A stretch of DNA of 61,912 nucleotides, from contig JBBSPX010000001.1 of the NCBI GenBank assembly GCA_038258395.1, positions 1 to 61,912 on the forward strand, written 5' to 3'. Positions 1 through 61,912 of the stretch are shown in pieces. The notes beneath the pieces are model-generated. The model was not told the DNA's origin. It did not search any database and saw only the letters and a list, made by a program, of their open reading frames with translations. The stretch is from Gemmatimonadales bacterium. Its GTDB lineage: Bacteria; Gemmatimonadota; Gemmatimonadetes; Gemmatimonadales; GWC2-71-9. How positions within the stretch are numbered: the first letter of the stretch is position 1; each line of letters begins with the position of its first letter. The position numbers were made by a program, and so were the translations under genes.

Positions 1-1643
1 GCATGACTGAAGTGTCGATGTGATGCACTGTACGGCTCGTCGCGTGCGACCATCAGTGCATTGGTCACCGGATCGACCACCAGCGGGCCGAGCGTATCGA
101 GGGTCCCCTGCCACTTGGCCGCGTCGTCAGTCCGGCCAAGCGCGTTGGCCATTTCGACCAGCGCGCCGAAACACCAGTGCAGGAGTGCCTGATCGTAGCC
201 GGAGTTGGGCGGAAGGAATGCCTCGATGCTGTTGTCGTGGAACTCCGGGCTCGAGGACAGCGGCAACACCAGGTGTCCGGTGCTGTCGCGCACCAGCAGG
301 GCGGCGAGTGCGTTGCCGACATCCCGGACAAACGGATAGCTGTGAGCACGGAGCAGCTCCGGGTCGCGCGTCATCCGCCACTGCTTCCAGAATGAGAACG
401 CCACCCACGCGCCGTTGGTCGGGCTGAGCGAGTACATCCCCCAGCCACCCATCGGCTTGCCGGAGAGCGTCATCACGCCAGGAATCACCGCGCCGTCCAC
501 GCCATAGAAGTCGCGTGCAAAGGTGCGGAACAGCGGCAGGCGCGCCTCGAGGTAGTCGAGCCAGCCGAGCATCGGCTCGTCGAGTCCGGCGACGTGGGCT
601 GCGAGGTAGGTCATCTGGGTGTTGAGATCGTTGTGGTAGTCGCCCTTCCACGGCGGCAACCCGCCATTGTCGGCGGTCCAGAGTCCTTGCAGCGGGATCG
701 GCGCACCACCACGCCGCGCAGCGCTGCCGTAGAGGTATTTCACGAAATCGTAGTGCGCCTGCAGTGCGGAGTCGGGGAGCGTGACCGAGCTGGTCGCCCA
801 GAAGCTCTTCCACCAGTCGCGATGTGGTTTGGTGCCCTCGGAGACTGAGCCGAGTGCGATGGTACGCGAGAGATCGCGGCTCGCGTCGGTCACCGCCATA
901 CGCAACGTGCCGCGTTCGATGCTCAACATCAGGGTCGGTCGCCCCGGACGGCCGACCCGGGACACTTCGACCGAGAAGGTGTCGGTCGCGGTCGGGATTA
1001 CCGCCAGGATGCTCTGCGTGCTACCGCTCGGAGTCACCGCGCGAACAATCTTTGGCGAGCCCGCCGGCTCGAGTCGTTCGATGCCTGCCGGTGGCACGTA
1101 CCGGAATTCCACCTCGCTCGGCAACGAGATCAAGATCACGTTGCGATCCGCCAGCGCCCACACCCTCGCCGCGTCCTTCCCCGCCACCGCCCGTGCCTCG
1201 GCGGTCTTGAGATCCAACTCGAATCGGTCGACGTGGTGGCCGGGCCAGGTGATCTCGATGCGACCAGCCGGCAGCTTGGTCGGGTACGGGAACTTCTCGT
1301 ACGGATCGTCAAACAGTTCGTGGAAGCGTACCATGTTGCCGGTCCGCACCAAGCGCTGCATCGCTTTCCAGTTCCAGTCCGCGTCACTGAAGATCGCCCG
1401 CGTCCGCTCGTCCCAGAGGTCGCCCCGGTCGAGCGAGAGGATCAGCGTGCTGTCGCCGCCCCAGAGGAGCGCACCGATGGTGCCGTTCCCAATTGGAATC
1501 GCCTCGTCCCAGCGCACGATCGGCGCGGTGAGCCGGAGCCCCGAGCGCGGATCGGGGGATTGGGCAGTGAGGAGAGTGGTTGAGCCGGCGAACGGCAGCC
1601 CAAATGCGCCCACCAGCCAAGCACGGTGGAATAGGTTGCTCAA
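1..1643 (-). CDS. GH95-like glycoside hydrolase (alpha-L-fucosidase-type); 3' end runs off the left edge of the window
   Basis: Not in the supplied ORF track, because there is no stop codon inside the window. My own translation of the minus frame is uninterrupted for ~545 codons. It starts with a signal-peptide-like 'SNLFHRAWLVGAFGLPFAGSTTLLTAQS'. It then gives 'WDEAIPIGNGTIGALLWGG..LSLDRGDLWDE' and 'PLQGLWTADNGGLPPWKGDYHNDLNTQMTYL', which match the conserved N-terminal and catalytic blocks of GH95. Start placed at TTG 1643 (alternative GTG 1664); there is no in-frame ATG. Confidence 0.7.
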   Translation of the reverse strand, partial: MSNLFHRAWLVGAFGLPFAGSTTLLTAQSPDPRSGLRLTAPIVRWDEAIPIGNGTIGALLWGGDSTLILSLDRGDLWDERTRAIFSDADWNWKAMQRLVRTGNMVRFHELFDDPYEKFPYPTKLPAGRIEITWPGHHVDRFELDLKTAEARAVAGKDAARVWALADRNVILISLPSEVEFRYVPPAGIERLEPAGSPKIVRAVTPSGSTQSILAVIPTATDTFSVEVSRVGRPGRPTLMLSIERGTLRMAVTDASRDLSRTIALGSVSEGTKPHRDWWKSFWATSSVTLPDSALQAHYDFVKYLYGSAARRGGAPIPLQGLWTADNGGLPPWKGDYHNDLNTQMTYLAAHVAGLDEPMLGWLDYLEARLPLFRTFARDFYGVDGAVIPGVMTLSGKPMGGWGMYSLSPTNGAWVAFSFWKQWRMTRDPELLRAHSYPFVRDVGNALAALLVRDSTGHLVLPLSSSPEFHDNSIEAFLPPNSGYDQALLHWCFGALVEMANALGRTDDAAKWQGTLDTLGPLVVDPVTNALMVARDEPYSASHRHFSH

Positions 1644-1669
1644 GGACGGTGAGCCTTGCCGCACGACCT
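1643..1669. repeat. 27-nt direct repeat, copy A ('aggacggtgAgccttgccgcacgacct')
   Basis: Identical at 26/27 positions to 3004..3030. Both copies are followed by '...gc(a)cctaaggg'. Together they bracket the lipoprotein gene 1681..2979. Confidence 0.85.
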
Positions 1670-1680
1670 CACGGTCGTGC
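1661..1680 (-). terminator. Hairpin directly after the stop of CDS 1681..2979
   Basis: 'gcacgacc tcac ggtcgtgc' forms a perfect 8-bp GC-rich stem with a 4-nt loop, 1 nt downstream of the TAG at 1681-1683. There is no U-tract, as is common in GC-rich genomes. It overlaps the possible GTG start of the GH95-like gene. Confidence 0.45.
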
Positions 1681-2979
1681 CTAAGGGTTTTCATGCTTCA
1701 TCTTGTACAACACAAATCGGACCACCCCAACGGCGTCCTCCTCGCGCACCAGCACCTGGTTTCGGCCGAACCACGTCGGCAGTCCCTGCACCAGCGACGT
1801 GAGTCGCCCGACAATCGCGCCGTCGGTGTTGAATGCGGTCGCGGTCCAGCTGCTGTCAACGAAGGTGTGGGGATCCACCGCCCACAGCAGGCCATCGCTT
1901 CCGCCGCGCAAGCGCTCGAATGGCGGGAGCGAGTCGGCGAAGGGCACCTCGCGCGCTTGCCTGCGCGACTCGTTCGCATCGACCATGCGCCCTTCGCCGG
2001 GGCCCGAAATGGCTTCTAGCTCCTTGGCCATCACGGCGTCCCGCATTGCGGCGGTGACCGCACGTCGTGGGATATCCACCCGGATCCACGCAGTCTCCTT
2101 GCCGTCAAGATCCCAGACGTCAATGCCATAGCCGCTCCCGGAGTCCGAGGTCGCGATCCGGTCGCTCCACGCCGCAGCGGTGCCTCGCAGCCCGAGGCGA
2201 AGCAGGACATGCGTGACGTTCTTCCGACCGCCATAGCGTGTCTCGATCTGTACGAACTCGGCTCCAGCAATCACGGTGAGTGTGTCGAATCGGTCGAAAC
2301 TCAGTGGGGCCACGGCTACCACTCGTCCGGGGCGAGAGGAGGCCGCCTGTGTGTTGCCAGGCCCGGCGCAGCCGTCGAGGAAGGCGGCGTGTCCATTGGG
2401 AATCATCCCGATCGAGTTGAAACAAAAAATGTTGAGGTTGTCACCAAGGCGCTGGCCACCGGCGTAGCCGTCGTCCGCAGTGAAGCGGCTAAGGCGATGG
2501 GTGGAGCCATCAAGGACAATCACGGAATCACCACCGACCAACAGGGGCTCGGTCGGGCCCGCCAAGTCTCCCGGCCCTTGTCCGGCGCGAGCAAGCACTC
2601 GAGCTGGGGTACCATCCGACTTGAAGAGGACCAGCCGCGCAGTGCCCGAACGCGAGCGAGCGATCAGGCGCTGATCGGCAAGCAACACCGGAGCAAGCAC
2701 ACTCTCCAGGTCGTAGTCCGGATTGTCACCGCCACTGTATACGACCACAGGTGTCGGGTCGAGTGTCCACTTGGGCGCTCGCTCGAATGCATCGGCCGCG
2801 TGGTGCATCGTCAGCACGCCATTGAGGGTCGCGGTGTCGGGCAGCACGGCGCCCGAGCCACGCTCGGCGACCCGGGCACCCGGCGCCTCGGCCTGGCAGG
2901 CCACGAGCACGAGCAAGGCAGAGAGGGCGAATCCTCGCACAAGCACCTCGGGGTGGGGATAATCGAAGATACCCCTCAC
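1681..2979 (-). CDS. Hypothetical secreted lipoprotein
   Basis: 432-aa ORF from the track with GC3-rich codons. The N-terminus 'VRGFALSALLVLVAC/QAE' is a lipoprotein signal with a lipobox. The true start is therefore probably GTG ~2946 rather than 2979. I cannot name a family. Confidence 0.6.
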   Translation of the reverse strand: MRGIFDYPHPEVLVRGFALSALLVLVACQAEAPGARVAERGSGAVLPDTATLNGVLTMHHAADAFERAPKWTLDPTPVVVYSGGDNPDYDLESVLAPVLLADQRLIARSRSGTARLVLFKSDGTPARVLARAGQGPGDLAGPTEPLLVGGDSVIVLDGSTHRLSRFTADDGYAGGQRLGDNLNIFCFNSIGMIPNGHAAFLDGCAGPGNTQAASSRPGRVVAVAPLSFDRFDTLTVIAGAEFVQIETRYGGRKNVTHVLLRLGLRGTAAAWSDRIATSDSGSGYGIDVWDLDGKETAWIRVDIPRRAVTAAMRDAVMAKELEAISGPGEGRMVDANESRRQAREVPFADSLPPFERLRGGSDGLLWAVDPHTFVDSSWTATAFNTDGAIVGRLTSLVQGLPTWFGRNQVLVREEDAVGVVRFVLYKMKHENP

Positions 2980-3003
2980 GCATCTCGCTTCTCGCTCGAC
3001 CGG

Positions 3004-3030
3004 AGGACGGTGCGCCTTGCCGCACGACCT
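3004..3030. repeat. 27-nt direct repeat, copy B ('aggacggtgCgccttgccgcacgacct')
   Basis: See 1643..1669. It lies 25 nt upstream (in gene sense) of the start of CDS 1681..2979, next to a short 'ctcgctt ctcgctc' pyrimidine repeat at 2984-2997. Confidence 0.85.
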
Positions 3031-3263
3031 GACCCTCGACTTCGCTCGGGGCAGGCTCTCGCACCTAAGGGCCTGTGTGCATCATCCCCACCTCGTTCGT
3101 CACCCCCGGTACAAGCACACGGGTATCGGCATTAGGTCGACCCACCTTGCCGGGCGGAGCAACGGCTCCGCCAGTCGAAGGCACATCACGCTCGCAGGTT
3201 GCGGGCACTGATGTGCCGTTTTGCATTCCGGCCTGGCCGGATTCAACCCGAGAGGACAGCACC

Positions 3264-3668
3264 ATGCAGCTCATTCCCGAATTCCTGGTGGCCGCCGCCG
3301 TGATCGTCGTGGGTGCCGCGAACCCAGGAGGATATCAACCGGACCAACAGGCTTTGCGTCCGGCGAAGGCTTCGGTTCGCTTCACGAACAACCTCACCTC
3401 GACGGCCACGATCAGCACGAACGGCACACTGCTGTTCCGCGACGTGGCACCGGCGACTACCACGGAGTGGGGCTCGGTGAACGACTCTATCGTGGTCTTC
3501 ACGGTCACCGTCCCGGGCGAGGGCAACGCCCCGGCGACGGTCAGTCAGACCATCGAGGATGGGGCCGGGTACACCGTGACGGCAGAGCCTGGAACCAAGG
3601 GTGTTCCGATGCTCAGCGTGAAGCGGGAAGCAGCCATGCCGAAACCCGATTCGACCGTCAACAACTAG
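3264..3668 (+). CDS. Small secreted/membrane-anchored hypothetical protein (DUF4397-like beta-rich body, weak call)
   Basis: Track ORF 3075..3668 trimmed to ATG 3264, which is preceded by 'gagagga' (3250-3256). The N-terminal hydrophobic segment is 'MQLIPEFLVAAAVIVVGAA', followed by a Thr/Val-rich strand-like sequence. Confidence 0.55.
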   Translation: MQLIPEFLVAAAVIVVGAANPGGYQPDQQALRPAKASVRFTNNLTSTATISTNGTLLFRDVAPATTTEWGSVNDSIVVFTVTVPGEGNAPATVSQTIEDGAGYTVTAEPGTKGVPMLSVKREAAMPKPDSTVNN

Positions 3669-3712
3669 CACGCCGCATACTCCCCCAAGAGTCCTGTGGC
3701 TGCATACACCCC

Positions 3713-3856
3713 TCAGTCGGCGCTCCGGCTGGGGGGTGCTGCCTCACGCGCTACCTCGTCGGCACCCTCTTCACATAGCCCCTGCATCCTCGCATCCTCG
3801 TAAGGGTCGATCTCCTCGGACGGCGGAGGCTTCTCGCTATCGCTTCGCATCTTCAT
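3713..3856 (-). CDS. Possible 47-aa acidic micro-protein
   Basis: Internal ATG of track ORF 3713..3970. It has a good SD 'gaggag' 6 nt upstream, and the protein reads 'MKMRSDSEKPPPSEEIDPYEDARMQG...'. GC3 is only moderate and I recognise no family. Confidence 0.3.
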   Translation of the reverse strand: MKMRSDSEKPPPSEEIDPYEDARMQGLCEEGADEVAREAAPPSRSAD

Positions 3857-3962
3857 CGGCGTCTCCTCGCTCAAGGCCCACAATCGTGATCTCGCACGAA
3901 AGATTGCGCATCGGTCCCGACCAGAGAAGGATTCACTCATCCTGGACCGGGACCGCACCCAC

Positions 3963-5240
3963 ATGACCACACCACAGACCCCCGAAGCTCAACTCCACGA
4001 CGCCTTCACACGTCACGACGCCGCAGCCATCGACCGGCTGCTCACAGAATTCCCGGCATTTGGCGCCCGCATCAATCAGCCGGTGTTCCCCTACGACGCA
4101 CCAGCCATCGTCGCGTGTGCCAACGACGCGGCGATGGTCAAGGTGCTGCTTGCCCACGGTGCCGACCCCAACCAGCGCAGCAACTGGTGGGCCGGCGGCT
4201 TCCACGCCCTGCACTCCGCGAAAGGTGCCGCCGCCGATCTGCTGCTCCAGGCCGGTGCGGTGCCCGATGCCTGTGCTCTGGCACACCTCGACCGCATTGA
4301 CCTGCTCGAACAGATGCTCGCCGACCATCCTGAAAGCGCACATGAACGCGGCGGCGATGGCCAGACCCCGCTTCACTTCGCACGCTCGCGTTCCGCCATC
4401 GACCGGCTGCTCGCCGCCGGTGCCGATATCGATGCCCGCGACGTCGATCACCGTGCCACAGCCGCCGAATGGATGCTCGATCGCCGGAAGGGCGCCGGGC
4501 GCTACGACCTCGCCGCCTACCTTGTCGAGCTCGGCGCCACCGCCGACATCTTCCTCGCCGCGGCGCTCGGCCTGGCCGACACCGTCCACGCACTGCTCGC
4601 GGCCGACCCCACACTCCTTCATGCGCGCACCGGACAGGGCCGCTATGCGGAGCAGCCGCCGAGCAGCTTTCACATCTACTTCTGGACCATCGGCGGCAAT
4701 CGCTCGGCGCTCGACACCGCACTTCAGTTCGGCCACGCCGAATTGCTCGACATCATGATGGAGTTCTCGACACCGCGGCAACGATTCCTGCTCGTGTGTC
4801 GGCGCGGTGATGGGGCAGCAGCACAGGCGATGATGCGCGATCATCCGGATCTCATTGCATCGCTCACACCCGATGATCACCGCACCCTCACCGATGCCGC
4901 GTGGCAGGCCGATGCCAAGGCCGTCGCGCTGATGCTCGAACTGGGATTCGATCCGGTGGTGCCGGGGCACGACGGCGGCACCGCGCTCCACTGCGCGGCG
5001 TGGCAGGGCTCACCCGAGACCGTCGCACTGCTGCTCGCACACCCAGCGGCCAGCCAGCTCTTCGGTGTGCGCGATGCCAGGTACCACGCCACACCGCTCG
5101 GCTGGTGCTGCCACGGCTCACTCAACAACCGTAGCGGTCACGACCATGTGGGCGTGGCAAAGCTTCTGATGGCGGCGGGAGCACCCATCGAACCCGAGCT
5201 CGAGGGATCGCCGGCGGTGATGGCGGTTCTGCAGGACTAA
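3963..5240 (+). CDS. Ankyrin-repeat protein
   Basis: Repeated ankyrin consensus blocks: 'DGQTPLHFARSRSAIDRLLAAGADIDARD', 'GGTALHCAAWQGSPETVALLLAH', 'VKVLLAHGADPNQ'. Confidence 0.85.
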   Translation: MTTPQTPEAQLHDAFTRHDAAAIDRLLTEFPAFGARINQPVFPYDAPAIVACANDAAMVKVLLAHGADPNQRSNWWAGGFHALHSAKGAAADLLLQAGAVPDACALAHLDRIDLLEQMLADHPESAHERGGDGQTPLHFARSRSAIDRLLAAGADIDARDVDHRATAAEWMLDRRKGAGRYDLAAYLVELGATADIFLAAALGLADTVHALLAADPTLLHARTGQGRYAEQPPSSFHIYFWTIGGNRSALDTALQFGHAELLDIMMEFSTPRQRFLLVCRRGDGAAAQAMMRDHPDLIASLTPDDHRTLTDAAWQADAKAVALMLELGFDPVVPGHDGGTALHCAAWQGSPETVALLLAHPAASQLFGVRDARYHATPLGWCCHGSLNNRSGHDHVGVAKLLMAAGAPIEPELEGSPAVMAVLQD

Positions 5241-5247
5241 CCCGGAT

Positions 5248-5655
5248 TCATTCGCCCGCCGGATACTCCGCCGCAAGCTTCTTGGGGACACTCATCCGCC
5301 ACGCGTCCCAAAGAAGTTCCTTGAGCTCTTCCCAATCGGTCGTGGCATCGAGATGCACGCCAATCCATCCCTTCACCCCGACGTACGGCGGCACGAAGAA
5401 CCGATCGGCGTCGCTCGCGACCAGCCAATCCCGATTCGCTGTCTCGGCCTTGATCCATGCAGCGGCCCGTGGATCGTCGGAATGGGAACTGTTCGCCGAT
5501 TGGAACATCGTGAACATCGTCTTCACCCGGAACGTCGGTGCGCCCCACGACGTGACTTCGCGGGCCTCGGGGAAGCCGAGGCAGAGCTTCCGGAAACGGG
5601 TCAGGATACGAGTGGTCAATGCATCACCCTTCGACGGCATTGGCGGCAGCAGCAT
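5248..5655 (-). CDS. MmcQ/YjbR-family protein
   Basis: 'FPEAREVTSWGAPTFRVKTMFTMF', 'FFVPPYVGVKGWIGVHLD' and 'WEELKELLWDAWRMSVPKK' match the YjbR fold family. The start (ATG 5655 or 5640) overlaps the 3' end of the CPBP gene. Confidence 0.8.
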   Translation of the reverse strand: MLLPPMPSKGDALTTRILTRFRKLCLGFPEAREVTSWGAPTFRVKTMFTMFQSANSSHSDDPRAAAWIKAETANRDWLVASDADRFFVPPYVGVKGWIGVHLDATTDWEELKELLWDAWRMSVPKKLAAEYPAGE

Positions 5656-6346
5656 TCCAGATCACGAGAATCCGCAGATCAAGGATGGCATGCACCACCA
5701 TCGGCAACCAGAGTGAACCGCTCAACAAGAACAGGGCGGTCATGATCAACGCGATCACTCCGGTGATGATCATCCCGACCCATCCCTGATAGCCGTGGGC
5801 GATCCCGAAGATGATGGCCGCGACAAGGATCGCCGGAACCGGCCCCATCGCCAGCGGGCCCACCGCGAGGTACGGCACCAGAAACCCGCGATAGATCACT
5901 TCCTCACAGATCCCGGCACTGACCGAGAGCCCCGCAAACCAGCGGCGTTCCGGTGGCGAGCTTGGCAGGAAGAACGCGATGGCTCGAAACGGTGCCAGCA
6001 TCGATTCTCGCGCTTCGGGTCGACGCTTGATCACGATGACCGGCGCCACGAGTCCCACCAGAATTGCCACCGTCAGCGACCAGAAGCCAGCGCGTACCGC
6101 ACGATGCGCCTTGAGCGACGCAACAAAATCTCCGAGGAGGATCGGGGTCGCCAGTGACTGCCAGGGAATCGTGAACACCAGCAGTGCCGTCAGCGCCCAG
6201 AGGATCGCGATCGCCACCCGGTAGCTCCGGATGCGGTTGGCCGGCGACGGGTCGGCCCGCAGGCTCCTTGCCTCGTATCGGTCCCAGATCGGGACAAGGA
6301 CGACGAGGGCCGCGAGCACGCTGCCATGGAGGATGGGGTTCCACAT
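5624..6346 (-). CDS. CPBP-family (CAAX/Abi) intramembrane metalloprotease
   Basis: The three CPBP motifs 'EEVIYRGFL', 'FGIAHG' and 'VVHAILD' sit in a polytopic protein. Start trimmed from GTG 6400 to ATG 6346, because the upstream codons are GC3-poor and run into the repeat tract. The start remains uncertain. Confidence 0.8.
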   Translation of the reverse strand: MWNPILHGSVLAALVVLVPIWDRYEARSLRADPSPANRIRSYRVAIAILWALTALLVFTIPWQSLATPILLGDFVASLKAHRAVRAGFWSLTVAILVGLVAPVIVIKRRPEARESMLAPFRAIAFFLPSSPPERRWFAGLSVSAGICEEVIYRGFLVPYLAVGPLAMGPVPAILVAAIIFGIAHGYQGWVGMIITGVIALIMTALFLLSGSLWLPMVVHAILDLRILVIWNAAAANAVEG

Positions 6347-6390
6347 CGGTCCGAATATATCGGTCGGCCACCCCCACACCCCCCCTTGGC

Positions 6391-6463
6391 GCTTTCTCAC
6401 CTTCTCTCTTTCTCTCCTTCTCGCTTTCTCGCCTTATCGCCTTCTCGCTTTCTCGCCTTCTCG
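6391..6463. repeat. Pyrimidine-rich tandem repeat, ~9 units of an 8-nt motif (CYTTMTCG)
   Basis: 6416-6463 reads 'ccttctcg ctttctcg ccttatcg ccttctcg ctttctcg ccttctcg', preceded by degenerate 'gctttctcaccttctctctttctct'. It lies in the divergent region between the CPBP gene and rmuC. On the CPBP sense strand it reads (CGAGAARG)n. Confidence 0.9.
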
Positions 6464-6556
6464 CGTTGACTGGCCGACACTAGATGGCAGATCCCGGCCC
6501 TGCTCCCCTCCCCGGGGGGGCGGCGCCTCCGGCCATCCCCGTCACCGGGTGTATCC

Positions 6557-7813
6557 ATGTTCGATCCCTTCCTGCTGATCCCGCTCACCATCGGCTTCCT
6601 CTTGGGTGCCCTCATCTGCTGGCTGGCCATGCGGAGCTCCGTCGCCCGCCTGACCGCCGAGATCGGGGCCGCCGAAAGGTTCCGCGACCGCACCCTCTCG
6701 GCGAGCGAGAACGACGGTCACCTGCGCGACGCCTTCACCGCGATGAGCGCCGAGGCGCTCCAGGCCAACAACGCCGCCTTCATCGAGCAGGCCAAGCAGG
6801 CATTCAGCGAACTCCAGACCGCGGCGAGCGGCGACCTCGAACTCCGGAAGCAGGCGGTCGAGCAACTCGTCGAACCGATCCGGAAGGGGCTCGAACAGGT
6901 CGACTCGAAGTTGCAGGCGTTCGATGTCTCGCGTGCGGAGTCGCACGGTGCGCTCGAGGGGATGCTCAAGACAATGCACGAATCGCATCACACCCTCGCG
7001 ACCGAGACACACCAACTCGTTGCGGCGCTCCGCCAGCCACAGGGCCGGGGACAGTGGGGCGAGCTGCAACTGAAGCGGGTCGTCGAACTCGCCGGTATGC
7101 TCGAGCATTGTGACTTCGCGACCCAGCACACCACCGAAGGCGACGATGGCGCCAAGCGACCGGACCTGATCGTCCGCCTCCCCGGCAACAAGGTCGTCGT
7201 GGTCGACGCCAAGGCACCACTCTCGGCCTACCTCGATGCGAGCAACGCGGAGAACGAGACGGCGCGCAATGCGTTCCTCGATCAGCATGCCAAGCAGGTG
7301 CGCAATCATGTGTCCCAGCTGAGTCGACGTGACTACACCAACGAGTTCAGCGAGGCGCCGGACTTCGTGGTGCTCTTCCTGCCGGGTGAAGCGTTCTTCG
7401 CCGCAGCATGCCAGCGCGATCCTGGCCTGCTCGACTACGCCGTCGGCAAGGGCGTGATTCCGGCATCGCCGACCACACTGATCACGCTGCTCAAGGCGGT
7501 CAACTTCGGGTGGCAACAGGAACGGATTGCCCGGAATGCCGAGGAGATCCGCGACCTGGGCATCTCGCTCTACGATCGAATGGCGACGCTCGCCGAGCAT
7601 CTGATCAAGGTGCGGCGCGGCCTCGAAGGCGCCGTGCGCGCCTACAACGATGCGATGGGTTCGATCGAGCGGCGCGTGCTGCCGACTGCTCGCCGGTTCC
7701 GGGACCTGGGACTGACCAGTCGCTCGGAGATCTCACCGCTGCGATCGGTCGGCGGCGATCCGCTTCGCATCGCCAGCGCCGAGGAGATGGTCGATCAGGA
7801 GGTGTTGCTTTAG
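6557..7813 (+). CDS. rmuC: DNA recombination protein RmuC
   Basis: N-terminal TM helix, a long coiled-coil, then 'RPDLIVRLPGNKVVVVDAKAP' and 'DFVVLFLPGEAFF', which are typical of the RmuC nuclease-like domain. Confidence 0.9.
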   Translation: MFDPFLLIPLTIGFLLGALICWLAMRSSVARLTAEIGAAERFRDRTLSASENDGHLRDAFTAMSAEALQANNAAFIEQAKQAFSELQTAASGDLELRKQAVEQLVEPIRKGLEQVDSKLQAFDVSRAESHGALEGMLKTMHESHHTLATETHQLVAALRQPQGRGQWGELQLKRVVELAGMLEHCDFATQHTTEGDDGAKRPDLIVRLPGNKVVVVDAKAPLSAYLDASNAENETARNAFLDQHAKQVRNHVSQLSRRDYTNEFSEAPDFVVLFLPGEAFFAAACQRDPGLLDYAVGKGVIPASPTTLITLLKAVNFGWQQERIARNAEEIRDLGISLYDRMATLAEHLIKVRRGLEGAVRAYNDAMGSIERRVLPTARRFRDLGLTSRSEISPLRSVGGDPLRIASAEEMVDQEVLL

Positions 7814-7833
7814 CCGCGAGTGTGAGCTCGCGG
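7814..7833 (+). terminator. Hairpin right after the rmuC stop
   Basis: 'ccgcgag tgtgag ctcgcgg' forms a 7-bp perfect stem starting 1 nt after the TAG. No U-tract. Confidence 0.4.
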
Positions 7834-7848
7834 TCGAGATCCAGGAGA

Positions 7849-7869
7849 AGTGAGCAGTGAGCAGTGAGA
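7849..7869. repeat. Heptamer tandem repeat AGTGAGC x3
   Basis: 'agtgagc agtgagc agtgaga'. Confidence 0.85.
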
Positions 7870-7916
7870 ACCAGCCCGTACAATCACAATGGTCTCCCCG
7901 ATTAGCATTCCAGCGG

Positions 7917-7951
7917 CTTCTCGCTTCTCGCTTCTCGCTTCCCGCTTCTCG
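7917..7951. repeat. Heptamer tandem repeat CTTCTCG x5 (one variant, CTTCCCG)
   Basis: 'cttctcg cttctcg cttctcg cttcccg cttctcg'. It has the same core and orientation as the array at 6416-6463 and ends 10 nt before ATG 7962. Confidence 0.95.
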
Positions 7952-7961
7952 AGCTTCCTGC

Positions 7962-9470
7962 ATGCACAACACTCCTCCCGTCGACATGCCGCCGGACGAA
8001 TTCCGTCGCCATGGCTACGCCGTGATCGATCGCCTCGTCGATTACTTCGTCACTGCTGCCGCGCGACCGGCCTACCCTGCCGTATCTCCGCTGGATATCG
8101 CGCCGCTCTTCGACGTGCCGGCGCCGGAACATGGCGAGCCGCTCGAGACGATCCTCACCGACTGGGAGACGAAGATTCTCCCGAATTCCTCAGTGCAATC
8201 GAGTCCCCGATTCTTCGGCTGGGTCAATGGCGGCGGCAGTCAGGTCGGTGCCCTCGCCGATGCCCTCGCGAGCGGCCTCAACCCGAACCCGGGCGGTTGG
8301 CGAGCGGCACAGGCGGCCACGGTCATCGAGAACCAGACCATCCGCTGGCTTGCCGACTTGATGGGCCTCGACCCTTCGACCAGCGGACTGTTCGTCTCGG
8401 GCGGCACGATGGCCAACACCGCCGCACTCCGGATGGCCCTCACGGCGACGGCAGCCTGGGACATCGTGAACGAGGGTCTTCAATCTCCGGATCGGCCCCG
8501 CCATCTCACGGTCTACATGGCCGACCACGAGTCGCACGTCTCGCTCAAGAAGGCGGTTGACCTGCTCGGTCTCGGTCGCAACGCGATCCGTCTCGTGCCA
8601 TCGCGCCCCGACTTCACGATCGATCCCGACGCACTCGAGGCGATGCTCAGCAGCGACATCGCCAACGGGATGACACCATTCTGTCTCGTGGGCCACGCCG
8701 GATCGATCAATGTCGGCGCAATCGACGATCTCACCGCGATGGCCGACATCGCCACGCGTCACAAGCTCTGGTTTCATGTCGATGGCGCTTGTGGCGCGCT
8801 CGGCGCGATCCTGCCCGAACTGCGGCCACGGTATGCCGGGATGGAACGCGCCGATTCCGTCTCGTTCGATGCGCACAAGTGGATGGGTGTCCCCTACGAG
8901 TGCGGCTGCGTGATGGCTCGCGATCCGGCGCATCTTCGACAGGGATTCGCCGTCACGGCGAGCTACCTGAATGAGGATCACGACCCAGCACTCGAGCCGT
9001 TCGACTTCTACGATCGTGGCCCGCAGATGTCACGCGGCTGGCGCGCGCTCAAGGTGTGGCTCTCGCTTCGACACTACGGCGCCGAGGGGTACCGAGCCTT
9101 CTTCCGGCAGACGATCGACAACGCGCAATACCTGCATGGGTTGGTGAGTGCCCATCCCGCCTGGGAGGTCGTGCAGCCCTCGCCGGCGCTCTATATCTAT
9201 TCCTTCCGGTATGTCGGCGAGCCAGCATTCCAGGCGTCCCAGGCGTCCCTCGACGCCCTCAACGCCGAGATCGCCGATCAGATCAAGCTCCGGAAGATCG
9301 CCCTGGTCATGACCACCCGGATCCGGGGCCGGGTGACCCAACGCCTCTCGATTGCCAATCATCGGACCCGGCGGGAGGACGTTCTGGCGGTCTTCGAGGC
9401 GATGACCCGGATCGGGGCCGAACTCCATCCGGCGAGCCCGGCGCTGGACAAGATCGCCTCCGTGCAGTAG
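7962..9470 (+). CDS. Group II PLP-dependent amino-acid decarboxylase
   Basis: 'FVSGGTMANTAAL', 'WFHVDGACGA' and the PLP-lysine block 'SFDAHKWMGVPYECGC'. The track ORF begins at GTG 7857, but that extension is just the translated heptamer tract. I chose ATG 7962 (alternative 7986). No obvious SD. Confidence 0.85.
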   Translation: MHNTPPVDMPPDEFRRHGYAVIDRLVDYFVTAAARPAYPAVSPLDIAPLFDVPAPEHGEPLETILTDWETKILPNSSVQSSPRFFGWVNGGGSQVGALADALASGLNPNPGGWRAAQAATVIENQTIRWLADLMGLDPSTSGLFVSGGTMANTAALRMALTATAAWDIVNEGLQSPDRPRHLTVYMADHESHVSLKKAVDLLGLGRNAIRLVPSRPDFTIDPDALEAMLSSDIANGMTPFCLVGHAGSINVGAIDDLTAMADIATRHKLWFHVDGACGALGAILPELRPRYAGMERADSVSFDAHKWMGVPYECGCVMARDPAHLRQGFAVTASYLNEDHDPALEPFDFYDRGPQMSRGWRALKVWLSLRHYGAEGYRAFFRQTIDNAQYLHGLVSAHPAWEVVQPSPALYIYSFRYVGEPAFQASQASLDALNAEIADQIKLRKIALVMTTRIRGRVTQRLSIANHRTRREDVLAVFEAMTRIGAELHPASPALDKIASVQ

Positions 9471-9488
9471 CCTGAGGGGACAATATGG

Positions 9489-9504
9489 GGCCGGTTTTCC
9501 GGCC
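9489..9504 (+). terminator. Short hairpin after the decarboxylase gene
   Basis: 'ggccgg tttt ccggcc', 19 nt after the stop. Confidence 0.35.
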
Positions 9505-9610
9505 ACCCTTGCCGGGCGGGACTTTGGGTCCTGTCAGACGAAGGCGCCACTCTGGTGAAAAACCGGGGCGGCGCCTTTGTGCATTTCCGGAACATTGCCG
9601 GGGAGGAAGA

Positions 9611-10189
9611 ATGTCTTTCAGCTCGCTCCAGCAGCTCCTGACGAACCAGCTACGCGACCTTTACTCTGCGGAGCGTCAGGTCCTGCTGATCTGGCCGCAG
9701 TTCGCGCAGCAGGTCCGATCCTCCTCGCTCAGAGAGGCCATGGAGTCTCATCGGGCCGAGGCGGGTCGGCAGCTCGCCCGCTTGATCGAGGTCCTCGACA
9801 TCCTGAATCAAAGTGCCACCGGGCTCCGGAGTCGAGGGATGGAGGGCCTCCTCGTCGAGCTGTTGACCCAGCTGGCCACTGGCAATCCCTCCCCGGTTCG
9901 GGACGCCGCCATCTTGGCTGGGTGCCAACGTGTCGAAAGTTATGAAGTGGCAGGGTACGGCAGCGCGATTTCGATCGCGAGGGCCCTCGACCTGCCGCAG
10001 GCCGTCGGGCTCCTCTCCGCGACACTGGCCGAGGAGGAAGCGGCCGGAAGGCGCCTTGAGATGATCGCCACTGCCGAGATCTATCCAGCGGCGGTCGCCT
10101 ATGCATCGGTGGTGCGGACGCCGGTACTCGAGGCCGAGGCAATCCCGATTACCAGTGCGCGGTCGCTCCGTGGTGGGCTTCGCGCCTGA
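9611..10189 (+). CDS. Ferritin-like DUF892 (YciE/YciF family) protein, copy A
   Basis: Track ORF 9485.. trimmed to ATG 9611, preceded by 'gggaggaag'. 'LRDLYSAERQ', 'GMEGLL', 'CQRVESYEVAGYG' and 'TLAEEEAAGRRL' align block for block with the canonical copy at 55148..55648. Confidence 0.8.
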   Translation: MSFSSLQQLLTNQLRDLYSAERQVLLIWPQFAQQVRSSSLREAMESHRAEAGRQLARLIEVLDILNQSATGLRSRGMEGLLVELLTQLATGNPSPVRDAAILAGCQRVESYEVAGYGSAISIARALDLPQAVGLLSATLAEEEAAGRRLEMIATAEIYPAAVAYASVVRTPVLEAEAIPITSARSLRGGLRA

Positions 10190-10242
10190 GACGTCCCCCA
10201 ACCCGACTGGCAAAACGGGGGCATGGAGATGATCATCCAACG

Positions 10243-12660
10243 ATGACCGCGACACCGCTGGTTTCTTCCGCCCGCCCACGACGCATCCAGGCCCGGGGCC
10301 GCGCTCGTGCCGCGGCTTGGGCCGCGCTCGCGATTGGCCTCCTTGCCATCACCACAACTCCGATCTGGGAATCGATCGGCGTCGTGCTCCTCGCCATCGC
10401 GATCGTGCTCGCCTGCCGACGTGTGCCGGTCGGCAACGGTCTCGCCGCACTCGGCGCGCTGGCTGCCGCGCTGGTCCTCCTCGCCGCCCTACTCCGACCG
10501 GCCCTCCTGCCCATCAGTGCCGATTGGGCTGGGGTCGCGGTATTGCTGGTCGGCTCCGGCGCATTGGTGGTCGCGGCCTTCGGTCCGCGTGGCATTCAGC
10601 GGATTGCGATGGGGGTCGGTGGCTTCACGCTCACCGCGGTCGGTGGCACGGCAATCTTCGTCCGGATTGTCGGCAGTTACGACCTCCTCGGTCCTCGCAC
10701 CCTGGGAGCCATCCCTCTTACGCTCATTGCGACCACCGTTCTCCTCGGGATCGCCTTCCTCTTCTTTGCCTGGGGCGAGGAAGACTTCAGCGAGAGCTAC
10801 CCAAGTTGGCTTCCTGCCGCCGTCGCCGTCGCCGGCGTGGCCGCCAGCATCTTTCTCTGGCGCGCACTCGTGGTCCGGGAGGAATCGGAGCTCACCCGCC
10901 GCAGTGTGAGTATTGCTGGTCGTGCCGCCCAGGCGATCCGGCGCGAAGTCGATGGCGCGCAGCAGGTGCTCCGGCAGTTTGCGCTTCGTCAGAATGCCTC
11001 CGACTCACTCGAGACGCTCGCCTTGACGCAACTCCGCCCGGATGTCCCCGCGGCCAGCGTCCTGGCGATCCTCGACTCGCTCGGCACGCCGACCACCGCG
11101 ATTCCAAGTCTCGCGGCCGCGAAGCCTATCGCGCAGGCCGTCCCTGTCCGGGCGATCGCACGCGTGCAGGGTCAGGCGCCCGTCGCGATCCTCCCGATTC
11201 CGAACGACACCTCGCGGATCGTGATCCATGCAGCATCGTGCGTGGCCGGCGCCTGTCGTGGCGGTGTTGCCGCGATCATCACCACCGAACGCCTCCTGCA
11301 GCGTGCCGCCAATGAGCTCTCCGCCGATTGGACGATCGCGATTGGTGCGCCGCGTGCCATGCCGCCGACGTCCAGCACGTCACTCCAGGTCGTGCCGCTC
11401 AACATCGGCAACATCAACTGGATCCTGATCGCACGCCCCACCCCAGCCACGGTTGGCGCCCTCCGCTCTACCCTCCCGGAGGTTGCGCTGATCCTGGGGT
11501 TGATCGTGAGCGGACTGCTCTCGGTCACCGTCCGACTCGGCGATCGCGCGTTCCGTGGTGCCCGAATGATGGAACGGATGCAATTGCAATCGGCACTGGA
11601 CCGCAACACCGATGCACTCTGGGAGTGGGACGTCACCAGCGGCGCGCTCGACCGCTCGCCCGAACTCTGGCGCTACATGGGCTTCGATCCAGCCACGATG
11701 AAGCACACGCTTGATGAATGGCTCGAGCTGGTTCATCCCGACGACCGCGACCGTGTCGCCGGTGAACTGTGGAGTCAGGTCGAACACGACCGCGCCACGT
11801 TCGAAACGGAGTATCGTCTTGCGACGCCGGCGGGCGACTGGCACGAGATCGTCGACCGGGGTCGTGCCGTCGAACGCGACGCCGAAGGTCGTGCCGTGCG
11901 CGTGCTCGGCATCAGCGCCGATGTGACCAAGGCTCGACGTCGGGAACAGGAGTTCCGCGAAGTCGAGGCGCTCACCTCAATGGGGCGGGTCGCCGCGCGC
12001 GTCGCGCACGAGATCAACAATCCGCTCGCCGGCATCCGCAACGCATTCCTGCTGATCAAGGATGCGGTCCCCGAGGATCATCCGCACCATCGCTATGTTG
12101 GCGCCATCGAACGCGAAGTCGATCGCATCGCCACCGTGACACGCGGACTCTACGAGACCTACCGACCCGAACGGGAGGGGTCGACCACGGCAGTCTCCAG
12201 CGTGATTGGCGATGCCGTGGCACTGCTCGGCGAGATGAACCGGAAGTCGCAAGTCACCATTGAGACGAACTTGACGGACATCCCGCCCGTGGTGGCCATG
12301 CGTGGTGCCTTGCTCCGCCAGATCGTCTACAACCTTGTACAGAACGCGATCGATGCCTCGCCGCCGGGTGGAGTCGTCACGATGAGCGGTCGCATGAACG
12401 GCCGGGGGATGATTCTCGAGGTGTCCGACGAGGGCAGCGGCGTCCCGATCGGCCTCCGGGATCGCGTCTTCGAGGCGTTCTTCACCACCAAGGGCTCCAA
12501 CGCCGAGAACAGCGGCATGGGGCTCGGCTTGTCGATGGTATCACGCAGCGTCAAAGCAGCGGGCGGCACGATCTCCGTCGGCGACAACGCGGTCGGTGGG
12601 GCCATCTTTCGGGTCGTACTACCGATCGATCATCCTGGGAACGAGGACATGCAGTCATGA
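10243..12660 (+). CDS. Membrane sensor histidine kinase (multi-TM N-terminus, PAS, HisKA, HATPase)
   Basis: ~200 aa of hydrophobic helices, then a PAS-like 'WEWDVTSGALDRSPELWRYMGFD...HPDDRDRV'. H-box 'AARVAHEINNPLAGI', G-box 'GMGLGLSMVSRSVKAAGGTISV'. Confidence 0.85.
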   Translation: MTATPLVSSARPRRIQARGRARAAAWAALAIGLLAITTTPIWESIGVVLLAIAIVLACRRVPVGNGLAALGALAAALVLLAALLRPALLPISADWAGVAVLLVGSGALVVAAFGPRGIQRIAMGVGGFTLTAVGGTAIFVRIVGSYDLLGPRTLGAIPLTLIATTVLLGIAFLFFAWGEEDFSESYPSWLPAAVAVAGVAASIFLWRALVVREESELTRRSVSIAGRAAQAIRREVDGAQQVLRQFALRQNASDSLETLALTQLRPDVPAASVLAILDSLGTPTTAIPSLAAAKPIAQAVPVRAIARVQGQAPVAILPIPNDTSRIVIHAASCVAGACRGGVAAIITTERLLQRAANELSADWTIAIGAPRAMPPTSSTSLQVVPLNIGNINWILIARPTPATVGALRSTLPEVALILGLIVSGLLSVTVRLGDRAFRGARMMERMQLQSALDRNTDALWEWDVTSGALDRSPELWRYMGFDPATMKHTLDEWLELVHPDDRDRVAGELWSQVEHDRATFETEYRLATPAGDWHEIVDRGRAVERDAEGRAVRVLGISADVTKARRREQEFREVEALTSMGRVAARVAHEINNPLAGIRNAFLLIKDAVPEDHPHHRYVGAIEREVDRIATVTRGLYETYRPEREGSTTAVSSVIGDAVALLGEMNRKSQVTIETNLTDIPPVVAMRGALLRQIVYNLVQNAIDASPPGGVVTMSGRMNGRGMILEVSDEGSGVPIGLRDRVFEAFFTTKGSNAENSGMGLGLSMVSRSVKAAGGTISVGDNAVGGAIFRVVLPIDHPGNEDMQS

Positions 12661-13379
12661 GCACCATGGGACGGATCCTGCTTGCCGACGATGAGACCGT
12701 CTTCGCCGAAGCGACGGCGGACCTGTTGCGGCGCGAGGGGTACGAGGTTGACACCGTCGGTGATGCGCCGGCAGCGATCGCGGCCGCCGAGACGAGCGAC
12801 TACGATCTCGTCATCAGCGACCTCGAGATGCCCGGCAACGACGATCTTGCCCTCCTCAGGCGCCTGTCCGAGAGTCGTGGTGGCCTGCCGGTCATCGTGG
12901 TGACGGGGTACCCATCGACACGATCGGCGATGGTCTGCATCGACTTGCCCGTCGCGGCGTACCTCACGAAGCCGATCGACTTCGGGACACTTCGTGACAA
13001 GAGTGTCGAGGCAATCCGCCGTTACCGTGCGTGGCAGGCGATGCGGCAAAGCGAGGCGCGTGCCGCCGAGTGGCGTAACGAATTGTCGACGCTCGCCGAC
13101 GCGACCCCGGGAGGGGCCGGCGTCGATTCGTTTCTGGCCCTCACCCTTCGGAATGTGATGGGCTCGATCACGGACTTGCAGCAGATCGGTCAGGCAGCGA
13201 TCATCGGCGCGCCCCGCAACGCCCACGCCTGCCAGATCATCAACTGCCCGCGCGGTGCACAGCTGACGCAGGCGATCAAGGAGACGGTCGACGTCCTCGA
13301 GAGCACCAAGGGTTCGTTCAAGTCAAAGGCGCTGGGCGACTTGCGCCACAAGCTCGAACTCCTGCTGGCTGTCAGTTGA
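12657..13379 (+). CDS. Response regulator: receiver domain plus an uncharacterised ~110-aa C-terminal domain
   Basis: ATGA overlap with the upstream kinase gene. Receiver motifs 'ILLADDE', 'DLVISDLEMPGNDD' and 'YLTKP'. I do not recognise the C-terminal half ('...ACQIINCPRGAQLTQAIKETVDVLESTKG...') as a DNA-binding or enzymatic output domain. Confidence 0.8.
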   Translation: MSTMGRILLADDETVFAEATADLLRREGYEVDTVGDAPAAIAAAETSDYDLVISDLEMPGNDDLALLRRLSESRGGLPVIVVTGYPSTRSAMVCIDLPVAAYLTKPIDFGTLRDKSVEAIRRYRAWQAMRQSEARAAEWRNELSTLADATPGGAGVDSFLALTLRNVMGSITDLQQIGQAAIIGAPRNAHACQIINCPRGAQLTQAIKETVDVLESTKGSFKSKALGDLRHKLELLLAVS

Positions 13380-13390
13380 GGGCGGCCATC

Positions 13391-13606
13391 ATGAACGCCC
13401 CGACCAAACCCAACCCATTCCGTGGCGGCGACCCCGTCGGTCACCCGCTCGAGGCCAAGGCGAAGGCGCACGCGCCACACGAGCCGCATCGATTGACCAC
13501 CTACCGGCCATCGGGAACCGAGGTACCGCGATATGTCGGGCCGACCGATCGTCGCAAGGGAAGAATCCGGCGATTCTTCTGGGCCCTCTTCCACCCCTTC
13601 GGCTAG
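13391..13606 (+). CDS. Possible 71-aa basic hypothetical protein
   Basis: Internal ATG of track ORF 13376..13606. GC3 is high throughout and it ends just before the hairpin at 13620-13648. No recognisable family, no clear SD. Confidence 0.3.
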   Translation: MNAPTKPNPFRGGDPVGHPLEAKAKAHAPHEPHRLTTYRPSGTEVPRYVGPTDRRKGRIRRFFWALFHPFG

Positions 13607-13619
13607 CCCCAAACAGAAC

Positions 13620-13648
13620 GCCCCGGCACTCCATGGGAGTACCGGGGC
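13620..13648. terminator. Bidirectional hairpin between ORF 13391..13606 (+) and tRNA-Phe (-)
   Basis: 'gccccggcact ccatggg agtaccggggc' forms an 11-bp stem with one mismatch. Confidence 0.55.
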
Positions 13649-13658
13649 GACCGAAGAG

Positions 13659-13731
13659 TGGCCAGGGAGGGAATTGAACCCCCGACACCGTGATTTTCAG
13701 TCACGTGCTCTACCAACTGAGCTACCTGGCC
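13659..13731 (-). tRNA. tRNA-Phe (anticodon GAA)
   Basis: The reverse complement folds by hand into a cloverleaf: acceptor GGCCAGG/CCTGGCC, D-arm GCTC-AGTTGGTA-GAGC, anticodon arm CGTGA-CTGAAAA-TCACG, T-arm GGGGG-TTCAATT-CCCTC, discriminator A. 73 nt; CCA is not encoded. Confidence 0.95.
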
Positions 13732-13790
13732 GAGGCCGTGCGGGGCGAGAAGTTACCCGCCGAAGGGGGGTGCGGGCAAGAGAGGCAGCC

Positions 13791-14123
13791 CTACTCTCCC
13801 GTCAGCCGGAGCCCCAGGATCCCCACCACAATCAGCCCGATCGAGGCGAGCCGGAGCGCGGCCCGAGACTCCCCGAGGAGCACGATCCCGAGGATCGCCG
13901 TGCCCACGGCTCCGATTCCGGTCCAGACCGCATAGCCCGTCCCCGCTGGCAGGACCCGGAGTGCCTGCGAGAGCAGCCACATCGAGGCCGCCATCGCCAT
14001 CAGGGTGGCGGCGCTGATCGCCGGCCGGGTGAAGCCCTCGGAGTACTTGAGCCCCATCGCCCATGCCACCTCGAGGAGTCCGGCGATGGCGACGAATAAC
14101 CAGGCGCGTGAGGTGGTCATCAT
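13791..14123 (-). CDS. sugE: SMR-family transporter SugE/Gdx (guanidinium / quaternary-cation exporter)
   Basis: Track ORF trimmed to ATGATG 14123. '[28 protein letters not shown]' and '[28 protein letters not shown]' are nearly collinear with E. coli SugE, including the essential membrane Glu. Confidence 0.9.
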
Positions 14124-14274
14124 CAATCCGTCACCAGGATCTGCAATCCCATCGCCGCGACCGACTGGGTCACACCGGTGACCGCACGACGGTGATCGTC
14201 GGCCTGTCCCAGATGCCAGACGAGGTGATTGGTGAGGTGCACCAGCAGGCATCTCTGCACATCACGGAAGGGAT

Positions 14275-14832
14275 TCACTTTGGTGCTCGCGTGTTGGCGT
14301 CACGCACTCGCTCCGCCTGCCAGAGGTGACGACGTTCGTGCGCCACGATGATCCGGAGGGCGGAATACGCAGAGTAGCGGAGTTTGTCGTTGAACGGCGA
14401 TGCGATCCGGACCCGCGAGACATCGAGACCGTCCATCTCGCGGATCAGGTCGGTCAGCCTCGCCTGAACCGATTCGAAGCGCGCGAGGGTCGCGGAGCGA
14501 CCGGCGCTGCTCGGGGGCTGGAACGACGGGCTGGTCGGCAACTTGAACCGCACCGGCGGCTCCATCATCCAGCGGAGCATCCGACCGGCGAGATCCTGCT
14601 TGAGCGGCATCGGCGGGTCGCTCATCACGGGCGCGGCATCGATCGCCTCGACGAGGACCGGGATGTAGCGTTCGTTGGTCAGCGTCAGGTGCGCAACACA
14701 TTCATCGATCGACCAGCCACCGGCAGCCGCGCGACGGCTCCAGCCGCTGCTGTCGACCGTCTCGGCGAGGCGGTGCAACCGCGCACCCGCCTCGGTGAAC
14801 TCGCTCGAGGTGCGCTCGAGATCCAGATGCAT
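14275..14832 (-). CDS. DinB-superfamily protein
   Basis: 'WSIDECVAHLTLTNERY' and C-terminal 'LRIIVAHERRHLWQAE' are the typical DinB_2 His motifs. Confidence 0.8.
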   Translation of the reverse strand: MHLDLERTSSEFTEAGARLHRLAETVDSSGWSRRAAAGGWSIDECVAHLTLTNERYIPVLVEAIDAAPVMSDPPMPLKQDLAGRMLRWMMEPPVRFKLPTSPSFQPPSSAGRSATLARFESVQARLTDLIREMDGLDVSRVRIASPFNDKLRYSAYSALRIIVAHERRHLWQAERVRDANTRAPK

Positions 14833-14870
14833 GGCGAGTCAGCGCTGACGGAATCGAAGCAGCGCCCGAT

Positions 14871-15494
14871 TCACGGCAGCTCTCCCTGTCCGGCGATGAT
14901 CGATCCGACCAGTCCGTATTCAATCGCCTCCTCCGCGCTGAGCCAGAAGTTCCGATGGGTATCGTCCTCGATCCGCTCGAGGGTCTGACCCGTCTCGCGT
15001 GCAAAGATCCGGTTGAGCCGTTCACGCATCTTGACGATCTCACGTGCCTCGATCGCGATGTCCGAGGCCGTCCCGCCCGAACCACCGGCCGGCTGGTGCA
15101 GCAGGAATCGCGTGTTCGGCAGGCAGAAGCGCATCTCACGAGGCACGGACACATAGATCAGCGCACCGGCACTGGCAACCCAGCCGGTCCCGACCATGTG
15201 CACCGGCGGTGACACGAAGCGAATCATGTCGTGGATCGTGTCGCCCGCCTCGACGTGCCCGCCCTGCGAGTTGATGTACAACGTGATCGGTGCCTTCGGA
15301 TCGGCGGCGGAGAGTGCCAGCAACTGCGCGGTGACCCGTTCGGCCACTCGCTGGTCGATGCCACCGGAGATGATGATCGTGCGTGCCTCGAACAACCGCT
15401 CGGTGAGCGCATCATTCTGGCGTGGGGAAGAGGTGTCGCGTTCGGCCATGAGTGAGGTCTTCGGTTCCAGGTCGAGAGGGTCAGCGCCTGTCAT
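14871..15494 (-). CDS. clpP: ClpP-family protease subunit (orphan paralogue)
   Basis: '[22 protein letters not shown]', Ser block '[10 protein letters not shown]', His block 'FLLHQPAGG', C-terminal '[21 protein letters not shown]'. No clpX or clpA is adjacent. Confidence 0.85.
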
Positions 15495-15696
15495 GACGCT
15501 GGCGAGTAAAGCGAACCAGCCACCAGATACCGGCGCCGATCATGCAGAGCGCCCCGACGCCGTACATCGGGATGAGCACATACTGCCACTTGGCACTCGT
15601 CTCGCCCGGATGGCTCAGCGTCGCGGCCAGTCCGACCAGCGACAACGCCGTCAGCAGGACTCCCACGATGAGCACCACCCGCATCCGGTAGGGCAT
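15481..15696 (-). CDS. Small two-helix membrane protein
   Basis: 71 aa with two clear hydrophobic helices and a basic tail. It overlaps the clpP start by 14 nt. No family recognised. Confidence 0.45.
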
Positions 15697-15755
15697 GGGC
15701 TAACCCTAACCGGGGAGCAGCGAGGCGCCTAGGGGGTGCGGCCGCAAGCAGCCCG

Positions 15756-17399
15756 TCACGGCTCGAGATACCAGCGCAACAGCGCGTTGGTCGAGCTGTC
15801 GTGCGCGAGTGCCGCGGTATCACCCGCTGTGATCTCATCGCCGATGCGCTTGGCGAGCACCTTGCCGAGCTCGACGCCCCACTGATCAAATGAGTCGATA
15901 TCCCAGATCGTTCCCTGCACAAACACACTGTGCTCGTAGAGCGCGACCAGCGAGCCGAGCATGCTGGGAGTGAGCCGTGCCGCCAGCAGCGTCGACGACG
16001 GTCGGTTCCCCGGGAAGGTGCGAGGCGGCACGAGCCCCTCGGCCGTACCCTCTGCCCGCACCTCGTCCGCGGTCTTCCCGAACGCCAGCGCTTCGGCCTG
16101 AGCAAAGACGTTGGCCATCAGGAGATCGTGATGGGCACCGAGCGGATTGAGTGATTCCCTGAACGCCAGGAAATCTGCCGGGATGATCTCGGTGCCCTGA
16201 TGGATCAGCTGGTAGAACGAATGCTGCCCGTTGGTGCCCGGCTCGCCCCAGACCACCGGACCGGTGGCATGATCGACGGGACGGCCATCCTGAGTCACCC
16301 GTTTTCCGTTGCTCTCCATCATCAACTGCTGCAGGTAGGCCGGGAACCGCGACAGGTACTGATCGTACGGCAGCACCGCCAGCGTGGCCGCGCCCTGGAA
16401 GTTGATGTTCCAGATGGCCAGCAATCCCATCAGCACCGGAAGGTTCCGCTCGAACGGTGTCGTCCGGAAGTGCACGTCCATCGCGTGGAAGCCGGCCAGC
16501 ATCTCGCGGAACTGCTCGGATCCGATCGCGATCATCGTCGAGAGGCCGATGGCGGAATCCATCGAGTACCGGCCACCCACCCAGTCCCAGAACCCGAACA
16601 TGTTCGCCGTGTCGATGCCGAACGCCTCGACACCCTCGGCGTTGGTCGACACGGCCACGAAGTGTCGACGGATCGCGGCCTCGTCGTGGAGTGTCCCGAG
16701 ACACCAGATGCGCGCCGAGTGGGCGTTGGTCAACGTCTCGAGCGTGGTGAAGGTCTTCGAGCAGACGATGAAGAGCGTCTCCGCTGGATCGAGATCACGC
16801 GTCGCCTCGACGAAGTCGGTGCCATCGATATTGGAGACGAACCAGAAGATGAGGTCGCGCTGGCTGTAGTGCCGGAGTGCCTGATGGGCCATCACCGGCC
16901 CCAGATCAGAGCCGCCGATGCCGATGTTGATCACGTTTCTGATTCGCTTGCCGGTGTGTCCCTTCCACGCACCGCTCCGGACCGCGCTTGAGAACTTCCC
17001 CATCCGGTCGAGCACGGCATGCACGTCGGGCACCACGTTTCGTCCCTCGGCCATGATCGTCTCGCCAGCCGGCGCACGGAGTGCCACATGCAGCACCGCA
17101 CGGTCCTCGGTGCGATTGATGTGCGCGCCGCCGAACATCGCCTCGATCCGGTTGGCCAGGTCGCGCGCACGGGCCAGGCCGAGCAGGAGTGTGTGGGTCT
17201 CGTCAGTAATCCGCTGCTTGGCGTAGTCGAGGCGGATCCCTGCGGCCTCCGCGACGAGTCGGGTGCCCCGTTCCGGATCATCCGCGAACAACGTGCGCAG
17301 ATGCGTCTTCCCGATCAGGTCGTGATGCGCCACGAGTGCGTGCCATTCGGCCGTTGTCGTGAGGGAGGGAAGCGATGGGCCAGCATCATTGGTGCTCAT
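15756..17399 (-). CDS. pgi: Glucose-6-phosphate isomerase
   Basis: 547 aa with classic PGI blocks: '[11 protein letters not shown]', '[13 protein letters not shown]', '[11 protein letters not shown]', 'MESNGK', '[18 protein letters not shown]'. Confidence 0.95.
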
Positions 17400-18088
17400 G
17401 TGCGGCCTCCGGAGGTCCTCTGCATCAGCAGCTCGGGGTCGAGAGTGAGGAGGTCGCCGATCCTTTCGATCGTCACGTCGGCCGCCGGGTAGCGAGATAA
17501 GATCTCAGGGTCGTGGGCATAGTGACCTTGCCTCGGGAAGACCGTGGTCACGTCATCGCCCCACGCAGTCTTGAACGCGGTCAAGAGGCGCAGCTTGTCG
17601 TCGACCAACACGTAGTGGTCGGCGGGGTATTGCTCTCGAATCACGTCGAGCATCTCTTCCTTGTGGATGAAGATCTCCATGCGGCCACCGACCGCGTCCC
17701 GGATACCCGAGCGAATCACCTTCCGTGGCTGGAACACCGCATCGCCATCGGTCAGCAGCACGGTCGTGCCCATCGTATCGAGACGCCGCACCACGGCGAG
17801 CGCATCGGGATAGAGCCGTTCGGCGAACGGATAATCGACCAACCAACTCGACATCTCAAGGATCCGACTATCTGTGAGGTTGGCCAGGCGGTAACGCTGA
17901 AGGGCGCCGAGGTAGTCGGCGTAGCCACGCTCGGTGCGGAGCGACTCATAGATTTCCCAGTAGCGATCCCGGGACTCCGGCCCAACCTCGGCCACCAGAT
18001 GCTCACTGAGCGCTGCGATCACGGCATCGTTGTCGAGCAGCGTGTTGTCGCAGTCGAGCAGGAACACCACGCCAGAGGGGTGCGTCAT
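17396..18088 (-). CDS. HAD-superfamily hydrolase
   Basis: Motif I '[13 protein letters not shown]' and motif IV-like 'VLVDDK'. It has ATGA overlaps with both pgm (upstream) and pgi (downstream). Confidence 0.8.
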
Positions 18089-19743
18089 ACTGTCGGCTCC
18101 GCGCCGACGAGCGCGGCATCGACGATCCGTTGCGCCTCGGCGAGGATCTGGTCGAGGTGCGTCCGCCCGCGGAAACTCTCCGCATAGATCTTGTAGATGT
18201 CCTCGGTGCCCGACGGTCGCGCGGCGAACCAGCCATGCTCCGTGGTCACCTTGATGCCGCCGATCGGCGCATTGTTGCCGGGTGCATGCGAGAGCACTTG
18301 GACGATCGGCTCGCCGGCCAGCGTATCGTCGGTGATCGCGGCAGCGTCGAGTTGACTGAGTCGAGCCTTCTGTTCGCGCGACGCCGGCGCCTCGATGCGG
18401 TCATTCACCGGTGCCCCGTGCGCCTCGGCCAGCCTTGCGTAGCAGGCTCCCGGATCCATCCCGGCAACCGCCGTGATCTCCGCCGCGAGCAGCGCCGCCA
18501 CGATGCCATCCTTGTCGGTCGTCCAGACCGTACCGTCGCGTCGAAGGAACGATGCCCCCGCGCTCTCCTCGCCACCGAATCCGAGCGAACCGTCGAACAA
18601 TCCGTCGGCGAACCACTTGAACCCCACCGGCACCTCGTAGAGCCGCCGTCCCGCCGCGGCCGCCACACGGTCGATCATGCTGCTGCTCACCACCGTCTTG
18701 CCGACCGCAGCGCTGTCGGGCCACTCGCCGCGATGCGTGAACAGATGCTCGATCATCACGGCGAGGTAGTGGTTGGGCGGCAGGAGGCCGCTCTCCGGTG
18801 TCACGATGCCGTGACGATCGTGGTCGGTATCGCATGCAGCCGCCACATCGAATCGGTCGGCGATCTGGAGCAACGGTTGCATCGCGTACCTGGACGACGG
18901 ATCCATCCGGATCTTGCCATCCCAATCGACGGCCATGAACCGGAAGGTCGGATCGACGACTTCGCTCACCACGGTGAGATCAAGTCCGTACTCCTCCGCG
19001 ATTCGCCGCCAATAGTGCACGCCGGCGCCGCCCATCGGATCGACTCCGATCCGGACACCGCTCTCCCGGATGGCAGCCATGTCGATCACCGCACCGAGGT
19101 CCTGGATGTAGCGTGAGACGTAGTCGTGCTCGTGGGTCGTCGTGGCCCTGCGCGCCACGGCGTACGACACCCGCTTCACGTCACCGAGCTGGTCCTCGAG
19201 CAGTCGGTTCGCCTCCGCCTCGATGCCGCGTGTGGTAGCGGTGTCGGCTGGGCCACCGTTGGGTGGGTTGTACTTGAATCCGCCGTCAGCCGGCGGATTG
19301 TGCGAGGGCGTGATGACGATCCCATCGGCGAGTTGCTCGCTACGACCACGATTGTGAGTGAGGATGGCATGTGAGATCGCAGGTGTGGGTGTGAAGCCGT
19401 CGTCGTGTGCCAGCATCACATCGACACCATGCGCCGCGAGTACCTCGAGCGCGGTCTCCATCGCCGGTCGGGAAAGCGCATGCGTGTCGATACCGAGGAA
19501 GAGGGGGCCGGTGATCCCGGCACCCTTCCGATATCGACAGATCGCCTCGGTGATCGCGAGGACGTGGGCCACGTTGAAGGTCCGGTCGAACGAGCTGCCC
19601 CGGTGCCCCGACGTGCCGAACGACACCCGTTCCGCAGGAACGGAGGGATCAGGCGCCTCGTCGTGATAGGCTGCGATCAGCGCATCGACATCGACCAGGA
19701 TGTCGGCGGGGGCCAAATGACCAGCGAGTGGATCGATCCTCAC
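18085..19743 (-). CDS. pgm: Phosphoglucomutase (alpha-D-glucose-phosphate specific)
   Basis: Active-site loop 'TPSHNPPADGGFKYN', metal loop 'ACDTDHDRHG' and sugar/phosphate loops 'GGEESAG' and 'RPSGTED'. Confidence 0.95.
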   Translation of the reverse strand: MRIDPLAGHLAPADILVDVDALIAAYHDEAPDPSVPAERVSFGTSGHRGSSFDRTFNVAHVLAITEAICRYRKGAGITGPLFLGIDTHALSRPAMETALEVLAAHGVDVMLAHDDGFTPTPAISHAILTHNRGRSEQLADGIVITPSHNPPADGGFKYNPPNGGPADTATTRGIEAEANRLLEDQLGDVKRVSYAVARRATTTHEHDYVSRYIQDLGAVIDMAAIRESGVRIGVDPMGGAGVHYWRRIAEEYGLDLTVVSEVVDPTFRFMAVDWDGKIRMDPSSRYAMQPLLQIADRFDVAAACDTDHDRHGIVTPESGLLPPNHYLAVMIEHLFTHRGEWPDSAAVGKTVVSSSMIDRVAAAAGRRLYEVPVGFKWFADGLFDGSLGFGGEESAGASFLRRDGTVWTTDKDGIVAALLAAEITAVAGMDPGACYARLAEAHGAPVNDRIEAPASREQKARLSQLDAAAITDDTLAGEPIVQVLSHAPGNNAPIGGIKVTTEHGWFAARPSGTEDIYKIYAESFRGRTHLDQILAEAQRIVDAALVGAEPTV

Positions 19744-19849
19744 AAGCTCTCCCTTGAGGTGTCATGCCGAGTGCATGATGCGGGCCTCTGGATGGTAACC
19801 TGTCCGGACGAACCCGGAGTGATATGCCACTCCTGCAGGAGATCCGCAG

Positions 19850-22291
19850 TCATGACGTCAAATGCGGCAGCACGTAGAGCACACCGAACACGAGCAACCA
19901 GATCACGTCGACGAAGTGCCAGTACAGACTGACATTGGAGAGCCAGCGACGGTCGGTGACTGCGCGACGTGGCGTCCGGCCGGTCGTGAGCACCAGGTAG
20001 CCAAGGAGCAGCAGTCCCACCAGCACGTGGGCACCGTGGATGCCGGTGATGGTGTAGAAACTCGAGCCATACGCATCGGTCGTTGGCAGGAAGGAAAGGC
20101 GTCCGTACTCCCTGACTTGCAGCGCAAGAAAGACCAGGCCAAGCAGCATCGTGAGGGTGATCACGCCACGCCGCGGCTGCGCACCACCACGATGTCCCCA
20201 ATGGAGCACGGCGCTGCTCGCGAGCAGGATCACGGTATTGATCCCCGGCATGAGCAGTTCCGGCGGCGTGTGGACCGGCCAGATCGCCGAGTGATGCTTG
20301 AGATAGAACCAGGTGAAGAAGAGCCCGGCGAAGAGCGCCGCCTCAGTCGCGATGGTGAGCGACATCGCCCACTGTCCGATCGGGTGCCGGTCGTCAGGCA
20401 AGGGACTCGTGTCGTGATCCGCGCCGACCCGAGGCCAGAGCCATGCACCTACCGCGATCACGGTCGCGATCAGCATGATGAGTACCAGCAGCCACTGGCG
20501 CCAGAGCAGCGCCTCGAAGATCCCCAGCACCGCGACCGACAGGTAGAGTGGCATCCGCGAACGCTCCGGCATGCTGACCGCCCCGATCACCTCGGCGGAA
20601 CGCGCCGTCGTGCTCATCGCCTGATGGCCCTCGTCGAGTGCCGGCCCCTCGTGCAGCCTGGTGTGGACCGGTTCGTCGGCGTGCTCCCAGAGTGGATCGC
20701 GGCTCGCGACCTGAGGAATGCTGGTGAAGTTGTGCGCGGGTGGTGGCGACGACACCGACCATTCGAGCGTCGACGCCTGCCAGGGGTTGGCGCCCGCCAC
20801 TGCGCCGTGCCGCCGTGCCCGGAACATCTCGGCAAAGGTCACCAGCAGTCCCACCGCGAACAGGAATGACCCCACGGTGATCAGCAGGTTCCAGCCGTCC
20901 CACCCTTGTCCGGGGAGATAGGTGTAGATCCGGCGCGGCATACCCAGCATCCCCACGATGTGCATCGGGAAGAAGCCGACGTTGAAGCCGATGAACATCA
21001 TCCAGAAGCTGAGCCATCCAATCCGCTCGCGCATCAGGCGGCCGGTGAACTTCGGGAACCAGTAGTAGAGCCCCCCAACGACCGGGAAGAGATTGATGCC
21101 GATCAGCACGTAGTGCAGGTGGCCCACCACGAAGTACGTCTGGGTCAGTTGCCAATCAAAAGGCGCCGAGCCAGTCATCACGCCCGACACGCCACCTATC
21201 ATGAAGGTGAACAGGAAACCGAGCATGAAGAGGAAGGGCGTGCGTACCACTGGACGACCGAGCCAGATCGTCGCGACCCAGGCGAAAACCGATACGGCAC
21301 TGGGGATGGTGATCAGGAGCGACGCGGCGCTGAAGAAGGCCATCACCTGATTCGGCAGTCCGGTCGCGAACATGTGGTGCGCCCAGACGATGAAGCCGAT
21401 CGCGCACACCGCGATCGTCGCGCCTACCACGGCTCGGTACGCCACCAGCGGGCGCCGACAGAAGGTGGGAATGATCTGCGAGGCCATCCCCATCGAGGGC
21501 AACACCACGATGTAGACCCACGGATGACCGAAGATCCAGAAGAGCTGTTGCCAGAGCATCGGATCGCCGCCGAGCCCGACATCGAGGAAGTGGGTACCGA
21601 GCTGACGATCGGCGTAGAGCAGCAGACAGTCGAGCGTGAGTGCCGGGATGGCGAACAGCACGGCAACCGACGCGGTGAGAGTGCCCCAGATCACCACCGG
21701 CACACGGTCGAGGGTCATGCCGGGCGCGCGCATCCGGACGAAGGTCACGACAAAATTGACGGCACCGACGGTGGTCGAGATGCCGAGCAGGATGAGCGAG
21801 AGTGCGTAGAAGTCGATCCCGGAGCGCGGCAGGAACGTCCCCGAGGCGAGCGGCACGTAGTTGAACCAGCCCGCGTTGGGGGCAAGTCCGAACGGCACGC
21901 TGCTGTAGAGCAGCACACCCGCCGCGACGAAGAGCCAGTAGCTCAGCGCATTGATCCGGGGCAGCGCCATATCGCGGGCGCCGAGGAGCAGCGGCCAGAG
22001 ATAGTTGCTGAACCCGGAGAGCACCGGCAGCGCGAAGAGGAACATCATCGTGAGACCGTGCATGGTGAACAACTGGGCGTACGCCTCGGCGGAGACGACT
22101 CCTGCATCGGCGTGCGAGAGCTGGATCCGCATCACCAGCGCCTCGATCCCGCCGAGCACAAGGAAGATCAGCGCCGTGACGAGATAACGCATGCCGATGA
22201 TCTTGTGATCGACGCTGCCCAACCGATCGTACCAGGTGTGCGGTGTTGCCCAGAGTTCCGTCAGCCGCTCCTCTTTGCTCGTGGCGGTCAC
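19850..22291 (-). CDS. ctaD: Cytochrome c oxidase subunit I fused to subunit III (caa3-type I/III fusion)
   Basis: The N-terminal ~540 aa are Cox1 ('WFFGHPWVY'-type 'LFWIFGHPWVYIVVLP', 'HHMFATG', 'VVGHLHYVLIG'). The C-terminal ~250 aa are Cox3 ('FYTITGIHGAHVLVGLLLL', 'LYWHFVDVIWLLVF'). GTG start overlaps the subunit II stop (GTGA). Confidence 0.95.
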   Translation of the reverse strand: MTATSKEERLTELWATPHTWYDRLGSVDHKIIGMRYLVTALIFLVLGGIEALVMRIQLSHADAGVVSAEAYAQLFTMHGLTMMFLFALPVLSGFSNYLWPLLLGARDMALPRINALSYWLFVAAGVLLYSSVPFGLAPNAGWFNYVPLASGTFLPRSGIDFYALSLILLGISTTVGAVNFVVTFVRMRAPGMTLDRVPVVIWGTLTASVAVLFAIPALTLDCLLLYADRQLGTHFLDVGLGGDPMLWQQLFWIFGHPWVYIVVLPSMGMASQIIPTFCRRPLVAYRAVVGATIAVCAIGFIVWAHHMFATGLPNQVMAFFSAASLLITIPSAVSVFAWVATIWLGRPVVRTPFLFMLGFLFTFMIGGVSGVMTGSAPFDWQLTQTYFVVGHLHYVLIGINLFPVVGGLYYWFPKFTGRLMRERIGWLSFWMMFIGFNVGFFPMHIVGMLGMPRRIYTYLPGQGWDGWNLLITVGSFLFAVGLLVTFAEMFRARRHGAVAGANPWQASTLEWSVSSPPPAHNFTSIPQVASRDPLWEHADEPVHTRLHEGPALDEGHQAMSTTARSAEVIGAVSMPERSRMPLYLSVAVLGIFEALLWRQWLLVLIMLIATVIAVGAWLWPRVGADHDTSPLPDDRHPIGQWAMSLTIATEAALFAGLFFTWFYLKHHSAIWPVHTPPELLMPGINTVILLASSAVLHWGHRGGAQPRRGVITLTMLLGLVFLALQVREYGRLSFLPTTDAYGSSFYTITGIHGAHVLVGLLLLGYLVLTTGRTPRRAVTDRRWLSNVSLYWHFVDVIWLLVFGVLYVLPHLTS

Positions 22292-23247
22292 TTGAGGCTC
22301 CGGAGATAGGCGACCAGCCGGTCGAGGTCACCGTCGCTCAGGCCGGTGCGCGGCATCCGGGTCCCCGGCTTCATGGCCTGTGGTGCACGAAGCCAGGCCC
22401 TGAGACCGGCGGCACTGTTCGGTACCACGCCCGCCGCAAGGCTCGCTCGGCTGGCGATATGGGTCAGGTCCGGACCGCCTTGCCCGTCCATCTGCCCCGC
22501 CACACGGTGACATGCGGCGCAACCACGCTGCTGAAAGATCCGGGTCACAGCGGTGTCCGGCGCCGGTCGCAGTTGCTGATTCATCCGCCATGTCTGCCAC
22601 GCCTCGGGCGACTCGGCGATGACCGTCAGCAACATGTTGGCGTGGGAAATCCCGCAATACTCGGCGCACTGGCCGTGGTAGACACCGGCAGTGTCGGCGG
22701 TGAACCACATCGCGAGTTGTCGCCCGGGGATCAGGTCGGTCTTCCCGCCGAGCGCCGGGATCCAGAGCGAGTGGATCACGTCACCCGAATGCAAGTTGAT
22801 CCTGATGCGGCGGCCGACCGGCACGTGGATCTCATTGGCACCGAGGATCGCTTCCGCGCCTTCCGGCGAGGGGTAGCGAACCTCCCACCAGTACTGTCGC
22901 GCGGTCACGTCGAGGGTCAGATCGGCGCGGTCGAATCCCGCGGAATAGTGGAGGATCACCCGGATCGAGTAGATCCCGGTCGCGATCAGGATCACGAACG
23001 CCACCGTGGCTCCGATCATGACCCAGCGTCGGCCGGTGTGGTCACTCGCCCGAAACGCGGCGAGCGGCGCCGTGCCGGCCTCCAGTACGCCCCGGCGGCG
23101 CATTGCCACAGCGATGAGGCCGGTCACGATCAGCACCGCGAGAATCGCCACGATCGTCAAGATGATGCCGAGCCGACTGAGTACGGCGGCCACCTCGCCC
23201 CGAGGGCTGAAGATCGACTGTTGAACCAGCAGCAGGTCAGGGTGCAT
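22288..23247 (-). CDS. ctaC: Cytochrome c oxidase subunit II with C-terminal cytochrome c domain
   Basis: CuA block 'HSLWIPALGGKTDLIPG ... CAEYCGISHANM' and C-terminal heme-c motif 'CAACH'. Confidence 0.9.
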   Translation of the reverse strand: MHPDLLLVQQSIFSPRGEVAAVLSRLGIILTIVAILAVLIVTGLIAVAMRRRGVLEAGTAPLAAFRASDHTGRRWVMIGATVAFVILIATGIYSIRVILHYSAGFDRADLTLDVTARQYWWEVRYPSPEGAEAILGANEIHVPVGRRIRINLHSGDVIHSLWIPALGGKTDLIPGRQLAMWFTADTAGVYHGQCAEYCGISHANMLLTVIAESPEAWQTWRMNQQLRPAPDTAVTRIFQQRGCAACHRVAGQMDGQGGPDLTHIASRASLAAGVVPNSAAGLRAWLRAPQAMKPGTRMPRTGLSDGDLDRLVAYLRSLK

Positions 23248-24652
23248 CGCGAGCCTCCAGCAGTGCCGCCGTCCGACTCGACAGGAAGAGGCTCAGTGCC
23301 TCCAACTCGTAGCTGCTGAGATGACGTGCGTAGGCGGGCATGTTATGCGCCCCGTTGGCGATCCGGAGACGGATGTCGGCGCCGCTCAGGCGATCCCCCA
23401 CCCGCGTGAGGTCGGGACCGTGCCGACCGCCAAACCCTTCGATTCGGTGACAGGCCTCACAAGCCTTGTCGTGGAAGAGCAACGCCCCCTGCATTACCTC
23501 CGGGTCACGGCTCGATACCACCCCGGCCGGGAGTGGCGGCGCGGTGGTGTCGGGCGTCCATGGCGCACGGGCACCCATCCGCAGCAAGGCGCCTCCGGCG
23601 AGCGGCACGATCAAGACCACGATCCACGCCCACGGACGGCGCACGGGATGACGATGGCCGCTCGGGAAGAGCAGCGGCAGCGCCACGAGCCCCACCCCGG
23701 CGGCCAGGGGTAGCAGCCAGATCAGCCAGGCCTCGAGCCGCGGCGGCAACACCGCCAGGATTGCGAAATACCAGAGCAGGTACCAATCCGGGCGCGGGTC
23801 TCGGGCGACCAGTGATGGATCGGGCGGCAGGCCGAGCTCCCGGGGACCGATGAGCACCGCAAGGGTCATGATCAGCAGCAGCAGTCCGAAACCGACCACG
23901 ACATCGCGCCACATCGCATCGGGAAAGAATGGCTCACCCGAACTGTGGAGCAGACGCTGATACCAGGCACGATACGTCCTGGGATCAACCGGTCGATCGA
24001 CCGAGGGCGGCTCGGAGACACCGTTCCGGATCACCAGATAGAGATGGAGCCCGATCCCCAAAATGATCAACCCGGGGATGATTAGGACGTGGTACGCGAA
24101 GAAGTGACTGAGCGTCTCACCGCCGATGTTGTCACCCGAGAGCATGAAGCGGGCGAGCAGGTGCCCCACGAACGGCGCGCGCGCCGCCTGCTCCGCACCT
24201 ATCACCGCCGACCAGACGCCGTCCTGATCCCAGCGAAGCACCTGCCCGGTGAACGCCATCGAGAGCGTGAGGGCGAACAGCAGCACGCCAGAGAGCCAAT
24301 TCATTTCGCGAGGGAACTTGTACGATCCGGTGAGGAATACCCGGATCATGTGCATCCCGATCAGCACCACCATCGCGGACGCGCCGAAGAAGTGCATCCC
24401 TCGAAGAAAGCGACCGAGCATCGCCTGATTGGTGATGTACTGGAGGCTCTCGTATGCGCTGCCTGCCGCAGGCACATACACGGTGGCCAGCGCCGCACCC
24501 GTCGCGAGCTGGAGGAGGAACGCCATCAGGGTCGCGCTGCCGAAGACGTACAGCCAGCCGGTTCCCGGCGGCACCGGGTGCTCCAGCAGACGCCGGGCGA
24601 CTGCGCCGAGCCCGGTCCGATCCTCGAGCCAATCGAGGAGGCGGCGCATCAC
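23237..24652 (-). CDS. Cytochrome b (bc-complex) fused to a C-terminal mono-haem cytochrome c
   Basis: 'WLYVFGSATLMAFLLQLATG' and 'RGMHFFGASAMVVLIGMHMIRVF' are cytochrome b N-domain blocks. Extra TM helices follow, then 'CEACH' near the C-terminus. Confidence 0.9.
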   Translation of the reverse strand: MMRRLLDWLEDRTGLGAVARRLLEHPVPPGTGWLYVFGSATLMAFLLQLATGAALATVYVPAAGSAYESLQYITNQAMLGRFLRGMHFFGASAMVVLIGMHMIRVFLTGSYKFPREMNWLSGVLLFALTLSMAFTGQVLRWDQDGVWSAVIGAEQAARAPFVGHLLARFMLSGDNIGGETLSHFFAYHVLIIPGLIILGIGLHLYLVIRNGVSEPPSVDRPVDPRTYRAWYQRLLHSSGEPFFPDAMWRDVVVGFGLLLLIMTLAVLIGPRELGLPPDPSLVARDPRPDWYLLWYFAILAVLPPRLEAWLIWLLPLAAGVGLVALPLLFPSGHRHPVRRPWAWIVVLIVPLAGGALLRMGARAPWTPDTTAPPLPAGVVSSRDPEVMQGALLFHDKACEACHRIEGFGGRHGPDLTRVGDRLSGADIRLRIANGAHNMPAYARHLSSYELEALSLFLSSRTAALLEARDAP

Positions 24653-24670
24653 GACCGGGAGGTCATCGCG

Positions 24671-25174
24671 CTACGCCATCACGATCGGCGAGGTGCCGAT
24701 CTCGACCCGTCCCGCACTCACACGCACCGGCAAGCGCACCAGCGGATGGAGCGGCGGACCGGAGGCGACGGAACCGTCGTCGTGATAGACGCCGCCGTGA
24801 CATGGGCAGAGGAAGAGCCCTGCCTTCGCCTGCCAGAGCACCGGGCAACCGAGATGGGTGCAGTTCGTACTGAAGGCAGTGAAGTCCTCTGGCATCTCAT
24901 GCCGCACCCATGCACCCGAATTTCCGCTCTCCTCGGCCCACTGTTCGACGTGCGCATTCTCGAAGGACACGAGCAGGGTCGTCCCGACCGGGAAGTCGTC
25001 GAGACTCCCGATATCGCGCCATCGTTGCGGCACCCGACGAAAGAGACTCCGAGTGATGAAGCCGACAACCGGGATCCCCACCAGCGCTCCGGCGAGCAGT
25101 GACAACCCGACGGAGAGCCGTCCGAGAAATCGCCGGCGAGTGGACATGGTATCCCGTGATGGTGGTACCTCCAT
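24671..25174 (-). CDS. Rieske [2Fe-2S] subunit
   Basis: 'CTHLGCPV' and 'CPCHGGVY' boxes, plus the Tat-like 'STRRRFLGRLS'. Start set at ATG 25174, with 'ggaggg' 7 nt upstream (alternative ATG 25147). The track start 25270 is rejected. Confidence 0.85.
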   Translation of the reverse strand: MEVPPSRDTMSTRRRFLGRLSVGLSLLAGALVGIPVVGFITRSLFRRVPQRWRDIGSLDDFPVGTTLLVSFENAHVEQWAEESGNSGAWVRHEMPEDFTAFSTNCTHLGCPVLWQAKAGLFLCPCHGGVYHDDGSVASGPPLHPLVRLPVRVSAGRVEIGTSPIVMA

Positions 25175-25217
25175 CCTGCGACCCTCCAAAATGGCGTGTA
25201 CGGTCACGCTCGACGAC

Positions 25218-25877
25218 CTATTCGGCTGTCCATGTCGGCGTCCCGACGAAGAGATGATTGACGATTCCAATCTCGTACATCAGCATGAGCCCGAATCCCA
25301 GGCTCAGCACGCCGGCTCCAACTCGGAGCGCGTTGGGCCACCGCGACGAGGCGAGGCGCCCGCTCCGGAACGGCAGTGCCAGGACTGCCGTGATGATGGC
25401 CATGCCGATCAGAGTGCCAACACCAAAGAGCGCCAGGTAGGCCAGGGCCCACCTGGCGTCGGAAATGGTTGCCAGGACCAGCAACGCCACGGCAGCCGAG
25501 CCCGCGAGCCCATGCACCAACCCGATTCCGAACGGCCGCGTATGCCGGTGTCGGGAATCCTCCGACCCGGCCGCATGCGGTGCACGTCGGAGTGCCAGCA
25601 GGCCGAGCAGCACGAGCATGATGCCGACGGCGAATTCCATGGCCAAGCCCACTCGGGGTGGGATGATCAATTCGAAGAGGATGATGGCGCCGCCGAGCAG
25701 CAGGATCGTCGTGGTGTGGCCGAGGCCCCAGATCGCACCGATCAACGCGGCACCGCCCGCTTTGCCACGTTCGGAGACGATCGTCGTCACCGCCACCACG
25801 TGATCCGCGTCGGTGGCATGGCGCATCCCGAGGACCAATCCGAGCACGCCAATCGAGACAGCATCAGTCATGTGCAC
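25218..25877 (-). CDS. NiCoT/UreH-like divalent-metal transporter-family membrane protein
   Basis: Six hydrophobic helices and the 'HATDADH' signature of Ni/Co-transporter-like proteins, plus a His-rich loop 'DSRHRHTRP'. The start overlaps the stop of the GH144-like gene by 14 nt. Confidence 0.6.
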   Translation of the reverse strand: MHMTDAVSIGVLGLVLGMRHATDADHVVAVTTIVSERGKAGGAALIGAIWGLGHTTTILLLGGAIILFELIIPPRVGLAMEFAVGIMLVLLGLLALRRAPHAAGSEDSRHRHTRPFGIGLVHGLAGSAAVALLVLATISDARWALAYLALFGVGTLIGMAIITAVLALPFRSGRLASSRWPNALRVGAGVLSLGFGLMLMYEIGIVNHLFVGTPTWTAE

Positions 25878-27306
25878 CCCCAGAACCGGCCGGCAGCTGG
25901 TGCGCCACGAGGTCGTCCTGCTGGTGAATATTACGGCGTCCCTCCCCCTCCACCCACCCGCCCCTGAATCCTGCCCGCAACAGCCCGGTGCGCAAATATG
26001 GGCACGAACGCATCAGTCTCCAGATCAACCCGGACTCGTAGTTCTCGACGGCAAGCACGATCGGCCCTTGGTTGAGCGCGTAGTGCCACGGGGATACCCA
26101 TCCCCGACCCTTGGGATCAGCTGACCACGACGGGTTGAAAGAGTTGGTGAACCCGAACGGGCCATAGCTGTCGACGTGGAGGTCGGCAAGACGGTCGAGA
26201 GTCTCCTTGACCAACTCCGGCGCGAACGGCAGAGAGGCGAGCACGGCCCAGGCCGCCAGCGTGCCGTCGTCGGGGCCGTAGGGCACTCCACGGGCGCAGT
26301 AGTCCCAGAAGTGGCGGCGCTTCCCTCTAACAGTGCGGCTTCCGGGTCCGGGGCCGTCCGAGGCCGTGACGCCCCAGAGGTTCTCGGCGTAACCGGCGAA
26401 CCCGCGTGGATTGCGCACGGCGTATGCATGCTGCACATAGCACGCACGACGCGAGTTCAGGAAGTAGTCGATCCCCTTCTCCTTCATGTAGGCGTCCTGA
26501 ATGTCGCGGAAATCGATCCACAGATGCGGGTACTGGTGGATGAAAAGCGGTCCCGCGTACAAATACTCGATGTCGTACACCTTCTTCCAGCAATAGGTCC
26601 GGGTGAACGCCTGGTAACTCTCGGGTGGGATCGGGTGAGTTGGCGAGCCGAGGGCGAGGACATAGAGGAGGAGCCCTTCGTTGTATCCCTCCCAGCGTGC
26701 CCGCAGGAAGCCGCGTTCAGGTGTCCAGCCCATCGACACCGCAGAGATCGCGTCGGTGTCCGCTGGCGTGCCATGACACGGAGCATTCAGTGCCCAATCC
26801 CACTCGATGCGGCGGTAGAGGACCTCGGTGAGGTCACGGATCTCCCGCTCTCCGGCGGAATCACCATCGAAGTACTCTGCCGCAGTCAGTGCACCGGCAA
26901 TGAGGAGTGTCGTGTCGATCGTCGAGAGTTCGCTCTCCCGGGCACGCCTGCCGGTGCTGGAGTCCAGAAAGTGATAGTAGAAACCGCGATACCCCGTCCC
27001 GTCGCGCCCGCCGTCCTGCGGCGCGTCGTGAAAGAAGCGCAGCGGTCGGAGGGCGCGCATGACCGATTCCTTGCGATCCAACCAGCCGGCCTCCACGGCA
27101 CACGGCAACCCTGCGAGGGCGAAGCCCACCCCGGTGATGCTGCTGGGAGCTGCGTCCCGGGTACTGTCGGCCACGAGGCCTGTCTTGGAGTCGGAGTTCT
27201 GAAGAAAGTATTCGTACGAATCCCTCGCAACGCGCAAGTATTGGTCACGACCGGGTGCAAGATCCCTGAGTGGACGATCAAAAGACGGAACGCGCGACGG
27301 CGTCAT
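25864..27306 (-). CDS. GH144-like / 'glucoamylase-family' (DUF3131) glycoside hydrolase
   Basis: Trimmed to ATG 27306, which makes an ATGA overlap with the GH39 stop. 'YRGFYYHFLDSSTGRRA..ELSTIDTTLLIAGALTAAEYF' resembles the (alpha/alpha)6 endo-beta-1,2-glucanase family from memory. The family call is only moderate. Confidence 0.65.
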   Translation of the reverse strand: MTPSRVPSFDRPLRDLAPGRDQYLRVARDSYEYFLQNSDSKTGLVADSTRDAAPSSITGVGFALAGLPCAVEAGWLDRKESVMRALRPLRFFHDAPQDGGRDGTGYRGFYYHFLDSSTGRRARESELSTIDTTLLIAGALTAAEYFDGDSAGEREIRDLTEVLYRRIEWDWALNAPCHGTPADTDAISAVSMGWTPERGFLRARWEGYNEGLLLYVLALGSPTHPIPPESYQAFTRTYCWKKVYDIEYLYAGPLFIHQYPHLWIDFRDIQDAYMKEKGIDYFLNSRRACYVQHAYAVRNPRGFAGYAENLWGVTASDGPGPGSRTVRGKRRHFWDYCARGVPYGPDDGTLAAWAVLASLPFAPELVKETLDRLADLHVDSYGPFGFTNSFNPSWSADPKGRGWVSPWHYALNQGPIVLAVENYESGLIWRLMRSCPYLRTGLLRAGFRGGWVEGEGRRNIHQQDDLVAHQLPAGSGGAHD

Positions 27307-28772
27307 GTCGCCATGCCACAGCTCGAAGGCCGGAGCGTGACACACGCCAGGGAGTGCGCGGGGAGCGATATGGTCAGCGACAGCGTGTCGCCGTTGTTGC
27401 CTCCACTGTGCACGGCGACCGACTCGGCAACCAGGCGGCTCTCCCGCTCGAGTGCCACGACCTGACCAGGCAGCAACGAATCCGGTTCTCCCATCTCCGT
27501 CCATGCCCGCTTGGGGTTGGCGTGGTCGCTGTCGATGCGCTCAACGAGTGCCGTTGCACCTGCCCACCGACCCGTCGCACCGTGAAGGCTGACCCGCACC
27601 TCCTCGTCAGCGATGACGTGTCCGGGTAATGCGTGGTTGGTCATGAATACGTCCACCCGGTCGCGGCCGCGCACAACAAAGCAATCGACCGTGTCGTGGA
27701 ATCCATCAACGAGCAGACGTTCATCACCAAGTCGATTCATCAACTCGAAGGCTCGATACGCCGGCTTGGGAATGCCGTGGATGGTGAGCAACCCGAAGCC
27801 ACCATGAAACGGGACTGAAGAGAAAAAGTTCTCCTCGAAGATGTCCGAGAAGGTCCAGTAGGAGAAGCCATCGACGACAGTGGCGACGTTCAGGCAGGTC
27901 CGTGCGATGAACGCCGCCGCGTAGGGTTCGTCGTGGAGGTGGAAGAACGGGTTCGATGAGGTGCTCCACTCGGTATAGAACACCGGACGACCCTTGGCCT
28001 GACGCACGACGTCCCGCGCGTTCCGCTCAAGAATCCCGCGAGACGATTTCGCCAGTTGCGCTTCGGTGTCGTCGCCCGGTGCGCCGAACGCGTCGGTCGG
28101 ATACTGGTGCGTCGAGATGAAGTCGAGCGGTAGCCCTTCGCGGTCGCAGAACGAGACGAACTCCTCGATCCAGGCGTTCGACGCTGTGGCCGGTCCGCCG
28201 ACGCGGAGCGATGGGTCCACCTTCTTCAACGTCTCTGCCGTGCAGCGGTAGAGGTCGAAGTAGTCGTCCTGCGTTCCGGTCCAGAAGGCGTCGAGATTGG
28301 GCTCGTTCCAGACCTCGAAATGCCAGTTGCTCACCTCACCGATCCCGTAGCGATCAACGAGCCGGGTCGCGAATCGCTTGATGAGTTCGGCCCACCCGTC
28401 AAGATCACAGGGCGGTGTCACAATGCCGGCATACTTGAAGACAGTCTGCGAGCCGGAGCGGAGTGCCGCCGGCATGAAGCCCAGCTCCACGAAGGGGCGG
28501 ACACCAGCCTCAAGGATCCCGTCGTAGATCTGTTCGACGTTGTAGAAGGAGTAGATCGTCTTGCCCTGCTCGACCGTCATGGCCCCCACATCGTCGTCGA
28601 GGATGCCGTGAAAGCGGACATTCTTGATGCCGAGCTCGTCGTGGGCACGGCGCAACTGACTGCGCCAGTCGGAGCGAAGGGCAAGCTGCGCGTGGCCACT
28701 TCCGATGCAGCGCGACCACGCATGCGGGAGAGGCGTCCCATGCTGAGCCAGATCGGTCCGGAATTCAAGCAT
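27303..28772 (-). CDS. GH39-family glycoside hydrolase (beta-xylosidase-like)
   Basis: Acid/base block 'WHFEVWNEPNL' and nucleophile-region 'DFISTHQYPTD' in a TIM-barrel-sized protein with a beta-sandwich tail. Start trimmed to ATG 28772, giving an 8-nt overlap with the upstream gene. Confidence 0.8.
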   Translation of the reverse strand: MLEFRTDLAQHGTPLPHAWSRCIGSGHAQLALRSDWRSQLRRAHDELGIKNVRFHGILDDDVGAMTVEQGKTIYSFYNVEQIYDGILEAGVRPFVELGFMPAALRSGSQTVFKYAGIVTPPCDLDGWAELIKRFATRLVDRYGIGEVSNWHFEVWNEPNLDAFWTGTQDDYFDLYRCTAETLKKVDPSLRVGGPATASNAWIEEFVSFCDREGLPLDFISTHQYPTDAFGAPGDDTEAQLAKSSRGILERNARDVVRQAKGRPVFYTEWSTSSNPFFHLHDEPYAAAFIARTCLNVATVVDGFSYWTFSDIFEENFFSSVPFHGGFGLLTIHGIPKPAYRAFELMNRLGDERLLVDGFHDTVDCFVVRGRDRVDVFMTNHALPGHVIADEEVRVSLHGATGRWAGATALVERIDSDHANPKRAWTEMGEPDSLLPGQVVALERESRLVAESVAVHSGGNNGDTLSLTISLPAHSLACVTLRPSSCGMAT

Positions 28773-31700
28773 CGCCGATCCCGTCGCGTTGGTGCAGCGC
28801 CATCCGGATGACCTCAGCCAGGTGCATTGTCTTGCGCGGCGTTGCGCCCTCCGTCTGCTCCCGACACGAGAAGCCATCCATGATGATCAGGGTGTCGTCG
28901 CCGGCCGAACGGACCTTGGGCAGCAGCACCCGCTCGCCCGCACGCATCGAGATGTCGTACTTGTCCTTGGAGAAACCGTAGGAGCCCGCAAGCCCGCAAC
29001 AGCCTGCGTCAAGCACGTCGAGGTCCATGCCCATCGCCTTCAACACGGCAAGCTCGGCGTCCATCTGCATGATCGCCTTGTGCTGGCAGTGCCCGTGCAC
29101 GACCGCCTTGCGCTCCAGTCTCGGTGGTACGTAGCGCTGCCTCACCAGGAACTCACTCAGGAGAAAGGTGCTATGCGCGAGGCGCCGGGCATCCTCGTCG
29201 CGCGGGAAGAGGTTCACCAGCTCGTCGCGGAAGGCCGCCACACAACTCGGCTCGAGCCCGACAATCGGCACGCCGTCACGTAGCCAGGGGCGCAGCACAG
29301 TCAGGGTCTGCTGCCACAATTTCTCCGCGAGAGTCAACATCCCGAAATCGTACAACGGACGACCACAGCAGAGCGGTCGAGGCGGGATCTCCACCGTGTA
29401 GCCGGCACGCTCCAGGACCTCGACGGCCGCACGTCCGATCTCGGGCTTCAGATAGTTGTTGAAGGTGTCGGGCCACAACAGCACCCGCCGAGTGGCGAAG
29501 GGCTTCGACTCGGCATGGATGTTGAGCCGCTTGCCATCGCCCTGGTGAGGGTTCGTGGTGTTGTCGTAGGTGTCCAACCGATACCGAGGCAGATCCTCGT
29601 ATCCCAACGCGTCGTCAGATGCCACCTCCGTTGCTCCACCGGGAGCTGCCTCGTCTGCCGGCCAAGGCGCGCCGCGCGAGCGGAACCAGCTCGTGAAGGT
29701 CGGCGACGCGAATTGCGGTATCTGGCGCTCCTGAGCGATGCCGCCGAGTGCCTTGAGCAAGGTGGAGAACGGCCGCGTCCGGGTGAAGAAGTTGACCACC
29801 GGTGCGATCGGTGCGGCGAGGCGGGACCACCAGTAGATCAAGCCCATCGAGTACGCGGGCATGGGCCGCAGGCGGTGCTCGTAGTAGTGCGAGAGGTATT
29901 CGGCCTTGTACGTCGCCATGTCGACGTTGACCGGGCATTCGTTCTTGCACCCCTTGCAGGCGAGACACAGGTCGAGCGCGTCCTTGACATGTTCGTCGCG
30001 CCAACCTTTGGCGATCACATCGCCTCGCAACATCTCGAACAGCAAGCGGGAACGCCCGCGGGTGGAGTCCTCCTCCTCGCGCGTCACCATGTAGCTCGGG
30101 CACATGGTGCCGCCCTGGTCGCTCCGGCACTTGCCTACACCGACACAGCGGCTGACGGCATTGCCGAACGAGAAGTTGTCTTCCGGAAACTTGAAGTGTG
30201 TCTCCAGCACCGGAGGTTCGAAGTCGGGCCCCCGGCGCAGGTTCTCATCCGGCGTGTAGGGGTCGACAACCTTGTTCGGGTTCATCCGGCATGTGGGGTC
30301 CCAGATCCGCTTGAACTCGCCGAAGGCGCGCACCAGATCGTCGCCGTACATGATCGGCAACAACGCGGCTCGCGCCTGGCCATCCCCATGCTCGCCCGAC
30401 AACGAGCCACCGTTGTCCACGACCAGATGCGCCGCCTTCTCCAGAAATTGCAGCCACTGCCTGACGCCTTCCCGGGTCGCGAGGTCGAAGTCGATTCGGC
30501 AATGGATGCAACCCTGACCGAAATGCCCATACAGCGCGCAGTCGTAGCCGAACTCGTCGAGCAGATCACGAAAGCTCCGCAGGTACGTACCGACGTTCTC
30601 CGGGGCCACCGCCGCATCCTCCCAGCCCGGATGAGAATCGGGCATTCCCGCGACGTGCGCGGTCGCACCGAGGCCCGATTCGCGCACCTGCCAGAGCTGG
30701 TCCATCTCCCATTGGCTGGTGAACAGCTTCGCGTCGGGTGAATCGTCCTTGCCTTCGAGTTCCTCCATGAGCTGGCGCGCCTGTGCTTCGGCTTCGTCCC
30801 TGGTGTCACCCCCGAACTCGACGAACAGGAACCCGCGCCCCTCAGGGAGCAGCGCGATATCGGCAGGATACATCCCCTTCTTCTGCATGTAGCCGATCAA
30901 CTTGTGGTCGATCCCTTCGCAACCGGTCGGCCGATGCGACATGATCTCGGGCACGTGGTCCCCGGCATCGTACACACTCGGGTACCCGAGCACCAACAGC
31001 ACGCGCTCGGGGATGTATCGCTGGAGCAGAACACGTGCAGAGAGAATGACCACACAGGTCCCCTCAGACCCCACCAGCGCCCGGGCGACGTCGAAGCCGT
31101 GCTCGGGCAGCAGGAAGTCGAGATTGAACCCCGACACCCGGCGCGGAATGTCCGGATACCGAGTCCGGATTTCCTGAGCGTAGATGTCGCGCAACTTCTT
31201 GAGGTCGGCGTAGATCTCACCCCGTCTCCCGCCCGACTGGATGATCTGTTCCAGCGCATCATCGTCGGTGGCACCAACGGTCATCCGCTCGCCGTCGTAG
31301 GTGATGATGTCGAGCGATTCGACCTGATGGACCGTCAGGGGTCCATGCCCATAGAACTGGGCCATCACCGAATGGATCCCACAGGAATTGTTGCCGATCA
31401 TGCCACCCAGGGTGTTGCGGGAATGGGTCGCCGGATCGGGGCCGTAGGTCAGGCCATGCTCCTGCTGCGCCTTGAAGCGGAGCGTGTCGAGGATGCAGCC
31501 CGGCTGCACGGTCGCGGTGCCTGACTCCGGATCTATCTCGAGGACGGCATCCATGTATTTCGAGAAGTCGATGATCACGGCGACGTTGGTGGTCTGTCCG
31601 GCCAGACTCGTTCCGCCGCCCCGGGAGGTGATGGGCGCACCGTGCTTGTGGCACAGCCGCACGGTCTCGATGACGTCTTTCTCGTCTTTGGGTAAGACCA

Positions 31701-31944
31701 CGCCAATCGGCACCTGGCGGTAGTTCGACGCGTCGGTGGAATACGTGGCCCGGCTGCCAGTGTCGAACCGGACTTCGCCGCGCACCGCAGCGGCCAGCTC
31801 CCGCTCGAGATCCTGGGCATAGCCGGGCTGATCGGCCGTGAAGTCTGGACGGTCGGTCACCGTGCGCATGCCATCGTAGTGCTCGTACTTCGGTTCGAGC
31901 TGTACTACTGGTAGGCTGAACGTCCGTCCATCGTGCTTACCCAT
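28765..31944 (-). CDS. FAD-linked oxidase fused to an Fe-S (GlcF/CCG-type) domain; YdiJ-like D-2-hydroxyacid dehydrogenase
   Basis: 1059 aa. The N-terminal FAD-binding PCMH domain contains 'ITSRGGGTSLAGQ'. Central ferredoxin-type Cys clusters are 'CVGVGKCR...CPS' and 'CLACKGCKNECP'. The C-terminal Cys-rich CCG repeats are 'PLCCGRP' and 'AGCCGLAGSYG'. Confidence 0.9.
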   Translation of the reverse strand: MGKHDGRTFSLPVVQLEPKYEHYDGMRTVTDRPDFTADQPGYAQDLERELAAAVRGEVRFDTGSRATYSTDASNYRQVPIGVVLPKDEKDVIETVRLCHKHGAPITSRGGGTSLAGQTTNVAVIIDFSKYMDAVLEIDPESGTATVQPGCILDTLRFKAQQEHGLTYGPDPATHSRNTLGGMIGNNSCGIHSVMAQFYGHGPLTVHQVESLDIITYDGERMTVGATDDDALEQIIQSGGRRGEIYADLKKLRDIYAQEIRTRYPDIPRRVSGFNLDFLLPEHGFDVARALVGSEGTCVVILSARVLLQRYIPERVLLVLGYPSVYDAGDHVPEIMSHRPTGCEGIDHKLIGYMQKKGMYPADIALLPEGRGFLFVEFGGDTRDEAEAQARQLMEELEGKDDSPDAKLFTSQWEMDQLWQVRESGLGATAHVAGMPDSHPGWEDAAVAPENVGTYLRSFRDLLDEFGYDCALYGHFGQGCIHCRIDFDLATREGVRQWLQFLEKAAHLVVDNGGSLSGEHGDGQARAALLPIMYGDDLVRAFGEFKRIWDPTCRMNPNKVVDPYTPDENLRRGPDFEPPVLETHFKFPEDNFSFGNAVSRCVGVGKCRSDQGGTMCPSYMVTREEEDSTRGRSRLLFEMLRGDVIAKGWRDEHVKDALDLCLACKGCKNECPVNVDMATYKAEYLSHYYEHRLRPMPAYSMGLIYWWSRLAAPIAPVVNFFTRTRPFSTLLKALGGIAQERQIPQFASPTFTSWFRSRGAPWPADEAAPGGATEVASDDALGYEDLPRYRLDTYDNTTNPHQGDGKRLNIHAESKPFATRRVLLWPDTFNNYLKPEIGRAAVEVLERAGYTVEIPPRPLCCGRPLYDFGMLTLAEKLWQQTLTVLRPWLRDGVPIVGLEPSCVAAFRDELVNLFPRDEDARRLAHSTFLLSEFLVRQRYVPPRLERKAVVHGHCQHKAIMQMDAELAVLKAMGMDLDVLDAGCCGLAGSYGFSKDKYDISMRAGERVLLPKVRSAGDDTLIIMDGFSCREQTEGATPRKTMHLAEVIRMALHQRDGIGDA

Positions 31945-31968
31945 CTGTGCGCTCCTTTGGGTGCCGAG

Positions 31969-33087
31969 CTACGGAATCTGCACGGCGTACTGCTCGGCAT
32001 CCCCTCGCTTGAATTCGATCCCCAGTCCGGGCCTCGTCAGGTCGGGATGCAATCGCCCATTCACGGGAACCAGCACTCCATCGAACAACATCCGCTCGAT
32101 CCTGGCGTGGTCGTAGAAGTATTCGAGGTGTCTGAGTGGTCGGGCCGCACACCCCGCGTGGACATGAATTGAGGGTGCGGTATGCGACGAGAACGGGAGT
32201 TCGAAGCCTTCGCAGAGTGTGGCTGCCGCCATGAATCCGGTGATGCCACCGCAGCGCGTGGCGTCGGCCTGCAACACGTCGACCGCTCCAGCCTCGAGCA
32301 TGCGGCGGAAGTACACGACGTCGTAGCCGTACTCACCGGCCGTGATCTCCATCCCTGCGGGAGCTCGATCGCGGAGGAGTCTCAGGCCGTTCAGGTCGTC
32401 CGATGAGACCGGCTCCTCGAACCAGCTCACGTCGTACTCGACGAAGCGTTCGGCAAAGACCAGCGCCTCCTTCCGTCCGTAGGCGGCGTTCGCATCGACG
32501 AACAGTTCCGCCTCCGGCCCGATGGCTTCCCGCGCTGCCCTGACGCGCTCGAGATCATTCTCCGGCTCGCGCCCGATCTTCATCTTGACCGCGGTGATCC
32601 CCTGCTCGACCCAGCCGCCGAGCTGAGCCTGCAGCTGGTCGAGCGAGTAGGAGGTGAATCCACCGCTGCCATAGACCCGGACGGAGTCGCGCACCGCCCC
32701 GAGCAGACTCACCAGCGGCAGGCCAAGGAGTTTCGCCTTGAGATCCCAGAGCGCGGTGTCGACCGCCGCGACCGCCATCGAACAAATGCCCGGACGACCG
32801 AGGTTGCGGATGGCATGGAGCATGGCGGACCTCGTTCCCGGAATGTCCATCGCCCTGCTCCCAATCACCACCTCCACGAGCGTGCTGCGGATGAGAGAGG
32901 CGGTCGCGGTGTCGGCATAGCTGTACCCGATGCTCCGACATCCACCGGCCTCGGCCTCCACCACCACCAGTGTCGTCGACTCCCATTGCAGGGTGCCATC
33001 GGATTCGGGCGATTCGGTCGGGATCGTGTAGGCGCTCACGTCGAGCCGAGTGACCTCGGCGTCGACATCAGTCTCCACGGTGATCAT
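31969..33087 (-). CDS. Enolase-superfamily enzyme (mandelate racemase / muconate-lactonizing family; likely an acid-sugar dehydratase)
   Basis: Capping domain 'AVDTALWDLKAKLLGLPL'. Barrel metal-ligand blocks are 'LFVDANAAY', 'WFEEP' and 'LQADATRCGGI'. Confidence 0.85.
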   Translation of the reverse strand: MITVETDVDAEVTRLDVSAYTIPTESPESDGTLQWESTTLVVVEAEAGGCRSIGYSYADTATASLIRSTLVEVVIGSRAMDIPGTRSAMLHAIRNLGRPGICSMAVAAVDTALWDLKAKLLGLPLVSLLGAVRDSVRVYGSGGFTSYSLDQLQAQLGGWVEQGITAVKMKIGREPENDLERVRAAREAIGPEAELFVDANAAYGRKEALVFAERFVEYDVSWFEEPVSSDDLNGLRLLRDRAPAGMEITAGEYGYDVVYFRRMLEAGAVDVLQADATRCGGITGFMAAATLCEGFELPFSSHTAPSIHVHAGCAARPLRHLEYFYDHARIERMLFDGVLVPVNGRLHPDLTRPGLGIEFKRGDAEQYAVQIP

Positions 33088-34927
33088 GGTCGGGGTCGCC
33101 AGCCTGCTTCTTGTCGTGGCCGATATGCAGAGCGTTCTTCGCCTTCTGGGCCCCTTCGGCCACGAGGGCCTTGGCAGATGCCTTGACCACGTCCCAGCCG
33201 TCGGGATCGCCCTTCAGGAGAGCAAGGGCGGTGTCCTTGGCGTACTCCGCCGAGATATGCGGCGGCAGTGGCGGGACGTCCTTGTCGGTATGGAAGTCCA
33301 GCAGGGTGACCCCCTGGTAGGCGAATGCCTTATCCCACGCAGCGCCGACGTCCTCGGCCCGGGTGACCTTGATCCCCTTGAACCCGAACACCTCGGCGTA
33401 GGCCGCGTAGTCCATCGTCTGCACGTCCTGCGAGCCGGTCCACCGCGGGTTGGCATCCTCGGTACGCATCTCCCACGACACCTGGGTCAGATCGTTGTTG
33501 TGAAGCACCATGATGATGAACTGCGGATTCTCCCACTCGTTCATGTACTTCTTGATGGTGATCAGCTCGTTCATCCCCAACATCTGAAACGCGCCATCTC
33601 CGATGGTACAGATCACCGGGCGTTCCGAGAACGCGAGTTTCGCGGCAACCGCGTAGGGCATCGCCGCCAACATCGTCGCGAGCCGTCCGGACAAGTCACC
33701 CATCATGCCGTGTCGCAGCCGAATGTGGTGACCGTACCAGTCGGCCGTCGAGCCAGCATCGCAGGTGATGATCGCATCCTGGGGAAGACGCTCGTTCAAT
33801 TCGTAGTAGACGAGCCGCGGACTGATCGGATCAGCCTCGACGTGGGCGAGTTCCACCATGACGCGTTCCCAGTCCTCCATCCCCGCAGCGATCTCCTGCT
33901 GCCAACCCAGATCGTCTTGCTGATCGAGGTAGGGAATGAGTGCCGCAAGCGTCGCCTTGACGTCACCCCAGATATTCAGTTCCATCGGGTACCGCACGCT
34001 CAGGTGTCCCGGGTTCAAGTCGACCTGGATGCCGCGCGCCTGACCAGTCTCCGGCAGGAAGTTCGAGTAGGGGTAGTTGGTACCGAGCATCAGCAGCGTG
34101 TCGCACTCCTGCATCATCCGATAGCTCGGCATCGTGCCGAGCAGTCCGAGTTGCTGCGTGTGGAACGGCACCTCGGAGGAGATGACCTGCTTGCCCCTGA
34201 GGGTGGTGATGATCCCGGCCCCAGTCTTCCTGGCCACCGCCAGTACCTCCTCGGTCGCGCCGTTGGCACCGTGGCCGACGAGGAGGGCAACCTTGCGGCC
34301 GTCATTGAGGATCTGAGCCGCCCGCTTGATCTCGTCCTCGGGTGGGCGGAGCTGAGTCGCAGGCCCTCCGACGCCACTCCGCGACACCCATTGCTGCCGT
34401 ATCGGTTCTTCCATTTCCATCGCCTGGACGTCGTGCGGGAGGATGATGACGGTGGGTTGCAACCGTGTCCTGGCGATCCGGAAGGCGCGGTCGACGACGA
34501 CCTGCGCCTGCATTGGCGACACGACCGTCTGCACATAGGCGGCAACATCCGCGAAGACGCGTTCGAGGTTGTTCTCCTGTTGAAACGCGCTCCCGAGCGA
34601 ATCGAGGCCTTGCTGCCCCACGATGGCCACAACGGGTTGGTTGTCCATCATCGCGTCGTACAGGCCATTCAACATGTGGAACGCGCCCGGACTCGAGGTG
34701 GCCACGCAGACACCGAATTCGCCAGTGAACTTGGCGTGCGCCGTGGCCATCAGGGCGCAGATCTCCTCGTGGGTCGGCCGGATGTACATGAGCGGCAGGC
34801 CCTCCCGATCGGCCCTCCCGAGCGCCCCGTCAAAGGCGCCGATGCCGTCGCCGGGAAAGCCGAACACCCGGGTGACACCCCAGTCGAGCAACCGCTTGAT
34901 GACAAAATCGCTGACAGTATCTGACAT
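33068..34927 (-). CDS. Thiamine-diphosphate enzyme of the pyruvate oxidase / PoxB / acetolactate-synthase-like family
   Basis: 'VFGFPGDGIGAFDGAL', 'CVATSSPGAFHMLNGLYDA' and the TPP-binding 'GDGAFQMLGMNELITI...NN' motif. Confidence 0.9.
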   Translation of the reverse strand: MSDTVSDFVIKRLLDWGVTRVFGFPGDGIGAFDGALGRADREGLPLMYIRPTHEEICALMATAHAKFTGEFGVCVATSSPGAFHMLNGLYDAMMDNQPVVAIVGQQGLDSLGSAFQQENNLERVFADVAAYVQTVVSPMQAQVVVDRAFRIARTRLQPTVIILPHDVQAMEMEEPIRQQWVSRSGVGGPATQLRPPEDEIKRAAQILNDGRKVALLVGHGANGATEEVLAVARKTGAGIITTLRGKQVISSEVPFHTQQLGLLGTMPSYRMMQECDTLLMLGTNYPYSNFLPETGQARGIQVDLNPGHLSVRYPMELNIWGDVKATLAALIPYLDQQDDLGWQQEIAAGMEDWERVMVELAHVEADPISPRLVYYELNERLPQDAIITCDAGSTADWYGHHIRLRHGMMGDLSGRLATMLAAMPYAVAAKLAFSERPVICTIGDGAFQMLGMNELITIKKYMNEWENPQFIIMVLHNNDLTQVSWEMRTEDANPRWTGSQDVQTMDYAAYAEVFGFKGIKVTRAEDVGAAWDKAFAYQGVTLLDFHTDKDVPPLPPHISAEYAKDTALALLKGDPDGWDVVKASAKALVAEGAQKAKNALHIGHDKKQAGDPDHDHRGD

Positions 34928-34932
34928 GGGTT

Positions 34933-35322
34933 CTACTCCTGACTCTCTGAATACGCGATGGTGCTGAGCAATGCGAGTTCAGCCTGTCTGGAGTCCAATC
35001 GTGTGTGTTGGATCACCACCGGCACGCTCGCGATGAAGACGCTTGCATAGCCGGTGGCCCTCGGAACCGGTTCCGGAGTGACCAGGTCATTGAAGCGCAT
35101 ATGAATGGTCCGCCGCGCTGGAACGGTGAACTCGTAGGGACCAACCGGCTCACGATCAGTGAAGTAGAGCGTGAGTGCGATGTGGGCATCCTCGTCGGAG
35201 GTGTTCAGGATGCAGGCGGCTTCGTGGCTGACAAGCGCGTGTGCGTCCTGAGCGTCATGACTCCGGTCGGGGATATACCCTTCGGGGATGGCCCAGCATG
35301 TCCGACCCACGGCCTTAGCCAC
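34933..35322 (-). CDS. Sensory-rhodopsin-transducer (ASRT) family protein
   Basis: 'GRTCWAIPEGYIP', 'SHEAACILNTSDEDAHIALTLYF', 'PVGPYEFTVPARRTIHMRFNDL' and 'VVIQHTRLDSRQAELALLSTIAY' are collinear with the ASRT / TM1070 family as I remember it. Confidence 0.85.
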   Translation of the reverse strand: MAKAVGRTCWAIPEGYIPDRSHDAQDAHALVSHEAACILNTSDEDAHIALTLYFTDREPVGPYEFTVPARRTIHMRFNDLVTPEPVPRATGYASVFIASVPVVIQHTRLDSRQAELALLSTIAYSESQE

Positions 35323-36367
35323 GGTGACGCCTCCCCCTGCTCCCCCGAATCACCATGCCGCCGGCCAGGAGCCCACCAGCCACCAACCCGAGAGCAAGAG
35401 TGAGCTTGCCCCTGTTCTCGGTGAGCTGGAGTGCCCGACTGTGATCTGTTGCTCGGTCGTCGAACGATCCGTGGGCCCCGTGATCGATGTCGTCGTCCTG
35501 CGGGTCCCACAGGTTGTGCGGACGGCTCGGGTCGGCGGGCTCGTCGGTCTGTTGGGACGCATAGCCGGTGTTGCCGAGATAGCGATCGAGCAGCCCTGGC
35601 GCGACCTTCTGGCCCAGGATCGCTTCATAGGTCGGGCTGCCCACCCACAGTTCCCGTCGGTCGTGGTCGGCCGCCCAGACAATCGCCTGGGCGGCAACCT
35701 CCGGCTGAAAAATTGGCGGCACCGGTTGCGCCGAGTTTGGCAGGCGGCTCTTGACCCAGCCGAACTGCGGCGTGTTGAGGGCCGGCATGTGCACCACCGT
35801 GATCCCGACTCCGGAGCCGTCGTGGATCAGTTCGCAACGCAACGAATCGGTGAACCCGACGATCGCGTGCTTGGCTGCGCAGTACGCTGCCTGCAATGGG
35901 ATGGAACGATAGGCGAGCGCTGATCCCACCTGGATGATCTTGCCTCGGTCGCGCGGGAGCATGCGCCGCAGCGCGGCGAGCGTGCCGTAGACCACGCCGA
36001 GATAGGTGACCTCGGTCACCCGCTTGAACTCGGCCGGCTCCATCTCCTTGACGGGCGAGAACACCGAGGTCATCGCGTTGTTCACCCAGACGTCGATCGG
36101 GCCGAACTCATTCTCGACCTCTGTGGCGGCGTGCTCCACCGCGTCGGAGTCGGCGACGTCTGTGGGCACCACGATCGCTCTCCCACCTGCCTGTTCGGCG
36201 TCGCGACGAGCGCCTTCGAGTCCGGCCTTCCCCCGAGCGAGCAGGCCGATATGCGCTCCGCGCTCGGCAAAGGCCTTCACCGTCGCCCGTCCCACCCCGG
36301 CGCTGGCGCCGGTGATCACGACAACTTCGGGACCGTCGTGTCCTGCTTCCGCATCTTTCGATGTCAT
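35315..36367 (-). CDS. Short-chain dehydrogenase/reductase with C-terminal membrane anchor
   Basis: 'VVVITGASAGVGRA' Rossmann motif, 'NNAM', catalytic 'YCAAKHA' and a hydrophobic tail 'LALGLVAGGLLAGGMVI'. Confidence 0.9.
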   Translation of the reverse strand: MTSKDAEAGHDGPEVVVITGASAGVGRATVKAFAERGAHIGLLARGKAGLEGARRDAEQAGGRAIVVPTDVADSDAVEHAATEVENEFGPIDVWVNNAMTSVFSPVKEMEPAEFKRVTEVTYLGVVYGTLAALRRMLPRDRGKIIQVGSALAYRSIPLQAAYCAAKHAIVGFTDSLRCELIHDGSGVGITVVHMPALNTPQFGWVKSRLPNSAQPVPPIFQPEVAAQAIVWAADHDRRELWVGSPTYEAILGQKVAPGLLDRYLGNTGYASQQTDEPADPSRPHNLWDPQDDDIDHGAHGSFDDRATDHSRALQLTENRGKLTLALGLVAGGLLAGGMVIRGSRGRRHRG

Positions 36368-36708
36368 GTGTCGCCTCGCGCTACGAACTTGTTGGCGTGC
36401 TCGAGCCCCGCCACTGTACCTCTCCTACGCAGCCCGCATGACGATTGATTCGGCTGGAGGAGCACTGCCGGGACGTCGGAAACCTTGGCAGGCTTCGTGA
36501 CCGGGGAGGTCGATGAGGTCATGCGGGTCGCTCCTCTCGTTCGCGTGCATGCATTCGACGGCTGGGGCGGGGTCGGATGCACGGAAGACTGTGCGAGCGT
36601 GGTGTGTCACGGTACCACGAAAGTGCAATACCATTGAGAGATACGGGCTGTCGGTGAGAGACGCAACTGGCGACCGTCCGGATACGTCACAGGTGCGGCT
36701 TCCGGCGG

Positions 36709-37140
36709 CTATCCCCCCAAGAGCAGGCCATCGACGCTCAGGAACCCTGGGCCAGCGAGCAGCAACCAGATCAGGAGCACGAGGAGCAGGGTCTCCGGCA
36801 GATAGGTCACTTCGCCGAGCCATTCACCGAGGGAGGTCGCCTTCACCGCCGGCAAAAGCGTGGTGATCAGCCCGCCGACCATCACCCCCGAGAGCAGCAC
36901 CGCCGCGACCTGGGTGAACAGGCCAAGCACGAGGGCTATGCCCCCGAGGAACTCGATCCACGACAGCACGGTGGCACTCGCGACAGGAGATGGGAGACCA
37001 GCGGACCGGATCGTCTCCTGCATCTGCTGTCGCTTGGCCGACACGAAGAGCTTGCCGTAGCCGGAGAGGGCGAACATCAGCCCGACGGTGAGCCGCGCAA
37101 GCAACGCAGCTATCCATTCGAAGCGATCAAGAGTGAGCAT
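36709..37140 (-). CDS. DoxX-family membrane protein
   Basis: Track ORF trimmed to ATG 37140. It has four helices, 'RLTVGLMFALSGYGKL' and 'EFLGGIALVLGLFTQVAA', typical of DoxX. Confidence 0.8.
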   Translation of the reverse strand: MLTLDRFEWIAALLARLTVGLMFALSGYGKLFVSAKRQQMQETIRSAGLPSPVASATVLSWIEFLGGIALVLGLFTQVAAVLLSGVMVGGLITTLLPAVKATSLGEWLGEVTYLPETLLLVLLIWLLLAGPGFLSVDGLLLGG

Positions 37141-37251
37141 TGACGATCCTGCTCCTGCATGGGAGGTGCCAATCGGGTTGTCCCGGCGTCTGGGCACCGC
37201 GGCAGCCGGTGGCTGCATCAGTGAAGCACTCAGGACCCGTGCTGTCGTGCA

Positions 37252-37265
37252 ATTCTGAACAGAAT
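37252..37265. promoter_or_regulatory. AT-rich perfect palindrome ATTCTG-AA-CAGAAT (candidate operator)
   Basis: A 6+2+6 perfect inverted repeat in the 299-nt divergent region between DoxX and the hybrid kinase. It stands out against the GC-rich background. Confidence 0.3.
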
Positions 37266-37439
37266 CAAACACGGCTTCGGTGATCATTGCAGGAGAGTCG
37301 CAGATCGTCAAACCCGGTGACCCGCCTCGTCTCGGCTGACCACCTGGGAGGGCGGATCCGTGGTGCACAACCAGTTATCATCCACTGAGGGCTTCGGGGC
37401 AATCGTGGACTGCGATCGGGGCTCCGCCATCGACTTCCG

Positions 37440-40331
37440 ATGGCGAAGGCTCTTCAATTGCTCAGTGACGAAGGATCCCTCGTGCCCAACCCACCAGACG
37501 ACGACGCGCCCCGGCCACAGGGAGATGTCTCGGCCTTGGATACTGCCCACGAGTCGCTCGACCACGCCGCCAACATCCTGGCCACGCTTCGGGAGCCGTT
37601 CCTCATCCTCGACGGTGAACTCCGCGTCATCTCGGCAAACCGGCAATTCTACCAGACGTTCCGCACCACCCCGGAGGCGACGGAGGGTCGGCTGGTCTAC
37701 CAGCTGGGAGACGGGCAGTGGGATATCCCGGCCCTCAGGGTTGCGCTCGACGAGGTGCTCGCCATTGATCATCCCGTCCTCGACTCCGAGGTCCTGCATC
37801 TCTTCGCGGGTCTGGGTCAGAAGTGCATGGTGCTCAATGCACGGCGCATCCGTACACCGGGTAACCCCGCCGAGCTGATCCTGTTGGCGATCGAGGACGC
37901 GACGGAACGTCGGCGGGCGGTGACGCTGATTGAGCAGGAGGCGCTGCTCTCGGGACTCATTGCCCGGGGAGAGCCCACCACTCGATGCCTCGAGGCGCTC
38001 TGTCTGGCGATCGAGCTGGTCGATCCGGAGGTCCGCGTCTGTATCCTTCGGACAGATCGGACCGGCACGCGGTTCGCATCGGTGATCGCGCCACGGTTCC
38101 CCGAGCTGACGACGTTTCTGACATGCGCCCCGATCGAAGTGGGGCAGCTCGGCTCCTACGCCGCGGCGATCGTCAGTGGCGAACCAGTGGCCGTCCCCGA
38201 CGTGGCCAGGCAGACAGAGTGGGCTGAGGCATGGCGGGAAGCATGCCTGAAGGCCAATATCCGCGCAGCACTCTTCGTTCCGGTGGCTGCGGGGGGCCCA
38301 CGTGCAGAGGCCAGCGTGGTGCTCTGCTTCGACGTTTCGAAGGAACCCACAGACTCCGACCGCCAGATCGCCAGTATGGCCGATCGGGCCGTCGCGACGC
38401 TGCTCCTTCGTGACCTCCTTCGGGCGACCGAGCGCCGACGCCGGCTGGCACTCGATTCGGCCGAGCTGGGGTCGTGGCATCTCGGTCTGGATACGATGGA
38501 CCTCGTCACCGACGAGCGCTTCCGGTCGATCTTCAGCAACACGGACGAGTTCCTCACCTACGACCGCGGGATCGATTGCATCCATCCCGATGATCGTGAC
38601 CGGGTGCTCGCTGCCATCGAGGCGGCCGTTCAGACCGACGACCTCGAGCCCCACGCATGCGAGTTTCGCGTAGTGCATCCCGACGGCTCGACCCGCTGGG
38701 TGTTCGCGAAGGGTCGCAAGAACGTGCGTGAGAACCCTGATGAGGGAACACGGGGCACCCTCGATGGCACGATCGTTGACGTCACGGAGCGGTTCGAGAC
38801 AGGCCGTCGCCTGCAGGTGTCCGAACAGCGCTATCGGCGACTCTTCGAGTCGGCCCGCGACGGGATCCTGATTCTCGACGCAGCCAGCATGCGCATCGAG
38901 GATGCCAACCCGTACCTGTGCGAGTTGCTCGGCTATTCGTGGGCAGAGTTCGTCGGCAAGGAACTCTGGGAGATCGGGATCTTGCCCGACAAGCACGAAA
39001 GTCAGGCCGCCGTCGAGACGCTACGAGCCACCGGCTACCTTCGATATGAGGACCTCCCGCTCGAATCGCGGAGTGGTGAGCAGCGAGAGGTGGAGTTCAT
39101 CTGCAACATCTACCCCGAGGGGGAGCGCGATGTCGCCCAGTGCAACATTCGCGATATCACCGAGCGCAAGGCACTGGACCGACAGGTGGAAGAGCAGGCG
39201 AAGTCACTCGCCGACATGAACCGGCGCAAGGACGAATTCCTTGCCATGCTCTCGCACGAGTTGCGCAATCCGATGGCCCCGATCTTCAATGCCCTCACCC
39301 TGCTGGAGCAGGAGAACCACCCCAATGCGCTCCAGCGCGAGGCCCAGGCCGTCATCGGGCGTCAGATCCGTCACCTCTCGCGGTTGACCGATGACCTGCT
39401 CGAGATCTCGCGCGTCACGACGGGGCGCATCAAGCTGCACCTGGAGCGCGTCGACCTGCGTGGGATCGTGGGACTCGCGGTGGAGCGGGTGGAGTCGGTC
39501 GTCACGCGACGATCACAGACGATCACCCTGTCGTTGCCCGACGCGCCGGCCTGGATCAACGCCGACGTGACACGCCTGGAGCAGGTCGTGGGCAACCTGC
39601 TCGCGAACGCGTCGAAGTACAGCGGTCGCGACGGTCGAATCTGGTTGTCGCTGGAAGTGGAAGCGATGCACGCCATACTCCGTGTCCGGGATGACGGCAT
39701 CGGCATCGGCGCGGCCATGCTCCCGCAGGTCTTCGATCTCTTCTCGCAAGCCGACAAGGCGCTCGACCGTGCCGATGGTGGCTTGGGAATCGGGTTGGCA
39801 CTCGTCAAGAGCCTGGTCGAACTGCACGGGGGCACGGCAACAGCCTCGAGTGAAGGGATCGGCCAGGGCAGCGAGTTCGTGGTCAGGTTGCCGATGCGTC
39901 CGGCGTCGAGCCCATCGGACATGCTCGCCGCTCTGCCGGCTCCGTCCGATCGGGGGAGCGCCCACCGCATCCTCATCATCGAGGACAACGCGGACGCAGC
40001 CAGCATGCTGATGCTGCTGCTCGAATCCTGGGGCCATGAAGTGTACGTGGCTCATGACGGTCCCGAAGCGCTGGTGCGGGCGCAGACGTTCAAGCCGGAA
40101 CTGGTGCTGCTCGACATCGGCTTGCCTGGGATGGATGGCTATGCCGTCGCCCGTCGCATTCGGGAACTCCCAGACCTCGGCCACGTCCGAGTGGCCGCGA
40201 TCACTGGCTATGGACAGGAATCCGACCGTCAACTTTCCCTCGCAGCCGGATTCGATGCCCATCTCGTGAAACCGGTCGACATCGACGCGCTCGCAGAGTT
40301 GATCAGCCCCGCCGCGCGGCCGGTCGCCTGA
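37440..40331 (+). CDS. Hybrid sensor histidine kinase (multiple PAS, GAF-like, HisKA, HATPase, C-terminal receiver)
   Basis: PAS blocks 'FLILDGELRVISANRQFYQTF' and 'GILILDAASMRIEDANPYLCELLGY'. H-box 'FLAMLSHELRNPMAPI', G-box 'GGLGIGLALVKSLVELHGG'. Receiver 'RILIIEDNADAA...LLDIGLPGMDG...HLVKP'. Confidence 0.9.
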   Translation: MAKALQLLSDEGSLVPNPPDDDAPRPQGDVSALDTAHESLDHAANILATLREPFLILDGELRVISANRQFYQTFRTTPEATEGRLVYQLGDGQWDIPALRVALDEVLAIDHPVLDSEVLHLFAGLGQKCMVLNARRIRTPGNPAELILLAIEDATERRRAVTLIEQEALLSGLIARGEPTTRCLEALCLAIELVDPEVRVCILRTDRTGTRFASVIAPRFPELTTFLTCAPIEVGQLGSYAAAIVSGEPVAVPDVARQTEWAEAWREACLKANIRAALFVPVAAGGPRAEASVVLCFDVSKEPTDSDRQIASMADRAVATLLLRDLLRATERRRRLALDSAELGSWHLGLDTMDLVTDERFRSIFSNTDEFLTYDRGIDCIHPDDRDRVLAAIEAAVQTDDLEPHACEFRVVHPDGSTRWVFAKGRKNVRENPDEGTRGTLDGTIVDVTERFETGRRLQVSEQRYRRLFESARDGILILDAASMRIEDANPYLCELLGYSWAEFVGKELWEIGILPDKHESQAAVETLRATGYLRYEDLPLESRSGEQREVEFICNIYPEGERDVAQCNIRDITERKALDRQVEEQAKSLADMNRRKDEFLAMLSHELRNPMAPIFNALTLLEQENHPNALQREAQAVIGRQIRHLSRLTDDLLEISRVTTGRIKLHLERVDLRGIVGLAVERVESVVTRRSQTITLSLPDAPAWINADVTRLEQVVGNLLANASKYSGRDGRIWLSLEVEAMHAILRVRDDGIGIGAAMLPQVFDLFSQADKALDRADGGLGIGLALVKSLVELHGGTATASSEGIGQGSEFVVRLPMRPASSPSDMLAALPAPSDRGSAHRILIIEDNADAASMLMLLLESWGHEVYVAHDGPEALVRAQTFKPELVLLDIGLPGMDGYAVARRIRELPDLGHVRVAAITGYGQESDRQLSLAAGFDAHLVKPVDIDALAELISPAARPVA

Positions 40332-40402
40332 ACACCCTGCAGAGCCATGTCGCCGCGCACCTGCGCCACACCGCGCCTGAGATCGTCAACCGGTGGGTAT
40401 CG

Positions 40403-41488
40403 GTGCTCACCGCGCGGCTCGAGGTCGCTCCGAAGCGGACCCTGCCCGGCGACGCGATCCTCGATCTCATGCCTGGCATCCTCGTTGCGGTTGCTGACTT
40501 CCTCGACGGGAAGATCGACGTCCCCATCGATGCCCATGTGCGCACAAACCTTGGCCACCTCGCGGACCTCCGTCGCAAGCAGGGCTGGGGCGCGCCCGAG
40601 GTCATCGCCGAGTTCGGCCTGCTGGGCCACCTGGTGAGCGACGAGGTCGTGGCAGCGATCCAGCACTATCAGGGAGAAGCGCCCCACGCCGATGTCGCAC
40701 GTCTCACGGCCAAGGCCATGGAGACCATTCATCAACTGGGCGTCGCCACGACCATGCGATTTCGGATCTGGGACGTTCGCGATGCGGAGGAGCGTGCAGT
40801 TCTACTCGATACCTACACGGCGATACTGTCCCACGAGCTCGCCTCGCGGCTCGGTGCTGCCGAGACGGCCCTGCAATTGATCCTGCGGGAGGGCGAACGG
40901 CTCTCCGAAGAGCGGTTGCGTCGATTGCATGAATTGACACTCCAGTCCATCCAGAGTGGCTCGGCCACGATGCGGGGCGTGCACGCACTCTTCGCGTCGC
41001 GCGGTCCGAGCTCAACGCCAAGTTCCAGCCGTTTCCCTCTGGCGTCCCTGGTGCGAGACATCGTGCACCAGGTGCGCACCGGCGCAGTGGCACGGGGCAT
41101 CCAGATCGAGGTGGTTCAAGATGGTGCGGACATCGCGGTCGACGCCGAGCGCTTCCCGCTCGCGCTCTACAATCTGGTGAACAACGCGGTCCGACATCAC
41201 GATATACCCGAGGGCCGTGGCACCGTGTGGGTCGAGGTGTCCGGCCACAACGACGAGATTCTCGTGACCGTGCGGGACGATGGGCCCGGCCTCGGCGACG
41301 CCGCGCGCGCCCACCTCTTCAGCCCGGAGATCCGAGAACCATCGGTCGAACGCGCCGGACTCGGTCTGGCGATCGCCTGGGAGGCGATCCGGCAAATGGA
41401 CGGCAGTCTGAGCGTCGATCCACCCGACGGCCGCGGGACAACCTTTCGGATCAGGGTCCCGGTAGCGGGGGAGTCCGCAGGAACCTGA
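40403..41488 (+). CDS. Soluble histidine kinase with RsbRD_N-like N-terminal domain
   Basis: H-box 'AILSHELASRLGAAETAL', N-box 'ALYNLVNNAVRH', G-boxes 'DDGPGLG' and 'GLGLAIAWEAIRQMDGSLSV'. GTG 40403 is the first canonical start, but protein-like in-frame sequence continues upstream (see findings). Confidence 0.85.
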   Translation: MLTARLEVAPKRTLPGDAILDLMPGILVAVADFLDGKIDVPIDAHVRTNLGHLADLRRKQGWGAPEVIAEFGLLGHLVSDEVVAAIQHYQGEAPHADVARLTAKAMETIHQLGVATTMRFRIWDVRDAEERAVLLDTYTAILSHELASRLGAAETALQLILREGERLSEERLRRLHELTLQSIQSGSATMRGVHALFASRGPSSTPSSSRFPLASLVRDIVHQVRTGAVARGIQIEVVQDGADIAVDAERFPLALYNLVNNAVRHHDIPEGRGTVWVEVSGHNDEILVTVRDDGPGLGDAARAHLFSPEIREPSVERAGLGLAIAWEAIRQMDGSLSVDPPDGRGTTFRIRVPVAGESAGT

Positions 41489-41503
41489 CTCGCAGTCCCT
41501 CGT

Positions 41504-42898
41504 TCAGATGCCGTATTTCCTGCGCCGACGCCAGAGCGTCGATGGGGCGACTTCCAGCACTTGTGCGGCCTCCTCCACCGAACCGACCGTCTCGATCACG
41601 TGGCGGATGTAGCGGGCCTCCATCCCCTCGAGCGAGATCAACTCGTCGGGGGCATGCCCCAGGGCACCGTTCGATGCTTCCGAACGAGGCAGCGACTGGA
41701 CCCCGATCCGTGAGCCAGGGGCGAGGATCACGGCACGCTCCACCGCGTTCTGGAGCTCGCGCACGTTCCCCGGCCATGGCAGTTGTTGCAGGTGCTCACG
41801 CGCCTCGTCCGTGAACGCGAGTCCGGCCAGACCATGCCGATTGGCGTAGAACGTGAGGAAGGAGTCCGCCAACGCCAGAATGTCCTCGCGCCGCTGCCGG
41901 AGTGGCGGCAGTTCGAGTCGAATCACGTTGAGACGGTAGAAGAGATCCTCCCGGAACCGGCCTTCGCGGACTTCCCGCTCCAGATTGGCATTGGTTGCGG
42001 CGATCACGCGCACGTCGACCTGACGCGGTTTGGGATCCCCGACCCGTTCATACTCGCGATCCTGGAGGAGCCGGAGCAGGCGGGACTGGATCTGCATCGA
42101 CATCTCTCCCACCTCGTCGAGGAAGAGGGTGCCGCCGCCGGCGAACTCCACCTTGCCGATCTTCGCCTGCACCGCGCCGGTGAACGCGCCCTTCACATGC
42201 CCGAAGAGTTCACTGCCCAGAAGCTCCGGTGAGAGCGATGGACAGCTGACGACGGCAAACGCCCCGTCGGCACGCTTGCTCCATCGATGCATCGCGCGCG
42301 CGAGGACCCCCTTGCCCGTCCCGCTCTCGCCGGTCAGGAGCACCGTGGCATCGGTCTTCGCCGCCGAGTGTGCTGCTGCCAGGAGGTTGGCCATCTCGGG
42401 ATGCGCACTCTCCAGCAGTGGGGCGTGCCAGTCGGCGCGCTCCCGATCCTCGAGGGTGGCGAGGCGACGGACCAGGGCCCGATGCTCCGACACGCGTGCC
42501 GTGAGCACCTCGAGTTCGGCCGGACTGACCGGCTTGGAGATATAGTCGAATGCCCCACGGCGCATGGCCTCGACCGCGGAGGCCACCGTAGCGTATGCGG
42601 TCATCAGCACGACCTGCGTGGTCGCATCGGCCGCGAGCAATTCCGGCAGGAGATCCAACCCGGAGTGGTCATGCAGGCGCAGATCGAGCAGGACGAGATC
42701 GAAATGGCGCGCCGCAATCTGCCGCCGGGCCTCCTCGACCGTCGCCGCCGCGGTCACCGTGTGGCCCCGCGGCTCGAGACACGCGGCAAGAGTCTCCCGT
42801 ACGAGTGGCTCGTCATCGATAGTGAGCACGGTAAGGCTGGCGGCCTGCAGTGGGCCGTCAGGTGGAGTCGATCGTCTCAGGCTCTCGCTCATGGCCAT
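41504..42898 (-). CDS. Sigma-54-dependent response regulator (NtrC-family bEBP)
   Basis: Receiver 'VLTIDDEPLV...LVLLDLRLHDHSG', Walker A 'GESGTGKG', intact 'GAFTGA' loop and C-terminal Fis-type HTH 'AAQVLEVAPSTLWRRRRKYGI'. Start trimmed to ATG 42898 (alternative 42892). Confidence 0.9.
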   Translation of the reverse strand: MAMSESLRRSTPPDGPLQAASLTVLTIDDEPLVRETLAACLEPRGHTVTAAATVEEARRQIAARHFDLVLLDLRLHDHSGLDLLPELLAADATTQVVLMTAYATVASAVEAMRRGAFDYISKPVSPAELEVLTARVSEHRALVRRLATLEDRERADWHAPLLESAHPEMANLLAAAHSAAKTDATVLLTGESGTGKGVLARAMHRWSKRADGAFAVVSCPSLSPELLGSELFGHVKGAFTGAVQAKIGKVEFAGGGTLFLDEVGEMSMQIQSRLLRLLQDREYERVGDPKPRQVDVRVIAATNANLEREVREGRFREDLFYRLNVIRLELPPLRQRREDILALADSFLTFYANRHGLAGLAFTDEAREHLQQLPWPGNVRELQNAVERAVILAPGSRIGVQSLPRSEASNGALGHAPDELISLEGMEARYIRHVIETVGSVEEAAQVLEVAPSTLWRRRRKYGI

Positions 42899-43159
42899 CA
42901 GGCATCCGTGTGGGATGGGACAAGGTACTGGCTCGGTTATCCGAGCTCGCCCACAAGCATAACCCGAGATCCTCCGCCGGGTCGGTGCCCCAGGCCACCC
43001 GTCGTCGACAGGACCACCCTGATCCCGCCGAGCGAGGCCCAACCATCGGTCATCTGGCGCTCAATTGACACACGACTGGCGAGCCAGAACCACGGCGCCA
43101 CATGGGGCCAGCGCCCGGCATCGCCCGCGGGACGCGGTCTTCTCGGGGGCCGCCCCCTC

Positions 43160-43173
43160 GGCACGGCAGTTGC
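43160..43173 (+). promoter_or_regulatory. Sigma-54 (-24/-12) promoter 'GGCACG gcag TTGC'
   Basis: 'ctcGGCACGgcagTTGCcct' has the GG-N10-GC spacing and matches TGGCACG-N4-TTGC at all core positions except the first T. It lies 85 nt upstream of ATG 43258, in the intergenic region next to a GAFTGA-bearing activator gene. Confidence 0.6.
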
Positions 43174-43257
43174 CCTTCAGCAGGTACGGATGGCCCCTCG
43201 GAGACTCCCCGCCGATCTGGCCTTGCCTTCTGTCACAGAGCCACGGAGTTCCATCTC

Positions 43258-43827
43258 ATGACCTGCAATCCTGTGCTTGACCTGGTGATCTACCAGCTTC
43301 GCAACCTCTACAGCGCCGAGATCCAGTTCCAGTTCGCCATGCCGACGATCGTCGAGAGCGCGCGCACTGATCGGCTGGCACGGGCCATCGAGTACGATCG
43401 ACTGGAGTCGGGGGTACGCCTGGAGCGTCTCGAGGCAAGCTGTGCGCATTTCGCTGCCTCGCACAGTGGCGAGCGCTGCCGCGGCATGGAGGGCCTGCTC
43501 GAGGAGCTGCACACCGGCCTGCTGAACCGAGCGGCCGGCGTCGCCGATGACTCCGCCCTGAGGGCCGACTGCCGCTTGGTCTACCAGTTCAAACATGCCA
43601 TGTACACGAATCTGATCGCGCTGTGTCGAGGGATTGGCGAGCGAACGGTCGCGCGCACGCTCGAGCACAACATGGCAGCAGAGGAGGAGCTGATCGTCCT
43701 CCTCGACCATATCGACCGGCACCAGGGCTACCGCGACTCGTACGCCGACCCCACCTCGGGTGCAGCGTATCCACAACTCTACCTCGTCCCCGACGATGCC
43801 GTCGAGGCGAGAGCGTCGAGGAGCTGA
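43258..43827 (+). CDS. DUF892 (YciE/YciF-like) ferritin-like protein, copy B1 (diverged)
   Basis: Track ORF trimmed to ATG 43258 ('ggag' upstream). 'LRNLYSAEIQ', 'CRGMEGLLEEL' and 'LEHNMAAEEELI' align with the canonical copy. The helix-3 block reads 'CRLVYQFKHAMY' instead of 'QRVEHYEMAGY'. Confidence 0.75.
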   Translation: MTCNPVLDLVIYQLRNLYSAEIQFQFAMPTIVESARTDRLARAIEYDRLESGVRLERLEASCAHFAASHSGERCRGMEGLLEELHTGLLNRAAGVADDSALRADCRLVYQFKHAMYTNLIALCRGIGERTVARTLEHNMAAEEELIVLLDHIDRHQGYRDSYADPTSGAAYPQLYLVPDDAVEARASRS

Positions 43828-43829
43828 AG

Positions 43830-44474
43830 ATGACTTTCCAGACTCCGCAAGACCTGCTCGGACATCAGCTCCGCATACTGTATGGCGCCGAGCTGCAGCT
43901 GCTGGCGGCCATGCCATGCCTCATCGAGACGGTGCGCGACCTGCGATTCGCGAACGCACTTGCGGAGCATCGCCTCGCCACCGAAGGCCATGTCACACGG
44001 ATGGAGACCTGCCTCGCGGTGTTGGAGATGCCGCTGGCGTGCGAATTCAGCCATGGGATGCATGGACTGCTGGTGGAAATGCAGGGAGGGGGCGTCAGCA
44101 ATGGTTCGAGGATGCCCGGGCATTATGTACTGGCAAGCCGGTTCCAACTGCTCGAGCGGTTCGAGCTCGCACTGTATGCGAGTGCCTGTACCCTTGCCCG
44201 TGCACTCGATGAAATGCTGATCGCCCACCTCCTCGACCATACGATGTATGAGGAGCGCCGGGCCGAGGCAATCTGGCTGGACATCGCGCTTGATGAGCTC
44301 GGCGCAGACGCTTTCGTCTCGCCTATGCTGGTCGATACCGTATCGGTTCCGACACCACGCCTGACTGGATGGGGAGGCCTTGCGACTCGTGTGGCCTCAC
44401 CCGTCATGCACGGTCTGGCCCCCGTGCTGTCCGGGCGGCAGGACGACACGGGCCTCCGTCTGCTCTCTCGCTGA
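43830..44474 (+). CDS. DUF892-like protein, copy B2 (diverged)
   Basis: ATG 43830 lies 2 nt after the B1 stop, with SD 'gaggag'. Blocks are '[10 protein letters not shown]', '[11 protein letters not shown]', '[12 protein letters not shown]' and '[12 protein letters not shown]'. Confidence 0.75.
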
Positions 44475-44481
44475 GGTTCGT

Positions 44482-44646
44482 ATGCTACGCTGGGCAATCC
44501 TGTTCTTCGTGCTGGCGATCATCGCCGGTGTGTTCGGTTTCGGTGGCGTAGCCACGGCGTCGGCGGGAATCGCCAAGACCCTCTTCGTGGTCTTCTTGAT
44601 CATCTTCGTCGTCACACTGGTCCTCGGGCGCGGGCGCGGTGGTTGA
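44482..44646 (+). CDS. DUF1328 (YtjA-like) small membrane protein
   Basis: The 54-aa '[44 protein letters not shown]' is near-identical in pattern to the copy at 55699..55872. Confidence 0.85.
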
Positions 44647-44691
44647 TTGGGAATCTGACGTCAATACCGTCAGCACGCGCAGGCTGCGATC

Positions 44692-45210
44692 ATGACACTC
44701 GACCTGCACCGGCAGCTACTCACGCTCGGGTTGAGCGAGCTTCACGGCACGGAGTCGCTGTTGCTCGGGGAACTGCCCCTGCTCATCCGGAAGTCACACA
44801 GTGCTCGCCTGGCGAACGCGCTCGCGGCTCTTCGGTTGCAGACCGAGGTCCAGCTCCTCCGTCTTGAGGCCTGCCTGAATTGCGGCCGCAATGCGGTTCG
44901 GCCGGTTCCGAGTCTCGGAATGCGGGGTCTGATCCGCGAGATGCGCACCGATGCACGCGTCGCAGGCCACGCCGACGTGCAGGACGCCGCACTCCTGGGC
45001 AATGGCCGCCGAGTCGTGCAGTGGCAACTCGGGATGTATGCGAACACCCGTCGGGTGGCCCATGCCCTGGATGAGTCGGCCATCGTCCGCTGGCTCGATC
45101 AGGGTATCGCTGAGGAACAACGCGCCGACGTGATCCTGACCCGGATCATGGCCGAAGAGGTGGGCCCCGCCGCCTGTCGCGCCACCACGGCGTTCACCGC
45201 GACTACATGA
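44692..45210 (+). CDS. DUF892-like protein, copy B3 (most diverged)
   Basis: 'LSELHGTESL', 'SLGMRGLIREM', 'RRVVQWQLGMY' and 'QGIAEEQRAD' are in the same order and spacing as the DUF892 blocks, but several conserved Glu/His positions are replaced. Confidence 0.65.
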   Translation: MTLDLHRQLLTLGLSELHGTESLLLGELPLLIRKSHSARLANALAALRLQTEVQLLRLEACLNCGRNAVRPVPSLGMRGLIREMRTDARVAGHADVQDAALLGNGRRVVQWQLGMYANTRRVAHALDESAIVRWLDQGIAEEQRADVILTRIMAEEVGPAACRATTAFTATT

Positions 45211-45230
45211 TCGGCATAGCTGGCGTGGCA

Positions 45231-45279
45231 CATCCTTCATCCTTCATCCTTCATCCTTCATCCTTCATCCTTAATCCTT
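45231..45279. repeat. Heptamer tandem repeat CATCCTT x6 + AATCCTT (AAGGATG on the minus strand)
   Basis: A perfect head-to-tail array, read directly. It contains the TGA stop (45251-45253) and the last 9 codons of the minus-strand fusion gene, and begins 21 nt after the stop of the plus-strand gene 44692..45210. Confidence 0.95.
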
Positions 45280-48200
45280 CCAACACCATATCAAGAGTCC
45301 CCACCAAGAGGTCTGCCTCGGCGCGACCAAACACCATCGGCGGCTTGATCTTGAGCACATTGTCGGCCGGACCATCGGTCGAGAGTAACACCCCAGCCTC
45401 GCGCATGGCGTTGATCACCTGCCCCGCCTCCGCGGTCGCCGGCGCCCTGGTCTCGCGGTCAGAAACCAGATCAACTCCGACAAACAGGCCGGCGCCTCGG
45501 ACATCACCGATCAGGGGAGTTCGCTCCGCCAGCTGGCGCAGCCGACCGATGAGATACTCCCCGGTGTCCAGCGCGTGCCGCTGCAGCTCCTCCAGCTCGA
45601 TCACATCGAGCACCGCCATACCGACCGCCGCCGATACCGGATTCCCGCCGAAGGACGAGAAGAATTCCATCCCGTTGGCAAACGCCTCGGCAATCGCAGG
45701 CGTGGTGATCACCGCGGCCATCGGATGCCCATTGCCGATCGGTTTGCCGATCGTGACGATGTCGGGCACCACATCCTGCAGCTCATGCGCCCAGAAGTGT
45801 GAGCCGACCCGGCCGAAGCCGGTCTGCACCTCATCGACAATCACGAGGCCACCGGCTCGCCGCACCCGACGCGCCGCCTCGCCGAGATACCCGTCCGGAT
45901 ACACCACCTGGCCGCCACAGCCCGAGATCGCCTCGGCGATGAATGCCGCGGGACCGGAGCCGGACCCGCTCCTCTCTTCGATCGCCGCGATGCACTGATC
46001 GATCGAGTCGGCATATGAGAGCGCCGCCGAGTGATCGGTGCCGCGGAACGGGCCACGATAGGGGTCAGGCAGCGTGGCCACCTGGACATGCGCCACCTGC
46101 CCCGAGCCGCCCGCACGCTTGAACTTGTATGGGCTCACCTCGATCAGCGCAGACGTGTGCCCGTGGTAGCCCCAATCGAGCGTAATCATGTCGCGTCGAC
46201 CGGTGACGGTGCGCGCCATCCGGAGCGCAAGCTCATTGGCTTCGGAGCCGGAACACACCATGTACACGACCGAGAGCGGACTCGGAAAGGTTCGGCCCAG
46301 CCGCTCCGCATACTCCACGAGGGTGTCGTGGAGATAGCGGGTATTGGTGTTGAGGATCGCCGCCTGTTGTGCGAGTGCCTCGACCACGTGCGGGTGCGCG
46401 TGTCCAACGTGACAAATATTGTTGACGCAATCGAGGTACGCGCGACCAGTGTGATCATGGAGCCACGTGCCGTGACCGCGCACCATCTTGAGCTTGTGGC
46501 GGTAACTGGTCGAGAGCGAGGGTCCGATGACGGCCTCGCGACGCGACAGTAGCATGGGGGGGGGCGATGCATCGACCGCGAAACTCTCCGGGGCAAGTTT
46601 CAGCACGAGGTTCGGATCCGGCGCAATCTGTCGCCACACGGGCCAGAGACTCGGATGGCCGACGCCGGGAAAATTGCCTGCGAAGCCGAGCAGGTCGGTG
46701 ATGAGCTGGAAGTGAAGGTGCGGCGCCCAGCCGCCATTCACATCGTCGGCTCCGATCGATCCGATGCGTTGCCCTGCCACGACCCGCCCCCCAACCGTGA
46801 GCAGGTCGAGTGACTCCCGCGCGAGGTGGCCATACAAGGTGTGGAACAGCGGACCACCATCACCGGCCCGATGTTCCAGGATCACCGTCGGACCGTAGTC
46901 GAGTGGCATGGCGTTGTCGACGACGCTCACCACGGTCCCGGCGTAGGGCGCATGGAGCGGCGTCCCCGCAGGCACGAAGAGGTCGAGCCCCAGGTGCTGC
47001 GACCGCGGTTCGGCGGAGATCGGATCACGGAACTGCGCGGTGGTATACACATCGCGCACTTCGCCGTAATTCCCGATCGCCATCGTCGCACCAGCGGCGC
47101 CCATCCGTGCCGTGAGCCAGTCCCAGTACGCCGCGGGATCGGCACCGTACTCCATCCCGGGTGCGCCCTCGACCAGCGACACCACCATGCGACCGGCCCG
47201 CTCGAGATCGAAATCGAAGAATGAGCAGGCCTTCGGCGCGTCGCCCTCGAGCCACTGAACCACTGCATCGTGAGTGCCTACCGCAGGCAAACCGGCCGCG
47301 TGACGCGCCACCGCGGCGAGCAGCGCGGGGTTGCACCGATCAAGGCGATCAAGCAACTGCAACGCGGATGTTTGGGAGACACGCAGATAGGCGTTGTCCG
47401 GAAACTGGATCGCGCGGTGTGACGAGATGCAGACGCTGCCGATAAGCCGCATGGCAACGAGATCGAAGAGCACCTCGAGTTCGTCGGTCTCGAGTGGGAA
47501 CTCCGAGACATATCCTGCAATCACGTCAGCGGCCGACGCCGCCAGATCGTCCACATCCATCAGCGCGTAGGCCAGTACCACCGCGAGCTCGTTTACCTGC
47601 CGGCCGAAGGTGAGATCCCCGAAGTCGATCATCCCCGTGACGATCGTGCCCTGCTCGTCGACGAGCAGGTTGTTGTCGTTCAGGTCCTGATGGACCACCG
47701 CACCCCGGAGCGTCGCTAGACGGGGCAGGACTCGGGAGTGATAGCGCGCAACATGGCGCCTCACCATCGCCTGATGCGCAGGATCGGCGATGTCGCGCAC
47801 CCATGGTTCGAGCGCCTGCACCTCGTCGAGACTCCAGATGAAGCCGGGACGATGCGCCGCCGGATGACCGAATCCCTGTAGTGCTCGCGACAACCTCCCG
47901 ACGCATTCGCCGAGGCTCTGCAACACTACTGGTGATGCATCGATGCTCGAGTAGAGGCGTCCAGGCAGATAGCTGAGCAGGCGCACAACATGTGGTGTGC
48001 CATCGTGATGCCATGTCACGCAGGCATCGCCGCTGAGCGTGCGAATCACCCGCGGTACGCCGAGCGCTGGTGCCACCGAGGCCAGGTGCGCGAAGACGGC
48101 TTCCTGCAACTGGATGAGTTGCATGTCCTCGAGCGCGTTCCCGATCTTGAGGACATACCCACCGTCGTCGCTGCTGACGTGGAAGTTCTGGTCGCGTTCG

Positions 48201-48313
48201 CTGACCAGTGGAGCTAGCGCACCCGTCAGACCAAAGTCGCGAGACAGGAGCGTCTCCACCTCCGCCTCGGTGAACGCGGGCTTCTGGTGGTCGAACACCG
48301 TCATGCCGGGCAT
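45251..48313 (-). CDS. Tri-domain fusion: APH-type kinase (hydroxylysine-kinase-like) + M23 peptidase + class-III aminotransferase-fold (phospho-lyase-like)
   Basis: Kinase blocks are 'HQDLNDNNLLVD' and 'IDFGDL'. The M23 domain has 'HLGLDLFVPAGTPL' and 'GWAPHLHFQL'. The PLP fold has 'CSGSEANE' and the lysine block 'DIVTIGKPIGNGHPMAAV'. Start trimmed to ATG 48313 (alternative 48304); the track extension to 48436 overlaps a better small ORF. Confidence 0.9.
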   Translation of the reverse strand: MPGMTVFDHQKPAFTEAEVETLLSRDFGLTGALAPLVSERDQNFHVSSDDGGYVLKIGNALEDMQLIQLQEAVFAHLASVAPALGVPRVIRTLSGDACVTWHHDGTPHVVRLLSYLPGRLYSSIDASPVVLQSLGECVGRLSRALQGFGHPAAHRPGFIWSLDEVQALEPWVRDIADPAHQAMVRRHVARYHSRVLPRLATLRGAVVHQDLNDNNLLVDEQGTIVTGMIDFGDLTFGRQVNELAVVLAYALMDVDDLAASAADVIAGYVSEFPLETDELEVLFDLVAMRLIGSVCISSHRAIQFPDNAYLRVSQTSALQLLDRLDRCNPALLAAVARHAAGLPAVGTHDAVVQWLEGDAPKACSFFDFDLERAGRMVVSLVEGAPGMEYGADPAAYWDWLTARMGAAGATMAIGNYGEVRDVYTTAQFRDPISAEPRSQHLGLDLFVPAGTPLHAPYAGTVVSVVDNAMPLDYGPTVILEHRAGDGGPLFHTLYGHLARESLDLLTVGGRVVAGQRIGSIGADDVNGGWAPHLHFQLITDLLGFAGNFPGVGHPSLWPVWRQIAPDPNLVLKLAPESFAVDASPPPMLLSRREAVIGPSLSTSYRHKLKMVRGHGTWLHDHTGRAYLDCVNNICHVGHAHPHVVEALAQQAAILNTNTRYLHDTLVEYAERLGRTFPSPLSVVYMVCSGSEANELALRMARTVTGRRDMITLDWGYHGHTSALIEVSPYKFKRAGGSGQVAHVQVATLPDPYRGPFRGTDHSAALSYADSIDQCIAAIEERSGSGSGPAAFIAEAISGCGGQVVYPDGYLGEAARRVRRAGGLVIVDEVQTGFGRVGSHFWAHELQDVVPDIVTIGKPIGNGHPMAAVITTPAIAEAFANGMEFFSSFGGNPVSAAVGMAVLDVIELEELQRHALDTGEYLIGRLRQLAERTPLIGDVRGAGLFVGVDLVSDRETRAPATAEAGQVINAMREAGVLLSTDGPADNVLKIKPPMVFGRAEADLLVGTLDMVLEGLRMKDEG

Positions 48314-48327
48314 CGGTGGGACCTGAC

Positions 48328-48486
48328 TCAGAAGTTGCGCAGCATGAACCAGCGCGCCCACCAGACACCGGCGGCGGTGCCGACCGCGCTCAGCATCACG
48401 GATCCCCAGATCCCGAATACCGACCCCACCCACCACCCGATTGCACCCCCGACCGTCGAGCCGATCAGCCAGAGCAGGCGGGTCAT
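48328..48486 (-). CDS. 52-aa glycine-zipper membrane micro-protein (below the ORF-track size cut-off)
   Basis: My own translation is 'MTRLLWLIGSTVGGAIGWWVGSVFGIWGSVMLSAVGTAAGVWWARWFMLRNF*'. It has high GC3 and an ATGA overlap with the stop of the upstream gene 48483..48995, and ends 14 nt before the fusion-gene start. Confidence 0.5.
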   Translation of the reverse strand: MTRLLWLIGSTVGGAIGWWVGSVFGIWGSVMLSAVGTAAGVWWARWFMLRNF

Positions 48487-48995
48487 CGTGACACCTCAGC
48501 CGGTGGCACGGCGACCGAATCGCGCTTGGGTGTCACGCTGGAGGTGTGCCCCGACTGGAACATCCAGCCATCCGGTGTGTCGACCAGCACTGCGGTGATG
48601 GCCCCGGCGAATCCGGTGCGTTGTCCGTCGGGCGCGGTGAATTTCTGTGCGAAGCCGGTGACCAACGACGCCACGCCGGGAGCAAGCGGCGTGATCACGG
48701 TGCCATCGTAGAGCAGCTCGGCGTTGGACATGAAGGGCGCCGCTTCACGGATCGCCGTCGCGATTTCGTTCCGTGAGTGGTAGCGCACCTCACCATCCTC
48801 GATCCACCGGAAGGTGCTGTCGGCGAGATAGAACTGTGCGATACTGTCGGCCTGCATCCCGCCGACCGCCGCACGGAACGCGGTGAGTCGCGTCTCGACC
48901 GAGTCGATAATTGCCGCGCGGTGCGCCGCGTCGAGAGTTGGTGCGGCCGGCGTGCATGCGGCCGCGATCACAAGCATCAATGGGTGGAGTCTCAT
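48483..48995 (-). CDS. Lipoprotein with SnoaL/DUF4440-like (NTF2-fold) domain
   Basis: Signal and lipobox 'MRLHPLMLVIAAAC/T'. The size and pattern 'IDSVETRLTAFRAAV...FYLADSTFRWIEDGEV' resemble NTF2-like domains. The family call is weak. Confidence 0.55.
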   Translation of the reverse strand: MRLHPLMLVIAAACTPAAPTLDAAHRAAIIDSVETRLTAFRAAVGGMQADSIAQFYLADSTFRWIEDGEVRYHSRNEIATAIREAAPFMSNAELLYDGTVITPLAPGVASLVTGFAQKFTAPDGQRTGFAGAITAVLVDTPDGWMFQSGHTSSVTPKRDSVAVPPAEVSR

Positions 48996-49636
48996 GGGAT
49001 CCCCTCGTGCAGGGTGGTGTTGTCGAGCACTTCAATCGGCGGCCCGCCGCGCAGCACGGCGGCCACGAGTGCCGCGGCCACCGTGTCGGCGTCGATCGAA
49101 CGATACTGCCGTGGCGCCAATCGCCCGAGGGTGGCTCCGAGCCATTCGAGCGGACGCTTGGACGGGCGCGAGCCGATCAGAAACGCCGGACGCGCCACAA
49201 TGGCACGTTCCCACCCCAATATCTCGATTGACTCCTCGAGCTCGGCCTTCTGCCGGAGGTAGATCGAACCGGCGTCGGGTGAGGCCCCGATCGAAGAGAC
49301 CAAGGCGTGTCGCGTGGCACCTGCCGCGCGGGCGCGGGCGGCCACCTCAAGCGGGATCGCCACCTCGACGTGCCGGTAGGCAACAGGATCCGGTGTTTGC
49401 CGCACGGTTGTGCCGAGCGCCGAGATCACGGCATCGACGGCGAAGGCATCGGCGACAGTGTCGAGGTGATCGAAGTCGACCACACGGTAGCTGATTTTGG
49501 GCGAATGGCGCGGACCGGGATCGCGCCGGACCAGCGCCACGATCTCGTCGACGGCGTGACGGGCGGCGGCATGCTGCAACACGGCGTGGCCGACGAGACC
49601 GGTGCCACCAATGACGAGGAGTCGGGAGACGGACAT
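48992..49636 (-). CDS. NAD(P)-binding atypical SDR (NmrA/HTATIP2-like)
   Basis: 'LLVIGGTGLVGHAVL' Rossmann motif in a 214-aa protein. ATGA overlap with the downstream gene. Confidence 0.8.
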   Translation of the reverse strand: MSVSRLLVIGGTGLVGHAVLQHAAARHAVDEIVALVRRDPGPRHSPKISYRVVDFDHLDTVADAFAVDAVISALGTTVRQTPDPVAYRHVEVAIPLEVAARARAAGATRHALVSSIGASPDAGSIYLRQKAELEESIEILGWERAIVARPAFLIGSRPSKRPLEWLGATLGRLAPRQYRSIDADTVAAALVAAVLRGGPPIEVLDNTTLHEGIP

Positions 49637-49675
49637 CGCGGAAGTTTACTGCTACGGGATACTACCCGTCCTCAG

Positions 49676-50587
49676 CTACCGCCGATACCACACATCCTGC
49701 AACAGGCGATCGTGGAACAGCCGCGAGATCTTGAGTCGTCCGCTCGCACTCGGGTGGACCCCATCCCCCTGGTAGTCAGCCCGGTCGTAACAGGTGCCGG
49801 TCCCGTTGGTCATGCCGCTGGTACAGGCTGGCGCCCAGATGTAGGCGCCCCACCCGTACCACGGACCGGTCCCAGTTGCCTGCATCCCAAGCCAACTGTT
49901 CAGCGCGTGACCCTCTTCATAGCTGAGCGGTTCACCTCGGTCAGGGTGGCCGGTGAAGCCGCCGTAGCTCCGGGAACTGGTATACACGGCCAGTACCGAG
50001 GGAAATTCGGTTGCCAGGCGTGTCTTGAAGGCCGTGAGATTGGCGAGGAAGTGTTCGTAGTCACTGCCCGGAGCGGGAAAGGTTGGGAGAGCCACACCGC
50101 CTGGCGCGCTACCGAATTGGTCGGCTGCCTTGTGATAGATGACGCGCACCTGATCGGGGCGCACCCCAGCCAGCCCAAGTTTCTGGTCACGGCACGCGTC
50201 CCAGAGTTCCGCATCGAAGGCCGGGTCGATCCACTTCTCGATCGCATGGCCGCCCACCGCACAGTTCACCAGGCGCACCGCCGGATTGACCTCCGCACTC
50301 CAGCCGGCCGCGAGTTGCGCGATCCACTCGTCGCATTCCTGATTGGCATTGCTCATCCCGATGCAGACCACGCCAATCACGCCGTCGACCGGCGTCACGG
50401 TCGGCGCTCCGGTGGCGGCCAACCTCAGCGGGAGGCCCTTGTAGGTGGTTGCTGGCGCGCCGGGATGGTCGATGGCGACGGGGGTGGTCGCATCGTTCGG
50501 ATCGGGCGTGGTGGCAGCGGGCTGGCCGCTGCAGCCGACCAGGAAGAGCCCGACGACGAGTCGGGCCTGAAATGGCAATACCGGCAT
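49676..50587 (-). CDS. Secreted lipoprotein, possibly an SGNH/GDSL-like esterase
   Basis: Lipobox 'LFLVGC/SG'. Blocks 'VVCIGMSNA', 'CAVGGHA' and 'GDGVHPS' resemble SGNH blocks I, II and V. Weak call. Confidence 0.5.
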   Translation of the reverse strand: MPVLPFQARLVVGLFLVGCSGQPAATTPDPNDATTPVAIDHPGAPATTYKGLPLRLAATGAPTVTPVDGVIGVVCIGMSNANQECDEWIAQLAAGWSAEVNPAVRLVNCAVGGHAIEKWIDPAFDAELWDACRDQKLGLAGVRPDQVRVIYHKAADQFGSAPGGVALPTFPAPGSDYEHFLANLTAFKTRLATEFPSVLAVYTSSRSYGGFTGHPDRGEPLSYEEGHALNSWLGMQATGTGPWYGWGAYIWAPACTSGMTNGTGTCYDRADYQGDGVHPSASGRLKISRLFHDRLLQDVWYRR

Positions 50588-50665
50588 GGTCTGCTCCGGG
50601 AGTGATATACCGGGTCGACGCGCTGGGGTGCTTTTTGTTAACGGATGGGGTGCAGCTTGACTGGT

Positions 50666-52183
50666 CTACAACCCGTTCAGCGACGTCGAATCGCCGTGCT
50701 CGGTCGCGTCCATCGCCGATTTCGGCACACCCTGGAACCAGCCGGTGAGGGCCTCGACCGCGACCGGACAGAGCTCGCCTGCCGCCGACATGCTGTCGAG
50801 AATGTGCATCGTCGCGTCGATCGGCATCGCCTCGCGGTAGGGGCGATCGGCAGAGAGTGCCTCACAGACATCGGCCACCGCAAGGATCCGCGAGAGGGTC
50901 GGCAGCTCGTCCGCCGCGAGACCGAGATGGTAGCCACGTCCATCGAGGCGCTCATGATGCGAGGCGGCCAGCGAGGCGATCCGCTCGAACCGGTTGACAC
51001 CGCGCAGGATCTCGAACGTGTACACGGTATGGCGCCGCATCTCGGCCATTTCGTTCGGCTCGAGTGCCGTCGCCTTGTCGATCACCTGATTGCTCACGCC
51101 AAGCTTGCCGACATCGTGCAGCAGGGCAGCACGACGGATCGCCCGGATGTCCCGACGCGGCAGCCCCATTTCCTTGGCCGTCCTGGTGGCGAGGAACGCC
51201 ACGTTCTGTGAGTGCCGCGCCGTGAAGTGACTCTTCGCATCGATGACCTTGGCGAACGCCTCGGCGACCGTGTCGAGGCGAAGCTCGTCGGCGTACACGA
51301 TCCGTTGTTCCGGCTCGTATTCGCCCAACTCCGCTCGCGCGTCCGCGCTCTGCAGTCGACCCCAGAAGACCGCATCGTCACGGAATCGGTCGAGGCAGTT
51401 CACCAATTCCGGGTCGAACCAGCGGCCACTGCGCGCGTGCGCCACACTGTAGGCGGTGGCCACATCGAAGCCGTGCTCGAACACCTCGACCGTCTGGGCC
51501 AGACCGACGATCCGCGCCAGCAGTGGGATCGCGGCGCCGCGCAGCCCGCTCGGCACCCCGTTGCCATCCCAGTGCTCATCGACCGCGCGAATCGCATCAC
51601 AGGTCGCGACCGGCATCGCGAGCATCGCCCCGATGTCCGCACCCCGATCAGCCTTGAGCCGCGCCATGTCGTGCCGCGCCACCTTCACCCTGCCGCCCTG
51701 CCGGAGCGCATGCCAACCGCGCACCATATTGGACCGGCCGACCAAGGAGTGCTTCATGGCATACCGGGTCCGATCCATCCGGTCGGTCCAATCGATCAGG
51801 CGATGGGCCTTCTTGAGGGCGCGGTCGTCGCCGCCGTAGAGCGAGCTCATCGCGGCGCTGTTGCTGCTGCAGCCCAGGTCCTTGAGTAGGAGCGCGTAGA
51901 ACAGCGCGCTGGCGTCCTTCTCAGGGAGTTCCAGGATAGACGCGATCCGCATGCCGATCATGGTGGTGCGGACCGAATGCCCCATCGGCTGGCCCTCAGC
52001 CAGATCGAGCGCATAGGACATGGCGCCGACAACATCATTGAGACGAATGCCGGCGTAGGCCCCGGTGTCCTGAGGAGGTTGTGACAAGGCAAGCCGATCG
52101 GCCAGCCGCGCCGAATGGGGCGCGGCGAGGTCCGGTCCGGTCTCCGCCGTGGCGAGTGCCCGCGCGTCGATGGTCATGACCAA
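50666..52183 (-). CDS. Tandem HD-GYP-type phosphohydrolase (degenerate N-terminal module + canonical C-terminal module)
   Basis: The C-terminal module has 'RHSQNVA', 'LLHDVGKLGV' and 'HHERLDGRGYH'. The N-terminal module has the same architecture but 'LLLKDLGCS' and 'DEHWDGNGVP'. Confidence 0.85.
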   Translation of the reverse strand: MVMTIDARALATAETGPDLAAPHSARLADRLALSQPPQDTGAYAGIRLNDVVGAMSYALDLAEGQPMGHSVRTTMIGMRIASILELPEKDASALFYALLLKDLGCSSNSAAMSSLYGGDDRALKKAHRLIDWTDRMDRTRYAMKHSLVGRSNMVRGWHALRQGGRVKVARHDMARLKADRGADIGAMLAMPVATCDAIRAVDEHWDGNGVPSGLRGAAIPLLARIVGLAQTVEVFEHGFDVATAYSVAHARSGRWFDPELVNCLDRFRDDAVFWGRLQSADARAELGEYEPEQRIVYADELRLDTVAEAFAKVIDAKSHFTARHSQNVAFLATRTAKEMGLPRRDIRAIRRAALLHDVGKLGVSNQVIDKATALEPNEMAEMRRHTVYTFEILRGVNRFERIASLAASHHERLDGRGYHLGLAADELPTLSRILAVADVCEALSADRPYREAMPIDATMHILDSMSAAGELCPVAVEALTGWFQGVPKSAMDATEHGDSTSLNGL

Positions 52184-52234
52184 GGAATCGGCAAGATCGG
52201 TGCCGGTATCCCAAAGGGCCGAAAATTGCCCTAA

Positions 52235-52253
52235 CTGTCAAGAATCTTGACAG
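52235..52253. promoter_or_regulatory. Perfect 19-bp palindrome CTGTCAAGA-A-TCTTGACAG (candidate operator / paired TTGACA boxes)
   Basis: Read directly. It lies in the 221-nt divergent region between HD-GYP (-) and PAP2 (+), and TTGACA is present on both strands. Confidence 0.4.
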
Positions 52254-52404
52254 CAACCTCCGGCTTGGACCAAACAACTCCTATGAACTGGAGACTGGTG
52301 CCCCCGCGACCGCGACTCCATCTTGCAAGCCCGATGGCCGGAACTGCTCCGGTCCACGGTCTCATTCCGTCCCGGAGCTCGTCCTGGCCGCAGTCTCCAG
52401 GCCC

Positions 52405-53319
52405 TTGTCCACCGTGTCCCTGGTTGAGTCTCGCCCCATCCGGGGTGAGTTCTCCGCGCTGGACCTCCTGACGGCGACGTACACCCTCTGCTCGGCGGCC
52501 GTGCTCCTGGTCCGCAGCATGATCGTCGACCAGCGGGTCACCGGGACCTCCCTGCCGTGGCTGCTCGTTGCTCACCTGCTGCTGCTGGTCCTCGTGGTGC
52601 TCGCCCGAAAGGCGCGAAATGAGGCAGCGCCGGGTCTCTCACTCATCGCAGAGTGGTACCCGCTGGTCGTCTTGATGGCCGTCTACGGCTCGATCGGCCT
52701 CCTGAATGGTCCGCTCCAGCACCTCGGTGCTTCGCTTGATCCGGTGGTGATCGGCTGGGAGGCAAAGCTCAGGGGTCCCCAACTCATCGACCGGTGGGCC
52801 GGCCATCCGGGGCCGAGGTATGTCAACTGGATCCTCGGCTTCTCGTACCTCGCGTTCTTCCCGATGGTGATCGCCGCCCCGCTCGTCTTGTGGCTTCAGG
52901 GAAAGCATGAGCACGCCCGGCGCGCGATCTTCGGCATCTCGCTCACTTTCCTCACCTGCTACCTGATCTTCCTCCTCTTCCCGGTCGCCGGGCCGTCGTA
53001 TCTCATCGGATGGCCGGACACCCAGACGTCCGCCGACCTGCCGGTTCGACTCGTCCGTTCACTCAACGAGCGTGGTGATTCCTGGGGGTCGGCCTTCCCA
53101 TCGAGCCATGTCGCCGGCTCCGCCACGGCTCTCGGACTCGGCATGCTCGGCTGCAAGAAGCTTGGCACGATGCTGATGCCGATCGCGATCGGGATCCTGC
53201 TCGCCGTGATCTACTTCCGGGTGCACTATGTGCTCGATGCCGTCGCCGGACTCGCTATGGCCGCGCTCAGCATCACGATCGTTCGACGATTCTGGCCGCT
53301 CGACACTCCCAGCACATGA
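52405..53319 (+). CDS. PAP2-superfamily membrane phosphatase/phosphotransferase
   Basis: PAP2 motifs 'SFPSSHVAGS' and 'FRVHYVLDA' in a polytopic protein. The track start is TTG 52405; the true start is uncertain (GTG 52414 or the internal ATG at 52516). Confidence 0.75.
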   Translation: MSTVSLVESRPIRGEFSALDLLTATYTLCSAAVLLVRSMIVDQRVTGTSLPWLLVAHLLLLVLVVLARKARNEAAPGLSLIAEWYPLVVLMAVYGSIGLLNGPLQHLGASLDPVVIGWEAKLRGPQLIDRWAGHPGPRYVNWILGFSYLAFFPMVIAAPLVLWLQGKHEHARRAIFGISLTFLTCYLIFLLFPVAGPSYLIGWPDTQTSADLPVRLVRSLNERGDSWGSAFPSSHVAGSATALGLGMLGCKKLGTMLMPIAIGILLAVIYFRVHYVLDAVAGLAMAALSITIVRRFWPLDTPST

Positions 53320-54302
53320 GACAGTCGTGGCGCCTGCTGCTCGCGCTGATCGGCACGGTGTTGCTCGTCGCGATGGTCAAGGTCATCGGACCAAGCGTTG
53401 TCCTCGATGGTGTTCGGCGCGCGGGATGGGTACTGCTGCCGATCATGCTGGTGCAGTTTGCCGTGTACAGCCTCAATGCGTGGGCGTGGTGGCTGCTGTT
53501 CAATCCGACGCACGCGCGCCCAAGCTACCGCCGCACGCTCGGCATCAGCGTCACCGGCTTCGCGCTCAACTTCATCACGCCGGTGGTCAACGCCGGTGGC
53601 GAACCCTACCGCGTCGCGGCGCTCACACCAGCACTCGGCCTCAGTCGTGCCACCGGTTCGGTGCTCGGCTACGTGATGGTGCACGCCGTGAGTTCATTGC
53701 TGCTCTGGCTTGGGGCGATCATCACCACGCTGGTGTTCCTGCCGCACGCCGGCGTCGGGACGCCCGCGCTGTTTGGGGCGGCGGCACTCGTCGTGATCGC
53801 ACTCGGAGTGGTCCTCTCCGGACAACGCGACGGGTTTGTGCTCAGGATCGCCGCGCTGCTCTCGAAGCTGCGGTTCCGAAAGTGGTCGGCGTGGCTCGCG
53901 ACACGCCACGAGGCGTTCGCCGCGGTCGATGCCGAACTGGTGGCACTCTGGCGCGATCGCCCGAGTCGGTTGATCAGTGCCATCGCGGCCGACACCCTCG
54001 CACGTGCTGTCGGCGCCCTGGAGTTCTTCCTGATTGGGCTGGCACTCGGCATTCCGCTGGCGTTCACGACCAGCCTGGCGATGTGGGGGCTGCTGGCTCT
54101 CGCGATGAATCTCTTCTTCATCTTCCCGTGGGAACTCGGCTCACGCGAAGCGTCGATCTACGGCGTGACACATCTGGCCGGAGTGCCGATCGAGATCGCC
54201 GCGCTCGCGGTGGTGGTCGGTCGCGTGCGCGAGCTCACGTGGGCGGCGCTCGGGATGGCGGTATTGTGGCTGGAAGCGCAACGCCCCGCCTCCCGAACGT
54301 AG
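53316..54302 (+). CDS. UPF0104 / lysyl-PG-synthase-TM-like 'flippase-like' membrane protein
   Basis: ATGA overlap with PAP2. It has 8 hydrophobic helices, an N-terminal 'WRLLLALIGTVLLVAMV' and 'GGEPYRV', typical of this family. Confidence 0.75.
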   Translation: MRQSWRLLLALIGTVLLVAMVKVIGPSVVLDGVRRAGWVLLPIMLVQFAVYSLNAWAWWLLFNPTHARPSYRRTLGISVTGFALNFITPVVNAGGEPYRVAALTPALGLSRATGSVLGYVMVHAVSSLLLWLGAIITTLVFLPHAGVGTPALFGAAALVVIALGVVLSGQRDGFVLRIAALLSKLRFRKWSAWLATRHEAFAAVDAELVALWRDRPSRLISAIAADTLARAVGALEFFLIGLALGIPLAFTTSLAMWGLLALAMNLFFIFPWELGSREASIYGVTHLAGVPIEIAALAVVVGRVRELTWAALGMAVLWLEAQRPASRT

Positions 54303-54448
54303 CGAAGGACGGCGGGTCCTATGGGGTGACACCACCCGGACCCGTGCCCACACCCGCCCCCTGACAGATGCGTGCAACTTGTTGTATCTGTGAGCAACAT
54401 GCAGTCCAAGTGAACCCCCTGCGAGCACCCACACGAGGGAGGACCCGA

Positions 54449-55024
54449 ATGGACCCCGTCTCGCCATTTGACTGGCACCGCATGTTCCTGGGGAACGAGC
54501 CGCCGATGTTCTTCCTCGAGATCATCTTTCGCGTCGCCGCGATTTACACCTTCACGGTGCTGGCGGTTCGGTTGATGGGGAAGCGAGGCAACAAGAGCTT
54601 GTCGCCCTTTGAGAGTGTCGTGATCATCGCGCTCGGCTCAGCGGCGGGGGACACCATGTTTTATCCGCAGGTCCCCCTGCTCTATGCGTTCGTGGTGATC
54701 GGGGGCGTGATTGCGCTGAATCGCATGTTCGCGTTGGCGCAGACGAACGCCAAGTCGGTGAACGCGTTCCTCGAAGGGAAGCCGTTGATCGTGATCAGGG
54801 AGGGCAAGTTGATTCCGAAGGCGCTCCGGCTGGCGCGGATGCGCCCAGACGAAGTCAAGGGCCTGTTGCGTGAACAGGGCATCGAGGACACCGGCGTCGT
54901 ACGCTTTGCATTCCTGGAGCGCTCAGGAGGCCTCGGCGTGTTCCGTTTTTCGGAGGCCGATGCACGATCTGAGGAGAGCACGTATCCCGTCGACGTCCAG
55001 AACGCCCATGACGGATCGGCATGA
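54449..55024 (+). CDS. DUF421 (YetF-like) membrane protein
   Basis: Trimmed to ATG 54449 (SD 'gagggagga'). 'RLMGKRGNKSLSPFESVVIIALGSAAG' and 'LIVIREGKLIPKALRLARMRPDEVKGLLREQGI' are the DUF421 hallmarks. Confidence 0.8.
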   Translation: MDPVSPFDWHRMFLGNEPPMFFLEIIFRVAAIYTFTVLAVRLMGKRGNKSLSPFESVVIIALGSAAGDTMFYPQVPLLYAFVVIGGVIALNRMFALAQTNAKSVNAFLEGKPLIVIREGKLIPKALRLARMRPDEVKGLLREQGIEDTGVVRFAFLERSGGLGVFRFSEADARSEESTYPVDVQNAHDGSA

Positions 55025-55083
55025 CCACAGGGTTCGGTACCGCACTGACATGCTGGCCGTGCTCGAGGAGTCCTCAACACGAC

Positions 55084-55113
55084 AGAGCGGGCTGACAACT
55101 GTCAGCCCGCTCT
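55084..55113. terminator. Bidirectional terminator hairpin between convergent genes
   Basis: 'agagcgggctgaca ac tgtcagcccgctct' forms a perfect 14-bp stem. Confidence 0.7.
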
Positions 55114-55147
55114 ATATCGCCCAGCCACCATCGACGAAGTCGGCTTT

Positions 55148-55648
55148 TCAGCCGTTCATCGCCTCCTGGTTGATCTTGCGTTCGGCGATCCCGGTCAACT
55201 TCTTGTCGGCAGCGCCCTCCTCATCCAAGGTGGTTTGCAGCAAGTCGGCGATCGCATTCATGCCCAACTGCCGCGCAAACGTTCGGGCGCAACCATAGCC
55301 TGCCATTTCGTAGTGCTCGACACGCTGCGCGGCGCAGATGAGTCCGGCATCCTTCACATCGTCCGGCGCGTCCTCGTGGACCATCTCCGCACCTTCCTTG
55401 ATGAGCCCTTCCATCCCATTGCAATGCTGGCCGCCGGGCTCGTAGTCCAGCCCTTCGAAGATGGTCTCGAGGCGGCTGACGTGTTCGCGCGTCTCTTCGA
55501 GGTGGGCGCGAAAGGCGTTCGCGAGCTCCGCATGCTTGGCCGCCTTGGCCATCTTCGGCAATGCGTTCAGCAGTTGCGTCTCGGCGCTATACAGGTCCTT
55601 CAGCTCGTGGACCAACAACGTGTGCAAGTCAGCAATCTTCATCGACAT
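55148..55648 (-). CDS. DUF892 / YciF-like ferritin-like stress protein, canonical copy C1
   Basis: 'LKDLYSAETQLL', 'HLEETREHVSRLE', 'CNGMEGLIKEG', 'AQRVEHYEMAGYG' and 'TLDEEGAADKKLT'. Confidence 0.9.
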   Translation of the reverse strand: MSMKIADLHTLLVHELKDLYSAETQLLNALPKMAKAAKHAELANAFRAHLEETREHVSRLETIFEGLDYEPGGQHCNGMEGLIKEGAEMVHEDAPDDVKDAGLICAAQRVEHYEMAGYGCARTFARQLGMNAIADLLQTTLDEEGAADKKLTGIAERKINQEAMNG

Positions 55649-55698
55649 GGGTGCTCCATTAATGGGAAGGGAAAGAATCGCTCAATGACCACAGTTGG

Positions 55699-55872
55699 TC
55701 AGAGTACCTTCTTGCCGGCCACGACACCCATCACGAGCATGATCACGAAGATGACGATGAAGATCGTGAAGAGAATCTTGGCGATGCCGGCCGACGCGGC
55801 GGCCACGCCGCCGAAGCCGAAGACGCCGGCCACGATGGCGAGAATGAGGAACAGGAAAGCCCAGCGCAGCAT
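55699..55872 (-). CDS. DUF1328 (YtjA-like) small membrane protein
   Basis: Track ORF trimmed to ATG 55872 (SD 'ggagg' 5 nt upstream). The protein reads '[35 protein letters not shown]...'. Confidence 0.85.
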
Positions 55873-56045
55873 ACCGACCTCCGGAAGAGTGAGTGAGGGG
55901 AAGCGCAACTCGGCCCCCTGCAGCCTTCGACGCACAGCCGCCGCCAGGATGCACAGGTCGACCTCACAGGGGCGCCGATGTGCGACTCGCCCGCCCGCGT
56001 TCGTCGCCACGGTCCCCGACTCAATGCAACCAGGAGCATGTGTTC

Positions 56046-56615
56046 ATGACGTCCGATGCCAAGCAGGCCATCCACAGCTACGTGACCGATATGCTCGCCC
56101 TCGAGGAACACATCTCGCAGGCGTTCGAGGGCCAGATCGAGGCCCTGGAAAATCAACCGGACGCCGTATTGGCGCTCCGTGCCATGCATGGCACAATCGA
56201 GCAGCACATCTCGACGCTGCGGGGTCTCGAGGACTCTCGGCAAGCGGGACCGGCGCAGGAAGTTGGCGAGGCGCTCAAGCGGGTCGGCTCGATCGTGGCG
56301 GGGCTCGGAGCCGCCGTGATCGACATCCTTCGGCCGGGCAAGCTCGCCAAGAACCTGCGGGACGATGCCACCGCCTGCTCACTCGCCGCCACAGGTTATC
56401 TGATGCTACATACCACAGCCATCGCCCTCAATGATGCCGGCACGGCGGCGGTGGCCGAACGGCACCTCGAGGACCACGCGGGAATGATCCAGCGGCTCCA
56501 TCATCTCATTCCGGCGGCCGTGTTGCAGGTCTTGACCGATGATGGCTTGACGGTCATGGAGGGCGCCGCTCCGACGTCGCTCGAGGCCTATCGTAAGGCC
56601 TGGGCGAACGCCTAG
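56046..56615 (+). CDS. YciE-like ferritin-like protein, copy C2
   Basis: Trimmed to ATG 56046 (SD 'caggag'). 'YVTDMLALEEHISQAFEG', 'IEQHISTLRGLE', 'ACSLAATGYLMLHTTA' and 'HLEDHAGMIQRLHHLIP' follow the YciE helix pattern as I remember it. Confidence 0.7.
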   Translation: MTSDAKQAIHSYVTDMLALEEHISQAFEGQIEALENQPDAVLALRAMHGTIEQHISTLRGLEDSRQAGPAQEVGEALKRVGSIVAGLGAAVIDILRPGKLAKNLRDDATACSLAATGYLMLHTTAIALNDAGTAAVAERHLEDHAGMIQRLHHLIPAAVLQVLTDDGLTVMEGAAPTSLEAYRKAWANA

Positions 56616-56654
56616 AGAATCCCAACGCGTGAGCCGTGAAAGCCCGCGGCGCAC

Positions 56655-58037
56655 TCACACGCTGCGCGGCGGCCCCTCCAGCAGGTCTTCTTCGTCGCTC
56701 GTCTGCCGCTCGGCCTCGATTTGCTGATCTACCGCATCATCAACCGATACGTCCGCGTGGGTAACCATCCTCGCGGGCGTGGTCGATTTCTGCTCCGGTG
56801 ACTCGGGCGCCGGATCCGCAACCATCCGCACCAGATACTCGGGCGAGGGCAGCGTCAGGCCGGCGGCTTCGAGCTGGTGCTTGACGACCCGGATCGCCTC
56901 ACTGCGCACCCGGTCGAACTCCGCGTCGCGGCGATCCATCCACGCCAACACCCGGATCGTCACACTCGAGTCGCCGACGCCCATCACCAGGGCCTGCGGC
57001 GCCGGTTCGTTGCATACACCCGGCATCGCCAGCAAGGCGGCGATCACCACTTCCTGAGCGTGCGCCAAGTCATCGGCGGCCCCCAGCCCCAGATCGAATT
57101 CGAAGCGACGCAATGGATTGCGGCTGAAGTTGATCAGCGGGCTGCGAAAGATCAGGGCGTTCGGCAACCGGATGTGGTTCCCGTCAAGACTCATCAGGAT
57201 GGTCTCGCGCGCCGTGAGTCGGAGCACCTTTCCCTCGAACTGGTCGACGCGAATCTGGTCGTTCTTCGCGAACGGTTGCCGAATCGCGAGGATCGTCCCG
57301 GCCAGGTAGTTCTCGACGATGTCCTTGAACGCGAAGCCAATCGCCAGACCGGCGAGACCCGCCGTGCCGACGATCGCGCCAACGATGGCGGTCGCGTCCA
57401 GCAGGTCGAGGGCGACAATGATGCCGAGCACCACGACCACGCCTTGGATGAACCGGCGAATCAGCCCCTGCAAGAAGGGATTCCTGGTGCGCAGGAACGA
57501 CGGCCCACTCCAGCGAGCGAGCATCGAGCCGAGCCATCCGGCAATCCCGATGATCAACAGCGCCACCAGCAACAGCGGCAGCTTCGCGATCGCCCCGTAG
57601 CCCATCGCTCGGAGGCGAGCCCATGTCGGGGCGAGTTGCTCCTCGAGCGACGTCGATTCCGCGATCCGGTTGTCGACGAACACCACGCCACTCATGTCGG
57701 CCGCGAGTGCGCCCGCCTCTGTCCGGGTCACTTTGTCCAGCACCGAGCCGGTCAGCCGCACGACGCCGGCATCCACCGTCACCGTGACGCCCGTCAGCCC
57801 CGGCACCCGATCGAACACCGCCTGCAGTGCCCCCCGAATCGCCTGGTCCTGCTCGGCACGCGAGGTGGTGACAGGTTCTGGCTCCGCTGGGGCGGCCGGA
57901 AGCTGACCGGCACTGTCCTTGACAGAGAGCGACTCGGCCACGCCGACGGAGGTCGTCTGGGCCCAGCCCGCGGCCGGAACGCCCAGCAGCAAGGCGAACC
58001 CGATGATGTTGGCGAAGAGCAGGTGGCGTGGTCGCAT
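56655..58037 (-). CDS. MscS-family mechanosensitive channel with N-terminal BON domain
   Basis: Signal peptide, then BON-like 'IRGALQAVFDRVPGLTGVTVTVDAGVVRLTGSV'. Three TM helices follow, then the MscS beta-domain 'IRVDQFEGKVLRLTARETILMSLDGNHIRLPNALIF'. Confidence 0.85.
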   Translation of the reverse strand: MRPRHLLFANIIGFALLLGVPAAGWAQTTSVGVAESLSVKDSAGQLPAAPAEPEPVTTSRAEQDQAIRGALQAVFDRVPGLTGVTVTVDAGVVRLTGSVLDKVTRTEAGALAADMSGVVFVDNRIAESTSLEEQLAPTWARLRAMGYGAIAKLPLLLVALLIIGIAGWLGSMLARWSGPSFLRTRNPFLQGLIRRFIQGVVVVLGIIVALDLLDATAIVGAIVGTAGLAGLAIGFAFKDIVENYLAGTILAIRQPFAKNDQIRVDQFEGKVLRLTARETILMSLDGNHIRLPNALIFRSPLINFSRNPLRRFEFDLGLGAADDLAHAQEVVIAALLAMPGVCNEPAPQALVMGVGDSSVTIRVLAWMDRRDAEFDRVRSEAIRVVKHQLEAAGLTLPSPEYLVRMVADPAPESPEQKSTTPARMVTHADVSVDDAVDQQIEAERQTSDEEDLLEGPPRSV

Positions 58038-58199
58038 CCTTCAAGTATGGGGCGACGGCAAGGTGATCGCCACTGTTACGCGATGATCCCACTTCACGCG
58101 AACTGGCGCGTCATGGAGGAGAGCGAGAACCATCCTCCAGCCCGGGCCCAGTGCCATGCACGACGTCATCACCTCGATGTTGCACAGGAAGGCGGGCGG

Positions 58200-58223
58200 G
58201 GAATCGAGCACCGGTTCCGCGTA
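58200..58223 (+). promoter_or_regulatory. Possible ECF-type promoter (GGAAT-N15-CGTA)
   Basis: 'GGAATcgagcaccggttccgCGTA' ends 27 nt upstream of the ECF sigma ATG. The spacer is 1 nt shorter than the common AAC-N16-CGT pattern. Speculative. Confidence 0.25.
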
Positions 58224-58249
58224 TTGGCTTCGCGCTGTAGCTTGGGAGG

Positions 58250-58822
58250 ATGGACGAACCCTCCGCAGGCGGGATCACCCAACTGCTCGACGAGGTGCGC
58301 CAAGGGGTCCCTGGGGCCGCCGACGCCCTCGCCTCACGCGTCTACGACGAGCTCCATCGGATCGCGGTCAACGCGATGCGTCGCGAGAGCGACGGGCACA
58401 CCCTGCAGCCGACCGAACTGGTCGACGAGGCCTTCATGCGCCTGGTCGGCAATCGCGACGTCACCTGGCACAATCGGTCGCAGTTCTACGCCCTTGCTGC
58501 CCAGTCCATTCGACGCATCCTGATCGATCACGCCCGGCGACGACGCCGAGTCAAGCGTGACTACGGCATACGCGTCACGCTCGACGATTCGATCGGCAAG
58601 GGGGCATCGGACTCCCTCGACCTCATTGCCCTCGATGAGGCACTCCGCCAATTGCACGACCTTTCCCCTCGTCAGGGCAAGGTCGTTGAACTCCGGTTCT
58701 TCGGCGGGCTCGGCGTCGACGAGACCGCCGAGGTGCTTGAGATCTCACCGGCAACAGTCAAGCGTGATTGGACCTTCGCCCGCGCCTTCCTCCTGCAGCA
58801 GCTCGATCCTCCCACTGCCTGA
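58250..58822 (+). CDS. ECF sigma factor of the kinase-associated 'ITQLL' type
   Basis: 'GITQLLDEVRQG...LASRVYDELHRIA', 'TLQPTELVDEAFMRL', 'NRSQFYALAAQSIRRILIDHARRR' and a region-4 HTH 'EVLEISPATVKRDWTFARAFL'. Confidence 0.9.
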   Translation: MDEPSAGGITQLLDEVRQGVPGAADALASRVYDELHRIAVNAMRRESDGHTLQPTELVDEAFMRLVGNRDVTWHNRSQFYALAAQSIRRILIDHARRRRRVKRDYGIRVTLDDSIGKGASDSLDLIALDEALRQLHDLSPRQGKVVELRFFGGLGVDETAEVLEISPATVKRDWTFARAFLLQQLDPPTA

Positions 58823-58837
58823 AGCGGGGCGACCCCG

Positions 58838-61381
58838 ATGACTGAGATTCGGCTCACGGCCGACCGCCTCGAGCAGTTGCAGGGATGCTTCGAGCAGGCG
58901 CTCGACCTCGATGCCGGGCCACGTGAGGAGTACCTCACCACCGTCGCCAACATGGACGCCGATCTCGCGCACCGCGTGCGCGGTCTGTTGGTGGCGCACC
59001 ACCGCACCGGTCGCAATCTCGACAGCCCCATCTCTCACGACACCCTCGTCTACCACGATCCCAGCACCGACCGCATGCTCGGGGTGAGAGTTGGCGCGTA
59101 CGAGGTGGTGCGGCGGATCGGCAGCGGCGGCATGGGCACCGTCTACGAGGCCACCCGCGCCGACGATCAGTACAACAAGCGCGTCGCGATCAAGTTCCTG
59201 CGTCATCAGGCCGCGGGCGAGGAGACACTCCGGCGATTCCGGTATGAACGCCAGATCCTCGCCTCACTCGATCATGCCAACGTCGCGGCGCTCCTCGATG
59301 GCGGAATGACCGCCGACAATCAACCGTATTTCGTGATGGAGTACATCGAGGGCGAGCCGATCACCCGATGGTGCGATGCCCGCGCGCTCGGGATCACTGA
59401 GCGGCTCGACCTCTTTCAGCAAATCTGTGCCGCGGTGCAGTACGCGCACCAGAGCCTCGTGGTGCACCGCGACCTCAAGCCGGGCAACATCCTGGTCACC
59501 GACGCCGGGGCGGTCAAGTTGCTCGACTTCGGGATCGCCAAGCTGCTGCGGAGTGAGGGCAACACCGACGATGGCAGCGTGGCGCTACCCGCCACCAAGG
59601 TCGGTGCCCGCGCCTACACGCCCGAGTACGCCTCGCCCGAACAGATTCTGGGACTCCCGGTCGGCACGCGCTCCGATGTGTACGCGCTCGGTGTCGTGCT
59701 CTACGAGTTGCTGACCGGTCTGGTGCCATTCGACCTCGAAGGGAAGTCGGCCGCCGACATCGAGCGCGTCGTGGCAGAGGTCGCACCCATGCGGCCGAGC
59801 AGCGCCTTGCCGGCAACTCGCGCCGCGCAACTGTCCGAACGAACGCCGGCGGCAGCGCGCGCAAGGCTGGGTGGCGACCTCGACGCGATCGTGTTGATGG
59901 CACTCCGGAAGGAACCGGAACGGCGCTACGGGTCGGCCGAAGAATTCGCGGCGGACGTGCGACGCCACTTGCAACGTCGTCCGGTCTTGGCACGCCCGGA
60001 AGGGATGGGCTACCGGCTCGGCCGGTTGGTTCGCCGGCATCGGCTCGAGACCGCCGCGATCGCGATCGCGATGCTCTCGTTGGTGGGTGGCATGTGGGCC
60101 ACATCCCGAAAGGCGACCGAGGCCGCCAGGCAGCGCGAGCGCGCCACCGAGGTCAAGAGTTTCCTGGCCACGATGCTCAACGCCGCCAACCCCTCGTCCT
60201 TCGGCCGCGATGTCCAGGTGCGCGTGGTGCTCGACTCGGCGGCGCTTCGGGTGGATAGCCTGCACGATCAACCCGGGCTGGAAGCCGAGATTCGTGAGAT
60301 CATCGGCGGCACCTATCTGGCCCTTGGGGAGTTCGAGCCGGCGGAACGTCAGTTCCGGCGTGGACTGGCCGCCAACATCGCGGCGGCCCCTGACGGCGAT
60401 CGCGCCACCGCGGCGGCGCTCGGGCGCTTGAGCTCGGCGATGGAGTACCAGGGCCGGTACGTCGAAGCCGATTCGGTGCTGCAGGAGTCAATGGCGCTCT
60501 ACCAACGCTTCGCACCCGACGACGAGCAAATGCGTGCCACGCTCCTCGATGCCCGGGGCAATTTGATGGTGCGGTTGGGCCGCATGTCGGAGGCCGAACC
60601 GCTCCTCAAGGAAGCGCTGGCGATCGAGCTCCGGACGACGCCTGTCAACGATTCGGTGCGGGCGTTCTACTATGCCAATCTTGGCGTGGTCACCAGTGAA
60701 CTCGGTCGACACCTCGAAGCCGAGTCACTCCTCATCCTCGGGGTGGCGGCGGCGAAGCGGGCCCACGGAGATGTGCATCCGTTGGTCGCATCGATCCTCT
60801 CTCCGCTGGCCACTGTGCAGGAATTTGCGGGGCGTAACGAGCAAGCGGAATCGACGTACATCGAGACATTGCAGATGCGGCGGAAGTTGCTCGGACCGGA
60901 GCACCCCGAGTACGCGTGGACGATGTTCAACTACGCCGACCACTTGTTGCGGGTGGAGCGGTATCCGGAGGCAGCCGAGTGGGCGCGCAAGGTGCTGGCG
61001 CTCCGCGGCAAGACCTTGACCGACGACCATCCCGCGGTGGCGACCGCGATGGGATTGCTCGGCCGCGCACTCGACCGCATGGACTCGCTTGAGGCGGGCG
61101 AGCGGTGGTTGCGGGAAAGCTGGCGAATTCGGCAGGAGACGTTCCCCGAAGGACACTATCTCATCGCTTCAAGCGAGAGCATACTCGGCGAACACTTTGT
61201 CCTGACCGGTGACTATGCCAAGGCGGAGAAGCATCTGCTCGCGGGAGAACGTGACTTGTTGGCGTCACGCAGCGAGGACGCACCGATCATGCAGGATTCG
61301 CGGCACCGCATCGTGAAGCTCTACGAGGCGTGGGGCAAGCCCGACGAAGCCGCGCTGTGGCGCGCGAAGTTGCATGAGTGA
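58838..61381 (+). CDS. Ser/Thr protein kinase with TM helix and C-terminal TPR array
   Basis: 'IGSGGMGTVYEA', 'VAIK', 'HRDLKPGNILV', 'DFGIAK' and 'YASPEQ'. It has a TM segment 'AAIAIAMLSLVGGMW' and then ~400 aa of TPR-like repeats. Confidence 0.9.
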   Translation: MTEIRLTADRLEQLQGCFEQALDLDAGPREEYLTTVANMDADLAHRVRGLLVAHHRTGRNLDSPISHDTLVYHDPSTDRMLGVRVGAYEVVRRIGSGGMGTVYEATRADDQYNKRVAIKFLRHQAAGEETLRRFRYERQILASLDHANVAALLDGGMTADNQPYFVMEYIEGEPITRWCDARALGITERLDLFQQICAAVQYAHQSLVVHRDLKPGNILVTDAGAVKLLDFGIAKLLRSEGNTDDGSVALPATKVGARAYTPEYASPEQILGLPVGTRSDVYALGVVLYELLTGLVPFDLEGKSAADIERVVAEVAPMRPSSALPATRAAQLSERTPAAARARLGGDLDAIVLMALRKEPERRYGSAEEFAADVRRHLQRRPVLARPEGMGYRLGRLVRRHRLETAAIAIAMLSLVGGMWATSRKATEAARQRERATEVKSFLATMLNAANPSSFGRDVQVRVVLDSAALRVDSLHDQPGLEAEIREIIGGTYLALGEFEPAERQFRRGLAANIAAAPDGDRATAAALGRLSSAMEYQGRYVEADSVLQESMALYQRFAPDDEQMRATLLDARGNLMVRLGRMSEAEPLLKEALAIELRTTPVNDSVRAFYYANLGVVTSELGRHLEAESLLILGVAAAKRAHGDVHPLVASILSPLATVQEFAGRNEQAESTYIETLQMRRKLLGPEHPEYAWTMFNYADHLLRVERYPEAAEWARKVLALRGKTLTDDHPAVATAMGLLGRALDRMDSLEAGERWLRESWRIRQETFPEGHYLIASSESILGEHFVLTGDYAKAEKHLLAGERDLLASRSEDAPIMQDSRHRIVKLYEAWGKPDEAALWRAKLHE

Positions 61382-61396
61382 GGCTCCACGAAGCGC

Positions 61397-61527
61397 GCCC
61401 ACAGGCTGAAGCCTGGGCTCGGCACTGACAGAGGCTGAAGCCTCATTGGGATCGTTGGATTCATTGGGAGCAGAGGCGGGTTTACCCGCCCTCAGTGCCG
61501 AGAAGCGGCTATCAGCCGCTGGCCAAG
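61397..61527. repeat. 131-nt multi-hairpin repeat element, copy 1
   Basis: It contains hairpins 'aggct ga agcct' (x2), 'ggcggg ttta cccgcc' and 'gcggct atc agccgc'. There is a long-range 11-bp pairing 'ctcggcactga'(61419-29)/'tcagtgccgag'(61492-502) and an internal direct repeat 'cattggga'. Confidence 0.9.
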
Positions 61528-61573
61528 GTCCTCGTGTGACACCACATCGCCCTTCCCCACAGTCATGATGCGA

Positions 61574-61677
61574 TGTCACGCTGAGCGAAGCGAAGCGGCG
61601 GCAACCGGACGTGCGCTGATCTTGGCCAGATACAGCGGAATATCATGCACCGCCGCTTCGCTTCGCTCAGCGTGACA
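61574..61677. repeat. Perfect 28-bp inverted repeat with 48-nt spacer
   Basis: 'tgtcacgctgagcgaagcgaagcggcgg' (61574-61601) is the exact reverse complement of 61650-61677. Confidence 0.95.
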
Positions 61678-61698
61678 GTGCTCGGGTTTTACGATTGA

Positions 61699-61858
61699 GC
61701 CCACAGGCTAAAGCCTGGGCTCGGCACTGACAGAGGCTGAAGCCTCATTGGGATCGTTGGATTCATTGGGAGCAGAGGCGGGTTTACCCGCCCTCAGTGC
61801 CGAGAAAGCCTGCCCCGCCCCAGAAGGGCGGCGGGGCGGCTATCAGCCGCTGGCCAAG
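61699..61858. repeat. Multi-hairpin repeat element, copy 2 (131 nt + 29-nt GC-hairpin insertion)
   Basis: Offset 302 nt from copy 1. There is a single substitution (61408 g / 61710 a), and it falls in a hairpin loop. The 29-nt insertion at 61807-61835, 'agcctgccccgccccagaagggcggcggg', is itself an imperfect hairpin. Confidence 0.9.
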
Positions 61859-61912
61859 CGACTGTCCTTACCCTTACTGCTCCCGTTGGAGTGCGCGCTG
61901 TTGGGTACATGC

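Follow-up and report, generated by a model that had tools for sequence, protein, structure and literature searches.

A candidate sigma-54 switch for a DUF892/DUF1328 operon and an enhancer-like element shared among Gemmatimonadota

DUF892 and DUF1328 proteins occur widely and are linked to stress, but little is understood of what they do. The enterobacterial yciGFE and ytjA genes belong to the RpoS general stress regulon. Gemmatimonadota are common in soil; in the literature searched, neither stress regulation nor a lineage-wide sigma-54 stress regulon was found described for this phylum. The only link of DUF892 or DUF1328 to sigma-54 found in the literature searched is a study of Xanthomonas campestris XibR (XC_3760), a GAFTGA-containing member of the NtrC family that positively regulates the yciE-yciF-XC_3754 cluster (PMC5130282). 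XibR is an orphan regulator that binds ferric iron, and its regulon of about 400 genes relates to motility and iron (PMC5130282). It is a precedent that qualifies the original prediction, whose author was aware of no described sigma-54-controlled DUF892 system; for yciE, the study reported neither a sigma-54 promoter nor direct binding of XibR (PMC5130282).

The window analysed here, a 61,912-nt stretch of Gemmatimonadales DNA, contains two histidine kinase genes, an activator gene of the NtrC family (bEBP) and a four-gene operon. HK1 (37440-40331, plus strand) encodes a hybrid kinase in which Pfam finds three PAS regions, HisKA, HATPase_c and REC, in the order PAS, weak GAF, PAS, PAS, HisKA, HATPase_c, REC. 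HK2 (40403-41488, plus strand) encodes a soluble kinase with a Pfam HATPase_c domain and the H-box SHELASRLG. The activator gene (41504-42898, minus strand) is convergent to HK2. On its other side, on the plus strand, are B1 (DUF892, 43258-43827), B2 (DUF892, 43830-44474), a gene for a 54-aa YtjA-like DUF1328 membrane protein (44482-44646) and B3 (DUF892, 44692-45210). All seven genes had been predicted as such and were confirmed by Pfam; the predicted operon gaps of 2, 7 and 45 nt and the 359-nt divergent spacer are also right, and the operon coordinates need one correction, as B1 starts at 43258 and not at 43259.

We put at about 0.68 the probability that this module is a sigma-54 two-component switch for B1-B2-DUF1328-B3 and part of a regulon shared among Gemmatimonadota. 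By analogy it resembles XibR, with an NtrC-family GAFTGA regulator and a three-gene ferritin-like YciE/YciF cluster a few genes away. In contrast to XibR, the activator is paired with a kinase that probably has an RsbRD_N-type sensor, and a -24/-12 site and an enhancer-like element are identifiable. The enterobacterial yciGFE and ytjA genes represent the same effector families, DUF892 and DUF1328, but the sigma factor is different, and DUF1328 lies inside the operon here. The NtrB/NtrC, ZraS/ZraR and AtoS/AtoC systems resemble this module in that a kinase is partnered with an activator of REC-AAA+-HTH_8 type, a GG-N10-GC promoter has a putative dyad-like enhancer upstream of it, and the activator seems to regulate its own gene (here in the related loci L084 and L093). 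Their sensor domains, enhancer sequences and targets are different. The Bacillus stressosome (RsbR/sigma-B) is similar in that a sensor of the RsbRD_N family, a probable assignment here, acts ahead of a regulon of stress type with CsbD, DUF892-like and DJ-1/PfpI-type genes. Unlike in Bacillus, the RsbRD_N-type domain would be fused here to a histidine kinase that signals to sigma-54 via the activator, and the module lacks a STAS domain, RsbS/T and partner switching.

Putative promoters were scored against the sigma-54 consensus TGGCACG-N4-TTGCW, with GG at -24, GC at -12 and 10-nt spacing. The -24/-12 element GGCACGgcagTTGC (43160-43173, plus strand) is located 84 nt 5' of the B1 ATG; CGGCACGGCAGTTGCC fits the consensus at 10 of 12 positions, all core positions included, and is unique in the window. 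The pattern GGCACGGCAGTTGC likewise has its sole match at 43160-43173, where chance would give about 0.25 matches over the two strands of 62 kb; the chance of a -24/-12 match at this spacer and strand is roughly 7e-4. The site lies within a 24-bp block, CCTCGGCACGGCAGTTGCCCTTCA, that is identical in L002 and L003, which together amount to one independent relative. L002, a Gemmatimonadota MAG of ~86% nucleotide identity, is the sole close relative; its B1 promoter spacer is on average 79% identical and poorly conserved outside the blocks, and the genes flanking the spacer show a synonymous divergence of 0.19-0.39. The -24/-12 site of the original prediction is therefore upheld by its uniqueness in the window and by the perfect conservation of its block in the relative. 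A further perfectly conserved block of 28 bp, GCGCCCGGCATCGCCCGCGGGACGCGGT (43111-43138), stands between the enhancer-like element and the promoter, and in L002 its distance to the -24 element is changed by an indel of net +10 bp. No conserved dyad came out of an automatic search for inverted repeats in the spacer, and scans for sigma-70 sites and terminators were negative both in the spacer and behind B3. This region is best read as a sigma-54 promoter under the control of the neighbouring NtrC-type activator, because the -24/-12 block is perfectly conserved and an enhancer-like element specific to the activator subfamily lies upstream.

This bipartite 30-bp element, TCGTGCR-N13-TGA(A/C)ACACGA, is new here and was found only through cross-genome promoter comparison. 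Its right copy, TCGGTCA-N13-TGACACACGA (43046-43075; PWM score 27.1 bits), has its end 85 nt ahead of the -24 GG, and in L002 both half-sites are kept and the 13-nt spacer is changed. The left copy, TCGTGCA-N13-TCAAACACGG (37245-37274), scores 24.7 bits; L002 has a 27.2-bit copy left of HK1 despite a rearranged left flank. Related loci totalling 128 kb contain six copies of the 10-mer [TG]GA[AC]ACACGA, all with a GG-N10-GC site downstream, compared with 0.8 copies per 100 kb in controls, and the second half-site is common to all copies at the fixed 13-nt spacing. With a PWM trained on six sites picked by eye, 18 sites in the activator-orthologue loci (228 kb) scored 21 bits or more, and none did in 1.17 Mb of controls (maximum 20.7 bits), which included 79 generic NtrC-type loci that belong to other phyla. 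Twelve of the 18 sites are outside the training set, one of them (L002 9776) being orthologous to a training site. The element lies 40-170 nt, usually 40-120 nt, upstream of GG-N10-GC sites: an outward sigma-54-like site within 200 nt accompanies 12 of the 18 elements at a score of at least 9 (11% for random positions) and seven of them at a score of at least 10 (2.7%). Several of the partner promoters score weakly (8), and three have GGAAC at -24, which resembles an ECF -35 box too. In metagenome loci retrieved by the HTH peptide alone, the element precedes DUF1328, DJ-1/PfpI and DUF1206 genes; L108 and L110 have the same HTH, yet their 21 kb each contain weak element variants only. The element is presumably the enhancer bound by the activator.

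A second putative element/promoter pair faces DoxX, the gene of a 143-aa membrane protein (36709-37140, minus strand; Pfam DoxX E 9e-17) whose start at 37140 was taken from the L001 gene call and which is a candidate second target. Its sigma-54-like -24/-12 site, TGGCACCTCCCATGCA (37156-37171, minus strand), matches 10 of 12 consensus positions with GG and GC in register, and 75 nt separate it from the core of the left enhancer-like element. The DoxX ATG follows after only 16 nt, so that a transcript from this site would have a leader of about 5 nt. DoxX in L085 is likewise found behind an element and a GG-N10-GC site; the left element of L002 has no recognisable -24/-12 site. A 52-aa ORF, SDR (35315-36367), ASRT (34933-35322) and a TPP enzyme (33068-34927) follow 3' of DoxX on the same strand (33068-36367; Pfam and L001 gene calls) and are candidate members of a left-hand transcription unit, possibly co-transcribed with DoxX. 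Another possible sigma-54 site, AGGCTCTTCAATTGCT at 37447 before HK1, was rejected, as it is not conserved in L002.

TPP operons orthologous to that of the window adjoin HK2/activator pairs in L086 and L108/109, and in L086 an enhancer-like element and CGGCATGTCGCTTGCT are found upstream of the TPP gene. The genes behind an element and a promoter include those for DUF1328, DUF892, DoxX, MscS, DJ-1/PfpI, DUF1206 and DUF4403 and the TPP-enzyme operon. The commonest of these in relatives is DUF1328 (L084, L093, L094, L095, L096, L098 and L106), which in L084 and L093 forms an operon with a 74-aa gene and the bEBP, the loci of apparent autoregulation. CsbD and BON-MscS genes occur as neighbours in the relatives' loci. 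The relay had been described as dedicated to the DUF892 operon; this view is not borne out, since a second pair faces DoxX and such pairs precede many other genes in relatives. The gene content suggests a regulon that is common to related Gemmatimonadota and resembles general, osmotic or oxidative stress regulons.

The activator matches Sigma54_activat (PF00158) with 221 bits (E 1e-65), and its REC, AAA_lid_14 and HTH_8 domains all exceed their cut-offs. Its translation contains GESGTGKG and GAFTGA, in agreement with the predicted Walker A motif and intact GAFTGA loop, and the HTH_8 C-terminus reads VAPSTLWRRRRKYGI. No NCBIfam equivalog cut-off (AtoC, NtrC, ZraR, AlgB and others) is reached; the closest equivalog is AtoC, with 397 bits against a cut-off of 714. 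Orthologues of the activator have 55-88% identity and a near-identical recognition region (HTH), and all named relatives of at least 55% identity belong to Gemmatimonadota. We infer that rpoN is present in the source genome, because the GAFTGA of the activator is intact and because of the phylum, in which Gemmatimonas aurantiaca encodes sigma-54; a search for the RpoN box across the window and all loci analysed found none.

The convergent HK2/activator pairing is kept in nine loci (the window, L002, L085, L086, L091, L092, L106, L109 and L110), and HK2 is likely the cognate kinase of the activator. Among the loci compared, HK1 is found in the window and L002 only. Of the two kinases in the proposed relay, HK2 alone accompanies the activator across loci. 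As to the predicted domains, the PAS part of HK1 is confirmed and the GAF match is weak, below the Pfam gathering score (19.3 bits, cut-off 22.4; E 0.002). The RsbRD_N-like sensor assigned to HK2 is weakly supported: PF14361 gives no direct match in HK2 or its L002 orthologue, full-length homologues of 41-46% identity match it with E 1e-7 to 8e-5, and HK2 is without the first 26-33 residues of the domain. L106 has a partly similar hybrid kinase 9 kb off (34% identity to HK1 over the catalytic and REC part).

The three DUF892 proteins exceed the PF05974 cut-off of 23.7 bits clearly (B1 69, B2 68 and B3 54.5 bits), as does the DUF1328 protein for PF07043 (54 bits against 27) and NF010226 (PRK13682; 70 against 59). 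Mutual identity of B1, B2 and B3 is 28-33%, and all are under purifying selection (dN/dS 0.29-0.33). By these sequence data, they are old paralogues, and the tripling of the effector set in the original prediction is not a recent one. They align full length with YciF and are 23-31% identical to canonical DUF892 proteins including it. Salmonella YciF is a ferroxidase, and E113, E143 and Q54 were mutated in its study (bioRxiv 10.1101/2023.01.20.524870; PDB 4ERU, 2GS4). We assigned E21, E50, E110 and H47 as further ligand positions from alignments. B2, which has a 55-aa C-terminal tail, retains E21, H47, E110, E113 and E143 (the E..H and ExxE..EE positions) and may still bind metal. B1 has VYQFK instead of VEHYE, with D47, Y110 and K113 at the YciF ligand positions, and B3 has VVQWQ, with L47, Q50, V110 and Q113. 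Unlike Salmonella YciF, both proteins are without E110, E113 and H47, and B3 also without E50; the ligand set is thus degenerate in two of the three paralogues, and B1 and B3 are probably not ferroxidases. If the three paralogues form a hetero-oligomer, as the original prediction suggests they could, most of the YciF ligands would be missing from two of its members. As some of these natural paralogues have metal ligands and others do not, they could separate a ferroxidase role of the DUF892 family from any structural one.

In the proposed mechanism, the cytoplasmic kinase HK2, whose sensor is probably of the stressosome RsbRD_N type, would respond to a putative signal by phosphorylating the adjacent NtrC-family activator, with the PAS-rich HK1 probably a second input in this lineage. 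The activator would bind the bipartite enhancer and from there open sigma-54 promoters using ATP. The right enhancer/promoter pair would drive B1-B2-DUF1328-B3, and the left pair, which is weaker, probably acts on DoxX and may also act on the SDR-ASRT-TPP genes that follow. A more restricted circuit, in which HK1, HK2 and the activator serve the DUF892/DUF1328 operon only and other element copies are non-functional, is unlikely. Operon and regulator are indeed divergent neighbours in both genomes having the operon, and HK1 occurs only with this arrangement, but the window has one element on the side of DoxX, L002 has another left of HK1, and 16 further sites precede other genes in relatives, with none in controls.

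It is quite improbable that the 30-bp element is bound by another regulator, such as a partner of the recurrent single-domain REC proteins or an unlinked factor, and that the true enhancer of the activator is elsewhere, perhaps at 43111-43138. The perfectly conserved 28-bp block there is nearer the promoter, and in L106 the strongest element lies between two convergent 3' ends; however, this block was not found at other promoters inspected, whereas the 30-bp element is confined to loci with this HTH subfamily (none in loci with an HTH of at most 55% identity) and is located at enhancer-typical distances from GG-N10-GC sites. Very improbable is a fortuitous -24/-12 match, with a stress promoter of the sigma-70 or ECF type serving the operon as it does DUF892 genes in other phyla. 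Such a promoter would agree with the reported RpoS dependence of enterobacterial yciE/yciF and with the partner sites that read GGAAC, and such sites may be ECF promoters where they precede canonical DUF892 genes in L084 and L085. Against it, the sigma-70 scan found no site in the spacer, the match is unique and within a perfectly conserved block, and the element and GG-N10-GC sites co-occur far above chance.

Under the preferred reading of a sigma-54 switch with a shared regulon, hallmark general-stress effectors would be placed under sigma-54, and an RsbR-type sensor domain would be reused in a two-component kinase. The enhancer/promoter signature would let the whole regulon be predicted in any Gemmatimonadota genome and would offer a concrete genetic test for cultured species such as Gemmatimonas or Longimicrobium. 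We speculate, as a possible though doubtful extension, that HK2 and the activator could be the master switch of a Gemmatimonadota sigma-54 general stress response, a fourth wiring beside RpoS, SigB and EcfG, with an RsbRD_N-kinase fusion, a regulon marked by the 30-bp enhancer, and DUF892 expanded to three paralogues, two of them non-catalytic, which may assemble with DUF1328.

The exact operon is found in one close relative only, and for B1 no other relative above ~31% identity was found among 5.8 billion proteins. A search of genome contigs with the whole activator gave one orthologue and 79 generic NtrC-type loci, none of which (0/79) has DUF892 or DUF1328 within 8 kb. The predicted co-occurrence of bEBP and DUF892 genes is seen as divergent neighbours in both genomes with the operon and does not extend to the generic loci. 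The window contains a fourth DUF892 gene of the canonical type at 9485-10189.

The module contains two histidine kinases, HK1 (37440-40331, + strand; PAS_4, PAS_3, PAS_8/9, HisKA, HATPase_c and REC domains in Pfam) and HK2 (40403-41488, +; HATPase_c), and an NtrC-family activator, hereafter the regulator (41504-42898, -; REC, Sigma54_activat at 221 bits, AAA_lid_14 and HTH_8), whose translation includes both GESGTGKG and GAFTGA. The divergent operon comprises B1 (43258-43827, +), B2 (43830-44474, +), a DUF1328 gene (44482-44646, +) and B3 (44692-45210, +), where B1, B2 and B3 match Pfam DUF892 and the third gene matches DUF1328. All genes of the original prediction are present, and its distances are right, both those between the operon genes (2, 7 and 45 nt) and the 359 nt of the divergent spacer; B1 starts at 43258, one base before the position implied. 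The PAS regions proposed for HK1 are found in Pfam, while the GAF domain stays below threshold (E 0.002). The sigma-54-like motif GGCACGGCAGTTGC at 43160-43173 is the sole match within 62 kb, and about 0.25 matches of this type are expected by chance on both strands of the window. An antisense ORF of 153 aa within B2 (43779-44240, -) has coding-like GC3 and scored above B2 when genes were called crudely by GC3; it was rejected as a high-GC codon-phase artefact because B2, on the other strand, carries the Pfam match.

The window is a complete MAG contig of 61,912 bp. Its sole close relative is JBDTNH010000035.1 (L002), a Gemmatimonadota MAG with ~86% nucleotide identity. Besides L002, a GTDB scan with the regulator returned just generic NtrC-type proteins of about 50% identity from other phyla. 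The adjacency of activator and DUF892 genes holds in L002, and the generic loci have no DUF892 or DUF1328 gene within 8 kb. Regulators adjoining HK2 homologues are 58-65% identical to that of the window and share its terminal helix VAPSTLWRRRRKYGI; all named relatives at 55% identity or more belong to Gemmatimonadota. The convergent HK2/regulator pair is also present in the related loci L085, L086, L091, L092, L106 (GCA_041390105.1, Gemmatimonadota), L109 and L110, with a small REC gene between the two in L106. HK1 is not recurrent at the pairs of these wider relatives, a related hybrid kinase lying 9 kb off in L106. The RsbRD_N-like sensor ascribed to HK2 is not detectable in HK2 itself, but its full-length homologues (41-46% identity) match PF14361 RsbRD_N. 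The first 26-33 residues of this domain are missing from HK2 of the window and L002 and present in all more distant homologues; the shortening coincides with HK1 lying directly upstream. HK1 looks like a lineage-specific extra input, which may be connected with the shortened HK2 sensor.

By comparing regions upstream of sigma-54-like sites across HK2/regulator loci, we found a candidate bipartite enhancer. Six copies of the 10-mer [TG]GA[AC]ACACGA lie in 128 kb of related loci, every one upstream of a GG-N10-GC site, compared with 0.8 copies per 100 kb in 79 control loci. All copies have a second half-site, TCG(T/G)(G/T)C(A/G), exactly 13 nt upstream. The right enhancer-like element of the window (43046-43075) lies 85 nt before the -24 GG of GGCACGGCAGTTGC; its half-sites are conserved in L002, the 13-nt spacer is not. 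The left one (37245-37274) is 75 nt from the sigma-54-like site TGGCACCTCCCATGCA (37171-37156, -), which faces DoxX and would leave a very short leader. A PWM built from the six sites detected new sites of at least 21 bits left of HK1 in L002, upstream of MscS, a DUF1328-74aa-regulator operon and a canonical DUF892 gene in L084, and upstream of a canonical DUF892 gene and a 62-aa/Rho_N pair in L085; the highest score in controls was 20.7 bits (about 1.1-1.17 Mb). The L002 element (3520-3553, 27.2 bits) is kept though the DoxX operon is absent there, and no GG-N10-GC site scoring 8 or more points from it toward either neighbour. L108 and L110 contain weak variants only, and GGAAC stands in some partner promoters, whose score is just 8.

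As an independent test, metagenome loci were fetched by the HTH peptide alone. Five further elements were found in loci with 67-79% HTH identity and none in fetched loci with 55% or less. The genes behind them encode DUF1328 (L093, L094, L095), DJ-1/PfpI (L093), DUF1206 (L098) and a membrane phosphoesterase (L094); DUF1328 follows a variant element in L096, and in L098 CGGCACGGCCGTTGCA and then DUF1328 come directly after the regulator gene. L106 has four elements, one of them before GGGCACGCGCACTGCA and a DUF1328-74aa unit. In total, 18 elements were found in 228 kb of loci encoding regulator orthologues versus none in 1.17 Mb of control loci. Within 200 nt, 12 of the 18 elements have a sigma-54-like site that faces outward and scores 9 or more (11% of random positions); for seven of the 18 the score is 10 or more (2.7% at random). 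The top match overall (32.7 bits; L106, 11410-11443) falls where the regulator gene and the REC-HK2 operon converge, between their 3' ends, with no promoter near it.

DUF1328 is first in small operons behind an enhancer and promoter in L084 (2666-4644), L093 (8537-10132) and L106 (3113-3523), followed in L084 and L106 by a conserved 74-aa membrane protein and present as the DUF1328 ORF alone in L093. In L084 and L093 the unit extends into the regulator gene, and therefore positive autoregulation is suggested by the gene arrangement. Recurrent neighbours are CsbD, BON-MscS, an AI-2E transporter, DUF4403, DoxX, baeRF_family10, single REC proteins and a TPP/MR_MLE/FAD-oxidase operon, which in the window lies left of DoxX.

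The best-supported reading of these sequence comparisons is a two-component sigma-54 system, in which HK2 would signal to the regulator, and the latter would bind the predicted 30-bp enhancer and activate sigma-54 promoters. Its target in the window would be the DUF892/DUF1328 operon; DoxX, with the genes that follow it, is a less certain candidate. The system looks like part of a lineage-wide regulon whose content resembles a stress regulon; possibly it is a general stress switch of the phylum Gemmatimonadota. The rpoN gene was not found in the window or the compared loci; sigma-54 is encoded by Gemmatimonas aurantiaca (Francke 2011, Additional file 1).

Gene order in L002 is as in the window: HK1, HK2, the convergent regulator, the divergent B1-B2-DUF1328-B3 operon and a convergent APH-M23-aminotransferase gene; the left flank is unlike that of the window. 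Between the two, dN/dS is 0.15-0.33 and dS 0.19-0.39 for all module genes, and purifying selection acts on every one. The divergent spacer has 79% mean column identity and includes two identical blocks, the 24-bp CCTCGGCACGGCAGTTGCCCTTCA and a 28-bp block (43111-43138) between enhancer and promoter. From the latter to the -24 element the spacing in the two genomes is a net 10 bp (one helical turn) apart, and the block may be a point of DNA bending or another protein-binding site. In the 1061-aa product of the gene convergent on B3 (45251-48436, -), an APH phosphotransferase, an M23 peptidase and a class-III aminotransferase are fused; it matches NCBIfam PRK06148 at 1228 bits. A further locus, L001 (Logan SRR13704944), is 99.6% identical to window positions 33258-45183 and resumes at only 85% from 48346, omitting the end of B3 and the entire 3.2-kb fusion gene (45183-48346); the gap reflects either a chimera made in assembly or a deletion in that strain.

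B1, B2 and B3 share just 28-33% pairwise identity; they are old paralogues and did not arise by a recent triplication. No relative of B1 above ~31% identity, other than that of L002, was found among 5.8 billion proteins. YciF of Salmonella and E. coli (4ERU, 2GS4) was aligned with the three; mutation of YciF showed that its iron binding and ferroxidase activity depend on E113, E143 and Q54 (bioRxiv 10.1101/2023.01.20.524870). B2 retains E21, H47, E110, E113 and E143 (YciF numbering), VEHYE is replaced by VYQFK in B1 and VVQWQ in B3, and the helix-2 His is gone in both. A fourth, more canonical DUF892 gene (9485-10189, E 7e-36; probable start near 9611) lies, as called, 14 nt after a PLP decarboxylase gene. 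Next come genes for a PAS-HisKA-HATPase kinase (10243-12660) and a 240-aa REC protein (12657-13379); the enhancer element is absent at 9485-13379.

In the searchable literature no paper ties DUF892 or DUF1328, by those names, to sigma-54. Under the names yciE and yciF there is a precedent. In Xanthomonas campestris, XibR, an NtrC-family protein with GAFTGA, positively regulates the three-gene cluster yciE-yciF-XC_3754 a few genes away, and intracellular iron falls upon deletion of the cluster (PMC5130282). XibR resembles the window's regulator in family, GAFTGA and the tie to DUF892-type genes, but direct binding and a sigma-54 promoter are unreported at its cluster (PMC5130282). Because of this precedent, sigma-54-family control of DUF892 is not wholly new; what is new is the subfamily of activator with its partner kinase, together with the predicted enhancer and the broader Gemmatimonadota regulon.

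Elsewhere in the window, a BON-MscS channel (56655-58037, -), 52% identical to one beside the L084 regulon genes, and an HD_5 (HD-GYP-like) protein (50666-52183, -) are further products of a stress or signalling type, and both genes lack the element. An 813-aa ORF (19850-22291, -) combines COX1 and COX3 domains in a single polypeptide within a cytochrome b/COX2/COX1-3 cluster, which also adjoins HK2 in L085.

Follow-up and report, generated by a model that had tools for sequence, protein, structure and literature searches.

The heptamer array that closes a 1020-aa fusion gene in the genome studied here belongs to a known, still unexplained kind of bacterial repeat and is not special to that gene. 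It is a solo arm of a genome-wide heptamer family, probably without a function specific to its locus, and its only demonstrable effect is a short, variable tail at the C-terminus of the encoded protein. In the following, the window is the whole stretch of DNA that was analysed (61,912 nt); it comes from an assembly of 2.58 Mb in 241 contigs (65.8% G+C, 81.6% complete), referred to as G000.

A heptamer array closes the fusion gene

On the plus strand, the array consists of six perfect CATCCTT units (45231–45272) followed by a single AATCCTT (45273–45279). TRF reports it at 45231–45280 with a period of 7, 7.1 copies, 95% matches and a score of 93, and the copy number of seven comes from a single MAG assembly. 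The initial annotation had described six perfect units and one variant unit placed head to tail; sequence and TRF both agree with this description, which is correct in every detail. A search for three units with up to two mismatches gave five overlapping matches in the real window vs none in 100 dinucleotide-preserving window shuffles. As read by the adjoining fusion gene, the array is a solo purine-type arm at its 3' end (Table 1).

The fusion gene lies in a long minus-strand open reading frame (45251–48436) with Pfam matches to APH, Peptidase_M23 and Aminotran_3. We placed its start at M42 of the listed frame (ATG 48313), which gives 1020 aa, because the N-termini of relatives follow the pattern M-x-G-M/S/T-T/S-V-F (e.g., MIGMTVFDH..). 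The gene ends with GTG TTG GAA GGA TTA AGG ATG AAG GAT GAA GGA TGA (VLEGLRMKDEG*), so that the array begins nine codons before the stop (E1012 of 1020) and, as the initial annotation had proposed, supplies both the final residues and the stop codon itself. The last seven residues, LRMKDEG, are extra relative to the closest relatives. They follow from the variant base at 45273, which removes the TGA used by the sister species G335; the next in-frame TGA lies exactly 21 nt further on and adds seven residues. Fusions of APH, M23 and aminotransferase domains are widespread, with 45–75% identity and a uniform length of ~1010–1020 aa, in Gemmatimonadota, Alphaproteobacteria (Aestuariivirga, Hyphomicrobiaceae), Acidobacteriota, Actinomycetota, Verrucomicrobiota and others.

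The neighbouring DUF892 gene is convergent with the fusion gene. The two stop codons are 40 nt apart, 20 nt of this spacer being array, and in the DUF892 transcript the array would appear as G-free (CAUCCUU)n from 20 nt past the stop of that gene; (CATCCTT)n on the plus strand is stop-free in every frame. An exact-protein look-up returned no identical record for the DUF892 protein, and a metagenome search with the array flank gave a single match, a chance similarity in a subtilisin-like gene.

Table 1 Features at the end of the fusion gene in window coordinates.
Feature	Position	Strand	Remark
DUF892 (ferritin-like) gene	44692..45210	+	convergent with the fusion gene
Non-repeat spacer, 20 nt	45211..45230		identical in sister species G335; no partner arm
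Heptamer array	45231..45279	-	minus-strand reading AAGGATT, then AAGGATG x6
TGA stop of fusion gene	45253-45251	-	straddles the junction of two repeat units
Array-encoded C-terminal residues	45254..45280	-	E-G-L-R-M-K-D-E-G
Variant base	45273	A on plus, T on minus	first in-frame TGA becomes TTA
Fusion protein CDS, 1020 aa	45254..48313	-	APH-type kinase (PF01636), M23 peptidase (PF01551), class-III aminotransferase (PF00202)

The initial annotation had seen no hairpin terminator between the two genes, and a terminator scan confirmed that 45211–45330 contains no terminator-like site. The combination of a G+C-rich hairpin and a U-tract that marks an intrinsic terminator is missing at the array: no hairpin was predicted there on either strand, and the array is unpaired in both MFE and centroid folds. 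Folding z-scores for the two strands were +2.3 and +0.45, the former belonging to the minus-strand RNA, for which every one of 200 shuffles folded better. Rfam contained no family matching the locus apart from a single sub-threshold RsmZ-like match within coding sequence. The longest G run in AAGGATG is GG, short of the three or more G in at least four units that define a G-quadruplex.

The same site in related genomes

Orthologues of the fusion gene are widespread, and those of more distant relatives end 2–4 residues past a conserved ..VL. In G012, a member of the same genus with 84% protein identity, array and DUF892 neighbour are both absent and the protein ends with ..VLGRA*. In the sister species G335 (JBDTNH01; ~91% identical at the nucleotide level in syntenic regions), the DUF892 neighbour and the array boundaries are retained. 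Its array consists of five units (AAGGATG AAGGATC AACGATG AAGGATG AAGGATG), in the first of which the fusion gene stops (GAA GGA TGA; ..VLEG*). A third version was found on a Logan contig (92% protein identity) that carries at least seven units of the AACGATG/GACGATG type in the order AACGATG AGCGATG AACGATG GACGATG.., ends the protein with ..VLER* and itself ends within the array. Neither G000 nor G335 showed any remnant of a partner arm at the locus.

The comparison of copy number among relatives suggested by the initial annotation thus bears out its view of an unstable tract: at the identical site, counts and composition differ, with seven, five and at least seven units in three lineages and none in G012, so that instability is seen over evolutionary time. 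The array thus arose after the split from G012 and before the split of the three close lineages, and the number and kind of its units have changed since.

Heptamer families in the genome

The array has many relatives in its own genome. Further (AAGGATG)n tracts, for which the initial annotation had recommended a search, were readily detected: three AAGGATG units with at most one mismatch were matched 33 times on many contigs vs 0 times in the reversed control. TRF identified 316 period-7 arrays in the whole genome, about as many as with period 9 and more than with period 6 or 12. The most frequent units were AAGCGAG (50), AACGATG (31), AAGGATG (27), AAACGAG (15), AAGGATT (14) and AACGATT (14). 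They fall into family A (consensus AASGATK; grouped as AASGATN), with 84 arms at 61 loci, and family B (AARYGAG), with 67 arms at 55 loci; both families together occupy about 115–116 loci.

Positions relative to genes were judged by a rough codon-usage caller (2051 genes, 87% coding), whose start codons are imprecise. By these calls, almost every arm is situated between genes or extends over a gene end; of 86 family-A TRF rows, only one falls deep within a called gene, in a genome that is 87% coding. Arrays occur in divergent promoter regions too, and some contigs begin or end within arrays. Altogether, 28 genes stop inside arrays, 27 of them reading the purine orientation, which results in stereotyped tails (..MKDEG*, ..ND*, ..KD*, ..NDER*).

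With about 116 such loci and 28 genes ending in arrays, the array is no special device of the fusion gene or the convergent gene pair. The notion of an all-frame stop cassette put forward in the initial annotation survives in part. By sequence arithmetic, (AAGGATG)n does contain TGA in all three frames within 21 nt, and this worked as a fail-safe after the change at 45273; the cassette is not a purpose-made device of the fusion gene. Nor is a stop cassette the general design of such arrays, since the AAGCGAG unit of family B provides no stop in any frame and yet shows the same gene-end placement.

Two further arrays lie in the window. At ~7843–7951, past a gene ending at 7813, a family-B pair (GAGAAGT GAGCAGT GAGCAGT GAGAAC, a 47-nt spacer and (GCTTCTC)x5) has a purine arm followed by a pyrimidine arm, like all other pairs. 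At 6390–6464, an intergenic pyrimidine-type array of 75 nt is built from mixed 7- and 8-nt units (CTTTCTCG / CCTTCTCG; TRF period 8, 9.4 copies) related to family B plus an extra base.

Turnover between species

Family A is nearly confined to this genome. Three AASGATK units gave 97 matches in G000 (control 0), 5 in G335, and 4 and 1 in two further genus genomes; the family is essentially absent from 48 of the 51 other genus genomes, and practically none was found in 300 genomes sampled across the phylum. Family B is present in 18 of 52 genus genomes, with up to 345 matches, and absent in the other 34.

A comparison of 22 orthologous sites in G000 and G335 revealed differences in copy number, unit family and presence. 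Some orthologous arrays are identical or differ in copy number alone; at other sites, family A in G000 corresponds to family B or a GCT-type unit in G335, and one pair is missing from G335. One intergenic site is empty in G012 and holds a (GGATGAT)n pair in G015, a family-B pair in G335 and a family-A pair in G000. At another, the outgroup and G335 share a family-B purine arm and an A-like pyrimidine arm, of which G000 has lost the first and expanded the second; some of the apparent family switching thus reflects mixed pairs whose arms were differentially lost and expanded. At one G335 site, a family-B array has apparently grown out of ..GGCGGGG...

A target-site duplication was considered and rejected. 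The family-A pair at G000:C98:3851-3940 lies between convergent genes with CTAG on both flanks, and at the orthologous site in G335 (G335:C13, L149:~15225) the genes share an overlapping CTAG stop and the array is absent. CTAG at this one clean presence/absence site could equally reflect a microhomology deletion, and other pairs lack a consistent duplication.

Arrangement of arms and pairs

The arms follow rules of orientation. All 35 pairs (23 of family A, 12 of family B) consist of a purine arm followed by a pyrimidine arm, i.e., 5'-(AAGGATG)n..(CATCCTT)n-3', and the opposite order was never seen; the two arms are separated by 0 to about 130 nt. Close to gene 3' ends (within 30 nt), arms that are purine-type on the coding strand outnumber the others 68:7, and near gene 5' ends pyrimidine-type arms prevail 27:14. 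An 800-kb sample of G335 gave 14:3 at 3' ends and 8:2 at 5' ends, with the same polarity in 3 of 3 pairs. The array at 45231–45279, purine-type as read by the fusion gene, fits this rule. A uniform polarity of all 35 pairs is what would be expected if the two arms belonged to one kind of element.

The pairs do not behave like selected hairpins. Complementarity within pairs was 0.843 vs 0.849 for permuted partners in family A and 0.889 vs 0.886 in family B. The arms of a pair are thus no more complementary than arms from other loci, and pairing within a family is not maintained locus by locus.

Several heptamer pairs enclose a palindromic element of ~90 nt (TGTCACCCCGAACG....CGTTCGGGGTGACA), in either orientation and exactly between the arms; in G000, it was found at C19:9543-9634, C74:8385-8477, C91:7365-7454, C92:2863-2965 and C31:~7900-8010. 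G335 and contig C13 of G000 have a second type of between-arm element (GTCATCCCGAG....CTCGGGATGAC). Insertions seem to favour the centre of a pair.

Both the bias at 3' ends and the fact that sites persist across species could be signs of selection and hence of function. Arrays would then be selected cis-elements of gene ends, acting either as a purine-rich, unstructured start of the 3' UTR or as the G-free pyrimidine complement on the opposing transcript, and could serve protein binding, Rho loading or the insulation of convergent transcription. We regard this as unlikely, though it is the best of the rival accounts. It draws on the orientation ratios at both gene ends in G000 and G335, on sites that persist between species while their content changes, and on the DUF892 transcript, which has a 49-nt G-free, C/U-rich stretch 20 nt past its stop that we take to be rut-like by composition. 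The same orientation rule has also been published for Xanthomonas and Nostoc. On the other hand, the unit sequence is unconserved even at one and the same site, where A, B, GCT-type and GGATGAT units replace each other, and the arrays are dispensable, as judged from the near absence of family A from phylum and genus and the absence of family B from 34 of 52 genus genomes. Arrays in divergent promoter regions, pair arms that match each other no better than arms of other loci, and the absence of a detectable CsrA gene from the genome also speak against it. The orientation rule follows equally well if each pair represents the arms of a single element that borders on the neighbouring genes with its outer ends.

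S23p genes within inverted heptamer arrays

An element with two such arms exists in the genus. A PF05635 (S23p) gene is present in 40 of 52 genus genomes, and of 25 distinct S23p genes examined, 23 are flanked on either side, within some 40–130 nt, by heptamer arrays in inverted orientation; the remaining two have an array on one side, one of these genes being cut by a contig end. The arms of a cassette are reverse complements of each other, while their units vary among cassettes, one of which has 8-mers. Around the five cassettes examined, no match to an rRNA gene was found, which sets them apart from a location in 23S.

One cassette site is common to eight genus genomes (G012:C1:6872-7416, with orthologous sites in G006, G015, G327, G007, G329, G340 and G014), and its arm unit differs in each (GGAAGTC, AGGTCGT, TGAGTCC, GCCTTGG, GTCGTTA, GGTCGAT ...). 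Because the units differ per species and the arms nevertheless stay complementary, both arms of a complete cassette change in concert. The same site holds a pair without a gene in G335 (L174), and in G000 (C31:7858-8052) it holds arms without a gene plus an unrelated 90-nt palindromic element. In addition, the sole PF05635 match in G335, in a cassette on G335:C10, corresponds to a solo family-A arm at C49:6795-6822 in G000. Gene-less arms at sites orthologous to cassettes indicate that bare arms in this lineage arise by loss of the gene from cassettes, which is the most economical account of the fixed pair polarity and of solo arms at gene boundaries.

No PF05635 match was found in G000 itself (81.6% complete), and the locus under study comprises one arm and no such gene, i.e., not a two-arm cassette. 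Since no cassette with AASGATK arms was found anywhere, the evidence that family A originated from a foldback element comes from analogy and the two orthologous sites. With these data, we consider derivation of the arm at 45231–45279 from a foldback cassette to be a serious possibility, at slightly under even chances. The fuller reading, in which the array is the surviving arm of an S23p/IVS-like foldback insertion element whose arms were rewritten family-wide after loss of the gene, is more tentative still.

Other explanations

The array could instead be a purely local microsatellite, expanded in place through slippage of a proto-repeat that was already present at the 3' end of the gene, without any tie to a mobile or foldback element. 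Such an origin is rather improbable. The end of the gene in G012 (..GGA CGA GCC TAG) does resemble GAA CGA TGA / GAA GGA TGA, the G335 array that apparently emerged from ..GGCGGGG.. offers a parallel, and the over-representation of heptamer repeats in many bacteria is, as outlined in Mrazek (2007), put down to polymerase slippage. Independent origins do not explain how about 60 loci came to share one unit family, why all 35 pairs have identical polarity, or why S23p genes are almost constantly bracketed by arrays; nor do they account for a single intergenic site with complementary pairs of three unrelated units and an empty fourth species.

That the array or its copy number is an artefact of short-read MAG assembly is very improbable: contigs of this and related assemblies do break in such arrays, but its 49 nt fall short of a usual read length, it is embedded in a contig of 61.9 kb, and two independent assemblies show an array at this exact position with the same boundaries.

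Several specific roles and sources were rejected. CsrA sites have an ARGGAUG core, which AAGGAUG matches; a CsrA sponge was discarded because a search for a CsrA gene gave no match and GGA is missing from the units AACGATG and AAGCGAG. Mimicry of Shine-Dalgarno sequences finds no support in AAGGA, which stands upstream of only 3% of called starts, the MAG containing no 16S 3' end. The head-to-head geometry would fit telomerase-like or reverse transcriptase-templated addition at breaks, but no RVT_1 match was found and the arms of S23p cassettes with other units are not consistently purine-first, which leaves this a distant prospect. Mobilisation by a RAYT/REP system was likewise dismissed, as the RAYT-like genes that exist are flanked by unrelated REPs and the heptamer unit is not palindromic. 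One of these genes, at G000:C157:3702-4211 (L177:1300-1809), encodes a Y1 transposase with PDHLHAIL and YIANNP motifs between 118-nt inverted repeats of GC-rich REP hairpins (AACCGCCGCCTGACGGCGGCGGCT). Contig C199 carries another RAYT-like ORF, which is shorter and adjoins a 48-nt tandem repeat. The REP system of C157 and C199 is separate from the heptamers.

A model for the locus and its implications

We propose the following course of events for the locus. Lineage-specific AASGATK arrays occupy intergenic spacers as far as the adjacent coding sequences. Once the G012 lineage had branched off, such an array would have arisen or inserted at the extreme end of the fusion gene, replacing its native stop and the two or three codons before it, possibly as the surviving arm of, or a spin-off from, an S23p-type foldback element. 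Later gain, loss and replacement of units probably occurred via replication slippage. With TGA in every frame of the purine strand, any version of the array would end the protein within 21 nt; the fusion gene can therefore be expected to tolerate the array, with the tail alone varying (..EG*, ..ER*, ..EGLRMKDEG*). For the fusion gene, the effect is small: a variable tail of 0–7 residues on a 1020-aa enzyme.

If the tentative S23p/IVS-like reading is true, its consequences reach beyond this locus. Elements of this type would settle at gene boundaries and lose their small gene, family A would have been amplified in this species alone, occupying sites that hold family B or other units in G335, and about 1% of genes would have their stops and C-terminal tails continually rewritten. 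Bacterial heptamer repeats would also gain a concrete mobile origin that is independent of G-quadruplexes.

A Gemmatimonadota lineage shows the full positional rule set of the G-rich heptamers of Xanthomonas and Nostoc: intergenic arrays that hug the end of the upstream gene, one pair polarity, and sites that persist while their content changes. Because AASGATK and AARYGAG units cannot form G-quadruplexes, the making and placing of such repeats cannot depend on these structures. The genus provides further examples of S23p four-helix-bundle genes associated with heptamer arrays, including the cassette site of eight genomes that has decayed to arms in two species. For annotation, ~28 proteins have repeat-encoded ends that should not be read as conserved C-termini, and heptamer arrays break MAG contigs.

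Comparison with known systems

Our literature search found no paper on such heptamer repeats in Gemmatimonadota. Like phase-variable contingency loci of the Haemophilus/Neisseria type, the array is a slippage-prone tandem repeat that overlaps coding sequence. The contingency repeats, however, lie in the 5' coding region or promoter, whereas the tract studied here sits at the extreme 3' end with a stop in all frames, so that a change in unit number alters a few tail residues at most and cannot switch the gene off; it does not shift most of the reading frame or the promoter spacing. With REP/BIME sequences and their RAYTs, the heptamers share dispersed, species-specific intergenic positions, often at gene ends. 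REP units are, in contrast, palindromes of 20–40 nt, and the RAYT-like gene on G000:C157 is flanked by REP hairpins rather than heptamers.

The STRR sequences of the cyanobacteria Calothrix and Anabaena are tandem heptamers of several sequence families, dispersed in non-coding DNA and lineage-specific. The arrays described here resemble them in having several heptamer families, a non-coding location and restriction to lineages, while units and taxon differ. In marine Beggiatoaceae, TAACTGA direct repeats lie mostly a few nt upstream of start codons, and a single indirect repeat has been reported (MacGregor 2015, PMC4679880). Abundant intergenic heptamers, a patchy phylogenetic spread and stop codons within the unit are common to both systems; the Gemmatimonadota arrays differ in being placed mainly at gene 3' ends, often as inverted pairs.

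The S23p cassettes of the genus recall the S23p-carrying intervening sequences of 23S rRNA, such as the Coxiella burnetii IVS (PMC4990558), in which a PF05635 gene also lies within pairable inverted arms. Unlike the IVS, the genus cassettes examined are outside rRNA genes, and the studied locus is one arm without a gene.

The closest counterparts are the heptameric simple sequence repeats GGGAATC in Xanthomonas and GGGGAYT in Nostoc PCC 7120 (Rehm et al. 2015, PMC4692102), heptamers being, as outlined in Mrazek (2007), an over-represented class of long simple sequence repeats in bacteria. In Xanthomonas and Nostoc, the repeats lie a mean of 28 nt from the upstream ORF, the same intergenic sites differ in length and sequence between sister species, and no function has been found (PMC4692102). 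The Gemmatimonadota families correspond to them in their 7-nt units, in well over a hundred dispersed loci per genome, in being about 90% intergenic, and in their many 'convergent' inverted pairs, although the studied locus itself is a solo arm. They differ in host, in arrays that often run into a stop codon, and in units (AASGATK/AARYGAG) without a G-tract, which makes the proposed G-quadruplex impossible. With tandem units, many loci, a non-coding bias, inverted pairs, a preferred orientation and shared sites of variable content, the array at the end of the fusion gene is a dispersed heptanucleotide repeat of this kind.

Follow-up and report, generated by a model that had tools for sequence, protein, structure and literature searches.

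A probable BIME-like mosaic of REP-type hairpin families downstream of a Ser/Thr kinase gene in a Gemmatimonadales genome

What is the duplicated, strongly foldable DNA that follows a kinase gene at the end of a Gemmatimonadales contig: one mobile element, a pair of RNA genes, or something put together from smaller parts? The window (the whole stretch of DNA that was analysed, 61,912 nucleotides, to which all positions refer) is the entire contig C1 of a draft MAG of a soil bacterium, here called G000 (2.58 Mb, 241 contigs, 82% complete, 65.8% G+C). The repeats occupy about 460 bases, beginning 16 nt past the stop codon of the kinase gene (gene end 61381), and only 54 nt separate the second copy of a 131-nt unit from the contig end. 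As an earlier note had stated, no ORF of coding quality crosses the repeat region, judged by an ORF list and a codon-usage mask. The main features are as follows.

58838 to 61381, plus strand: gene for a Ser/Thr kinase-TPR protein (Pkinase 160.6 bits, TPR_12 127.7 bits)
61397 to 61527, plus strand: composite unit copy 1 (131 nt: outer hairpin, core and REP-1-like hairpin), from sequence, repeat finder and fold
61574 to 61677, no strand assigned: REPIN-like TGTCAC doublet, 104 nt, with arms at 61574-61601 and 61650-61677
61699 to 61858, plus strand: composite unit copy 2 (131 nt plus a 29-nt insert), orthologous to the single unit at G046:C81

As a description of the letters, the earlier note is borne out. 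Its two 131-nt copies differ, once the insert is removed, by a single base of the first hairpin's loop, unit position 12, which is G in copy 1 (61408) and A in copy 2 (61710); a repeat finder returns them as a direct repeat of 108 nt at 99% identity (61397-61504 and 61699-61806) and a tail of 23 nt at 100% identity (61505-61527 and 61836-61858). Copy 2 does contain a 29-nt GC-hairpin insertion (61807-61835, AGCCTGCCCCGCCCCAGAAGGGCGGCGGG), and between the copies lies a perfect inverted repeat (61574-61601 and 61650-61677; 28 nt, 100% complementary, 48-nt spacer). The 11-bp closing stem of the unit (61418-61428 with 61492-61502) and its two inner hairpins can be read in the sequence and in the DNA fold, and the same is true of the CATTGGGA direct repeat and the terminal GCGGCTATCAGCCGC hairpin. 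Folded as DNA, the unit reaches -36.1 kcal/mol (z = -4.15); for RNA, z = -10.2.

The architecture that had been proposed for these parts, a single element of the form direct repeat, long inverted repeat, direct repeat, has to be given up: the 131-nt unit is a composite in its own right, and the inverted repeat, a REPIN-like doublet separate from it, is found alone at 34 other places; instead, the region reads as a BIME-like mosaic of independent families. The suggestion of a REP/MITE-like element was right in kind, every part belonging to a dispersed intergenic repeat family, and unsupported as regards a MITE derived from a classical IS, for there are no target-site duplications beyond chance. 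The reading that we prefer, with a probability of about 0.75 and on the strength of sequence comparison, is a BIME-like mosaic of at least four REP-type hairpin families after the kinase gene, whose repeats would be processed by HUH/Y1 (IS200/RAYT-type) transposases, acting and spreading in the form of single-stranded DNA hairpins. The unit and its insert break down into these parts.

61397 to 61417, plus strand: outer stem-loop GCCCACAGGCTGAAGCCTGGG, which together with the following CTCGGC makes a GCCGAG-tagged hairpin in reverse orientation
61418 to 61502, minus strand: core element copy 1, 85 nt, an inverted doublet CTCGGCACTGA...TCAGTGCCGAG around AGGCTGAAGCCT and GGCGGGTTTACCCGCC hairpins
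61497 to 61527, plus strand: REP-1-like stem-loop, GCCGAG-AA-GCGGCT-ATC-AGCCGC-TGGCCAAG
61720 to 61804, minus strand: core element copy 2, from the core-family alignment
61807 to 61835, plus strand: nested 29-nt GC hairpin, AGCCTG-CCCCGCC-CCAGAAG-GGCGGCGGG, without target duplication

A BLAST search of G000 with the unit, the copy check that the earlier note had proposed, found many partial copies and no further full copy. Unit positions 1-32, 71-106 and 83-127 recur separately, in both orientations, on more than 10 contigs, and the outer stem-loop module recurs alone on C100, C18, C168, C134 and C67 (BLAST combined with reading of the loci). The recurring loci share a common grammar, hairpin-GGCTCGGCACTGAGGG-hairpin-CCTTGCTC...GAGCAAGG-hairpin-CCCTCAGTGCCGAGCC-hairpin. 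In the core, by which we mean the stretch from CTCGGC to GCCGAG, “CTCGGCACTGAGGG + hairpin” half-sites are paired as an inverted doublet, with a GCCGAG-tagged stem-loop on either side; in the congener G012 the core takes the form of a tight 79-nt doublet of four helices with zero unpaired junction bases. Relative to the family consensus, both window cores lie in reverse-complement orientation, and both lack the inner stem of the consensus (CCTTGCTC/GAGCAAGG), the place of which is occupied by the CATTGGGA direct repeat. Half-sites matching CTCGGCACWGA-NRG-hairpin number 15 in G000, 28 in G012, 19 in G046, 15 in G045 and 5 in G050 (0 to 1 with the reversed pattern as control), while other congeners have few or none. 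In an alignment of 12 core sequences, 91.6% of cells are paired and most pairs are invariant; double-sided changes occur at only five pairs, and the changes mostly break pairs. Such variation looks like that of decaying palindrome copies and lends no support to a selected RNA fold, the covariation being persuasive neither way.

The stem-loops that bracket the core belong to a larger population. An unbiased scan counts 6060 perfect hairpins in G000 versus 4730 in shuffled sequence; the motif that most often abuts their stems is GCCGAG, and most hairpins so tagged form one family, REP-1 (GCCGAG-CCGCGGSC-N4-GSCCGCGG-TTTGGTYCGC), with 41 copies of the exact pattern and 55 with one mismatch (reversed-pattern controls, 0 and 1). 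The 3' hairpin of the unit is, to judge from its sequence, a variant of REP-1, the main REP family of G000; the one on the 5' side, also a GCCGAG-tagged stem-loop, runs the opposite way. Only three of the 52 genomes of the genus contain REP-1 (G000, G012 and the sister genome G046). On contig C157 it surrounds the gene for a 169-aa protein, RAYT-1, in which an HUH motif (PDHLHAIL) and a tyrosine motif (YIANNP) can be read by eye. The top NCBIfam match of RAYT-1 is REP_Tyr_transpos (“REP-associated tyrosine transposase”; E = 2.6e-15), with a score of 56.6 bits that stays under the equivalog cut-off of 80 bits for NF047646; a PDB sequence search with RAYT-1 gave zero relatives at E <= 1. All three REP-1 genomes have an orthologue of RAYT-1 that is at least 82% identical and has REP-1 on its flanks, and the single-copy gene of G012 adjoins the same S41-type peptidase gene as in G000, that is, it lies at a syntenic site. 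A second RAYT-like gene, RAYT-2 (C130, 49% identical), is flanked by another family, REP-2 (TTAGGGGCGAC-N6-GTCGCCC; 53 matches), and likewise in G046. Since REP-1/RAYT-1 and REP-2/RAYT-2 are each flanked by their own repeats, G000 appears to carry classical REP-plus-RAYT pairs.

The core family is associated with a Y1 gene of a different type. In G012, a 128-aa Y1 gene (C6:8158-8541) has core half-elements arrayed on either side of it; its orthologue at G050:C40 (61% identical) is likewise flanked by cores, and a pseudogene copy at G018:C141 (one TAA) sits amid more diverged CTCGGC-tagged hairpins of the same grammar. The core-linked Y1 proteins score 61.2 and 57.4 bits against the NCBIfam IS200/IS605 model, above its cut-off of 55; the protein with 61.2 bits scores 30.5 bits against the RAYT model. 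Each Y1 gene here is a diverged single copy, and those of one genome share 44-61% identity. No core-flanked Y1 gene was found in G000, G046 or G045. However, the repeat cluster inside which contig C7 of G000 starts is the orthologue of the one on the right of the G012 gene (C7:154-1223 matches at 89% over 1.1 kb), and therefore the expected position of the Y1 gene in G000 is an assembly gap. From the three relatives (G012, G050 and the diverged G018) together with this assembly-gap argument, we infer a link between the core and an IS200-like Y1 enzyme.

The inverted repeat between the two units belongs to another family. Each window arm is laid out as TGTCAC + GCT-GA-GCGAAGC-GA-AGC + GGCGG, and a degenerate pattern taken from it (TGTCAC-SCY-GA-RC-GNA-GY-GA-RG) finds 90 arms in G000, 82 of them intergenic, against 0 for the reversed control. 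Taken over REP-1, the TGTCAC arms and the core halves, the reversed controls stay at 0-2. Doublets are commoner than singlets, as is typical of REPINs: 70 of the 90 arms form 35 head-to-head doublets of 85 nt (22), 104-106 nt (11, including that of the window) or 70 nt (2). Most doublets join arms of different subtypes (GCC...GGC versus CCCC...GGGG) and hence are only partly complementary; the inverted repeat of the window is perfect because its two arms share one subtype, which is its only unusual feature. Every arm is a hairpin of its own around a GCGNAGC mini-hairpin, with compensatory changes among the 90 arms at pairs 6:22 (G:C 49, C:G 37, other 4; position 22 lies outside the search pattern), 8:20 (C:G 76, T:A 13, other 1) and 11:17 (G:C 40, A:T 47, G.T 3). 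A GNA triloop forms the tip in 82 of the arms, and GA/GA surrounds the tip in 86. GCGNAGC is an extraordinarily stable DNA mini-hairpin (PMC13037366), and d(GNA) loops have been described (PMC3201870). Counted on the written strand, there are about 11 G.T mismatches against about 1 A.C mismatch; this excess and the GA and GNA features indicate that one particular strand of each arm is the folding one. A doublet puts the folding strands of its arms on opposite DNA strands, which suits single-stranded DNA better than a transcript.

Beside the 35 TGTCAC doublets, direct repeats have the same length distribution as in shuffled flank pairs, so that no target-site duplication is seen. The family is present in 40 of the 52 genus genomes and in 29 of 71 sampled genomes of the taxonomic family (13 genera); beyond that taxonomic family, 79 sampled genomes of the phylum gave a single match. 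We found no Y1 gene flanked by TGTCAC repeats, and three genomes that carry the repeat have no match to the RAYT model, namely G031 (98% complete, 27 arms), G040 (110 arms) and G047. A literature search for the arm motif returned primers and unrelated matches only. Arrays of inverted heptamers often bracket the TGTCAC family.

Comparison with the sister genome G046, in which the neighbouring genes are 86-94% identical to those of G000, gives the locus a history. There, the MscS-BON gene (window 56655-58037) is followed within about 90 nt by ...GAGCGAAGCGTGACA-GTGCTCGGGTT...GATTGA and then by a single unit, whose 3' flank matches 61859-61912 at 69%. This unit has A at position 12, as in copy 2, from which it differs at 4 of 131 positions. 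The 29-nt insert is missing from it and from copy 1. Sharing the A of copy 2 and lacking the 29 nt, the G046 unit marks copy 2 as the resident one and the 29-nt hairpin as an insertion. Relatives of this hairpin occur on C158, C2, C160, C155 and C137, and on C158 and C67 they are nested in other hairpins (only clear relatives were counted, as the 745 matches to a loose pattern for the family are mostly spurious). The two genomes also differ here by one long segment.

58093 to 61668, no strand assigned: 3,576-nt segment present in G000 and missing at the orthologous site of G046, comprising the ECF sigma and kinase genes, unit copy 1, a spacer and most of the TGTCAC doublet

This difference can be read either as a gain in G000 or as a loss in G046. 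In G012, where an orthologous locus was sought, the kinase has paralogues only (53% identity) and the MscS-BON gene has no DNA match, and G033 and G044 have the MscS-BON neighbour gene followed by a different downstream gene and no repeats. The G046 unit is much better conserved (4/131 differences) than expected from the 10.6% divergence of the neighbouring gene (89% identity; P about 0.001), which could mean selection on sequence and not selfish spread. At another locus shared by the two genomes (G000:C18 and G046:C1), the core aligns better flipped than direct (39.5 versus 15.5); the flanks and one outer hairpin have been kept, and the other outer hairpin has been replaced.

Several of these observations would be expected if the units, the inverted repeat or both were structured RNAs (sRNA genes, or 3'-UTR elements with a stabilising or terminating role) spread by selection for RNA function: the mosaic begins right behind a stop codon, members lie mostly 3' of genes in tandem or convergent contexts, the fold is strong as RNA as well as DNA, the orthologous unit is far better conserved than its flanks, and the excess of G.T wobbles over A.C mismatches in the arms means that one strand matters. 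We nevertheless regard an RNA function as distinctly unlikely, and the earlier proposal of a pair of structured sRNA genes as unsupported. Over 61200-61912, Rfam at E <= 10 returned noise only (best E = 0.26, 16 bits compared with gathering thresholds of 44-90), and there is no sigma-70-like promoter, nor on either strand any terminator of the hairpin-plus-T-tract type. One transcript of a doublet would contain only one arm in the sense orientation, the core has lost its inner helix in the window copies and been flipped at an orthologous locus, its covariation is weak with most changes breaking pairs, and GCGNAGC with a GNA triloop is a motif described for DNA mini-hairpins (PMC13037366, PMC3201870). 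Nor does the “structure-preserving variation” once seen between the two unit copies carry weight, as it rests on one substitution and on an insert that is a nested repeat; compensatory variation is real, but it resides in the local hairpins of the TGTCAC-family arms and not between the unit copies.

Descent of the elements as MITEs, that is, as deletion derivatives of DDE-type IS moved via terminal inverted repeats, is the least probable of the explanations that we weighed. Their lengths (about 85-190 nt) and their terminal inverted repeats (TGTCAC...GTGACA, and GAGCCCACGGG...CCCGTGGGCTC in G012) would suit it. However, direct repeats at the 35 doublets are no commoner than chance, the 29-nt insertion made no target duplication, and the arms of a doublet are often unlike while each keeps its own hairpin, which fits recognition of a hairpin and not of a terminal inverted repeat; moreover, the sole transposase genes embedded in these repeats are of Y1/HUH types. 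It is also very improbable that the tandem of unit, inverted repeat and unit was created by MAG assembly, through one unit being traversed twice or two loci being joined via a repeat, even though the copies are 99-100% identical, the contig ends shortly after copy 2 and many family members lie at contig ends. The two copies differ in their flanks on both sides, copy 2 has a private base in addition to its private 29-nt insert, and its left and right flanks are reproduced around the single unit of G046:C81. A departure of another kind, which we think unlikely, concerns the TGTCAC family only: it may be a RAYT-independent, long-lived repeat of one Gemmatimonadota family, built on GCGNAGC. An enzyme of unrecognised type would then move it, or else the host would retain it as a single-stranded DNA signal (e.g., for nucleoid organisation, recombination or replication). 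Its presence in genomes where no Y1 gene is detectable, the strand-specific hairpin features and the bracketing heptamer arrays would fit this possibility.

Under the preferred reading, a mosaic of REP-type families processed as single-stranded DNA hairpins by HUH/Y1 transposases, mobilisation would follow a “peel-and-paste” Y1 mechanism, and the enzyme of the core would be an IS200-like Y1 encoded within the assembly gap of G000. The dynamics seen at the DNA level comprise a nested insertion with no target duplication, an empty site in G046 and, at an orthologous locus, a core that has been flipped. The unit may have been duplicated locally when the sigma/kinase segment was gained. For members of the repeat families, the neighbouring genes are mostly in tandem or convergent, and seldom divergent (approximate counts, with gene context taken from a codon-usage mask covering 84% of the genome). 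This is the usual distribution of REPs, and it leaves room for a side effect at mRNA 3' ends; any effect on the kinase mRNA, such as 3' stabilisation or transcription pausing, would then be a by-product.

In their working, these repeats most closely resemble two known systems. IS200/IS605 elements and their gene-less derivatives (PATEs) rely on a Y1/HUH transposase and sub-terminal hairpins recognised in a strand-specific manner, with neither the terminal inverted repeats of DDE-type elements nor target duplication. Our repeats share with them the hairpin-flanked Y1/HUH genes and the lack of target duplication, whereas the Y1 genes are diverged single copies rather than a multi-copy IS, have no adjacent tnpB and are vastly outnumbered by repeats that form arrays around them. 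The other system consists of the REP/BIME-RAYT “REPtrons” and the REPINs of enterobacteria and pseudomonads (Bertels and Rainey 2011, PMC3116915; PMC3337134; PMC5581495). Common to it and to the families described here are short, GC-rich, imperfect palindromes in tens of extragenic copies, mostly at gene 3' ends; inverted doublets at fixed spacing and mosaics of several motifs; single-copy, vertically inherited Y1 genes flanked by their own repeats (RAYT-1/REP-1 and RAYT-2/REP-2); and insertion without target duplication. In the catalogued REP superfamilies, the stem-loop ends on one side in an unpaired tetranucleotide, GTAG or CGTC (PMC3733652), whereas the tags found here are GCCGAG, CTCGGCAC and TGTCAC. 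Further differences lie in the Gemmatimonadota host, in RAYT-like proteins that score below the NCBIfam RAYT cut-off, in a core-linked Y1 protein that scores as IS200, in a core palindrome of four helices whose two inner hairpins differ from each other, and in a TGTCAC family with no associated transposase gene. As for the arm tip of the 28-bp repeat, GCGAAGC, it is of the mini-hairpin DNA type d(GCGNAGC) (PMC13037366, PMC3201870). Unlike the isolated motif, to which the known stability applies, it is here part of a genomic repeat, extended by tandem G.A and a covarying stem of 3-4 bp and preceded by TGTCAC.

What has been found is several new repeat families of the known REP/BIME/REPIN kind of selfish or semi-domesticated DNA. 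To our knowledge, REP/REPIN systems have been studied almost only in Proteobacteria. A literature search combining Gemmatimonadota with repetitive extragenic palindromes retrieved nothing relevant, and a term search of two REP surveys gave no mention of Gemmatimonadota in the text searched (PMC3733652 and PMC5581495). These repeats break MAG assemblies, with many copies at contig ends and one transposase gene probably in a gap, and automated annotation and RNA-motif screens should not mistake them for sRNA genes. In G000 and its congeners, two families with a RAYT-like gene of their own, one IS200-linked family and one abundant family with no visible enzyme coexist, so that the clade offers a compact natural system for studying how Y1 enzymes select hairpins and how orphan repeats persist.

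The sister genome G046 lacks, at the orthologous site, 3,576 nt of the window (58093-61668) and has just 9 nt in their place. The right edge of this segment falls within the right arm of the TGTCAC doublet, a 28-bp inverted repeat, and its contents are as follows.

58250-58822, ECF sigma gene
58838-61381, forward strand, Ser/Thr kinase-TPR gene
61397-61527, copy 1 of the 131-nt unit
61574-61677, TGTCAC doublet, most of which lies inside the segment

Conservation of the unit exceeds that of its surroundings: copy 2 (61699-61858) differs from the orthologous unit on G046 contig C81 at 4 of 131 positions, with identities to G046 of 69% in the downstream flank and 89% in the neighbouring gene.

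The core of the unit, an inverted doublet of hairpin half-sites, recurs at other loci. At one orthologous intergenic site, it has opposite orientations in the source draft genome G000 (contig C18, 19170-19290) and in G046 (contig C1; extracted locus L095, 1431-1680), one outer hairpin being conserved there and the other replaced. The start of G000 contig C7 (1-270) lies inside a cluster of core repeats; the G012 orthologue of this cluster, with which it was compared (contig C6, 6658-10041; locus L115), contains an IS200-like Y1 transposase gene, and a G000 copy of this gene, if present, would fall in the assembly gap at C7. On G000 contig C43 (17600-17808), a tRNA-3′-end-like sequence (GGGTCGCGGGTTCGAGTCCCGCC) immediately precedes a hairpin plus a core element, the latter reaching the contig end.

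Besides RAYT-1, G000 (contig C130, 1-1100; locus L073) and G046 (contig C2; locus L102) carry another RAYT-like gene, which shares 49% identity with RAYT-1. A repeat family specific to this second gene, with about 53 copies (TTAGGGGCGAC-N6-GTCGCCC-GGCA), lies on its flanks. Downstream of a third, short RAYT-like ORF of 114 amino acids on G000 contig C199 (locus L054, 1345-1950) come two units in tandem, each about 57 nt long (…CCGCACCGATCATCCCCC…CCCATCCATGCATG…), and this locus lacks all of the repeat families analysed in this work.

Many TGTCAC doublets lie between heptamer arrays in inverted orientation, either (GCGAGAA)n...(TTCTCGC)n or (GAACGAT)n...(ATCGTTC)n, as at the following G000 sites.

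C167, 4810-4990, heptamer-bracketed TGTCAC doublet
C51, 2240-2420, heptamer-bracketed TGTCAC doublet
C62, 40-220, heptamer-bracketed TGTCAC doublet
C143, 3290-3480, heptamer-bracketed TGTCAC doublet

One larger element may comprise both the heptamer arrays and the hairpin repeats.
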